Origin: Lingula anatina
Taxonomy: Eukaryota; Animalia; Brachiopoda
Direction: 5' to 3'
Length of the DNA: 64,000 nucleotides
NCBI GenBank assembly: GCA_051362555.1
Contig: CM120644.1
Span: forward strand, 9,928,954-9,992,953
Shown here: in pieces, positions 1-64,000 of the stretch
Position numbering within the stretch: position 1 is the first letter of the stretch
How the letters are laid out: each line of letters starts with the position of its first letter
The notes under the pieces: model-generated
Databases searched by the model: none
What the model was told of the DNA's origin: nothing
The model's input: only the letters and a program-made list of their open reading frames with translations
Program-made: the position numbers and the translations under genes

Positions 1-376
1 TTGCTAGGCAAATTACTTCTTATTACTTGGAATTTGTTGCATGTTGAGATTTAGTTTGCCTTCAACTATGACGCTAAACAGTACCATGGGACGGTTCAAG
101 TATTCGCGTCACCATTAAATGAGGGAATCGCTGAAAAATGTTTTCAATTTCTCTATGCTGGTGTGCTTTCCATCCAAGCAATTGCGGCGATGCAACTTTT
201 GAGAAAAACATATTTGGAAAATAATTCCGCCAAGAAGATTCCATTTTTTAAGCTGAACGTGGTTTAAAGGTGGCAGGAAGCGGTGCTTTACTGGGAAAGT
301 TAACGAATCAATTCAAGTTTGGTCACTTTGATTGATAAGCCTGCCCAAAACGTTTCCAGTTAGACAATTTCAGATG

Positions 377-419
<43 letters not shown>

Positions 420-1813
420 TTTTCCACCTAGTTTACGTTTGACTTCACCTCTAACGTTCTAGGGCACGGTGAGAGCCAAAGCGGTTCAAGCCTTGGCGGT
501 TTTAGATTTGAGTAGTCTTTACCATTTCAAAGGGCGGCTGTTGCCCTGGGCTCTACATGACCACATGAACAGGCTTGATAAGCAGGACCCAAGAGGTACG
601 GCATAAAATACAAAAATTGTGATAAGGTAAACCAATCGCGGCGACGAAATGAATAAAGAATTTCCGATATTTAATGCAAAACACTCCGTACGTACGAGTT
701 TCCTCTTATAGTGAACAAGCGCAATTTTCCAAAAATTACTTTTAGGTAAAAAGAATCCACCACTCGTCCTCTTAGGATTCGAACCCGTGTACAAGTACAC
801 CATTGTGTCTAAATCACCGCAGTTACCACGGAGCCACGGAACCTTCGTTATCAACGTATGATCAAATGGTGACTTTCTACCGTGTCACACAGAGTGTCAG
901 TCTGGCTGGACATGTGAACATCTGCAATTGCAAACGAAAGCCCGAGTGCCGTTCGTATTGTATATTTCAGCGCAACCAACGCCAGACCCCGAACATAGGC
1001 TTAACGTCAACGTAGAAGTTCCTGACGTACACGAGGCCCAGATTAAGAAACCAACACGGAGCTTTGCTAGGCAAATTACTTCTTATTACTTGGAATTTGT
1101 TGCATGTTGAGATTTAGTTTGCCTTCAACTATGACGCTAAACAGTACCATGGGACGGTTCAAGTATTCGCGTCACCATTAAATGAGGGAATCGCTGAAAA
1201 ATGTTTTCAATTTCTCTATGCTGGTGTGCTTTCCATCCAAGCAATTGCGGCGATGCGACTTTTGAGAAAAACATATTTGGAAAATAATTCCTCCAAGAAG
1301 ATTCCATTTTTTAAGCTGAACGTGGTTTAAAGGTGGCAGGAAGCGGTGCTTTACTGGGAAAGTTAACGAATCAATTCAAGTTTGGTCACTTTGATTGATA
1401 AGCCTGCCCAAAACGTTTCCAGTTAGACAATTTCAGATGCTTTTTTTTTTTTTTTTTTTTTTTTTTCCACCTAGTTTACGTTTGACTTCACCTCTAACGT
1501 TCTAGGGCACGGTGAGAGCCAAAGCGGTTCAAGCCTTGGCGGTTTTAGATTTGAGTAGTCTTTACCATTTCAAAGGGCGGCTGTTGCCCTGGGCTCTACA
1601 TGACCACATGAACAGTCTTGATAAGCAGGACCCAAGAGGTACGGCATAAAATACAAAAATTGTGATAAGGTAAACCAATCGCGGCGACGAAATGAATAAA
1701 GAATTTCGGATATTTAATGCAAAAGGTAAATTTGCCGGGACTTTCGAGGGGCTGCACTCGTTTTCCCTGACTGGCCGTTTCTCTGGCCAGCTGGTTGTTG
1801 TGTTGAAGTGACA

Positions 1814-1919
1814 TGTCTCATCCGGGACTCGAACTCGTGACCTTGCGTTACCATGGTTGGCGATTGCTTTGCATGTTTTTTTTACATCCTTGCACGCTAC
1901 CGATTGCGCCGTGAGAGAC
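1814..1919 (-). pseudogene. Degenerate intron-type tRNA-like sequence (Ile-TAT/Asn-like); representative copy, present in units 2-7
   Basis: Minus strand GTCTCTCACGGCGCAATCGGTAGCG...AAGGTCACGAGTTCGAGTCCCGGATGAGACA has an A-box-like D arm, a B box (GTTCGAGTC), GTCTC/GAGAC acceptor pairing and ~30 extra nt at the intron position. T and anticodon stems are imperfect. Confidence 0.55.
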
Positions 1920-2008
1920 CCGCCCACCCTCCGTACGTACGAGTTTCCTCTTATAGTGAACAAGCGCAATTTTCCAAAAATTACTTTTAGGTAAAAAGCA
2001 TCCACCAC

Positions 2009-2088
2009 TCGTCCTCTTAGGATTCGAACCCGTGTACAAGTACACCATTGTGTCTAAATCACCGCAGTTACCACGGAGCCACGGAACC
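2009..2088 (-). pseudogene. Degenerate tRNA-like sequence (Leu-TAG-like, long variable arm); representative copy, one per unit
   Basis: Minus strand GGTTCCGTGGCTCCGTGGTAACTGCGGTGATTTAGACAC...GGGTTCGAATCCTAAGAGGACG has A box TGGCnnnGTGG, a perfect B box GGTTCGAATCC and a TTTTT run shortly downstream. Stems are mismatched. Confidence 0.55.
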
Positions 2089-5000
2089 TTCGTTATCAAC
2101 GTATGATCAAATGGTGACTTTCTACCGTGTCACACAGAGTGTCAGTCTGGCTGGACATGTGAACATCTGCAATTGCAAACGAAAGCCCGAGTGCCGTTCG
2201 TATTGTATATTTCAGCGCAACCAACGCCAGACCCCGAACATAGGCTTAACGTCAACGTAGAAGTTCCTGACGTACACGAGGCCCAGATTAAGAAACCAAC
2301 ACGGAGCTTTGCTAGGCAAATTACTTCTTATTACTTGGAATTTGTTGCATGTTGAGATTTAGTTTGCCTTCAACTATGACGCTAAACAGTACCATGGGAC
2401 GGTTCAAGTATTCGCGTCACCATTAAATGAGGGAATCGCTGAAAAATGTTTTCAATTTCTCTATGCTGGTGTGCTTTCCATCCAAGCAATTGCGGCGATG
2501 CGACTTTTGAGAAAAACATATTTGGAAAATAATTCCTCCAAGAAGATTCCATTTTTTAAGCTGAACGTGGTTTAAAGGTGGCAGGAAGCGGTGCTTTACT
2601 GGGAAAGTTAACGAATCAATTCAAGTTTGGTCACTTTGATTGATAAGCCTGCCCAAAACGTTTCCAGTTAGACAATTTCAGATGCTTTTTTTTTTTTTTT
2701 TTTTTTTTTTTCCACCTAGTTTACGTTTGACTTCACCTCTAACGTTCTAGGGCACGGTGAGAGCCAAAGCGGTTCAAGCCTTGGCGGTTTTAGATTTGAG
2801 TAGTCTTTACCATTTCAAAGGGCGGCTGTTGCCCTGGGCTCTACATGACCACATGAACAGTCTTGATAAGCAGGACCCAAGAGGTACGGCATAAAATACA
2901 AAAATTGTGATAAGGTAAACCAATCGCGGCGACGAAATGAATAAAGAATTTCGGATATTTAATGCAAAAGGTAAATTTGCCGGGACTTTCGAGGGGCTGC
3001 ACTCGTTTTCCCTGACTGGCCGTTTCTCTGGCCAGCTGGTTGTTGTGTTGAAGTGACATGTCTCATCCGGGACTCGAACTCGTGACCTTGCGTTACCATG
3101 GTTGGCGATTGCTTTGCATGTTTTTTTTACATCCTTGCACGCTACCGATTGCGCCGTGAGAGACCCGCCCACCCTCCGTACGTACGAGTTTCCTCTTATA
3201 GTGAACAAGCGCAATTTTCCAAAAATTACTTTTAGGTAAAAAGCATCCACCACTCGTCCTCTTAGGATTCGAACCCGTGTACAAGTACACCATTGTGTCT
3301 AAATCACCGCAGTTACCACGGAGCCACGGAACCTTCGTTATCAACGTATGATCAAATGGTGACTTTCTACCGTGTCACACAGAGTGTCAGTCTGGCTGGA
3401 CATGTGAACATCTGCAATTGCAAACGAAAGCCCGAGTGCCGTTCGTATTGTATATTTCAGCGCAACCAACGCCAGACCCCGAACATAGGCTTAACGTCAA
3501 CGTAGAAGTTCCTGACGTACACGAGGCCCAGATTAAGAAACCAACACGGAGCTTTGCTAGGCAAATTACTTCTTATTACTTGAAATTTGTTGCATGTTGA
3601 GATTTAGTTTGCCTTCAACTATGACGCTAAACAGTACCATGGGACGGTTCAAGTATTCGCGTCACCATTAAATGAGGGAATCGCTGAAAAATGTTTTCAA
3701 TTTCTCTATGCTGGTGTTTTTTTTTTTTTTTTTCCACCTAGTTTACGTTTGACTTCACCTCTAACGTTCTAGGGCACGGTGAGAGCCAAAGCGGTTCAAG
3801 CCTTGGCGGTTTTAGATTTGAGTAGTCTTTACCATTTCAAAGGGCGGCTGTTGCCCTGGGCTCTACATGACCACATGAACAGTCTTGATAAGCAGGACCC
3901 AAGAGGTACGGCATAAAATACAAAAATTGTGATAAGGTAAACCAATCGCGGCGACGAAATGAATAAAGAATTTCCGATATTTAATGCAAAAGGTAAATTT
4001 GCCGGGACTCACGAGAGGCTGCACTCGTTTTCCCTGACTGGCCGTTTCTCTGGCCAGCTGGTTGTTGTGTTGAAGTGACATGTCTCATCCGGGACTCGAA
4101 CTCGTGACCTTGCGTTACCATGGTTGGTGATTGCTTTGCATGTTTTTTTACATCCTTGCACGCTACCGATTGCGCCGTGAGAGACCCGCCCACCCTCCGT
4201 ACGTACGAGTTTCCTCTTATAGTGAACAAGCGCAATTTTCCAAAAATTACTTTTAGGTAAAAAGAATCCACCACTCGTCCTCTTAGGATTCGAACCCGTG
4301 TACAAGTACACCATTGTGTCTAAATCACCGCAGTTACCACGGAGCCACGGAACCTTCGTTATCAACGTATGATCAAATGGTGACTTTCTACCGTGTCACA
4401 CAGAGTGTCAGTCTGGCTGGACATGTGAACATCTGCAATTGCAAACGAAAGCCCGAGTGCCGTTCGTATTGTATATTTCAGCGCAACCAACGCCAGACCC
4501 CGAACATAGGCTTAACGTCAACGTAGAAGTTCCTGACGTACACGAGGCCCAGATTAAGAAACCAACACGGAGCTTTGCTAGGCAAATTACTTCTTATTAC
4601 TTGGAATTTGTTGCATGTTGAGATTTAGTTTGCCTTCAACTATGACGCTAAACAGTACCATGGGACGGTTCAAGTATTCGCGTCACCATTAAATGAGGGA
4701 ATCGCTGAAAAATGTTTTCAATTTCTCTATGCTGGTGTGCTTTCCATCCAAGCAATTGCGGCGATGCGACTTTTGAGAAAAACATATTTGGAAAATAATT
4801 CCGCCAAGAAGATTCCATTTTTTAAGCTGAACGTGGTTTAAAGGTGGCAGGAAGCGGTGCTTTACTGGGAAAGTTAACGAATCAATTCAAGTTTGGTCAC
4901 TTTGATTGATAAGCCTGCCCAAAACGTTTCCAGTTAGACAATTTCAGATGCTTTTTTTTTTGTTTTGTTTTGTTTTCCACCTAGTTTACGTTTGACTTCA

Positions 5001-7440
5001 CCTGTGACGTTCTAGGGCACGGTGAGAGCCAAAGCGGTTCACGCCTTGGTGGTTTTAGATTTGAGTAGTCTTTGCCATTTCAAAGGGCGGCTGTTGCCCT
5101 GGGCCCTACATGACCACATGAACAGTCTTGATAAGCAGGACCCAAGAGGTACGGCATAAAATACAAAAATTGTGATAAGGTAAACCAATCGCGGCGACGA
5201 AATGAATAAAGAATTTCCGATATTTAATGCAAAAGGTAAATTTGCCGGGACTTTCGAGAGGCTGCACTCGTTTTCCCTGACTGGCCGTTTCTCTGGCCAG
5301 CTGGTTGTTGTGTTGAAGTGACATGTCTCATCCGGGACTCGAACTCGTGACCTTGCGTTACCATGGTTGGCGATTGCTTTGCATGTTTTTTTACATCCTT
5401 GCACGCTACCGATTGCGCCGTGGGAGACCCGCCCACCCTACGTACGTACGATTTTCCTCTTATAGTGAACAAGCGCAATTTTCCAAAAATTACTTTTAGG
5501 TAAAAAGAATCCACCACTCGTCCTCTTAGGATTCGAACCCGTGTACAAGTACACCATTGTGTCTAAATCACCGCAGTTACCACGGAGCCACGGAACCTTC
5601 GTTATCAACGTATGATCAAATGGTGACTTTCTACCGTGTCACACAGAGTGTCAGTCTGGCTGGACATGTGAACATCTGCAATTGCAAACGTAAGCCCGAG
5701 TGCCGTTCGTATTGTATTTTTCAGCGCAACCAACGCCAGACCCCGAACATAGGCTTAACGTCAACGTAGAAGTTCCTGACGTACACGAGGCCCAGATTAA
5801 GAAACCAACACGGAGCTTTGCTAGGCAAATTACTTCTTATTACTTGGAATATGTTGCATGTTGAGATTTAGTTTGCCTTCAACTATGACGCTAAACAGTA
5901 CCATGGGACGGTTCAAGTATTCGCGTCACCATTAAATGAGGGAATCGCTGAAAAATGTTTTCAATTTCTCTATGCTGGTGTGCTTTCCATCCAAGCAATT
6001 GCGGCGATGCGACTTTTGAGAAAAACATATTTGGAATATAATTCCGCCAAGAAGATTCCATTTTTTAAGCTGAACGTGGTTTAAAGGTGGCAGGAAGCGG
6101 TGCTTTACTGGGAAAGTTAACGAATCAATTCAAGTTTGGTCACTTTGATTGATAAGCCTGCCCAAAACGTTTCCAGTTAGACAATTTCAGATGCTTTTTT
6201 TTTTTTTTTTTTTGTTTTGTTTTCCACCTAGTTTACGTTTGACTTCACCTGTGACGTTCTAGGGCACGGTGAGAGCCAAAGCGGTTCACGCCTTGGTGGT
6301 TTTAGATTTGAGTAGTCTTTGCCATTTCAAAGGGCGGCTGTTGCCCTGGGCCCTACATGACCACATGAACAGTCTTGATAAGCAGGACCCAAGAGGTACG
6401 GCATAAAATACAAAAATTGTGATAAGGTAAACCAATCGCGGCGACGAAATGAATAAAGAATTTCCGATATTTAATGCAAAAGGTAAATTTGCCGGGACTT
6501 TCGAGAGGCTGCACTCGTTTTCCCTGACTGGCCGTTTCTCTGGCCAGCTGGTTGTTGTGTTGAAGTGACATGTCTCATCCGGGACTCGAACTCGTGACCT
6601 TGCGTTACCATGGTTGGCAATTGCTTTGCATGTTTTTTTACATCCTTGCACGCTACCGATTGCGCCGTGAGAGACCCGCCCACCCTCCGTACGTACGAGT
6701 TTCCTCTTATAGTGAACAAGCGCAATTTTCCAAAAATTACTTTTAGGTAAAAAGAATCCACCACTCGTCCTCTTAGGATTCGAACCCGTGTACAAGTACA
6801 CCATTGTGTCTAAATCACCGCAGTTACCACGGAGCCACGGAACCTTCGTTATCAACGTATGATCAAATGGTGACTTTCTACCGTGTCACACAGAGTGTCA
6901 GTCTGGCTGGACATGTGAACATCTGCAATTGCAAACGTAAGCCCGAGTGCCGTTCGTATTGTATTTTTCAGCGCAACCAACGCCAGACCCCGAACATAGG
7001 CTTAACGTCAACGTAGAAGTTCCTGACGAACACGAGGCCCAGATTAAGAAACCAACACGGAGCTTTGCTAGGCAAATTACTTCTTATTACTTGGAATTTG
7101 TTGCATGTTGAGATTTAGTTTGCCTTCAACTATGACGCTAAACAGTACCATGGGACGGTTCAAGTATTCGCGTCACCATTAAATGAGGGAATCGCTGAAA
7201 AATGTTTTCAATTTCTCTATGCTGGTGTGCTTTCCATCCAAGCAATTGCGGCGATGCGACTTTTGAGAAAAACATATTTGGAAAATAATTCCTCCAAGAA
7301 GATTCCATTTTTTAAGCTGAACGTGGTTTAAAGGTGGCAGGAAGCGGTGCTTTACTGGGAAAGTTAACGAATCAATTCAAGTTTGGTCACTTTGATTGAT
7401 AAGCCTGCCCAAAACGTTTCCAGTTAGACAATTTCAGATG

Positions 7441-7482
<42 letters not shown>

Positions 7483-8588
7483 CCACCTAGTTTACGTTTG
7501 ACTTCACCTCTAACGTTCTAGGGCACGGTGAGAGCCAAAGCGGTTCAAGCCTTGGCGGTTTTAGATTTGAGTAGTCTTTACCATTTCAAAGGGCGGCTGT
7601 TGCCCTGGGCTCTACATGACCACATGAACAGTCTTGATAAGCAGGACCCAAGAGGTACGGCATAAAATACAAAAATTGTGATAAGGTAAACCAATCGCGG
7701 CGACGAAATGAATAAAGAATTTCCGATATTTAATGCAAAAGGTAAATTTGCCGGGACTCACGAGAGGCTGCACTCGTTTTCCCTGACTGGCCGTTTCTCT
7801 GGCCAGCTGGTTGTTGTGTTGAAGTGACATGTCTCATCCGGGACTCGAACTCGTGACCTTGCGTTACCATGGTTGGTGATTGCTTTGCATGTTTTTTTAC
7901 ATCCTTGCACGCTACCGATTGCGCCGTGAGAGACCCGCCCACCCTCCGTACGTACGAGTTTCCTCTTATAGTGAACAAGCGCAATTTTCCAAAAATTACT
8001 TTTAGGTAAAAAGAATCCACCACTCGTCCTCTTAGGATTCGAACCCGTGTACAAGTACACCATTGTGTCTAAATCACCGCAGTTACCACGGCGCCACGGA
8101 ACCTTCGTTACCAACGTATGATCAAATGGTGACTTTCTACCGTGTCACACAGAGTGTCAGTCTGGCTGGACATGTGAACATCTGCAATTGCAAACGAAAG
8201 CCCGAGTGCCGTTCGTATTGTATATTTCAGCGCAACCAACGCCAGACCCCGAACATAGGCTTAACGTCAACGTAGAAGTTCCTGACGTACACGAGGCCCA
8301 GATTAAGAAACCAACACGGAGCTTTGCTAGGCAAATTACTTCTTATTACTTGGAATTTGTTGCATGTTGAGATTTAGTTTGCCTTCAACTATGACGCTAA
8401 ACAGTACCATGGGACGGTTCAAGTATTCGCGTCGCCATTAAATGAGGGAATCGCTGAAAAATGTTTTCAATTTCTCTATGCTGGTGTGCTTTCCATCCAA
8501 GCAAATGCCGCAGGGTTCTCCTTCTAGCACATATGGTACGTCCTTTAGGTCGCCCCCCCTTCCCCCAGGTTACCTCACATCTTTTTTG

Positions 8589-8590
<2 letters not shown>

Positions 8591-8646
<56 letters not shown>
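8591..8646. repeat. (TTA)n microsatellite
   Basis: Directly visible. Confidence 0.95.
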
Positions 8647-8648
<2 letters not shown>

Positions 8649-9386
8649 AACGTGATGCTTGTTTGTATCGCACAAGCCGCATTCTTTAGAGGCTCAGACA
8701 CGCTCACTCACTCTCACTCGTGCACCCAAACATCACAGAAATAGAATAATGGTAGCTTCTAATCACGACAATGATGTGATACGCTGCCCACAATTATGGC
8801 AAAGTTATGCGTAACACTGGTGCACATTACGCCGAGCTTGTGACAACTTAAACAAATTATTTCGGCCACTCTCACGCCGATTCCATTTTAAATTTATACA
8901 TCGGATTAATGAACTTTAAATGTTGCAGCTTTCTCGATTATAACATATTTGTGAGAGTGGGCTTAAATCCGTTCTTCAAGCTGTGGCAATCTCGGTGTAT
9001 CAGGGGCACTAGATAGAATCAATAAGTGATAAGGGACGGCTCCCGTCTGCGCCACAATGCTGTGTAGCCATCGTAGGATGATTAAAACCTACACACCGGC
9101 ATTGTATATAAAATAGCCATTGATGTCAATCTTTACATATCATTTCCAACTTGTCTCTCTATCACGATAAACCGAGGGTATTGAATAGATCGTTTAGCGT
9201 ATAGAGAGCTCCGAATATCTGGTTGTTTTGGAGAGCAACGTTTATCATCGTTTTGTAGATTGCCAATGTTTAATTAAAGTATTACTGGTACTATGTTCTA
9301 TCTCTGTACGTGAAATTGATGTATCTGAATTGTTCCTAAATGCGATATATGTATTAGTAACTTGGCGGGAACGGCTCGTGCGAAAG

Positions 9387-14276
<4,890 letters not shown>

Positions 14277-16285
14277 GTCGTTAAAACATTGCAAGTTAAT
14301 ATTCTACTTACGATTCCAATTTTTACGATCAGGTGCTCCATAAAACAACTTGCAAACATGGGCTGAACATTACAGGTTTTCCAGACAAAATCTGTAACCA
14401 AAAAAGTGCACCTGTGTCAGTGTCTGTACATAAACCCGTAGCCTTGGTGTCAACAGATATCAGCATTGGTCCCTAATTAATCATAACTGATAAAAAGGTT
14501 TGAAAATAGTTATATCAGTAACTGGTGGGGGTTGGCATGGTTGGGGTTGCGAGTTGGAGGGCGAGGAAAAGAATCAACAAACCGGAGAACGGTGGACAGA
14601 TCTGGCACGGCCCGCGCATCTAAAAGTCCATTATTTTTTAAAAAAAGCAAAGCATTGTCCACTTTTTTGCCTTGAATCACCCTTACGTGCCATGGTTTCA
14701 TCTATCAGTATAGTTAACTTTATCAGGGTTGCGAAATCTCCAGGCAAAGCCCCGTGTTGGCCTGACTCAACATTGTGCGCACCATTTTATGATTTTTTAT
14801 TGTCTTTTTCATGGTTTTTACTGGCTAGCTAGATTGTGTGTGCGGCGTTCATGCTTGAGGAATGTACGTGTGTAGGCGTAGAGTGTGTGCAATGCTCCTA
14901 TGCGAAGGTGATATGACCGCTATCATTGAAGAATCGGATTTAAACTGAAACTTTTATATTAACTGAAAGCTTGAAGCACAGCTTATGTTATGCTTTGCAT
15001 TCTAAGCAACAAAATCGAAAGGAAACAGGAGTTTATGAATTTCCATAAAGATAAACAGATTTGTTAATAATATATGTGTAATTGCTAGGACGCATTGAAG
15101 TATACGTTATTTCTAGTGACCTATTCTTCTTTCATTGTATGCATCGGATACACAAATGGCTTTCGAATGAATGGGAATAATGAATAGCGTGTTTTTTTTA
15201 CGTATGATGTAAGCTTCTCTATATCATTTTATCATTTAGTGTGGATAGTAAGCCAAAATAATGTGCGTATGAGTAAGATAAAATGACAAAAAAAAAAAAA
15301 AAAAAAAAGAGAAGTGAAAAAGTGTGATGTGTGCAATCAGGACTTAGAATAGAAATAAAAAGGTAAATGTTCGTGTTTTCACAATTTCTGAAATTTGCTA
15401 AGAGAAATTTTATAATAAAAAATACAAAAAGATATCTGCTTTGCATTAGTTTCTTCATACATGTTTCTGAATTTTAGAAAAATGTGAACAACTATCGTGG
15501 GAACAGATTTAATCGGCCGGAGTTCGGAGACCACTTTCAAATTTAAATGAACAATCTCGAGCTTATGGGAAATGTTTATGTTTGTTCCTCGGTATCAGAT
15601 CCTTTCAGCTAATTATTTTGGCCAAAAGTAATTGAAAAAACTTTTCTTGCTATTTCTTGCTCTGCACTTCCTATACAAAGGTTGTTACCACATCCTCTCT
15701 TCAAAAATGAAATGGCGGCTTCAGGACTTCCTCCTTACCAAAATTGATTCATATTTTTCAAATTTTTGTAATTGTTCCACATTTTCCAAAATATCTTCGC
15801 GGGGGAGGGAGGGCGGCAAATCGCTTGTCACGTAAACTGAACCTTCATCCGTATACACAATACAAAGTAAATTGCAAAGCACTTACTTTTTCGCGGAAGC
15901 AATTCAATAGCCAACACCTGAAACTTACCAAAAAATACTCAAACAATTCATTTTGCATAGGATATTGAGCTTTACTGACTTAATCCAGTAATAATACAGC
16001 ACGCGTTCCTATCAAAATTTAACAAATTGTGACATTATTGTGAGAGGGGATCAACAGCTTGTTAACACACTGAGGTAGCACTGAGGGTTTGCGTCTTGAT
16101 TACCCTACAGTTATTAGTACATATTCGTTGTATTTACAATTTTCTAATTGTATTAGTAAACTCAGGATGCATTATTAAATTAATTCTAATATACGTTTTT
16201 AAGTATAATTTACAGTAATATGATAACGTATAAAATGAATCCAATTATTTAATGAACTTGTTACATATAAACATGTTTGTTGACC

Positions 16286-16289
<4 letters not shown>

Positions 16290-16350
<61 letters not shown>
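16290..16350. repeat. (TA)n microsatellite
   Basis: Directly visible. Confidence 0.95.
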
Positions 16351-16354
<4 letters not shown>

Positions 16355-17670
16355 GGCAATCAGTTGGCTTTTGTGGAAAAAAAACTGCCTATTCATGCAT
16401 CTGTAGGGTGGGAAAATTTGCAAACTATAGTTCATGGTGAAAAATAGGTCAAAGGTCAATTTCAAAGTAAAAGTTTCCCAGTATATAACTTCCTATTCAA
16501 GATCAATAGCAACTATTGCCAGTTTTGGAGATATAAGGGAGGGATTTTTTTTTAGTGCAGTTCATTATGAAAAGTAGGTCACAGATCAATTTGAAGGTCA
16601 GAGTTAGACTGCCAGTGAAAAGAAGGTCAAAGGCTAATTTCCAAGTTACAGTAAGACCCCATTTCCACAGATTATAGATCGATCTATCCCCATGGGGAGT
16701 CTCACTAGATTACTGTCAGCATAGCTGGCTTAAATGCCTGTCCTGCCTACTAAAAGCTGTAAGGGAATAATTAAATTCCGTGTGCGGTCGGCTAACTGCA
16801 GGGAGTTAGGTCGATCAAGTAAGATCGATCTTAATCTCTGGGAATGCGCTCTAAGATTGTCAGTATATCACTTCCTATTCAAGTTCAATGGTAACTATGG
16901 GTGTATCTCTGCTAGTTTTGATGATATAATTAAGGACTGGAAAACTTGCAAAGTGAAGTTCATCATGAAAAGTAGGTCAAAGGTCAATATCAAGGTCACA
17001 GTTAGATTGCTAGTTAATGACTTTCTATTCAAATTCTATGGGCGTATCTCTGCTAATTTTGGGAGTGTTTTTTCATTTTATGTTAACTACTGAATATTGC
17101 ATTGTTGTACTATTTAATAAAGTGCAACTCCTAAACCGTATGGAAAATAAGAAAATGGACACCACCTCCAGTATTGTGCTTGACAAGCTGTACTAAATGC
17201 AAAAAACAAGACGTCTCTAGTGTAAACAGTTCCACAATTACAGAGTTTTTAGTTTCGGCATCAAATGACTGCTTCTCCGGTGAAAATGCACCGATTGACC
17301 CCATGAAGATGAAGGGAGTCCCTAAATAGTAGTCCCCACTGTAATATGAAAGCTTAGGTCTGTGTAGTTTCTGAAAATTGGCACAAACAATTCTTTTTGG
17401 GTGCATTTCAGTGAGCGTCACACCCAGACCAATGCACTAACTGAGACAAAAATACCAGGGGGTTCAAGTTGAGATTATATGTGACCTAAATCCAAGAGAT
17501 GGGGACACAGGTCCCTGCGGTCTAGGAGGAGAAGCGGTAACGGTGACTTGTTTCCGGCGCCCGACTGCGGAGCCGCAGGAGCCGGCGGAGCCGCAGGAGC
17601 CGGCGGAGCTGTACGAGACGGGCCGGGACTAAAACCATGAGTACCGCCAGCGTATACGCTGGTGGTACTA
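16351..17670 (-). mobile_element. Diverged, 3'-truncated Helentron-associated (HINE/DINE-like) element, same family as 35727-39017
   Basis: Terminal hairpin GTACCGCCAGCGTATACGCTGGTGGTAC (17641-17668) and 17470-17640 are the reverse complement of ~35727-35890. Degenerate GGTCAAAGGTCA-containing repeat units lie at 16400-17060. The left border is approximate. Confidence 0.75.
16655..16851. mobile_element. Tourist/PIF-Harbinger-like MITE nested in the HINE repeat
   Basis: Imperfect TIRs (CATTTCCACAGATTATAGATCGATCT / AGATCGATCTTAATCTCTGGGAATG) and TAA duplication. Removing it restores the host repeat CAGTAAGATTG. Confidence 0.75.
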
Positions 17671-20132
17671 ATTAACACCTCATTTGGGCTTATATGCGAC
17701 CATAAATAATATTAATAATAATAATTATAATAGGTCTATCAATTACAAAAAATGCGCTATTATAAATCCTTCATATATCTGCACCTTAGGCAACTTCCTG
17801 ACGCTTAAAGCTTTCACAAATTAATGTCAAACCAATATTTTCACCAAATATTCACACTTCCATATGCATAGCATTATCCCTTGGAATACACAAATCAAAG
17901 ATCAGCCTATACGTAGATATCAGCAGTATATTAACTCAGCAGCATATTAACCTAATAAATTATGAGATCCAGACTGATTTTGGTCAGCTTACTAACTAGA
18001 TGATTGAAATAGATACTTGGATCAAATCTGATCAGCCAATATGAATATTAACACTCCTGACGGCAAGCTAGTGTGAGTGGTGAAACGTAATCGGTAAGTA
18101 TCACGATGTAAATTCTGAACGGTGTGTGCGTTCGCGCGGGCGTGTGAGTTTGTGTTTGCAGCATGTTCCATGCCATCATGTAAAGTGTGTGTATGCGTGA
18201 AAGTGATAGGATTACATGTATTTGTGAGTTTTCATCCAGTGAGCACAGCAGTGTCCACACCAGTGTAGGGAAGGGGAGCATCAGAATTTGGCACGATTTC
18301 AGATAAACGATAAAATTCCATACTCAAATATTGTTATCAGTCATTACAAAATGCTGACATTTTCAACTGCATGTGCTTAATGCATTCAATGATTTAAGAA
18401 AAGCCCTAAATTTCAATATTTGCCTGGCAATTAAAATTTGCATGTAAAGGCTAAACAGAATCGTCTAGGAGTCGTATTTCACAAATAAAATGACAATATC
18501 AAATATATGAGAACAAGTTAACTACTACAAAAAGCCCTTAAATAAGAACACATCCTATATAAGCAGACATGACATAAGGCTATCCAGACTTTCAAAGTTA
18601 AGCAGAGATATATGATATAATCAGCAAGAACGATTGTAAATAAATACAGCAGCTGATTTCCAATCAACTCTGAAATTCAGGATACTGACACATGCCTAAC
18701 AAATTACCAATAGCAAAATGATAACGGCCTTTCACAGACAGCATGTAGCAATAGGTATGTAGTAGTATTATGACCAGGCAATCAGGCTGAGTAAGATATG
18801 ATAATGTAAGATATAGTCATACCTGGAGTATGAAGCCAGACAGTGAGAGGTCTGGCAGCACAACCTGGTATTCAGTGGCCATAATCATGCACATAGCAAT
18901 AATATCTAATCTGTGATGATTAGTATACCTGAAAATGCGTCCCAGTGTATGCATATGTGTGTGCATGCTTATAAAGGGATTAACCTTTTTTTGTCACCGT
19001 TTTGTGCATATCTATTGCCCATGCCTGTGTAACTATTCTTAATTACTCACTAAATTTTTAATATTTTTATCTGCCCATTTTTCAGCTGTTTTGTATTTAA
19101 AACATTAGGCACAGGTCAAATATAAGGCTTATGCTAATTAATAAATTTCCTAGGACCATTTGGCACCAGTAATTTGGCCCCTGTTACTTTAAACATTACA
19201 GCATTACAAAACGAGCAGAGATCACAGAGAGCATTATCCATGGAAGAGTAAGAAAAATTTGAGGTTTGACCTCTGCCATTAATTTATCGGTTGTAGCAAA
19301 AATACTTATCCTATCATAAAAATTTACTATGTAAGAAATAAAAAAAAAAATTGACATAGGGACCATTCACAATGAATTTTGTAGACCTAGCTAATGCGCA
19401 CCAACTCCTCTGGAATTCTTGCCGAATGCAATCAGATTAACAAATTAACTTGAATCCACTTGAGTAGAAAACAGAGATACAAGTACATTGTGAACGGTTC
19501 ATAATTTTTATCTTAACCATATTTACACTAACTTGATCTATGATGTAACGTAATAGCCTAATAGTGGGTTCATGTGCTGTACACTCACCCTTGAGCAAAA
19601 ACACAATTGTGACTCTCTCCGCACAGCAGCCTCAGTTTCATTACAATGGTGACTGTGGCGTTTTCATAGAGAAAACATTCACATGTGTGTCTGTGAATTT
19701 TACCCATATCCCAATGGTGGGTTTAAGTTTTTGAACAGTCTTACCCCAAACATTATCAAATCCATTGATTCTATTCAGCATCAAACAATAAGAACAAAAA
19801 GCTTTTAGCTGTTTAAGGCCCTATTCACAATGAATGGCACACTTTCCAGTGGTTTTAAAATATGAATTACCTAGACAGAGCACCAGCAATCAACATGGCT
19901 GGGTACTCTGGATTAATTTATATTGGTAAATTAGAGCCCATGAAAGAGAGTAAAATGCCCATAGCGTAATAACATGTTTAGACCAAGAAAAACTGGGACT
20001 ATACAGAAAACTGTACTGCTTGATGTGAAATGGGCATTTGGGAGGTGGAATTCAGTTGTTGGTAGCTGGCCTGAGTAGCATTTGGAAACAGAGTAGGGGG
20101 AGAGGCAAAGAGGGAGGGGGATAAAATGGCTC

Positions 20133-23100
20133 CTACACCCCTGAGCTCACATGCTCCACTGAAACATAAGTGTGGATGCTGGTTGTGTCTCCGTCATCTT
20201 TGGTCGACTTTTTCTTCACCTCTAACTCGGTGTCACTGTGGGCACCGTCGCTTTCAAAGTCATCATCATAGCCACCATTGTTATCATCAGCTTCAGTCTG
20301 GGGCTGTGCACTCGCTGGGCGGGGCTTCGTTTCTGAGGTAATGGATGCATTGTCACGGCTACTAGTTTGAGAGGTTTTAATAGTTTCTGGTGACTTCTTT
20401 TGCTCCTTCTCATTTTCCTCTTCAAAGTCATCATCCAAGTCTTCATAAGTTTCATCCTCCTTTTTCTTCTCTGTCTGACCTTGCCCTTCACCTTCATCCT
20501 CAAAGTCATCATCATAATCATCATCTTCCTTGGTCTTTTCACCTTTTTCAAGGGTTTTCTCCTCCTTTTCACTGTGAGATGGTCTCTTATGGACAGGTTT
20601 TACACTACTAGCTGTAGAGGTTGGTCTGCTTCCTGCCGCACTTCCAGGTTTAGAAGGCACTTTGGCACTGTTGCTATGGACACTGGAAGGAGGTCGGCTG
20701 GTTTTCTGGTTATCACTCCTGTTGCTTGTTGCAGAGTTATTTCTGCTACCCACAGAACTCCTCTTGCTTGCAGCAGATGCACTCCTACTGTGTTGTGGAC
20801 TCAAATTCTGAATGCTTCTCACACTTCCAGCAGAACTGAGCTTGCTGCGTAGCTGGGCACTTGCCTTCTCTTTGCTCCGGTTACTGGATGCTGAGCTCTT
20901 GCGACTGTGATAGGGGCTGACTTTGTTGTTGTTTATCTCCTGATGCACACTCATCTCAGATGGGGGACGAGATACATCCTTTGCTGACTTAATCACTTGT
21001 GTATTCTCTGAAGCTGGTTCAATGGACTTCTGTCTTTGCCCACTTTCACTGCTGTTAGCAGAATTCTTGCGGTGGACTTGCTCTTCTTGTTTCACACTAT
21101 TTCTGTGGCTGCTTGCTGCTGAAGCGTGTCTTTCCTCACTCTGAGACACAGGAGCCTTGTCTTCCTTGCTTGAAGTTCTGCTGTGGTGACTCTTATTGGA
21201 GGCAATACTAGATGGTGGACGGCTGTTTTCTTTTTGAGGGGAGGTTGGCCTAACATCACCCTCCTCGTGTGCTCTTTGGTTTTCATTGCTTTTAGCAGAT
21301 CCAGGTTTTTCTTTGCCCTTATCAGAGTTGGCCCCAAGACTATGTGTGTCCTCTTTTGCTTCACACGAGTCTGGTCTTCCGCTACTTTTGGCTGATTCTT
21401 TTCTCTGACTGGGAGGTCTAGAACCAGAATGTGGTCTGTCTCTGCTGCGAGCAGAATCTGAGCGGTTGCTTATCTTATCAGGAGACTGGTTCCGTTCACT
21501 AAGTACTTCTTCCTCCTTGATGGCAGGGGATCTCGGTCGGCCATGACTTGCTGCAGATTTAACTCGGCTACGAGCACTAGAATCGGAACTGTGTCGTGAC
21601 CTGGCACTGTTGGTCTTAGAAGACACATTGCTGCCTATCCTTGACTCTGCCCTGGGTGGTGGTGAAGCTGGTGGACTATGTCTGTCTCCATAAGGAGTAC
21701 TGGATCTTCTAGGCTCATCATCATCACAGGCCTCATCATACCTTCCAAGTCTTGCACTCTGGCGGTCCTCTGCTACGGATTCTTTGTCCTCATCTTCGTA
21801 AGTTCCTGTCATTTGCATTACCTCTTCATCCTCCTCCTCCTCCTCTGATGTGAAGTCGTTGTCTTCGTAGACGTAGTCAACGAGGTCTTCATCATCCTCA
21901 TCCATTACAATACCACTGGTTTGATTTGTCCCATCATGGTCATCATCTTCATCATCTTCTTTGGTTGTGAGGGAGTGAAGAAGTCTAAGGAAATATAAGT
22001 GATTTAAAATAAGGAATTCAATATATTTGTTTTCATATCTGAATAAGAAGATGTAAGATATTTGAAAATTTAAAAAAAAAGTCTAAATCTAATTTCACTT
22101 AAGAATAATCAGTGCAAACTCTGTCTGTGGATAGTGTGTCATTGTTGCAATGTAGTGTTAACTATATTAAAATGACTTAAAAGTACCATTGCTAGGAAAA
22201 ATAATAGTTTGGTTATTTTGAAACAGCTAAGGAGTATAAAAACTTTTAAGAAATTATTCTGAATGCTGTCATCTTATGGATTTATAATTATGGAAGGGGA
22301 TATTGGAGGACATTTACTTCATATTCTCTGGAGCACGCTTGGGTGACTTTTTGGGGTAACTTCCATCAAGAGATCTATCAAAAGAAGACTCATTTCTCTC
22401 TGCTCTTGATTCCTCTTGATCCTTCTTTTGTTTTTCCTGTTGATATTTCTTTTGCTACAATAGATAGACAATTTTTCAAATATATGTAGCTTGTTTAATA
22501 TTTATCTTTTCATTAAAATGAATTTATCTTAAAATTTGTATTTCGTTACAGTTTTCCAAGTCATATGATTTGACATTCAAATATATGACAATAGTTATGG
22601 GTCATATCATAAACACCAATTTGAAAAACATCCACTGTAAAGAAAATTGGACAAACCTCTTGTAACTTCTGTAATCTTGGTGACTTTTTAGCATTCCCTG
22701 TTCCAAGACCTAAATGTAAAAAGAAACAAAATTACTGAGAAGAATCTACATGACCATAAATACTTCAGTTTTAAGAAGCATTTGAAACTAAACATGCCAT
22801 TAACTGACAATGAGGTTTTGTTTGTTTATTTAATATTTTTTTCTTATGCAATTGCTCTATATAACTAGAAGAAACTATTTTTTAAAAGAAAGTTATTGAA
22901 AATGAAATAAAGCCACATAAATTATTTAAAAAAAGAAAATCAATCTTGACCCTATTGAAACCCATGTAGGCACATACTATGGCAGTGTTTATATTATATA
23001 TTAACTACCTTCTTTCAAATAGAACTGCACATAATTTTCAGACATCAGAGCTGCTCCCACATTCCTGCTGTAGTTTTGAACTTTCCCATTCTCCACTACA

Positions 23101-25201
23101 TTCAGAGACTTCTTGGTAGACGGTCTGTACCTGTGGATCATATGCAGCTTGGCAACAGGTGTTTTTTCCTGAAAATAAAAATAATATATTATTACCCTGA
23201 TGCTAAGCTCATCTTAATTTACATACTAAATGTTTGGCAAAAAAAAAACAAAAAAAAAACTGAAAGTGTTCAATGATTTACTAATGAAAACTATCAGTGA
23301 ATAAAAATAGGAATAATGAGTAATGTGCATCTAAGGAGATTAAATAGGCTTGAAGGCAGGTATAGGAAGATATGCTGCAACAGTTACTTCAGGCTTAGGT
23401 ATTTCAATCATCAAAAACAGGGTTTAATTCCCTTTAAAAAAGAGCATTGATTCTAAGTAAAATTCTGAATTAAGTTCTTGAGTTCAATGTACAAATACTT
23501 ACAAAGACTTTGTTAGCATACTCTGTCAGTCTGTCTGCCTCTCTATTCAAGACAACTCTCCTGGAGTTTGGGTTCAAGTGGGGATGTATCACTTTGTCAG
23601 AGCTGAATAAAAAATAAACTTGAAGTTTTAAAATACAATGTGCAATTGACATCTGATCTGCTTTATAAAATCCTTTTCATTAGTTGAAGTCTTGCTTTAA
23701 GGGAAACATTTGACCCTAATTAATTCAAGTTTTCTTGCATAATAAACATGTTTTAGCAATTTTCTATTTGTCCACAGGGAAAATTGTCCCTCTTCCTAAT
23801 AATCAAACTGCTACATCTATTACGTTTTAGCTGAATATACCCACTGTCGAAACTGAAATATATATAATGACACAATTTACAATGCTAAATTCATCAAGAA
23901 ATTTACTTGCACAGGAAATAATGACAGGGTTGGCATTTATCAGCTTCAGAAATCCAGACAAACCTTTCAATTTGTTCTTCTTTAAATTTTTGCTTTCTGG
24001 CCTCTTTACTTGGCTGATCCAACTTTGTAGCATCCAGCACTCTGTACAGATAGTCATACTTGTGCTAAAGGAAAAAAAAAAGTTTTAAAAAATAATTTAA
24101 TAACAGAACTAAACTCACACAAGGATATTTTTGGTCATACTGTTGAGCTATTTTGGTTGATTTGAAAATTTAAACTAAATCAATGATTACTTTGATGCTA
24201 AACAGTGAATTGCAAAATGTTTATGTTTTAGCCGAGTCAAATTACATGTTTATCATTTGTCTTACATATATATATACTGAGTGTACATATATATATACAT
24301 GTATATATATATATATATATTTATATATATGCTAGACTAAGACCAACCTGCCATTACAAATTCAGTATAGAATTTACAATGACCATGTCACTGTAAATTC
24401 CTGACCCTTGAATATTTTTAACTAAATGTTATTTATACATTACAAATTGTTAGAAACAATGTTGCAGGATGATTTACATTCACTTGCTCTCATCTCCACA
24501 TGCCCAGTGAACACTTACCATAGCTACTGTTGTTCTGTAATATCCTATGCCACTTGGATCAAACCTTTCAGCCCTTCTCTCATAGTTCATGTATGTTTCA
24601 CTAAAATGATGTAAATTCAGTTGAGATAAAACAGTTCTCCCTAAGAATCATGCTTTATAAACTTATCAGCTTCATAAGTTTAGAATACCCCCCCCCCCCC
24701 ACACACACACAGCTTAATATAATACATATCAAAACTTTGATTAAGCAATCAAAATTGAATGTTTTTGGTACTGAAGGTGTGCTCATTTATCAATTTTAAA
24801 TTGTTGTAGCTCTTTAAAGAAAATAAAATACAGTGATATAAACCACTTACTACTTATTAAATTTGAAAATGAAAATCAAAAGGCATTTTACGGTGTTCCC
24901 TCAACTAGCATGTAAGTTCAATACAAAATGATACAATATCAACCACATTCATTCACTGTTCCTGCTAACATTATATAATACATGTATAATACAATAAACT
25001 TATACTAGTATAATGTTTTACTTACAAAAGTGCACAATGAATTCATATAAAAGAAAGCTAAACTTACAGTTTTTTAGACACCAATCTCGACACATCATCC
25101 ACTGTTTTTTGCGCCTCCCTCTCCAAAAGGCGCTTTTCATGACTAGATTCAGTGGAAATGTAAGAATCTGAATCACTGGCACTTTGTGATACAACACTCA
25201 T
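20133..25201 (-). CDS. Uncharacterised protein: ~230-aa multi-exon N-terminus plus long acidic/Ser-rich disordered C-terminus
   Basis: ATG 25201 (MSVVSQSASDSDSYISTESSHEKRLLERE). Exons ~25068-25201, 24518-24600, 23964-24064, 23502-23602, 23009-23168, 22658-22708, 22318-22455, 20133-21984 join in frame with GT/AG. The last exon is the 590-aa ORF with RPxS repeats. No family recognised. Confidence 0.8.
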
Positions 25202-25690
25202 TTTTGCTCTTGTTTACCACACGGCGTCATATATAAAATGCGCTAAAATTAGATGTAAATGGTTAAGAGGCGTGAAAATCCGTTTGAAACGTGTAAAACT
25301 CCACCCATATGTAATACAGTGCGACTACATGCTAAATTCCGCAAAGTTTAGTACATATTCCAAGGAATACGCGTGCTGCTTATCAACAGGTGTCATTTTG
25401 ACGCCATCTTGATGGATACCAAAGCACGTGATAGCAACACGAGATTCGGAAGTTAGAAACGTCAGTGTTAAGCTCAAATGATCTATTTGCGTGTTATCCT
25501 GTGAACACATGTAAAACATTAAACCAGAAAATTGTAGTTTTACGGTGTTAGAGGCCTTTTGCTTGCGTAAAACGATAAAAAATATCTGGGCTCTCGCGAG
25601 ATTCGCGTTTAAAATTCAACCAATCATATTGCACAGCGGCAGGATTAAAATCCCATTTGATTTCCGCATACCGTTACCACTGAAATTAGG
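25202..25690. promoter_or_regulatory. Bidirectional promoter region with non-coding first exon of shugoshin
   Basis: CpG-enriched gap between divergent genes. Contains TTTGAA (25283), CGCCATCTT YY1-like (25402), TCTCGCGAGA palindrome (25592-25601), CCAAT (25620) and donor AGG|GTAAGT at 25690/25691. Confidence 0.65.
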
Positions 25691-26415
25691 GTAAGTACAT
25701 CGCCATTATATCTACGTCGATGTTATGAAATCATTCTAGGTTGTGCAGAAGTTAAACTTTAACTTTATCAACATATCTGTCATTCACCCAAGTCATTTTG
25801 AGCAAAAACCAGGTGCCCTGCAGTAAAAGTTAACCAAGACTTGACAGTGCACGGCACGCTCGTCTGCCACCTACAAGTAGATGTTTCATGAATCGAAATA
25901 ACAAGTAAAATTACTTTTGTATACCACACACCAGTCTAGTCACAAACGTAAAGCATTAAAGACGATAAAAGCGGAAGGTATTTATAAACAAACCTAATTA
26001 AATGTCCATAATTATGTGATCTAGTAGTGTGTTTTGCAGACGTTTCGTGTGTATCCGGCAGAGAGAGAGAGAGAGAGAGAGAGAGATGTGTACTACCGAA
26101 TTCGAAAAAAATAACTTTGCAGCTGATCACTAGTCTAGTTGTGCAATTTCCTTAACCTTGACTTCTTTCCTTCTGAAATGGTGTGCAATATATAGAGCCA
26201 ATTAAGCAAAAGCATGCTTGACTTTGAAAATCAATAAAAAAGTTATTATTTTTATCAGATTTAGTAAAGTCACCATATGCAATAGGAGGAACAAATAATG
26301 GTTAAAACATTGTTTTTAAATCAATAAAAATAACTTGTAGCAATAACAATGTAGTGGTACCGTAATTACTTCCTAGTTAGTGTATAAACTTATTCTTTTG
26401 ATTGGTTTGTTGCAG

Positions 26416-29400
26416 ATGGAGACTCCAGGTAAAAAGCCTGGGATGTCGTCCAAGAGGAAGCAGAAACAGAGTCCTTCATATTCAATAAATTCTTCAAAGT
26501 CCAAGTTGAACTCCAGTCTGCGTCTTAACAGGAGCACCAGAGGTAAATACAATTGGAAACATTTTACTGATTTGATATTCATATCAGTGGATGTCTTATT
26601 ATAGCTAAAGATGAAATGTGATACTATATATATATGACAAGAAAAGAAGTTTTTCTTCTTTGTTGGAGTGAATTTTACAATACTTATTTAAAAAAAAATC
26701 TATACAAATTGTCTTTTAAAATCCTCTCTTCCTTACATCATTAGCATGTGTATTCACTAATTTAAAAAAGAATATAGAGTGAACTCCAAGATCATTTTGC
26801 CTTATTTTTCAGTTAACTCCTCTGCAGTGAAAACGAAGAATCGTCAGCTGGCTGCAGCCTTGGGAAGAAAAAGTCAGGAGTTGGAGTTCCTGAAAGAGGA
26901 GTTTTGTGAGTTAAGAAATGAACACCATGAGTTGAAAGTAAAAGCACTGAGGTTTCACAGAATTGCCCAGGTGACCAATGAAAACATAGAAGAAGTGGTA
27001 GTTGGAAGAGTGCAGGTAGGGGAAATCACTAGTATTAGTTTGGGATTCCTGTACTAGTTAGAATTTGGGCTCCTTAGAAAATTTTAAAATTCTAATTGAA
27101 TGGTTTTGGCCAAGTGAGAAATTGAAATAGTGAATTTGCAAAAATAAAAATAAAAAAATTAAAAAAAGGAAATGTTTTAAACTTTCGAAATTGATTGAAA
27201 CTGTAAAAAAATGGAAACTTTTGTTACAACTTCCTATTTGTACTAGGTATTTATTTTTGAGCAAAAAACTAAATATCGCTTCTCTCTGTTTGTAGGAACG
27301 CATGTGCGATGTTAGCGCTCTTCTGAACAAAGTTAGCAACCAGCTGCTGGGGGCGGTCAAGCTTCTGGGCACTGCCGTGGAGATGACCACTGACCCCAAA
27401 CGCAAGTCCTTAGAAACGCTGTGTAGCAACAGAGCTTCCTCTTTAGGTACCAATAAGTCTGATGATGATAGCCCTGTCATTGCAGTTCCAAATCCTAAGA
27501 GGTTAGAAGAAGAGGGGTTGTCAATTATAATCTTCAGAATCACCTGTTGAAAGATGAATTCCAGACCCTTGGTGTGGTTTGCTTTAACTAAGGAAAAAAA
27601 TCGAGTAACATTCCGTTTTTTGCTTAAAAAGTTTTTATTCCAGTTTGATTCCATGATTTTATTTTCTTGAATGATGTAAAAATATGCTAGAGAATCTACA
27701 GCATTTTAAAGTATATTCAAAATAGTGTGCTAACATGTATAACATATACTTGACCTGTACTTCTCTGCTCTTTTTTTACAAGTGGTGTTGAAAATATTCT
27801 TCACAGAATAAGAGAACTCCAAGGGTTGGATTTAAAAAATGGTACATAATGTACATATATGAAATGAGATATAGAGTTACTTTGAATAAATGATGTTAAA
27901 ACTACTAATAATATAATTGCTTTTTACTTCAGGTCTATATACTATGATGCAGGATCCAAAAACCCAGCTGGTCGAGTGCCCCAAAAATCCTCCACCATCC
28001 CTCTAAAGTCAAAGCTCTCCACACCAGCTGTAGACATTCACCCTGCTGCTCTCAGTGCTGTTGCAGCATCAGTGAATAATGTAGCAGGAGACCTCCATGA
28101 GATGAGTGTCATCGTGGAGCAGTCGTTTATGGGAGAGAAGATGGACACCTTGGATATGAACAGGGTGAATGTGCTGGACACAGGTAAGTTTCTGTGCAAA
28201 ATCTCCCTCTGCAGGATAATAACGCAAATGTTTTTATGTTGACAGCATATCAAATAATTGGTTAAAATAGCTTTAAGATGTCAATGTCATTTCACTCTTA
28301 ATACAATGCTTTTACTTCATTTTAATACACAAAACATTTTGTCAAATGATGAAAATTGCTTTCAAACTTTTTATTTATCTTATCAAATTTTTTAAAAAAA
28401 ATTGTTGCTCTACAGTTTAATTGAATCGTTCACAAATAGTTGCTTTCCATTGGAATTGAATAATTCATAAATATATATTTTACTCTTTGTTTTCAGTTGA
28501 AGATGGAGAAAACTTGCCAGAGGATGAAGTTCCACAAGGGGAGCCAAATCCAACATCCAAGACGAACTCCAGCCTACCAGCCCCAAGTGCACCAACAGCT
28601 GAGAACCCTGGCTCTCCTGGCAAGTGTGACACTGATGTGCAGAACATGACTGTTTACTTGGATGAGCAGATGGATTTTACAGAGTGTATAAGTGTGCCAG
28701 TTGGTCTGGCTTCATTTATTAGCGCCAACTCTGAAACTGCTGATAAGTCTGTGAAGGTAGAGGAGAGGTCAGTGGAAGCAGTAGAGCAGAAAGAAGGCAG
28801 GTTGTCTGGTCCTGAAGACAAGGAGGACTCCGAGGATGAGATGGTCAAGCTGAAGAAGAAGCTGAAGGCAATGCAGAATGTCAAGGTGTTTGTAAATGAC
28901 TGCAGCAAAAAGAAAACTGGAGTATCAAAATCTGAGAATGACATCGCAACAGTAGAGTCTGCGATTGGAAAAGAAACAAGTGTAAAGAAAACCTCAACAA
29001 AAGAGCGTGCAAAAAAGAAGGCAAAAAATCAGGAGTCTTCAAGTGAGAGTCGTCCTCCCTGCACAGAGCTGCCACCTAGGGAGAGCAGGAAGTCACGCAG
29101 TAAAGGGAGGCAGGAGCCACAATACCGTGAATTGAGTAGCGACAGCGAGTCTGAAACCCCACCAAGTGACACATCTTTAGACTCCACGACCTCGTCCAAG
29201 AGCTATGGCATTGTGTTCAACAAACCAGGGAAAATCTCTTTTACTGCAGGTAATGTGACAGGAAGTGAATTAAGTTAGTAATTTATTGGATTTTAATGTT
29301 ATTATTAAATTATCTTTAAGATTAATTTAATTATTATAATCTGCAAGTGTTATAAATTTAATTTTTTTTTTATTATCAGTTTGATTTTTCTTTGTCTTTA

Positions 29401-29789
29401 CTTATGTCAGGGCGAATAGACATCTTGAATGGTGATGGTAAACAGAAAAGTCGTTTGCCAATTAAAGTTCCAACAAAGTCGCGATCAAAGCACAAAACCA
29501 GCTCCAAGCAAAGATCTAGGACAAAGACAAAAAAGGATGAAAAGATTACAGATGAGGCCAAAATTCAGGATGAGCCCAAGTCTGTGTTTGATTACACTGG
29601 CACACCACAGTCAGCCGAAGAAAAGGGAGTTTATGACATGTCCATGAACGAATCGGTGCAGCAAGAAAGACTCCCATTGAGCAAATTTCGTGAGAGACAA
29701 CTAACTGGTACTGAAGAGGCAAGCACGCCGTCTGCAAATGCCAGGTCAAAACCTAGGGCACTGGTGAGTTAGATGATAAATGTTTATAT

Positions 29790-29836
<47 letters not shown>

Positions 29837-32315
29837 TATGTAAATCTTTGATTAGCTGCTTGAAAAATATAATTACTACTGGATAATTATCATTAATCAG
29901 TATATATTTTACCACATGCATGAGTTTATTTACATGTTTTTCTTTCTTTTCAATAATCTAATAAAAGAAATTTTAAAAGTATCCTAACATAAAGTTTTTT
30001 TTCGTCAATATGTAGGTAAATAATCAGACATCAGATCCTGAATCTCAGTGTGAAGACAAACCTGCCAGGAGCCGAACTAAAACCATAAAACCCAAGGAGG
30101 AAATGAAGCTGGAGCCAGCAGCAGTCAAAAGTCGCACAAAGTCGAAAAGAAAAAGTAGCAAATCTGATTATATTGAACCCAGAAAAACAGATGATGAAGA
30201 TCAAGAAAAATCTACAGAAAAGTCCACTTGTAGAAAAGACGCACAGACAAGACCAACAGGCAACAATAGAGAACAGTTCACCTCTCAAACAAAACAGGCC
30301 ATTGAAGACACCAGTGTTTTTGACTCCCCAGTGAGAAGCAAAACACAGGATGACAGTTTGGTCAATGAAGAGAACATAGTGATTGAAGAGACACCAGCGC
30401 CACTAGGTGGCAGTCGATCCAAGACAAGACTAACAAGTGAGGAACATGTGCTGTCTGTTGCCACAGAGAAGTCTCCTGTGGCAGTGAAGAAGAGCTGGAC
30501 AAAGACTAAACTTGATAGTGATAGTGATAACAAGACAGACCACCAAGAAGATCAAGGTATATTTTGATGTATTAAAATTGATTCGAATGAATATCTAATG
30601 AGACATTTCTTTAAATTTTAACCAATTGGAAAGGAACATAAAATCTTATATTTAGCCAAATATTGTTTTAAATTAATATGAAAGTCTGAAGTAGTTGTTT
30701 CTGAACAATCATCTTGTACAAACTGCAAGATATATATTTTTAAAAAAATTCAGTTGGTCCAGTCCCCAGTCCTACCCGTGTCACTAAGAGAGGGAAGGAA
30801 GTGAAGTCAAAGAAGAAACATCGTTACACTTACTGTGTTGAAGATTTATTTTCTGGTGATGACAATAATGTATTTCACGCAAATAATCTGGAAATTCCTG
30901 CACCATTAAGTGAAGATGCCTCAGAAGAACCAGAGGGAGAGGTAATGCTTTGGATACTTTTATTCAGTTATTACCAAAATGTGTTAGGTTCATAACAAAA
31001 AAAAAACATGTATAGTATAAGGAGGGGCTGGGTGTTTTTCACAGGTTTTTTTTGTGGGGGAGGTACACTTGACCTTGACTTGGGGAAGACTCAATTTCTA
31101 GACTTTATGGTACACCTGATAACCATTGCTAGGCTTGTCACAGTTCCAAGTTTGAAATATTTTGGATGATCTCTACTATTTGTATATTTTTGTCATTTTC
31201 AACATTAGGTTCTAGAGGAACATGCTATAGAGGGCGCCACCCATACTTCCCCAAAACAAGACCAGGCATCTAAGACGAGCCAGGAGAAGAAGAGCAAGAA
31301 GAAGCACCGATACACGTATGTGCGACCCGACAGTGGATTTGATGAGGATGTGGCTGGGAAAACTGACGAGAAAAATATCTCAGAAAACCAAGAGGACATT
31401 GTCAGTGAGGGTCAAATCAATGAAAAAGCCAAATCTGAAGACAGGAAAAACACAGACGACACACTGAGAACAGAGGAGAAATGTCAGATGGATGAGAAGA
31501 TAGATGGCAGTTGTCAAGAGGAACCAGTGCAAGAGGCACAGAATGAAGACGCAAGTCAGGACAAAGGTAGAGTGTTGTGATAAGAATTGTCTGCAGTCCA
31601 CTTAATGCAAATTCATGTTTGATCAGAGTTTATTACTATTTAGAATTTTGCAGCACTAAGACACATCCCATAATGCATCTACTTCATTTTCAACTTGCCA
31701 CATCAAAAAGTTAACACCTTTTATAGAATTATATTTCAAAAAATTTAGAAAATTTGTTTTTCTTTACATTTGTGATGCGGTTTCCTTCTATCGTTTTTTT
31801 TTTTTTTTTCCTTCATATTCAGATAAAGAGGAGAAGAAAAAATCTAAGACAAAGAAGAGATCCCGAAGTGTCAAGCCCTCTGAACTGGAAGAAGAAAGGT
31901 TGGTTACTACTTCCATTGTACATATCTCCAAGCAATATTTTCTTTCAACTGTCATTGATCATTGGATGTTTAAATTTTATGAAACGAGCCATATTTTACA
32001 AAATTTCCAATAGAAACTTTGATTCTTTTAGCCCATTAATATTTACATGATTTTATATGCTGTGACAAAATGATTCAATTTATAGTTTTCTCTTTTCAAT
32101 GATATGCAAAGTTGCCATTGTCAATGAATAGGCCAAGATCATGGAAAGATTAAGCAATATGCAAAAGCATATCTTGATTAAAGTAATGATATTATTCTTA
32201 TTTGTGTAGGCCAAACGCAGATGACAATAATGGTGTGAAGAGACCCAGAAGAGCAGCTGCCAATGTCAACTTGAAGGAACCTAGTTTAGGAGGGTAAGCT
32301 TGCATTAAGTAGATG

Positions 32316-32364
<49 letters not shown>

Positions 32365-35142
32365 ACATACATATCATTCATATGACTGGAACCCTAAGTA
32401 CAAACATTAACTCAATTTTTTAATGTTATTAAGGAAATATCAGGCATTTTTTTTATGAAACAAGCAGTGTTATTACAGAAAAATTGAGCTAAGAAATATA
32501 CAACATATAAATAATGAATCTACAGCTTCCAAAATAGTGAGCGTTTTTGAATAAAATAATAATAACAATAATAATAATAATTTCTATGTTGAGCAATCTT
32601 GAAGCAACAAATCATATGTGTATATAAAAAAGATAAACCCTATAGAATATGAGTCTTAAATAAAAAAAACCTTCAATTGAGTATTGTACCTCTCTTGAGC
32701 AATGTGATATAAATAAATAGTTTTAAAATAATCATGCATTCCCTGTGGCACATGTAATAGTATAACCATCATCCCATTTTTCCCTGAACCAGTGTTCCCA
32801 CAAAGAGTCCACTATCTTATAGCACTGCCTGGCCTTTTCTGTGTTCCTGGTTTTGTCAAACACCACCACCCAGAGAGGCCCGGAGGCAATGGTCCGCACC
32901 CTGTATCCCAGAGCCCAGTGTGCATCAATGGCGTCTCGTGAGAACTTGGTGTCCACTATCCAGGTTTGTTCTGGCGAGTTCAGGAGGTCCCCGGGGTACA
33001 TTATGACGTACCAGAAACCATGAATGTACGACACGTGAGATATGCGTAAGCCCTCGGCGTATGCCCTCTGAAGCAGCTGTTCGGGCCATGTGCCTCTTTG
33101 GTCCCTGCTGCTCACTAAGAGAGGACTGCAGGCAATGTCTGGGGTGTACTTTCTGAATATCATCACTTTTTTACCTCCCATAGCTGACATTGAGGAGAGC
33201 TCCCTTCCACCGTATTTCCACTCCTTTGCCACCATTTTTCTCAGTTGTTTTGGTGTGTGTATTTTAGAGTGCACCTGAACAGTTTCGGTGAACTTCCACT
33301 TTGGGTGGCTGTAGGTCTTGTTGCAAAATAGCCATGTCTTAGAATTGCTGCACAGCATTCCTAAACTGAGCTCCTGGTTGAGAAAGAGCCTGCAGTCTTC
33401 TGTGGTCTGAAGGTGTGTGTCAGTGGTAGTGTACGAGTTCTCTCCTTGCCAGCTTGGTTCTGTCATGAACACCACCCACTTTATGCGCTCTGCCTCACGA
33501 CAGTCTACATCGTGCAGTGTTATCCTGTCGATTTCTGCCTGGTAAATGCCAGAGACCCCCGTGATAGGGGCCCTGGTGGACCCTCTCTTTGCAGAATGAC
33601 CAATGCCAAATTTGGCCCATGTAGCAAAATACTCACAGTCGTCATTGTCCATTTCATGCCCCTTCTGGCCCACCATGGCCAGCGCCCTCTCTACCACAGC
33701 TTGTGGGGGGAGGGGAGCACCAAGATGTGGATGAGCTTTATTATTGACCCGCGCTTCACCCTTTTTGGAAACCGACCTATAGGTGTCTCTGGTACATACA
33801 GTGAAGACCTGAAATCTGTCTCTTTCTGATGTTTTCCCTTCCTCGGCCCTGGCGCACCCTGAGGATCTGGTGGAGGTCCCCGTGATGTGGACCAGCTCTC
33901 CATGGCCTATGTTGACTGCCCAGTGTGTGTAGTAGCCACGGTCAAACTCCAGGAGGTCTCCCGGATCACCCGGCATCTCCGGGGTGCTGGCTGCCATGTG
34001 GCTGCCTCTGTGCTGTAAATTTTGATGAGATAGAGCTTTTTTTTTTTTTTATTTTTCACTTAACTGTGGCCAAGTTGTTATCACTGCCTCAAGAACTCTG
34101 GGTGGAATCAACCTTGTCCTCGGTTACAAGTTGACAGTTTTTTTCCTGTGATGTTTTCATTTTGATCAGCAGTCAGATGATGCATTTGTCTGTTTCTTCT
34201 GTAGTGTCGGTTGAAGTCCTGCCTTTCTCTGACCAGCAGTGACCAATTTCAAGCTTTTATATCAGCAACAGGTTGTGTGAATTCTTGTGAACATGTTCAC
34301 AGTACAGCTCAGTCTAAACCTGTATCTGTTGGCAGGTACAATACAGCTCCATTTCTGAAGTCACGTCTTAGAGATGAGAGCACACGGGCATCAACTTTCA
34401 ACACTGTTAGTAGATTAAAGCTTCATTGGACTCCCGCGCTCTTTTGTTAGCTGTTGCTAATACCTCCCTCTGAACCCGCGACTTCTGCGAGATCAAGTTG
34501 ATTCTAGTGCTTACTTTTCAAAACATCAATAACCAGTGCATTGTTATAGAGAATAATGAGGTCCCATTGTTGTGGCTGGGGACAAACAGCGTCACCCATT
34601 GTTATGGTGCCTTGGGTGAATGTATGGGTTGCATAGAGCCTGGAGTGGTTTATATTAGGCTTTGAATTGATCCTAATAGCATGATAACTTAACAAATCAA
34701 TATCCTTGATCTTGTATGATGCAGGAAGTTTGAGGAAGTTCTTTTTATTTACGTTTCTGATAAAAAAAAAACACCTTTGTATGTGATTTGTTCCCATTGC
34801 AGGATTCTTTAAATTTTTTTCATCAGGTATTTAATAAATTTTGTGTCTGTTTGTCTTTTTTAAAATACTTTTTATAAACTTTCCCTTTGAAAACCTATTG
34901 CTTGGTCTGGCTGTTTATTAATGTGACAGAGTATTCATTTCCACAAATTTTCAAAGTCAATTATGGCCCATTCCATGGTATCCATTTAACTAATAAAGGG
35001 GAAAAAAAGACTTCTGTTGTTTCATTATTGTTCACACAGATTAGGCCACACTTTTTTAATTTTATGGATGACATCCTGCGCGCGCACCGATTTTCGTCCG
35101 TTCTCCCAAAAAAAAAAAAAAATCCCCCCCCCCCAAAACCGC

Positions 35143-35177
<35 letters not shown>

Positions 35178-38100
35178 AGGAAGTTGGTTGTCGCAAACAT
35201 CGTTATTGAATTTGCAGGAAAATGCAATCGGCAATTCTCGGCTAATTCCGCAAGCTCTTAAGAGATTTTAACAAAAAACCAAACTTTTTAGAAAAAAAAC
35301 AGGGACTAACTTTGAATGTAAAAATGGATTCATAACCATTGGTAAGTATGGGAAAATTAAAGTCATAAAGAGAACGGGGGCCGTCTTTTTGGATTGGTTT
35401 GCCATTGATATTGGACATGGAGATATCACCCTTTTACAATTATACGAAAGGCTGGCCGCGGCCAGCGATCATCGCCCGGAAAATTTCAGTGACATTCTGT
35501 CCAGAGCAGCACATACCAGTTTCTTTTTGGAGCGAAAAAAGGGTCGACAAGAGCGTCGTGGTATTTGGTGGACTGAAGGTTGGACAGGCCACCCGATAGT
35601 TGGCTGCTAGCGTTTGAGTCGAAGTAGACAAAATGGCATCGACCGAAATTACCTTAGTAGTAGGAAGCATAGGCCTATCTTTGCTTCTTTTTTTTAACAA
35701 TTCTGTGAAGTGTTTACAATGCTTTAATTGTACCACCAGCGTTAGCGCTGGCGGTACACATGGTTTCGGTCTCGTCCGGATCGTTCCGCCGGCTCCGCCG
35801 GACGGCTACCGTTACCGCTTCTCCTCCTAGACGGTAAGGCCCCCCATACCCATCTCATGGATTTAGGTCACCTATAATCTCAACTCGTTCCACGTAAAAT
35901 TTGGGCTTTGTCGGTATTGGGGTCTGGGTGTGGCACTCATTGCAATGCACCCTTGTCCAAAAATGGCAAAATTAAATGCTAATTATCTACCCTACGGAAG
36001 GAGTTACGGGAAAATTTTCTACAGACGGCTTTCCAAAAGTCATATGTGTAGATTTCAAATATACCCTCGGATTTGACCTTTGACCTTTACTTCAAGGTCA
36101 AATGGGCCAAAATTTTCAAAAAAATGAAATTTTTTACGAAAAAAAAATTTTTTGCCCTGTTATTCAGACACCACACAGACTTAACCAATAATATTATTGG
36201 AAAGTGTTACCCTTCAGGTCATCTTTCATCTCCGTGAATTTGGGGTCAATCGGTGCATTTTCACAGGAGTAGCGGCCATAAGATACCGAAACTGAAAACT
36301 GTCTCTAATTCGGGAACCGTTAATGCTAGAGACCCATTCTTTTTTGCATTTTGTAGAGCATGTAAAGCCCAACACTGGAGGTGGTCTCGGTTTTTTTGTA
36401 TTCCATACGGTTTTCGAGTTACGCTGTATCAAAAAGTACATATTGGTGGTGAAAGGAAAATGTACGGAAGCCCACTGGTGCCATATGTAGAAAAAAAAAT
36501 TATCTCGAAATTTCGAGATACTATTTTGAAATTTGAACAAAAAAATTTACCACCAGCGTTGGCGCTGGCGGTACACATGGTTTCAGTCCCGTCCGGTCCG
36601 TTCCGCCGGCTCCGCCGCCATGTTACCGTTACCGCTTCTCCTCCTAGACGGTAAGGGCCCCCGTACCCATCTCATGGATTTAGGTCACCTATAATCTCAA
36701 CTCGTTCCACGTAAAATTTGGTTTTGTCGGTATTGGGGTCTGGGTGTGGCACTCATTGCAATGCACCCTTGTCTAAAAATGGCAAAATTAAATGCTAATT
36801 ATCTACCCTACAGAAGGAGTTACGGGAAAAATTTCTATAGACGGCTTTCCAAAAGTCATATGTGTAGATTTCAAATATACCCTCGGATTTGACCTTTGAC
36901 CTTTACTTCAAGGTCAAATGGGTCAAAATTTTCAAAAAAATGAAATTTTTTACGAAAAAAATTTTTTTTGCCCTGTTATTCTGACGCCACACAGACTTAA
37001 CCAATAATATTATTGGAAAGTGTTACCCTTCAGGTCATCTTTCATCTCCGTGAATTTGGGGTCAATCGGTGCATTTTCACAGGAGTAGCGGCCATAAGAT
37101 ACCGAAACTGAAAACTGTCTCTAATTCGGGAACCGTTAATGCTAGAGACCCATTCTTTTTTGCATTTTGTAGAGCATGTAAAGCCCAACACTGGAGGTGG
37201 TCTCGGTTTTTTTGTATTCCATACGGTTTTCGAGTTACGCTGTATCAGAAAGTACATATTGGTGGTGAAAGGAAAATGTACGGAAGCCGACTGGTGCCAT
37301 ATGTAGAAAAAAAAATTATCTCGACATTTCGAGATACTATTTTGAAATTTGAACAAAAAAAATTTTATCTCGAAATTTCGAGATAGCATTTTGAAATTTG
37401 AACAAAAAAAAAAATTATCTCGAAATTTCGAGATAGCATTTTGATATTTGAGCAAAAAAATTTATCTCGAAATTTCGAGATAGTATTTTGAAATTTGAAC
37501 AAAAAAAATGCTATCTCGAAATTTCGAGATAATTTTTTTTTTCAACATATGGCACCAGTCGGCTTCCGTAAAAATGTGCAGTACGGTAATGGATAATAAA
37601 TTTTGAACTCCGGAAAAATAAAACATAATGCTTGGCAAAGCAGACAACTTGTGGTCAAAAATGACATTATTTTATCAAATTTAAACTTCTGCAACTTCAG
37701 AGAACCTCCCATTTCAAGAACTTTGACCAAAATGACCTTTTCTTTATTTTAATTAATTTTTTCTGTAGGAAATTTATGGCACATTATGGTAACTCCAAAA
37801 TTATAACATTTAGTCCCTTATATCTCCAAAACTGGCAGAGATAGGTCCATAGTTACTATTGAAGTTGAATAGGAAGTCATATACTGGCAATCTTACTGTG
37901 ACCTTGACATTGACCTTTGACCTACTTTTCACCATGAACTGAACTTTGCAAATTTTGCTTCCCTTTTATCTCCAAAACTGGCAGAGATAGGTCCATAGTT
38001 ACTATTGAAGTTGAATAGGAAGTCATATACTGGCAATCTTACTGTGACCTTGAAATTGACCTTTGACCTACTTATCACCATGAACTGAACTTTGCAAATT

Positions 38101-40090
38101 TTGCTTCCCTTTTATCTCCAAAACTGGCAGAGATAGGTCCATAGTTACTATTGAACTTGAATAGGAAGTCATATACTGGCAATTTTACTGTGACCTTGAA
38201 ATTGACCTTTGACCTACTTTTCACCTTGAACTGAACTTTGCAAAATTTGCTTCCCTTTTATCTCCAAAACTGGCAGAGATAGGTCCATAGTTACTATTGA
38301 ACTTGCATAGGAAGTCATATACTGGCAATTTTACTGTGACCTTGAAATTGACCTTTGACCTTCTTTTCACCATGAACTGAACTTTGCAAATTTTGCTTCC
38401 CTTTTATCTCCAAAACTGGCAGAGATAGGTCCATAGTTACTATTGAAGTTGAATAGGAAGTCATATACTGGCAATCTAAATGTGACCTTGAAATTGACCT
38501 TTGACCTACTTTTCACCATGAACTGAACTTTGCAAATTTTGCTTCCCTTTTATCTCCAAAACTGGCAGAGATAGGTCCATAGTTACTATTGAAGTTGAAT
38601 AGGAAGTCATATACTGGCAATCTTACTGTGACCTTGAAATTGACCTTTGACCTACTTTTCACCATGAACTGAACTTTGCAAATTTTGCTTCCCTTTTATC
38701 TCCAAAACTGGCAGAGATAGGTCCATAGTTACTATTGAAGTTGGATAGGAAGTCATATACTGGCAATTTACTGTGACCTTGAAATTGACCTTTGACCTAC
38801 CTTACAATGAACTTAACTTTGATTGCACCATTTTTAGTTATATATATTTTTTGCATATTTTGAAAATTCTTGTTGATTGCATTTTTACAGCTTGTCAAGC
38901 ACAAGACTGGTGGCTGCACCCCTTATTTTGTGTATGTGGGGGTCTATACGAATGCGCTTGCTCCAGCTGGTGGTACAATATTCGGAGGCGGTATCGCCTC
39001 TCTGATCCTCTAGTTTTCTGAGAGTACAAATTAAGACACGCTGTTTATTTGATATTTGTTTGATTGGATGCTATACCAACAGAATGCATGAAATAACCTT
39101 AAATAGATTTGGTAATATGCAGCATATATATTCATGACTTTTTACCTTTCTACGAAATAGGCCCTATTCACAAAGCTTTAATATTTTGAGAGCATGGATA
39201 AAGACATGTTGTTAGTTTGATACATGTTTCTGTGGTAAATTAGTGTTTCCAGCTGTATACTGAAAACATAACTTTTCTTAAGCAGTTTTTTTTTTTTTTT
39301 GGACTGTTTTTTTTTTTTTTCGCCCGCTCGCACCGACTTTGGGGTCCCCAGAGGATGTCATCCATAAAAATAAAAAAGTGTGGCCTTATTATTATTATTT
39401 GATCGGTGCAAACAAAATTTTTATATCAGCTTTAATGTAGACCTTTTATTGCAACAATTTTAATTTGCAACAAATAAATTCACTTTGTTCACATGCTTAG
39501 ATTTGATTTTAAAAATATTGGTAATTAATTCAGCAAGTTGAGGCGGGGGGATCCAGGCACTAGTAGTATCTACCAAGGAGAGAATATCCCACTGTATAAG
39601 GAGAAAAACAAACACAAAAAAGGTGAGTGGACAGGCTATATTCAAGTTCACTCTCAGAATTGATCCTTTTTGATAACTTTGTAAGGTCAACTAAACGCAG
39701 TGGCAACATTGTTTTCATTTATCTATCAGAAGAAATTAAAATAAATAAATAAAATAAGAATAAGAATAATGATTAAAATAAACAACAACAACAGAAGTGC
39801 ATTCTCTTTTTAGTTAAAATACAGTTTGATAAAGAAAAGGAAACTTTAGCTACTTTTCTTCAGTATGTTCTTTTTTGTTAAAAGTAATTAATAGGACCAA
39901 AACATGCGTGCTAGAAATAAGCCTGCAGTTGTGACGTTAAATGAATTTTTAACTTTTTCGCTCATTTGGAATCATATTCATATGTTGATAAACGAGTAAC
40001 AAATATTTATTTTAATCCATTTCAGATGCAAAGAAGAGGAGCACCCTTTCTAGCATTACAAATATCAAACCAGAACATGAAGTTGTGTAG
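26416..40090 (+). CDS. SGO1: Shugoshin (multi-exon)
   Basis: N-terminal coiled coil KNRQLAAALGRKSQELEFLKEEFCELRNEHHELK (exon 26813-27015); long disordered middle exons 27296-31898; SGO motif RPRRAAANVNLKEPSLGG|KLRRGDP joined from exons 32211-32293 and 39534-39622; last exon 40026-40090 (DAKKRSTLSSITNIKPEHEVV*). Confidence 0.88.
32317..32362. repeat. (TG)n microsatellite
   Basis: Directly visible. Confidence 0.95.
32732..33997 (-). CDS. Single-ORF LRAT/HRASLS-type NlpC/P60 protein with C-terminal W-rich repeat domain (DUF7477-like); nested antisense in a shugoshin intron
   Basis: 421-aa uninterrupted ORF. PGDLLEFDRGYYTHWAVNIGHGELVH, VNNK, VVERALAMVG and DCEYFATWAKFG match the LRAT family with both His and the Cys retained. 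The C-terminal part has repeated Q-x(9-12)-W-xx-G-Y-x-I...W-hydrophobic units. Confidence 0.88.
   Translation of the reverse strand: MAASTPEMPGDPGDLLEFDRGYYTHWAVNIGHGELVHITGTSTRSSGCARAEEGKTSERDRFQVFTVCTRDTYRSVSKKGEARVNNKAHPHLGAPLPPQAVVERALAMVGQKGHEMDNDDCEYFATWAKFGIGHSAKRGSTRAPITGVSGIYQAEIDRITLHDVDCREAERIKWVVFMTEPSWQGENSYTTTDTHLQTTEDCRLFLNQELSLGMLCSNSKTWLFCNKTYSHPKWKFTETVQVHSKIHTPKQLRKMVAKEWKYGGRELSSMSAMGGKKVMIFRKYTPDIACSPLLVSSRDQRGTWPEQLLQRAYAEGLRISHVSYIHGFWYVIMYPGDLLNSPEQTWIVDTKFSRDAIDAHWALGYRVRTIASGPLWVVVFDKTRNTEKARQCYKIVDSLWEHWFREKWDDGYTITCATGNA
35731..37360 (+). repeat. Direct tandem duplication (~817 bp) of the HINE 5' portion
   Basis: TACCACCAGCGTT starts at 35731 and 36548; the copies are colinear and highly similar. 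Confidence 0.92.
37279..37570. mobile_element. Foldback MITE with internal palindromic repeats
   Basis: 26-bp perfect TIR TACGGAAGCCGACTGGTGCCATATGT; AAAATG on both flanks; internal repeats of palindrome TATCTCGAAATTTCGAGATA. Confidence 0.88.
37821..38820. repeat. 146-bp tandem repeat, ~7 copies, inside the HINE
   Basis: TATCTCCAAAACTGGCAGAG at 37821, 37967, 38113, 38259, 38405, 38551, 38697. Confidence 0.97.
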
Positions 40091-42820
40091 AATGGAGAAA
40101 ACCTAAACCTCTGAAACATCTTTAGCTGATATTAGTAAATTGACTGTCTCTCATTGTAAATAATGACATTCATCATTTTTAAGTCAAATGTTTGCCACAT
40201 ATTTTAGGTATAAATGTAAACCCAGCAGCACTGTAGATGGTGATCAGCTTTGTATTTTAGTACTTGTTTAAACTTAATTGGCCAGTTACGAGTTTTCTCT
40301 TGTTGATGTCCGAAACCAAAAGTGTGTCATTTATGAAACTATGTGTATGAGAGTGATGTTGATGTGAAAAAGTATCATTACATTAAATATTAATTGTAGA
40401 ATTTAGCTGGAATTGGCTCAACCATTTCTTTGGTGAATTTGTAGGAAGAAGACTGCACAAATGTAGTTTGAGTGAAAGTAACATTATAGTTGGAAAAAGC
40501 ATTGATTAATCTGCATTTGTTAAATTCTAAAGTATAATTTTAAATGTATTTGAAATGTGTAGCAGCCTTTACACCCGAACACTGTATACACAATAAATGT
40601 GAATGAAATAGTAACATTTAAATTGAATAAATGTTTTAGTTTGAAGTTATTTTATTCTTATTCAAATGTACATTCTGTGACAAGAATTATTACTCTTATC
40701 AAAATGTTCCTGCTGATCTTAATTTTTTTTATGAAAGACAACAAGACAAATTACTTCCTATTATTTATTTTGAGATGTCTAAAATCACAAGTACAATTCC
40801 ACTCCATACACCAATTGCATTCAATTTGTGGAAACTATCAAATTACGTAACCAGTGAATATAAATTAATACAACAATATGGAACATTTTTTTTTTACATT
40901 TTAGTGTCATAAAGTGAGTTGTGCTTTGTGAAAATCACCTTGGTACTCTATAATATAATACAATAACAACCTGGTTGGGTAACTGGTTTTAACACACTAT
41001 ACTTGATTCTATCAGTAGACTTACAGACTGAAACCTTGGTTATTGTTTAATATTAAAAATACATATTTCATAAATTGTTAGTATGTAAGTACTGTAATGG
41101 TTGAGGATGTGGGTAACTGATGTTTTTATTATTTAATGGAAAGTATCCATCCATGATTATATGTCAGATACAGACAAAAAATCATGAACTTTACATAAAT
41201 ATATTAGTAGATATATATATATATATATATGCAAGTTATTGTACAAACTAAGGATGGTATTGAATATATCACATAAATATATTAGTAGATATAAATATAT
41301 ATATCTGCAAGTTATTGTACACACTAAGGATGGTATTGAATATATCACAATATTGTTCAACTGTTGCCTGATACAGTCTTCCAGTATGATTACTGAAATA
41401 CAACAAAGGTGTGTACCTGTTCATTACACCTCAGTACAGTAAAGAAAACATTTTCTCTGAAATTGTACCTCAAAATATTTTGACTTTGGCAAAACAGTGA
41501 TTCGCATTTGATATCAATTGTTGACAAGATGAGTTTCTTTTTATTTGTAGTTGTCTTTAAAGCATAAATCCTATAAGTTAGCCACCTCTTCACCTGCCCA
41601 ATTTGTGGCATCCATCATTAAGTATTTAACATAACTTGGCTTCTTTATATGTGAACAATAAAAGTCAATACTTGAAATTCCCTGCCACTTAAAATGGAAT
41701 GTATTTACTATTGTTTTTTTTTTTTTTTTTTAATTTTATTTTTGGAAAAAAATACAATAACAAAAAAGTGAGAACACTACAATGTTAAAAAAGCTGATAC
41801 AAAACAACTAATGTATAAGTATTCAATAACAAAAGCCAGTGACACGAACTTCAATATGTAAGTAAAGACAGTTATACATATGTACAAATATTATACCTAT
41901 GCACACGAAGTAGCACATAGTAACAAAGCACTGTAATTTTGGAGTTTCAAAGAACAAACTCCAAAATTGCAGACGCTTCAAAACGAAATTTAGTTAACCT
42001 TTTTTTTTAACCAAAATGCTGTTGATATATTTTATTGAAGGTAATTAAGACACTCAGTACTCCAATGGGAAAACTCCCAACCCCAGTTAGTTAGTTGATA
42101 AAGTAATAACCTCAAGGACAAACTAATAACCAATTAAATTAGGATTTGGGGTGCATGTAAATTACAGAATACAACTTTCATTCAGGTTTTTCATACTCTA
42201 AATTAAGATCTGACGTGAGAGCAGAGATAGACATTTCCAATATCCACCTCCCCAATGGCAGTGACAGTTGCTTATATTTGTGGACCTTTTACGCGTGATC
42301 AGAGATAAGCATTAACTACAATTACCGCAAGTTCTAATAACAAAATATTCAAATGAAAAAAAAAAATAAATAAAAATTAATTCTGTACCAAATTCACTCT
42401 TTTTTTTTCATGCATACCAATATCTTAATCATTTACATCCTCAAATTTTCTTTAAAGATTGAAAAAAAAAACAACAAAATACTTGTAATTAATGATCAAC
42501 AATGCCTGTGTAATGTTGGGTCATGTTTCTTCTTAATAAATTAAAACGCTCTATTAATTATACATACATTCCTATTCATTGTAAGTTTTGACTGTAAAAT
42601 AAATCATACGATAAGCAGCTGACATTAAACAAACCCAATTAAATAGTGTTCACAAGTTTAGTCACTGTGATAAATATGATATTAACCCCTATTATAATCA
42701 GTTTTCAATGCACTAAAATCACGAAAAACTGGTCAAAATGGGTTTAAATTGGATCAAGCAGACCTAGATGTTATCAAAATATACACCCAGTAAAGCAACA
42801 TATTAATACTGGCTCTAAGT

Positions 42821-45800
42821 TTACTCAGTATGGTCATGTAACTGGTGATTCACCAGCTTGAAATACAACCCCTTTTTGGCCAGGAGATCCGCATGCTTCC
42901 CAATTTCACGCACTTTCCCGTGGTGGATGACGGCGATCATGTCGGCGTTTTGGATGGTGGAAAGGCGATGTGCGATCACGATGGACGTCCTTCCTTCCTG
43001 GGCGCGGTCCAGAGCCTCCTGGACGACCTGAAAATGGCAAAAGATGACAACAACTGAGTTTTTTTTCCATAAGTGTCATTTTAAAAGTTTAATTTCAATG
43101 AAACATTTGATAAAATTGCTTTATTACCTACCATATTACCTTTGTTTTTGTCTTAGTTGGTTTGTTAGTTAACATACCTCACTTGAAAAGCTATGGGCAG
43201 ATTTTGATAAAATTTTCAGGATAGGTCAGAAATGGGCAGACTTGAAATGGTAGATTTTGGTCCATAAATAAACAATGAGAACTGATCTGCCTTGCCACAA
43301 GTCTGCCCTTTCTGAGTGTATTTCTAGTTAATGAATAAGATGACAACCTGAAGTTTCATTCATGCACATAATATACTTTAAGTGAATAAATAAAACATTC
43401 ACACATTATCAGCTTTGCATTTATCAACTGATTAAATGTCCTCACCTTTTCGCTCTCCGTGTCCAAAGCAGACGTGGCTTCATCAAGCAGCAAAATCTTG
43501 GGGTTACGAAGCAATGCACGGGCAATGGCGACACGCTGTTTCTGTCCTCCACTCAACTGAGTTCCCTTGTCACCCACATTAGTGTCGTAACCCTGCGAAC
43601 AGTTAATCATATAATGAAATTTCAAACAACTCTTTTTAGTGCCAATATTTCATTTTCTTTGCACTGAATTTCATCACATTAGTTAACTCTTAGAGAACTC
43701 TTTGGAATCTAGGTCAAAGTTAATCCGAAGTTTTAAATTTCACATTAACACCAATCTTGAGGATTAAATTCCTTCGTAAAGGAGGACCCTATTCCTTACA
43801 TCAGGCAAACTCTCGATGAAGCTGTGAATGTTAGCATTCCTGGCAGCTTCGATGACCTCAGCCATTTCAGGTTGGCGGCTGTTGTCACCGTAACAGATGT
43901 TGTCCTTAATACTGCAGTCAAATAAGATGGGCTCCTGGGACACTATGCCCATCTGCTTACGCATCCACGAGATGTTCAGGCTCCGGGTGTCACGCTTGTC
44001 CAGCAACTGAGAAAACCAAATTGCATGGAAAAATTGAGTTATGTGAAAGCAGAGGTTATGTGATTTATTTGAAGTTTGTCAAGCACCTAGAACAGATATT
44101 ACTACTGAATAACCATGCCCAGTTTAAGAGTCAGAAGCACCATATGAATAAATAACTAAAGGCTTTCAACACAAATTCATTCAAAGAACTTATAACATAT
44201 TTAAGCAGAATGACAAATCTGCAAACACATCACCAGCTAGTACATAATATGAAGATGATAATTAATATTGAAATACTGCATATCCCATAGGCAGAAATAG
44301 TACCCCCTCACTTCAGCCCTCCACTTATTTTCCAAAACCAATATATACAATTCAGCTTTCATCCTTCCATTAAAAGGTGAGTACATGCTTTAAATTAGAC
44401 AACTTGCAATCCTGCATCAGTCAGAGATATCACCCACCACAATCTCTCCTACACCATCACAAAGGAAGGAACGAGGCCACACTTACCACATTTCCAGAGA
44501 GAGGATCATAGAACCTCTCCAGTAGCTGTATGGTGGTGCTCTTGCCACACCCACTGCTGCCCACCAGGGCCAGTCTCTGACCAGCGCCCACCTGGACGTC
44601 CAGTCCACGGAGAACCTTCACATTGGGACGCGACGGGTAGTTGAAGTGGGTGTCCTTGAACTCGATATCGCCTTGGAATGAGGCCTGTAGAGGGGAAAAA
44701 AAACAACAACTTTAAGATGTACTCTTTTGATAAGTTAGTCGAGACTGGTGGATGAATTGTGTTTTGGTGTGTTAGTTGAGACTGGTGGATGAATTGTGTT
44801 TTGATGTGTTTGTTGAGACTGGTGGATGAATTGTGTTTTGATGTGTTTGTTGAGACTGGTGGATGAATTGTGTTTTGATGTGTTAGTTGAGACTGGTGGA
44901 TGAATTGTGTTTTGATGTGTTAGTTGAGACTGGGGAAGGAAACGTGCCTTAACATTGTGTTCTGATGTGTTAGTTGGGACTGATGCAGAAGTTGTACCTT
45001 GAAATTTTGCATCATTATCTCATCAATTAAATTTGTATATATGGACCAATAAGTCAACAAAATACTACTGCTAGTACTTCCTTCTACAGTAGAGACATGC
45101 TAGTAACATCTAGCATGTCTTCTACAGTAGAGACATGCTAGATGTTACTAGATTATGCCTGGCACTCCATTAAGTATGATTGCAGTTTGTTATTTAACAG
45201 CTTTATCAATATAAAAACTAGCCTGAAACCACCAACTGTCCTGAAAGAGTGTAATTTTACCATTTGCAAAACAGTTGAAAACATTTCCAAGTTAAATGAG
45301 GATTTGATTATAAATATATTACCGGCTCTTCTCCCTCTGTGGAATAGCTATCAATCTCCGGCTCCCTGTCAAAGAGCAGGAATATTTTGGAGGCAGCTAT
45401 CTTGGCCTTGTTGTAGTCTGGAGCAAAGGAGCTTGCCTGACCCAGTGCCATGGCGCCAAACACAACTGCTGAGAATACTCTGTGAATGAAGAGAATATAG
45501 GGATTAACTCTGTGATTAACACAACATCAGAGAATAATACAATTCATAAAGTTATCACCCTTACTGGGATGAACTAAAACAATATCTGATCCACAACTCA
45601 AATTGTATTGAGCCTTGCTAATCATTAACTGGTACACAAAACACATTAAATTAACATTTCTCTTTCGTCTCACCCAACACATTTCTCATCCACCACAATT
45701 CCCATATCCCCCACCATGATCTCAAAATTCTCACCTGAACTATTTGTCAGATTCTAACCTAGCACTGACAACAACACTTACTTCATAATGTCCTCAAAGT

Positions 45801-48800
45801 TTCTCCTGCCATCATCGATGAGGAAGGCCCCAAATTTGAAGGCAGCGGCGTAGGCAAAGAACAAAACACCCTGCGTGAATCCAAAGGTTAGCCCTGTCAG
45901 ATGAGCCTGCCTTGTGCTTGTCCTGGAACAATACAAATCTCCATGATTTAGAGCTGTTAATGACCATAAAAAAGTGACCAAATGATCACATTTTTGTCAC
46001 ACACACATGAACACACACAATTTAAACTTGACCATACTACTTAACATGCAATCAATAATAAAATCTGTGAACATTTACCTCTTTACAGTCAATACATTCC
46101 TCGCCAAAGCCTTTCTTAATAATTAATATTCCCACAGCCATTAAAACATTCTAAATACACCTTTCTCTACATTTGGGAAAAAAACAACTTACTTGAAAGG
46201 AGCATCTAGCTTCTCTTTGTACAGCTGGTAGAACTTCTCCTCCTTGGTGAGAGAGGCCACAGTGCGCATGTTCTCAATGGCTTCCACGGCAGTCTGCAGA
46301 GGAATATGGAGTGTTAACAGGCACATGTAGAACTTGCACATAGTTACAGTATATACCTGCCACCACAGGTTAATGTACACAACACATATGTTAAGCTTTA
46401 GATTTTGAAGTACAATTTTACATACATGAAATCCTTGAACAATACATTTAAACAATACTAATGCCATAATAAAACAGACATTAACCTTTAAACGCTTTTG
46501 TATTCAAATTTAAACTAAACAAGGAAGATCAATGCTAACATGATACAAGTATTTTATAGCAATCTACCTGTAGGTCAAATTAATACCAATGTACAGAAAG
46601 CAATACACTCACACAGGCAGACAGGACTGGATAGCAAAATTTTCGAGCATGCAACAAACTCCTCAGTTGGCAGAAAACAGTCCCACAGAGTTTGTAATCA
46701 AATTTTTCATTACAAATTTGCAAGAGCAATTCATGTTTGCAAAGGAGTATTGAATTTGTCAGTAGACCTTATGTGCATGGTAAAACTACTTCTTGCAAAT
46801 TTGTTTAAGACTTTGTGTCCTGAAATTTTGCTTCCAATTTTATCCCAACTTAATTTTATCATTTTTATTTTGAATCTGATTCACCAAGCTAAGGATAAAA
46901 TAGAAACAAAAACATATAATACAGAGTATTAACTAGAAAAGTAACGTTAAAAGAGACAGAGATAAGGGCAGTTAAATTAAACCAGTAGAAAGTGGCAAAG
47001 TTTTTAGTAATTAGAATCAATTTGCTATAACTGTTAACCTTATCTTTTCTACCATACCCAAAGTCACCAGCTGTGGGATCTAAATAAAGGTTCCTGCTGA
47101 CAGGATCAAAAATTCATGGGGCAAATTAAGCTGGATTTCCACATACCAAAAAAATTTCTAACCTCAAATCCACTGTTTATAATCAAATTATGATTGACGT
47201 TTTTTATGATGACTTTAGACATGCATGCTTGTTAATTTTCTTATTGCAGTGTAAAATTAAGATTTTAGTTTAATTTGCATATCTATAGAGTACGGAACAT
47301 CACTGCCCAAATCAATCTTAAAAACAGGTGATCCTTGTGTTGCCAATATCAAAATATAAATGAATCAATTTTAACACAATTTTGAGCTTGAATCCGAGGA
47401 CATAGTGACTATAACCAATTTATATCTCAGAATTTCTCAGAATCTCAGAATTTCGGAATCAAACTTTCAATTTGAACAAGCATGAGTTGGAAATCCTGTA
47501 CATGTACCTTCCCAGCATTCTCTAGGGCAGCTCTATCGCGGATTATGGCTCCTTGCATAATCCTCATCTCCAGTGCCCCACCAATTGCGATAAAGGGCAA
47601 AAATGCGAAGATTAGTAAAGTTAGTTCCCAGCTGAATATGAAGGCTATGACTACACCCGTCCCCATGTTAGCTATAGACTGAGCTATTGTCCCCAGTCGA
47701 GCTCCAGTAGCCTATAGTAAAAGAGAGAGATAGAAAACAAAACAGGAGAGTTAGACAGTAATGCCATCTATTGGCCAACATGCAAACAATGTACCTTCCC
47801 AGCATTCTCAAGAGCTTCTTTGTCTCTGATGGTTGCCCCGTACATGAGGCGCATTTCTAGCATTCCCCCCACAGCAATGAAGGGGAGGAAAGCAATGATA
47901 AGAAGAGTCATCTCCCAACTGAAGACAAAAGCGATAATTATGGCAGTTCCCATGTTCGCAATTGATTGGATAATTGTTCCGAGACGAGCCCCTGTGGCCT
48001 GAAATTGTTGCAAAAAGAGGTTATAAAATTGTATTAAGTTAATGCACAAATCTAATAAAACAAGCTTTATAATAAACGTTGTAACAAAAGTTTGTAAGAA
48101 AATAAATACAGTCAGTGTGTGATAATATGTCACTATACACAAGTATCGTCAAAATGCTGCCTTAATACTCAGAAATCCTTTCATCGGTTCAGGTCATTTA
48201 GTCATTAAAATTCAGAAAAAAAAACATTGCACTGTCTGAACCATACTGTAATCACTGCTATCACAGTGTATATGTCCACAGTAATATCTCAGTTCTTAGA
48301 GTACAACCTTTTCTAAATAAATATGTTATTCTATAATTTCTTGGTCTTTTCATGGCAAGAAATATTGTGATAATTTAAAATATTACAATAATTATTATCA
48401 TGATCATAAAAATTCATCTAAAACTAAAAGATGGATGGAACACTTATACAAACATCATAGAACTGTACTAAACTTGCTTCAATTTTAAATAAATAGACAT
48501 AAAGGACTTTCAAATGTATGTTCATAAACATCCTTGAAGTTGGAATCTACACCTGAGCTATAAGAAGCTACACACCCCTTGTACTGCAGAGGTCTCCGTG
48601 GCCAGCCGTGTGGTCAGGGCCCCCGTGCTGTTCTTATGGTCATCAAAGTAGGCAATGTCCTGAGAGAGAAATCAAGTCTGAGAAAGTGCTTTTTTAGATG
48701 ATAATTGTGGTAAAAAAATAGTTCAAATACTTAGCTGCTGAAATTGTTAAATAATTAATTTTTAAAGAAGTAATTTTTAATGAACAGGGATAAATCAAGC

Positions 48801-51800
48801 CATGTGGATTAAGACTAAAAATGTATCCTGCCAGGGGTATAATAAAAGATAGTAAGATAATTGATAATTTTATCATTTATGGTGGTGGCTTTTTTGGGGG
48901 TGTGGGGGTGGGGGGAGATGGAAGGAGGGAGAGAATTGAACTTACCTGTCTTAGCATGGCCCTAAATGCCAACTGCCTCAGTCTCAGTGTCAAGTTTTCT
49001 CCAGAAACAGCAAAGAAGAACACCTAAAAGATAGTGAAACATTCACCTCAATTTGCATTCATCTAATGTGGATGTATATATTTATGTGCATTAATTTTCT
49101 ATCTGTTTCACATTTAATGACATCTGTTTCTAAGGTAAAAACTAAAATCAGAAAACTGTTCAAGTGGGTTGACCATATTTGATCCACGGTCTAGTTAGTC
49201 CTCTGTTGTGAATATGGCCATATATTATAAAACAAATAATACCTGGCAAATCATGGCAATAGCGGAGAGCACACCCAGGCCTAACAGTATCATGGAGTAC
49301 AAGAAAGTGGTCTCTGCCTGTTTGTCTGCATGGGTTTCTGTTGGATATTCCACAAACACCTGAACAGAGAGGAAGACAAACTCATTACTGATTTTTTTAA
49401 TTATGTTAAAAATGTAAGTAAACGTAAAATTATCAACCTTAAATACTGAATTAAAAGCATCATGTTAAATTTCCAAAATATATATAATATTCTTTTATCA
49501 TTATCTGAGAACAGAACGCCACTGTCAAAAATAATATATCCCAAAACAGCATAAAATTAATCCTGCCTGCCATAAAGAAAATAAAATCAAATTTCAATGT
49601 AATCATTATTTTACAATAAAAATTTAAAGTTAATGTTTACTTACTCCCAAGAATTCGGCAAATATGATAGCAAAGGCTGGCTGTATGCCGCCATTGATGA
49701 GAGCAGAGAAACAACCAATCAGAATATAGAACCACTCTGGGGCATTCAGACGGAAAATACGTTTCATTGGAGGGTCTGGCAATTTCTGCAACAAAACAAA
49801 TAGAGCATTATCTTATATCCATACAATATATGCCTAAAGAAAGTATTGTTACTTTGGTATAATTTTGTAATTAACAATCAAGGCACTTATAGACATGAAA
49901 AGAAGCGTTTAAAGAAAATAACGCAGCTATCACAGTTCCCAATGAGAAATATATACACTGCAGTTTGAACTCAAGAACTAAAGTATTATGATTAAATCTT
50001 TGTTTCTGAAAAAGAAAAAAAATCAACTTGAATTTTTTGATGTAGTTAGTATACTGACCTTTACTACAGATAGACTAACCATCTTACAGTCAAGGTATCA
50101 TTTTTCTGATTTCTATCTCACCTCTTCTTCTTCTTCCTCTTTCTCTTTCTTCTCCCCTTCCTTTGCCTCACTTTTCACTGAGGCCACAGATGTCATCCGG
50201 TTAAACTTGCGCTGGCTATCACGATGGCTCAGTGAACGGTCCAATTCAGATGTCTTGGTTTCTGGAATCACTTCCTCCTCATCTTCGTCTGGAAAAAAAT
50301 TGCAAGATAAAATTTTGGTTGAATAAAAACTGTTCTCATCCATCAAATATTAAAAGTCTTTATCTACAAGATTGTTTAATGATAGTGTGATATTGCAAAA
50401 TGATTGTTCAAAAAAAAAAAAAATTGATAATTTTTTAAGCACTCTTTTGTAATCAGGCAAAGCCAAAGACCAAAGAAAAATCGACCAAGCAGTGACTATT
50501 TTTTTTTTTTTTTTTTTTTTTTTTTTGGTATACTGCTTAAATATGTAAGCAAAATGACATGCATTTTTTTCCATATCTTACTGTCAGGACAAGGAATTTT
50601 AAACCTGTACATGTCATGTGGTGTACAGTGTATGAAGTACCAATTAGCTGCTGTTCAGTTTTTTCATCAGTTAAGCTGCTTGGCAAGGTAAATGAGATCA
50701 ACCATTTTGTACAATAACCAAAGCAGAAAGCTTGTTTAATTGGTTTTGATGATACTGATAAGCTGACTAATTTACACCATCCTGAATTCATAGAAATTTT
50801 CTACAAAAACATTTTTCATGCTAAAAAGTCTAATCTCTTTAAAGAGTCCAGGCACCAAAAAGCTTACAATTTCAGACAGGACAAAACATACACATAAATA
50901 TACATACATGTATATATATAAACCTGTTCTCACTGCAGGACAACATTTCTTTAACCAAAGAGATACACAAGTCCAACAAAATCAAAATTTTGAACCAAAT
51001 CAATTATACACTTGGTAAAAAACAATATCATATTATATTATATTATTTTTGTTCTTTTTAAAGCAAACTAATAAAACAATGCTTTGAATTTGGCTAAAGC
51101 ATTCTATGTTGGAGTGAGCTCAGTTCTATATCTAATTTTTGAAAACTTTTTTGAAAAAAAAAATTATATTTACAGTAAAAATGGGAAACTGCAAATGAAA
51201 TTTAACATGATAACTAACTAAAATGAGGAAAGAAATGTCACTATTGGGAAAATGCACTAACTTTAACTGGAAATAGCCAACCACCCAGTGTTCTATTGTA
51301 CCAAGAATCTTATAATATTATATAATATTATGTGAATGTTATCAGATATAATGGTGACAAAGACCATTTCCAGTTTAAGTTATTACAATTACTAATTGAG
51401 GCCAAAAAAATGACCCTCATCAATCAGTGGAGAAGAAAGCTAATATGTTGAAGATGCAATAATATTTATTCACACACACAACAGTCTCTTGATCAAAGCC
51501 TTAATTCCAAAACAAAACAGGTGGAGAGTTTTAAGAAGTGTTACAGAAGTCAGAGGCCAATATTCCAATTTTTTGAATTAGCAAAATTTATCTTCTTTTT
51601 AAAGACATCTCTCCAGCCATTTTGTATGAGAAATACTAATGCAAAAGCAACAATTATGATAAATTGGGAATAATCAGTCACAAGGACAAAAGCAACAGAT
51701 AACTTCAAAGACTTTTCACATGGGGTTCTTTCTGCTCTGCTAAGTGCCCAATTCACCTTTGGATGTCAGATTTTATTTTGAGCTGTTAATAGCAATTTTT

Positions 51801-52526
51801 AATAGGCATTTTTTCCTTTTTTTAAAATAAGCTCAATGTGTTTAATGTATACAAAAATTTCAATGTAAAATAAGGTGCTTTACACAGCAGGATCAGATCT
51901 TATAATACCATCTTTGAACTAAAGCAAAGGCATACCGACAGAAAAATCTTGAAACTTTCATAACAGAAAAAAAGTGAAAAGAATATATATATGTTTTTTT
52001 AATTCTTCATCACAGACATACCCGATTCTTCCACAGCAGCTTGATGCAAGAAATGAGAAATGTTATATGTTAAGAAGATAAATACTAGATAAAATATCAA
52101 ACACAATGAAAGTAAGAGTTAGTTTTTATCATCATAAAGAATTTATATTCATTATCTGTATCAATACACCAAATCTCAAAAGAATTATAGACAGTTTCAG
52201 ACTGATCAATGCATTATCCTTAAGAGAAACGGCAAACTTTGTTAGTATTTTATTCTGACAGTCCACATTCACAGACTTAAGTGACTTTCAAATCAAAGGC
52301 ATTTTACTATTCCATATATAGTTTAAAAGAAATGCTGAAGAGTCTGAAAAAAAGAATAGTTTAGTCGATTACATAAATTCACTTGTACATCCCACTAGGA
52401 GCAGGCTTTTCAGTCATACAGACAAAAAAAGCAACTCCTCCAAAAATTGCTCTCAAATTAACATCTGTGAAAGGGAAATACTGTTGACTGTGTAGAAGTA
52501 GAGAACTAATCCTTATTGCCAATCTA

Positions 52527-52595
<69 letters not shown>

Positions 52596-55500
52596 AATGG
52601 CTGATGAACTTTAAGAACTACACTATTTCTCATTCACATGTTCCTGTATACTTGCACAAACCTACCACTACAGAATATTGGGAGAGGGTGTGTGGGTGTT
52701 TGTATCATTTAGCTTATACACATACATATACTGGTGATAAAACCTAATCAAATGTAATATCACATTCACGTACAAAAACAAAATCAACAAAATTCTGAAC
52801 CTGGTTTGATGCACTGTAATGTACAATATACACTGAAACAAACATGGGATCGGGATAAAAAAGCAACCAAAACCTTCAAATAAAATTTGTATGACATGAC
52901 AGCAAAAAAATAAAAATAAATAAATAAAATAATAAAAATAATAATAATTATTATTATAAATAAATAAATAAATAAAAATTACAAAAAAAAATTTAAAATA
53001 AATAAAATAATTTAAGATAAAAATAAATAAGACACAATAAATAATTTAAAAAGCTTAAAATAAAATAAATCATTTCAGGTCAGCAAAGGCAAGGAGCTGG
53101 GGATAATGTGGATCAAATATAAGGTAAAATACAAACACCGTACATGGAATAAAGTCACTTCACCTACCCTGGACTGATTGTTGAAAAGCAAAAACAGAAA
53201 TCATTTAATGAAGATATTGATTATATATAACTTAAAGCAATAATAACTCTTCCTTTGAGATTCAAAATTCCGCATGAAATACATTGTAAACAACGCATGG
53301 AAATATATTCTATTGTATTTTACCACTAAAACGCCGTTATTGTAGTAAAACTAAAATCTGTGCTTGTCAATAGGGCTTTCGAAGCTTCCATCAAGGCATT
53401 CGTTGCTAATGACGTAATGGTGTCACGCGGATTCTCGCGTTCATTCGAGACCAAAATAACATATGGCGCCAAACGCATTAATGCGGACGCAGACGTAAGT
53501 TGCGAGTTTTTGTACAGTGCGTCGGATAACAAAAAGCCCAGAACGGCACACATTGTGGATATTATGTATTTTTAACAAAAAGACGAATATATCTCATGAA
53601 TCTTATATAGTGTTGTTGTTGTCTGCTTTTCCCGCGGTTTTAAGTAGGTCAACAGTGACTATGCGATGTCAGAGAGAGCTCCGTCAGTTAAAATCTCTTA
53701 AGAGATTTTAACAAAAAACCGTACGTTTAGGAAAAAAACCCTGGATTAACTTTGAATGCAGGAATGGGGTCGCTGACCATTGGTAAGTACGGGAAAATTG
53801 CCGTTTACTCCAGGAAAATCCAATTTTTGGCCAAAATGAAGAGTTATTATGACTTTAATATTTTAATGTTAGTAGTTGTTGGATCTCACAAATGTGGTAA
53901 GTTGTCACAATGGTTATCAAGCATTCAAAAAGTGTTAAATATACAAAAGGGAAAAAAAAAGATTATTAACTTTTTAAAATCTTTTGAGTACTGTCTCATA
54001 AAACATTGCAACTACTAACAAATAATACACACCATCTGATTCCTGATCCTTCTTCTGAGACTGAAAATGATGAAAATAAATAGTTAGAAACAATGGAAAG
54101 TTAACTATCTTGATTTAATCAAAATCTTTTAACCAAATTGGAAAAAAGATTAATCAAGAACTTAAAAATTCAGAGCATGCTTGAAGAATGACAAGTGAGA
54201 CAGGAAAAGAGAGAAAGAGAGAGAAGCCTCCTTACCTGCATGGTAACCAGTGTGTAGTAAACTCCCTGCTTGCTCATCAGTTCATCATGTGTCCCCTGCT
54301 CCACAGCCACGCCCTTTTCAAGACCCACAATAATATCTGCTGTCCTGATGGTGGACAGACGATGGGCTATCACCAATGTTGTCCTCCCTTGACGTACCTA
54401 TAGAACAATTTTTAATGGAGAACTTTTGAGACATTTTTTTTAAAAAAAGAAAAACTCACTTTATATGTTCCTGGAGCTACATTTCCCCCCTCCATAAAAA
54501 AGGAACTATATACTAATAACTTCCTACTTTATTCCAAAATTTCATCCTTTAAAGATTCCACAATTCTTTAGGGCACTTACAAAGACATGCTTTCTCAACC
54601 AGTACCCATTTTTAGAATATCTATAAACTCCTTTACCAGTCTTGCAAACTAATCATTCTTAGACTGTTGGAAAAATAAATTCAGTGGATACAGTCATAAT
54701 GGCAACCTAAAGGGCTAAAATAAAGTGGATGTGTACCTTGTCCAGAGCAGCCTGGACAATCCCCTCACTCTCAGTGTCCAGAGCAGACGTGGCTTCATCT
54801 AAAAGCAAGATTTTCGGGTCCCTGACCAAAGCTCTGGAGATGGCAATTCTTTGTTTCTGTCCTCCACTGAGCTGAGCACCACGTTCCCCCACCAGGGTCT
54901 CATATTGCTACAGAGGAAAATTTAGGATCATGAAAATTATGAAGAAACAAATGACGGCTGTCTAAAACATTTCATTATTAGTTGAAATATATCAAAACAT
55001 TATATCTGCTGTAACTCAATATACCTTTGTTTTCACAAGAAGGCTTAAAAGTTGATTTTGATCTCTTTTGGTGTCTTCATTTCAGGATTACATTACATGT
55101 GTATAACTATGACAATAACAATCATAATTTGAAACGACAATAGCTTGGACCTGTGAATGCTAAAAAAATCCTCCAAATAAACCCAATTTTTGCACATTTA
55201 TAGAAAATCCAGTACTGCTGCTTTTTTTTTTTTCAAAAACAGAAAAAAAATCCACTTACATCAGGTAGTTGTGAAATAAAGTCATGGGCGTTGGCCTCCT
55301 TGGCTGCTTTCTCAATCTCCTCCTGAGTGACCCCATCCCGCCCATAGCGGATGTTCTCTGCAATGGTGGTGGCAAAGAGGACGGGCTCCTGGCTGACTAC
55401 ACCAATGTGGTTCCTTAACCACTTAATGTTCAGGTCCTTGATGTCTACACCATCCAGGAACACCTGGTGAAAGATGTAAAATTCATCAACATTTTTCTTT

Positions 55501-56072
55501 TCAAATTGATCAAAAACATTGTTTTTTTAAGTGCCAAAACATCTTTTCTACTTATGAATGTCACATGTACAGTCTGTAATGCTAGCCACCATTACAAAGC
55601 AAACTTCATGATTAATTTTTCCTTAATTTAAGGTCTCTCTTATTTAAAAACTCGTACACTTGACTTCTGACATGTAATATTTGGCCAAAGACACAGATGG
55701 CATTTAGCAAACTACACTGTAAAAACAGCGGACTCAAAATAAAGATTCTAAGATGACACTGACCTGTCCTTCCTCTGGGTCATAGAACCTCTGTAGTAAC
55801 TGGATACAGGTGGACTTGCCACAGCCAGATGACCCCACCAAGGCCACAGTCTGCCCTCTGGTGGCTGTCAAGTTAAACCCGTCCAGTACCTGGAACATAG
55901 CAGCCAATCAGGGGTCTGGTTCAGTATATATGCTACCTGCTATACACAGTTTATGTATGCATGTAAAGCTATGCACAGTATATTTATGTATATATGCAGA
56001 ATTATACACAGTTTATGTATGCATGTAAAGCTATACACAGTATATTTATGTATATATGCAGAATTATACACA

Positions 56073-56165
<93 letters not shown>

Positions 56166-59100
56166 CGTATATATACAGAGTGAGAAAATCTACAAGGGTT
56201 TAAACAGACTGTGGTCATCTAAACATTGATTCAAAATATTAATTTCAACAGATCAGGATATTATTGATAAAATTCTTCTGTTTTTTTTCCAAAATGGCAA
56301 TAAGTTATGACGGTGGCAGAAAATACACTATACCTTCACATCAGGTCTGGACGGATACTTAAAGTGGATGTTCTTGAACTCAATCTCTCCCCTCACAGAG
56401 TCCGGTCTCGTCCCTTCCCCAGAGTCGCTGTTGATCTCTGGCACTTTGTCTATGATACGGTAGATGACGTACGCGGCACCACGCGCCGTGCCAAAGTTGG
56501 CCAGGGTTGGAGTGGCGTTCCCCAGGGAGAAGGCTGCTATGATCACAGCAAAGAACACCTACAAGACAGGAGTAGGAGGAGGGGTACATGTAATAAGGTT
56601 ACATATAACTTAAAACTTTGAACATAACAAAATTCAACTTGGGCAATCAATTTACATTTAGACCTTTTCCTGACTTAATTTATAAGATGACCTAAGTGAC
56701 CTGGAAGGAAAAGTATCAAAAATGCACATAAAATCCAATTCCACAGAAAATCTCACTTCAATAACTTGTCCCCTAATAATATTCATTATTATCCACCATA
56801 CAATATAAATCTATAAACACATTTAAGATAATATTCCAGTCCATACCAGCATCATGTTTCCCACAGTGTAGGTGGTATCTGTTCTGACCAGGTGTGCCCC
56901 ATACCCAAACCCCAGGGCATAGGCCCCAAAGATGATCATCCAGGTGAACCCCATCCCTGCCCCTGTGGTCAGGGCCTTCTTGATACCTGACTTCTTGGCA
57001 TCTTCAAGGTTGTTGTTATACCTGGAAAAAAAGTAATAATAAATGACATATCGATTTAAATCACTGTTATTTGCTTACCTTATTTGCAATAATATTAATA
57101 ATACAGATAATATTTTTTTATATAAAATATCATTATATAATAATTTAATGGTATTGACCTAGTAGTAGCTTAATCTAAAATAAATAAAAGCTCCTTGTTT
57201 TTCTATATCAGACTTCTTGTCATTGTCAGTGTTGTGCTGTAATTGGGATAAAATTTAAACTACAGCATTATCATGGATCAATATTTTTCCTTTTTGAAGT
57301 TAGAATTTCTGACATTACTACTGTTATTGTCATTGCTGATTTCAAACTCATTTAATATACCTGTTAAATGTAGTTTTCAAACTTAGTCCCAAATTGTAAA
57401 ATAATCTATCAATAAAAGTGTCAATCTGGCACAAATGAATTCACTGTTCCATGTATCAGATCAGTCTCAAACATGCCTACCTGTCACACTCCTTATCCTG
57501 GCCTCCAAATGCTACCACAGTTCTGATAGCGCCCAGTACTTCTTCTGCAACTGAGCCTGCCTTGGCATAGGCTGTCAACTCATTGCTGGTCATTTGGGTG
57601 GTCAGCTGTGAAAGTAAATAATGTAAGACAATTAACCAATAGTCACTGCTATGATAAGCTGTGAAAATTAATCTTAACTATATTATAAAAAGAAACCAAT
57701 GATTCATAGTGAAGACTAATGAAATCACCGAAAAAAATCGACAAGACAAATCTTAATTGGCTTTATGCATAATTTATACTTTTTTACCGCATGCAGTCAT
57801 GAAGGAATTCCAATTACGCAGAAATAATAAAATTGGCTTAATATCACATACCCTATGTAAAGCATATGTTGAGAAAAGCTATAACAAAAGCTACTGTCCA
57901 CCCTTCCCTTCCTGAAAAGTTTATTGATTAAGAACCCAAAATTGCTTCACAATTCATTCAATACTCACATATGTCATTATCCCTGACGCCAAAATGATGA
58001 GCGGACTGACAGCCAGTACGACCAGCGTCAGTAACCAGCCTTTCACAAATGCCAGGATGAGAGAGGCGAGGGCGGCTGCTATCCCCTGGAAAAACTGACC
58101 CAGTTTCTCATTAATACCTGCAGCTATCTTAGAGATGTCACTGAAAAAGAAAAAGTAAAAATATATATAAGCCATGAAGGACCACCAAACACAATCTACC
58201 ATAACATGCCACCTGGTGAGATTTTTCTGCTATAAAGTACTCATTTTTAAAGAAGTCTCAATGCCCAATTCATTTAAAACAATCATGTTGGATGAATTAT
58301 AAACTTTTGAATTTCTACCCTAACTTTTGAAAATCTTGGCATATTCCAAGCCAGTGGCAATACTATACAGATGAATTTCCATCAGAATAATTCTGAAAAC
58401 TCCCTTGTGGGGTGATTAACTCTCATGCTGCTCAAGGAGGCTTGTCATTCAGTTAATCTGATTGCATTCAGCCAGTGTCCCCGCAGAGTTGGATCGATCT
58501 ACCTAGTACGATACTTTCATTGTGAATGCACTTTAAGTGACCACTTACTCAGACATCCTGGTATTCAGCTCTCCTGGCTCGTGTGTGTCAAACCAGCCAA
58601 TTTCCTGGTGGAGCACGGAGCGGAAGAAGGCCAGGCGGATGGTGTGTGCCTGTCTCTCAGAAGACCAGGTCCACATGGAATACTCCAGGTAGCTGAACAC
58701 CATCACCCCAACACCAATACCTGGGGAAAATAACAAGTTGGTATAAAATTTAATTAAAAAATGCACAGGGGTAGATGGTAAAGGTTCTTTGACCACAGGT
58801 AAAGGTTCTTAGACCACAATTAAACTAAGGATATGCGATTCTACTTAGAAATGTTTCATTGTCAATCTGACATCTTCTCCGGTCTATACTGACAACTAAG
58901 TAGCATTCACATTGTCAGTGGTCAAAAAAAAGTTGTTGACACTCCCCCTCCCTGCCTTCTTAGTCCCTACCTGTCTCCAGTGACATCCGACCTGCACAAT
59001 GTTGCTCAACACGCAATTGTAAAGATAAAGAGTGCCAAGCCCACCAAACAGAAACAAACAATCATCATATGTTGTAGTAAATGCAATATCCTCCATATGC

Positions 59101-61102
59101 AAGATAGTTGCCAGTATGGTTTATAGCAACCAGCAAGTAACAGGTGTGACAAAGTACAGCAGTGTGTTAGATGTGACACAGTGCAGCAGTGTGTTAGGTG
59201 TGACACAGTAGAGCAGTGTGTTAGGTGTGACACAGTGCAGCAGTGTGTTAGGTGTGACACAGTAGAGCAGTGTGTTAGGTGTGACACAGTGCAGCAGTGT
59301 GTTAGGTGTGACACAGTAGAGCAGTGTGTTAGGTGTGACACAGTAGAGCAGTGTGTTAGATGTGACACAGTGCAGCAGTGTGTTAGGTGTGACACAGTAG
59401 AGCAGTGTGTTAGGTGTGACACAGTGCAGCAGTGTGTTAGGTGTGACACAGTAGAGCAGTGTGTTAGGTGTGACACAGTAGAGCAGTGTGTTAGATGTGA
59501 CACAGTGCAGCAGTGTGTTAGGTGTGACACAGTAGAGCAGAGTGTTAGGTGTGACACAGTAGAGCAGTGTGTTAGGTGTGACACAGTACAGCAGTGTGCT
59601 ATGCGAAATACTCACCCACATAATAGAGGGCAAAAGTTGTCATCTGGTCCAGGATGTTGCTGCTGGTGCACCCTGTGGCATTGATCAACTGACAACATCC
59701 CCTAAAATAAAATGAATATGCCAGTCATAAGCAGTTTTAGGTGTTAATATCAAAGCACTTATTACTTCATTTATTATTATTATTATTTTTAATATTTTTT
59801 TCTGGCAATTATATCACTGATTTTGTTCAATTGATTTACCTAAAAGAAGAACACAGCCATTTGGTTAAAAGTAATTTCATACTAGGGCAAGACCAGTGAA
59901 AAGAATGGAAATCACTACAATTATAACAAAAAAGCACTCACTCCAAAACCTGTGGGTTCTTTCTGAAATATTCCTCATTATATGTAACAGAGGACTGTGT
60001 AGTGATATTATTGGCTGCAGCATTGTCAGCGCATGCTTGTAAGGCCCGCGTAACCACACTCCCATCTCCCACAAAGGAGTCAATCATATCGCCAAAGACC
60101 ACGATCATCAACGGCAGGGCCAGTCCATGTATAATGGCTGCCAGGCTCCCTATGCTCATCAGGAAGTAGTCAAAGCCAGAGGCAAAGCGGAACTGAAATA
60201 CACCATGGTCACCAATGACAAGTTATTGTTTCTTTAGAAAAAAAAATTCAGGATGTGCCAGGATTGTTGTTTTGGCATAGGCAGAGTGGAGAATGAAGAA
60301 CCTTATCATTCCATGTGCAGTTTCCAGGGTACCTAAGAAAAGGTGTGTTTGGCAAAGTAATTATTGACAAGTACCATAAACCTGTCAGTGATGTCAGGAA
60401 AACAGTTTCGCATTAAAATCGGGAGTGCTGTTCCTTTCTCCAAAACATGCAGTCTGTTCTTCCTTACCCAAGTTACTGAATTAGGATCATACTGAACTTT
60501 CTTCATAAAATTTTTAATATATCAAAGGCCTACCCAACTACCAGACTCGGCACCGAATGATCCTGAATTCACCGGTAGATCAGACCACACTACCCGTTTT
60601 CAAGGTGTGTGTCAGATCGCATTACACAGTATCAGACGCGACACCTTGAAAACGGGTAGTGTGGTCTGATCTACCAGTGAATTCAGGATCATTCAGTGCC
60701 GAGTCTGGTAGTTGGGTAGACCTGTATCTGTGCTTTGTAAAAATCTACAGATTTGGTCAATTCAGTACATTATGTATGTACACAAACAACAAACATTATC
60801 ATGACATTTGACAGTACTGTGATTCTTAAGAATTACAAGCTAACAATCATGCATCTATTCACCAAAAGGCCAAAAATGTCAAACAATGTAGAAAACTGAG
60901 CTTACTATCTCAAATACCCCGACCATCTTTTCTGGCTCTTCCTTCTTCTTTTCATCCTTTTCTTCTTTTGGATCTTCTGGGGAAACTTTGTTGGCGGAGC
61001 CTGGAAAAAAAATGAAACTAAATATCAGGGCTGTTTTTCACCTTGACTTTTTTCTCCAATTCGGAGGAAAACATAACACTGGTAAATCTGCAGCAGGTAG
61101 AC

Positions 61103-61161
<59 letters not shown>

Positions 61162-61370
61162 TGTGTGTGGGGGGGGGGGGGTAGGGGGGTCAAGGTGCCA
61201 CACTGAAAATAAGGATACTGTAAGAGATCTTCAATGAAACAGAGTGCCTATCATACTTGACTTTGTTCAGATATATTCCCCTTTACCTATTGATTTAACA
61301 ATTAAGCTGTCCATTTACCTTCTTTCACCTCTCCGTCTTGTTCATTTAATGGTACAGCAGTGTAATCCAT
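42821..61370 (-). CDS. ABCB1: ABC transporter subfamily B full transporter (P-glycoprotein/MDR1-like), ~27 coding exons
   Basis: Probable ATG 61370, stop 42821-23. TMD1 exons 60192-56333; NBD1 (GSSGCGKST ~55800, [11 protein letters not shown] and [12 protein letters not shown] ~54740-54900); linker ~50122-50288; TMD2 49785-45322; NBD2 (GSSGCGKST ~44540, [15 protein letters not shown] ~43450-43590). An alternative upstream first exon is not excluded. Confidence 0.95.
44734..44985. repeat. 37-bp minisatellite, ~6 copies (intronic)
   Basis: Unit GTTAGTTGAGACTGGTGGATGAATTGTGTTTTGATGT. Confidence 0.93.
47508..47711 (-). CDS. ABCB1: ABCB1 duplicated exon, variant B (204 nt)
   Basis: [72 protein letters not shown] flanked. 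Confidence 0.92.
47795..47998 (-). CDS. ABCB1: ABCB1 duplicated exon, variant A (204 nt)
   Basis: [72 protein letters not shown] flanked. Confidence 0.92.
53240..53850. mobile_element. Probable ~610-bp MITE in the ABCB1 linker intron
   Basis: Terminal inverted repeat ATAATAACTCTTC / GAAGAGTTATTAT; CpG-rich interior unlike the flanks; 53695-53800 is similar to 35255-35360. Confidence 0.6.
55940..56162. repeat. ~62-bp duplication followed by (TA)n
   Basis: Directly visible. Confidence 0.9.
59143..59598. repeat. 27-bp minisatellite, ~17 copies (intronic)
   Basis: Unit GTGTGACACAGT(AG/GC)AGCAGTGTGTTAG; produces spurious 9-aa repeat ORFs on both strands. Confidence 0.97.
60526..60723. mobile_element. 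Near-perfect ~200-bp palindrome (foldback MITE-like)
   Basis: ~80-bp arms CTACCCAACTACCAGACTCGGCAC...TTCAAGGTGT / ACACCTTGAA...GTGCCGAGTCTGGTAGTTGGGTAG with few mismatches; no clear TSD. Confidence 0.8.
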
Positions 61371-63086
61371 GATAATACTTAGGATCCAAGGTGTCACGAG
61401 AATCCTTTATTTTAATAGAATGCCTTGTGTGTATATTCACTGCTTTCTTCACATCAGCAGAAACTCAATACTATTTGATACCTTATCCATCCAAGATTAT
61501 CAGTGACGGACAAAATATACCTATAACAATTGCTTGACAACGTTGTACCACAGGAAAACCAGCAGTGAATCTCTGGGTAAATTAAATGATATCAATATTT
61601 TATAACCTGCTAAAATTGGACACATTCAAAGGAATTATTATTAGAACTTTGCTCTTTGTAAAAAGAATGATTAATGCCCCACAACATGGGAGTCAAGATC
61701 CACATCTATTTCAACCATGACAAGAATACAGTTAACAAAATCTATTGATCACTGATAATTTATGCTGACATTAATGACTAGAAAAAACTCCTTAAGCTAG
61801 ACAAAAAACAAGTTAAGAAATATGCCATATGTCCAAGTATCTGCTGTCACAGGTTGAAAATGAGCCAAACCTAACTGAAGAATAGACATTACTTAATCAT
61901 GACAAACCATATAAATGCAGGCAAACAGTTGTATATGCCAGACCAAATAGTCCTTGATCACAATCCAAATACCATGTGTCCACAGAATACAATAAATTAA
62001 TTAATCCTGAGACAATTTATAATATAAGTGATGATCAAGTCCACTAATGGAATTCCTCATGAATATCAGACTACACAGCACACCAATCCCGGACATAGTG
62101 CTATATATATAGTAGATATGCACAATACACATGCTATATTTTTCCTATGCCAGGAGCTGTATTCCAGAAAGGACCTCGCTGCTGTAACTCAGATATCAAA
62201 ATCCTCAGTGAATCAACTGTACATACGCCGTCTGATGACTAGCCTACGTCCTGGACCAGTCCAAAGCTCGGACTTATCAGAAGTCTGCTTCACTTTCCGT
62301 ATATGTGCAAAATCCCTAATGAAATTCCTCACGACTTCGCCACATGCAAACCTGCACAAGTGATGGCCACAGTTCACAAAGACACCCAGGACCTGCACTG
62401 ACGGAAATGACATATGGCCAGATGCAGTCCTTATTGAAATCAAACTGGTGGCCGCACAGCAATACTACAAACTGTTCTAAAACAAATGTGAACACTAAAC
62501 AGCTGTTGGATGGACATGTACTATGCTTCCACTGACCTGACTGCAATCACAACAATGAAACCTTCACAGATTCAGTCTATCCCGGCCCAGTGTGAACAAG
62601 GCCACTGAGTGACGACACCTGTGTCTTAGCCCCAAGACATACAATATGGCTGTGGCAGCTCTTTGGTAAGACTTATACCAGAGCTGAACATTATGATAAT
62701 TGCAGGCCAGATGCTCTCTCTGGTAAGTATTACTTTGATAATCAATATCAGCAATCACCTTGCTTGGTTTGTTGATAAAACAATCACAGAGACTTATCGC
62801 ATGCTTAGCTAATGGAGGCACTGCCACCTTTAAGTGCCATTACTGCCCAGAATATATATATCTACGAAGAGGACCAGGGTTAATAAGAATTGTTATGCTG
62901 AAGATCACTTGTAAGTCCATGGTCTAAATAATAATATGTATGAACCAAGTTTTCTAATACTTGTTTCACTTGAGTTGACATTTAGTTGTATAATTAGATT
63001 TAGAGCCAAATATTGAATCACAGTAATGACCAGCCAGTGCTATCAATTGTAATGTCTTTTTTAATGTTTGCAACATTTTCTTCAAA

Positions 63087-63132
<46 letters not shown>

Positions 63133-64000
63133 TACACACCCACAAACATAACATACATTTCTACATAAAACTGAGGCATAATGGGTAGTGCAAGGGTCAT
63201 GAACAGAACTCCCTCTTGAAACTAAGTGCAATTCAAAGCTGAAAGCTGCTTTCATAAGCTCAACATCAATAGAAAATTACATGTCCTCCTCTAGTACCAT
63301 TGGAATTTTTGAACTGGATTATGAACATTCATAATTTAAGGTTGGTATGATAAGATCTTTATTCATTTGTATAGGGAAAAACTGCAAGCACTTCTAAATA
63401 ATAAGTTACAATTCAAAAAAACCCTGAGTTCTTCCCTGCCATTTAAAATAGTCATCTACTAGTATACACACTAAAGCAAAAACTTTTCAAACAAGTTAAG
63501 ACTGAAGCAGGCAAACTTCATGTAACATCTAGGTATCAGCTTCTACAGATTTCTTAGAATAATTCCTTTCTGGCATTTGAGATCATTACTAGTAATAATA
63601 ATTATTTTAATCATGTATACAGGTCTTTTTTAAAGAATCAACTTTATTAATTCATGATCACTGGGCTAAAACGACAATCACATATGAAACTAAAATTTAG
63701 AGAATCAATAAAAAAATAAAAGAACATGATAACAAAATAAATGAAAATAAAAAAAAACTGACAAAATTGTATAACATTCTACTCCTATGATAAGTACATT
63801 TTTGATTTTAAAAATAATAAATAATAATTTATGAAAAAATATGACATTCATCCACTGTTTACATAGTGCACAGATCACAAAGTATCAATTCACAGAGAGG
63901 AATGATTTCAAAAGATGAAGGTATTAGCTACTGAGGGGGACCAACTCAATAAAACAAGAGCACAAGCACTGCTAGGGAAGAAAATACCTGAAATGCTTCT

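Follow-up and report, generated by a model that had tools for sequence, protein, structure and literature searches.

We describe here an intact, intronless open reading frame (ORF) of 421 codons plus stop on the minus strand (33997 to 32732; P0001) of a 64,000-nucleotide stretch of the Lingula anatina genome, hereafter the window, in which a catalytic domain of the LRAT/PLAAT type is followed by a predicted linker helix and a predicted five-repeat barrel of the DUF7477 family. The parts are ordinary, and their combination is new within the literature searched. The initial annotation had described the frame as intronless, and all 421 codons are indeed open; its strand is now added. Our leading, if tentative, reading is that of a soluble acyl hydrolase or acyltransferase from a rare animal family, whose barrel brings the enzyme to its substrate, likely by binding a partner protein. 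The protein comprises the following features.

32732..33997, minus strand: LRAT/PLAAT domain, linker helix and five-repeat DUF7477 barrel in one ORF (P0001)
33593..33967, minus strand: permuted NlpC/P60 (LRAT/PLAAT) catalytic domain, residues 11-135 (Pfam, PDB sequence and structure matches)
33494..33556, minus strand: predicted linker helix, residues 148-168 (structure model)
32738..33478, minus strand: DUF7477 domain, residues 174-420 (Pfam and predicted fold)
33923..33925, minus strand: His25, catalytic His in an HWAV context of the HRASLS type (alignment)
33887..33889, minus strand: His37, second His of the triad (alignment)
33629..33658, minus strand: active-site loop, residues 114-123, with Cys121 at 33635-33637 (alignment)

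The Pfam LRAT profile (PF04970) matches residues 11-131 with an E value of 3.3e-17 and 63.3 bits, where the cut-off is 24.3, and residues 5-136 match the human PLAAT2, PLAAT3 and PLAAT4 structures in a PDB sequence search (E 1e-13 to 2e-8); in the PDB alignments His25, His37 and Cys121 lie in register with the catalytic residues of PLAAT3, which bears out the LRAT/HRASLS domain with intact His, His and Cys first proposed from the sequence. The DUF7477 profile (PF24289) covers residues 307-418 only (E 2.6e-11, 43.7 bits, cut-off 27), in agreement with the suggested similarity of the C-terminal part to this family, and several homologs score under the gathering cut-off of this profile. The repeats that had been claimed are present, but they occupy about 247 residues (174-420), as five structural repeats preceded by the linker helix, and not some 270. 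Within the 64-kb window the ORF is the sole match of the barrel profile, and an NCBIfam search gave nothing relevant to it. The conserved C-terminus of the plant MUT9-like/PPK kinases is presumably DUF7477 as well; Pfam found no kinase domain in the ORF, which thus lacks the CK1-type domain of these casein kinases. A stop-free run of 421 codons would arise by chance with a probability of about 6e-14 at intron-like composition. The highest 19-residue hydropathy in the ORF is 1.06, so that no membrane segment follows the enzyme domain, as had been observed earlier, and the maxima lie at 0.87-1.49 in 11 of 11 fusions against 1.89-3.1 in four named animal PLAATs. The enzyme half resembles PLAAT1-5/HRASLS (PF04970; PDB 4DOT, 7ZOT) in its permuted NlpC/P60 domain, His-His-Cys triad, HWA context and GD motif, and it differs from PLAAT1-4 and LRAT in that a 247-residue barrel replaces the C-terminal membrane segment and, in the Lingula copy, in a DCEYF box and an acidic loop.

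The structure was predicted with AlphaFold2 from an eight-sequence alignment, giving a model of middling quality (pLDDT 69, pTM 0.56); a barrel folded from the single sequence reached a pLDDT of 36 and was not used. In the model the linker helix is followed by five strand-helix-strand-strand units, the first of which has an unresolved helix and the last of which is short by one strand; as modelled, the last repeat appears to be completed by the first strand (residues 174-179). Among 48,161 solved chains the best structural match was 7tpu_A (Z 16.4, rmsd 3.1, 211 residues aligned, 8% identity in the structural alignment), the second was PLAAT4 (Z 13.8), and the top match beyond 7tpu_A and NlpC/P60 chains had a Z of 5.6; structure matches to PLAATs give the enzyme half a permuted papain-like fold. 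Foldseek, which also matched PLAAT3 and PLAAT4, ranked 7TPU 13th (probability 0.84, E 0.14). Neither 7TPU nor its repeat family, which we take to be PF17660, was matched in Pfam or PDB phmmer searches at E<=1, and a viral structure library yielded NlpC/P60-type matches and nothing else. The N-domain of 7TPU is a barrel made of five EHEE repeats, a fold predicted, according to the available text of its description, in proteins from all kingdoms but mostly bacteria, and one that its authors speculate to serve substrate positioning or protein-protein interaction (PMC9912923). Like the Lingula barrel, this domain of the fungal polyglycine hydrolase Fvan-cmp adjoins a hydrolase domain; it is, however, N-terminal where the Lingula barrel is C-terminal and apparently circularly permuted, and its catalytic partner is a secreted beta-lactamase-like serine protease instead of a PLAAT-type domain. 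DUF7477 is in this way tied, by prediction, to the solved fold of the 7TPU N-domain, and a small soluble protein of two domains would ease the finding of what the barrel binds.

Elsewhere DUF7477 accompanies a variety of domains. Among 19 non-fusion DUF7477 hits scanned, seven contained Pkinase, and caspase, TIR, M48, PDZ and TPR domains occurred once each; judged by domain architecture, most other DUF7477 proteins look bacterial. The Lingula protein shares with them a Pfam match that exceeds the cut-off, repeats about 46 residues long and a place accessory to a catalytic domain, and it differs from the presumed bacterial Ser/Thr kinase, caspase, TIR, M48, PDZ and TPR fusions in having a PLAAT-type enzyme as partner. 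The fusion barrels form a separate clade, and the repeats have diverged, adjacent-repeat identity being 0.08-0.12 against 0.25-0.70 in 18 other DUF7477 proteins. PF24289 was matched in none of five bacterial genomes, in a scan whose positive control also gave no match. Because DUF7477 is appended to many different catalytic and signalling domains, the barrel can be read as a docking module. In line with such a role, the available text of PMC5437284 reports that the non-catalytic conserved C-terminus of a plant PPK binds its substrate CRY2 in yeast two-hybrid assays; that of PMC5437280 reports that PIF3 is bound by the PPK1 kinase domain alone as well as by the full-length protein, and docking by the plant kinases thus does not always go through the C-terminal domain.

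The barrel's place at the position of the PLAAT anchor, the range of DUF7477 partners and the PPK-CRY2 interaction together lead us, therefore, to favour a soluble enzyme recruited by its barrel. Cys121 would attack an acyl ester or amide, and the resulting thioester would be released to water or to an acceptor in the manner of PLAATs; the barrel would stand in for the lost C-terminal anchor in targeting. The fusion family at large would retain the standard pocket, and in the Lingula copy the acidic loop before Cys121 would likely shift specificity away from long-chain phospholipids or lower activity. According to the available text of PMC9338259, PLAATs act via a thioester on the Cys, and it is the C-terminal segment that governs where they are targeted; PLAAT4 without its transmembrane (TM) segment retains phospholipase activity and cannot deform organelles (earlier work cited there), PLAAT3 without it has no phospholipase activity and causes no mitochondrial deformation even when tethered, and PLAAT5 has no predicted TM segment. 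LRAT without its TM segment is described, in the accessible part of PMC5133064, as active but mislocalised. To judge by TM-less PLAAT3, an anchor-less PLAAT need not act on membranes. We know of no barrel in PLAAT5. PLAATs are seen as membrane-anchored lipid remodellers, and the fusion family lets substrate access without an anchor be tested.

The Lingula protein is not alone. HMMER, run against 1.84 billion representatives, found 658 hits, and among the best 150 of these at least six proteins carry both parts (P0005, P0006, P0009, P0010, P0012 and P0053), with two fragments besides (P0014 and P0093); full-length homologs of 25-31% identity scored above 100 bits. A search from P0005 returned eight hits, with five more proteins bearing both Pfam domains in precomputed form. 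The fusion had been thought unfamiliar in animals, a view borne out neither by these five proteins marked with both Pfam domains nor by the sponge Sycon ciliatum, whose XP_065199331.1 (LOC135831018; P0012 cluster), called an 'uncharacterized protein' in RefSeq and an 'HRAS-like suppressor' in EukProt, has the same LRAT plus barrel core, the same GN ending and a place in the same clade. Between the Sycon and Lingula proteins identity is 41% for the LRAT part but 21% for the barrel, and the Sycon protein, unlike the other, has a low-complexity N-terminal extension of about 470 residues and a canonical NNCEHF. The remaining fusions are NCBI, Logan, ENA or JGI proteins, mostly from short contigs, and nearly all complete members end in the GN motif, P0173 extending beyond it. 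Against complete-domain relatives the Lingula LRAT half is 37-44% identical and the barrel 18-27%. That the fusion is undescribed still seems to stand, in that no describing paper was found, and DUF7477 was named in none, in the literature searched, which covered few subscription papers.

Well-annotated animals gave no named fusion among the best 150 of the 658 HMMER hits, and the family therefore looks patchy, a pattern drawn from a single search whose query is divergent. A word-index search, insensitive next to HMMER, returned no match for P0001 and only P0009 for alignment A1; the ESM Atlas gave no usable barrel match, and for P0005 just LRAT clusters below 0.9; metagenome contig scans found no fusion loci. 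The Sycon cluster includes a 943-residue protein called on a contig of 760 kb, and this suggests that the sponge gene, too, is one ORF; it should be noted that the way in which homolog proteins were called favours intronless copies. P0053 and P0173 lack the His box and start with what resembles a read-through intron, and going by these two sequences some fusion members may contain introns. P0014 is apparently frameshifted right after the LRAT domain when compared with P0155.

Within this family the active site of the Lingula copy stands apart. The replacement of NCEHF by DCEYF was correctly seen, and every motif quoted with it is present in the ORF. His114, Asp119, Asp120 and Tyr123 stand where Tyr, Asn, Asn and His are invariant across the other fusions, and comparison with 217 other LRAT domains underlines the oddity: before the catalytic Cys, where the Lingula copy has Asp, they have Asn in 213 cases and Asp in none; position -7, His here, is Tyr in 204 of the 217; position -4, Asp here, is mostly hydrophobic; and position +2, Tyr here, is His in 208. 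The loop adjoining Cys121 is acidic, and the NCE(HF) box is lost from the Lingula copy, while NCEH[F/Y] is kept in 14 of 14 fusion homologs examined and the other members retain a standard hydrophobic loop. Overall the Lingula copy differs at 10 of 43 sites that are invariant in nine other fusions (0-7 in other members), and four of the 10 adjoin Cys121. The catalytic His lies in an HWAVN context, as opposed to the HYGIY given for LRAT proper, the retinol acyltransferase, in the available text of PMC3184775. Compared in this way, the sequences make an altered pocket in the Lingula copy likely, and its changes amount to a natural experiment on a near-invariant NC box. We considered whether the odd loop might be a frameshift artefact and rejected this, because each of the four changes is an in-frame substitution explainable by a single transition.

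These changes are the starting point of the foremost alternative, which we hold to be unlikely: the family is enzymatic, and the Lingula copy has lost some or all of its activity and persists mainly for its barrel, as a scaffold or dominant-negative partner. It would account for the Asp before Cys121, seen in none of the 217 other LRAT domains, and for the lost Tyr at -7 and His at +2, and it sits well with the terminal branch of the Lingula copy in the LRAT tree (0.61, the longest of the fusion clade) and with the fact that the complete polymorphism evidence for constraint, given below, is confined to the barrel. However, neither the GD motif nor any of the three catalytic residues has been lost, and the LRAT half remains closer to its relatives than the barrel does. 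Asp-Cys is, moreover, the usual motif of canonical NlpC/P60 peptidases, and Asp before the Cys need not for that reason inactivate the enzyme.

Ranking after it, and also unlikely in our view, is a protein-directed amidase, deacylase or peptidase, in which the barrel binds a protein and the Cys domain cuts an acyl-amide or peptide bond. The available text of PMC10318531 counts deubiquitinases/desumoylases (C97) and lipid amidases (C92) among the permuted NlpC/P60 kin, the closest solved fold of the barrel belongs to a protease, and the lack of a membrane anchor and the acidic loop of the Lingula copy fit as well. Sequence, tree and fold, on the other hand, all place the enzyme nearest to the lipid-acting PLAATs, and the standard hydrophobic loop and NCEH box of the other members are not what a protein-directed family would predict. 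Quite unlikely is a bolder account: an ancient and mostly lost animal family, whose fusion arose once before the sponge and Lingula lineages split and exchanged the PLAAT anchor for a probably bacterial barrel, would act as a protein-targeted deacylase or acyltransferase, the Lingula site, with its Asp-Cys and acidic pocket, having been re-tooled to act on an amide or peptide that is not a lipid.

The ORF lies antisense within an intron of a shugoshin-like gene, and candidate splice acceptors, which could serve a 5' untranslated exon, occur a short way 5' of its start codon. The locus has the following features.

32294..39533, plus strand: host intron of the shugoshin-like gene (GT..AG, 7240 nt), with the ORF antisense inside
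32210..32293, plus strand: shugoshin exon with the first part of the SGO motif (Shugoshin_C, E 1.3e-5; RNA depth in X11)
39534..39622, plus strand: following shugoshin exon with the remainder of the SGO motif (as deduced from frame and splice signals)
35044..39385, no strand: high-copy element (terminal inverted repeats, TTA duplication) that does not belong to the gene

The Shugoshin_C match of the upstream exon lies above the Pfam cut-off, and no splice-junction reads across 32293/39534 were seen in the RNA runs mapped. The shugoshin-like gene as a whole (26761-40090, plus strand) has a long low-complexity middle, and its SGO motif is split by the ORF-bearing intron. The high-copy element, 4.3 kb long and about 1 kb upstream of the ORF in the same intron, is one that we take to be PIF/Harbinger-like; its insertion is likely polymorphic, because a contig from DNA run X1 matches only up to 35043 and then continues into other sequence. 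The window was found, whole or in part, in ten DNA runs (four studies, one organism), three of which contain at least half of its words. An X1 contig spans the 5' end of the ORF and runs into the flanking intron without a difference, and the gene is therefore genomic and not a contaminant.

In an alternative that we regard as improbable, the ORF is a retrocopy or duplicate that is not expressed, has lately come under relaxed constraint and is decaying into a pseudogene, the functional gene being located at another genomic site. In keeping with such a fate, the gene is intronless and nested in an intron, no canonical AATAAA occurs on the coding strand between the stop of the ORF and the host exon, and no sense-strand reads over the ORF were found in the stranded runs X11 and X14 (about 6% of each read), where the few reads over it run in the direction of the host gene and shugoshin exons reach a depth of up to 217 in X11. 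The unstranded run X17, 25% of which was read, gave a depth of 0.6 over the ORF in one bin. These RNA data, however, come from three of the nine listed runs, each mapped in part, and 421 codons have stayed open despite an identity of about 30% to the nearest relatives. The composition likewise speaks against a fading copy, as third-position GC (GC3) is 0.59, within the 0.54-0.75 range of seven in-frame ABCB1 exons and unlike the flanks with about 36% GC. So does an excess of synonymous differences: over codons 171-275 an X1 contig differs at nine sites, six synonymous and three non-synonymous, where synonymous sites make up 20% (pN/pS about 0.13, binomial p 0.003, or p 0.02 if a two-hit codon is counted 5/4), a signal from one contig over the barrel half that may represent an allele or a close paralog. 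Three further listed differences in the ORF are synonymous, and nine of the 10 differences in the contig of the LRAT half are not listed. At 33510-34262 the X1 contig depth is 129-200, compared with 36-44 in the barrel half; because contig depth is no copy number, this hints only weakly that the LRAT half, together with the region upstream of it, has extra copies in the genome.

As for origin, separate phylogenies of the two domains, an approach already envisaged in the initial annotation, both recover the fusions as a single clade (98/96 in the LRAT tree; 100/100 in the barrel tree, which has 29 rows and whose bootstrap did not converge). The LRAT tree holds 56 of 218 available domain sequences, namely 11 fusions, seven named animal sequences, 19 bacterial ones (P0161 assigned by placement) and 19 others (five nearest and 14 random). 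The fusion LRAT domains branch with animal PLAAT-like sequences, either nested within them or as their sister, a 100/99 branch parts the bacteria from fusions plus animal PLAATs, and the nearest named LRAT sequences in a larger tree are cnidarian. When the fusions were constrained to join one or another of three bacterial subgroups, each grouping was rejected (p 0.019, 0.005 and 0.018); an AU test did not reject their placement beside all sampled bacteria (p 0.153). In the barrel tree two subgroups agree with the LRAT tree, the Lingula protein stands alone on a long branch, and no donor of the barrel is identifiable among the 29 rows. Scans for the barrel at 85 LRAT loci (80 bacterial, the best of 135, and five from a viral collection) found none, the exact-pattern method being a weak one.

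That the gene was recently acquired entire from a bacterial or viral source, or is contamination, is very improbable: an intronless gene in an intron-rich genome, the bacterial look of most other DUF7477 proteins and the AU test that retains all sampled bacteria would fit it, but the gene sits in a host intron and recurs in several DNA runs of the same organism, the 100/99 branch and the rejected subgroupings separate it from bacteria, the barrel is absent from the LRAT loci scanned, and a deeply diverged homolog exists in a sponge, so that this reading is already largely refuted. The horizontal transfer first entertained for the gene is accordingly not upheld, GC3 being host-like and the enzyme half grouping with animal PLAATs; the barrel by itself may still have come from bacteria long ago. 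A single old fusion followed by vertical inheritance and many losses would be the simplest reading of the sequences. Retroposition of the Lingula copy into the shugoshin intron, the other origin put forward at the outset, is plausible and stays unproven, because the Sycon gene, too, appears to be a single ORF.

The window contains further features of interest. Among the neighbours of the locus are exons encoding SRCR domains and an ABC transporter gene with many introns. The former are followed by a long last coding exon (9663-14276, plus strand) and likely encode a membrane protein of the scavenger-receptor type. The latter, ABCB1-like and on the minus strand, has tandem similar copies of one transmembrane-region exon at 47448-47711 and 47771-48148, and these twin exons are candidates for mutually exclusive splicing. 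A tandem array with a unit of about 1245 bp occupies positions 1-8400, where it is seen as recurring translations, and a 649-codon frame of Ser-rich and acidic low complexity with no Pfam match (P0002; 20133-22082, minus strand) is probably one large exon.
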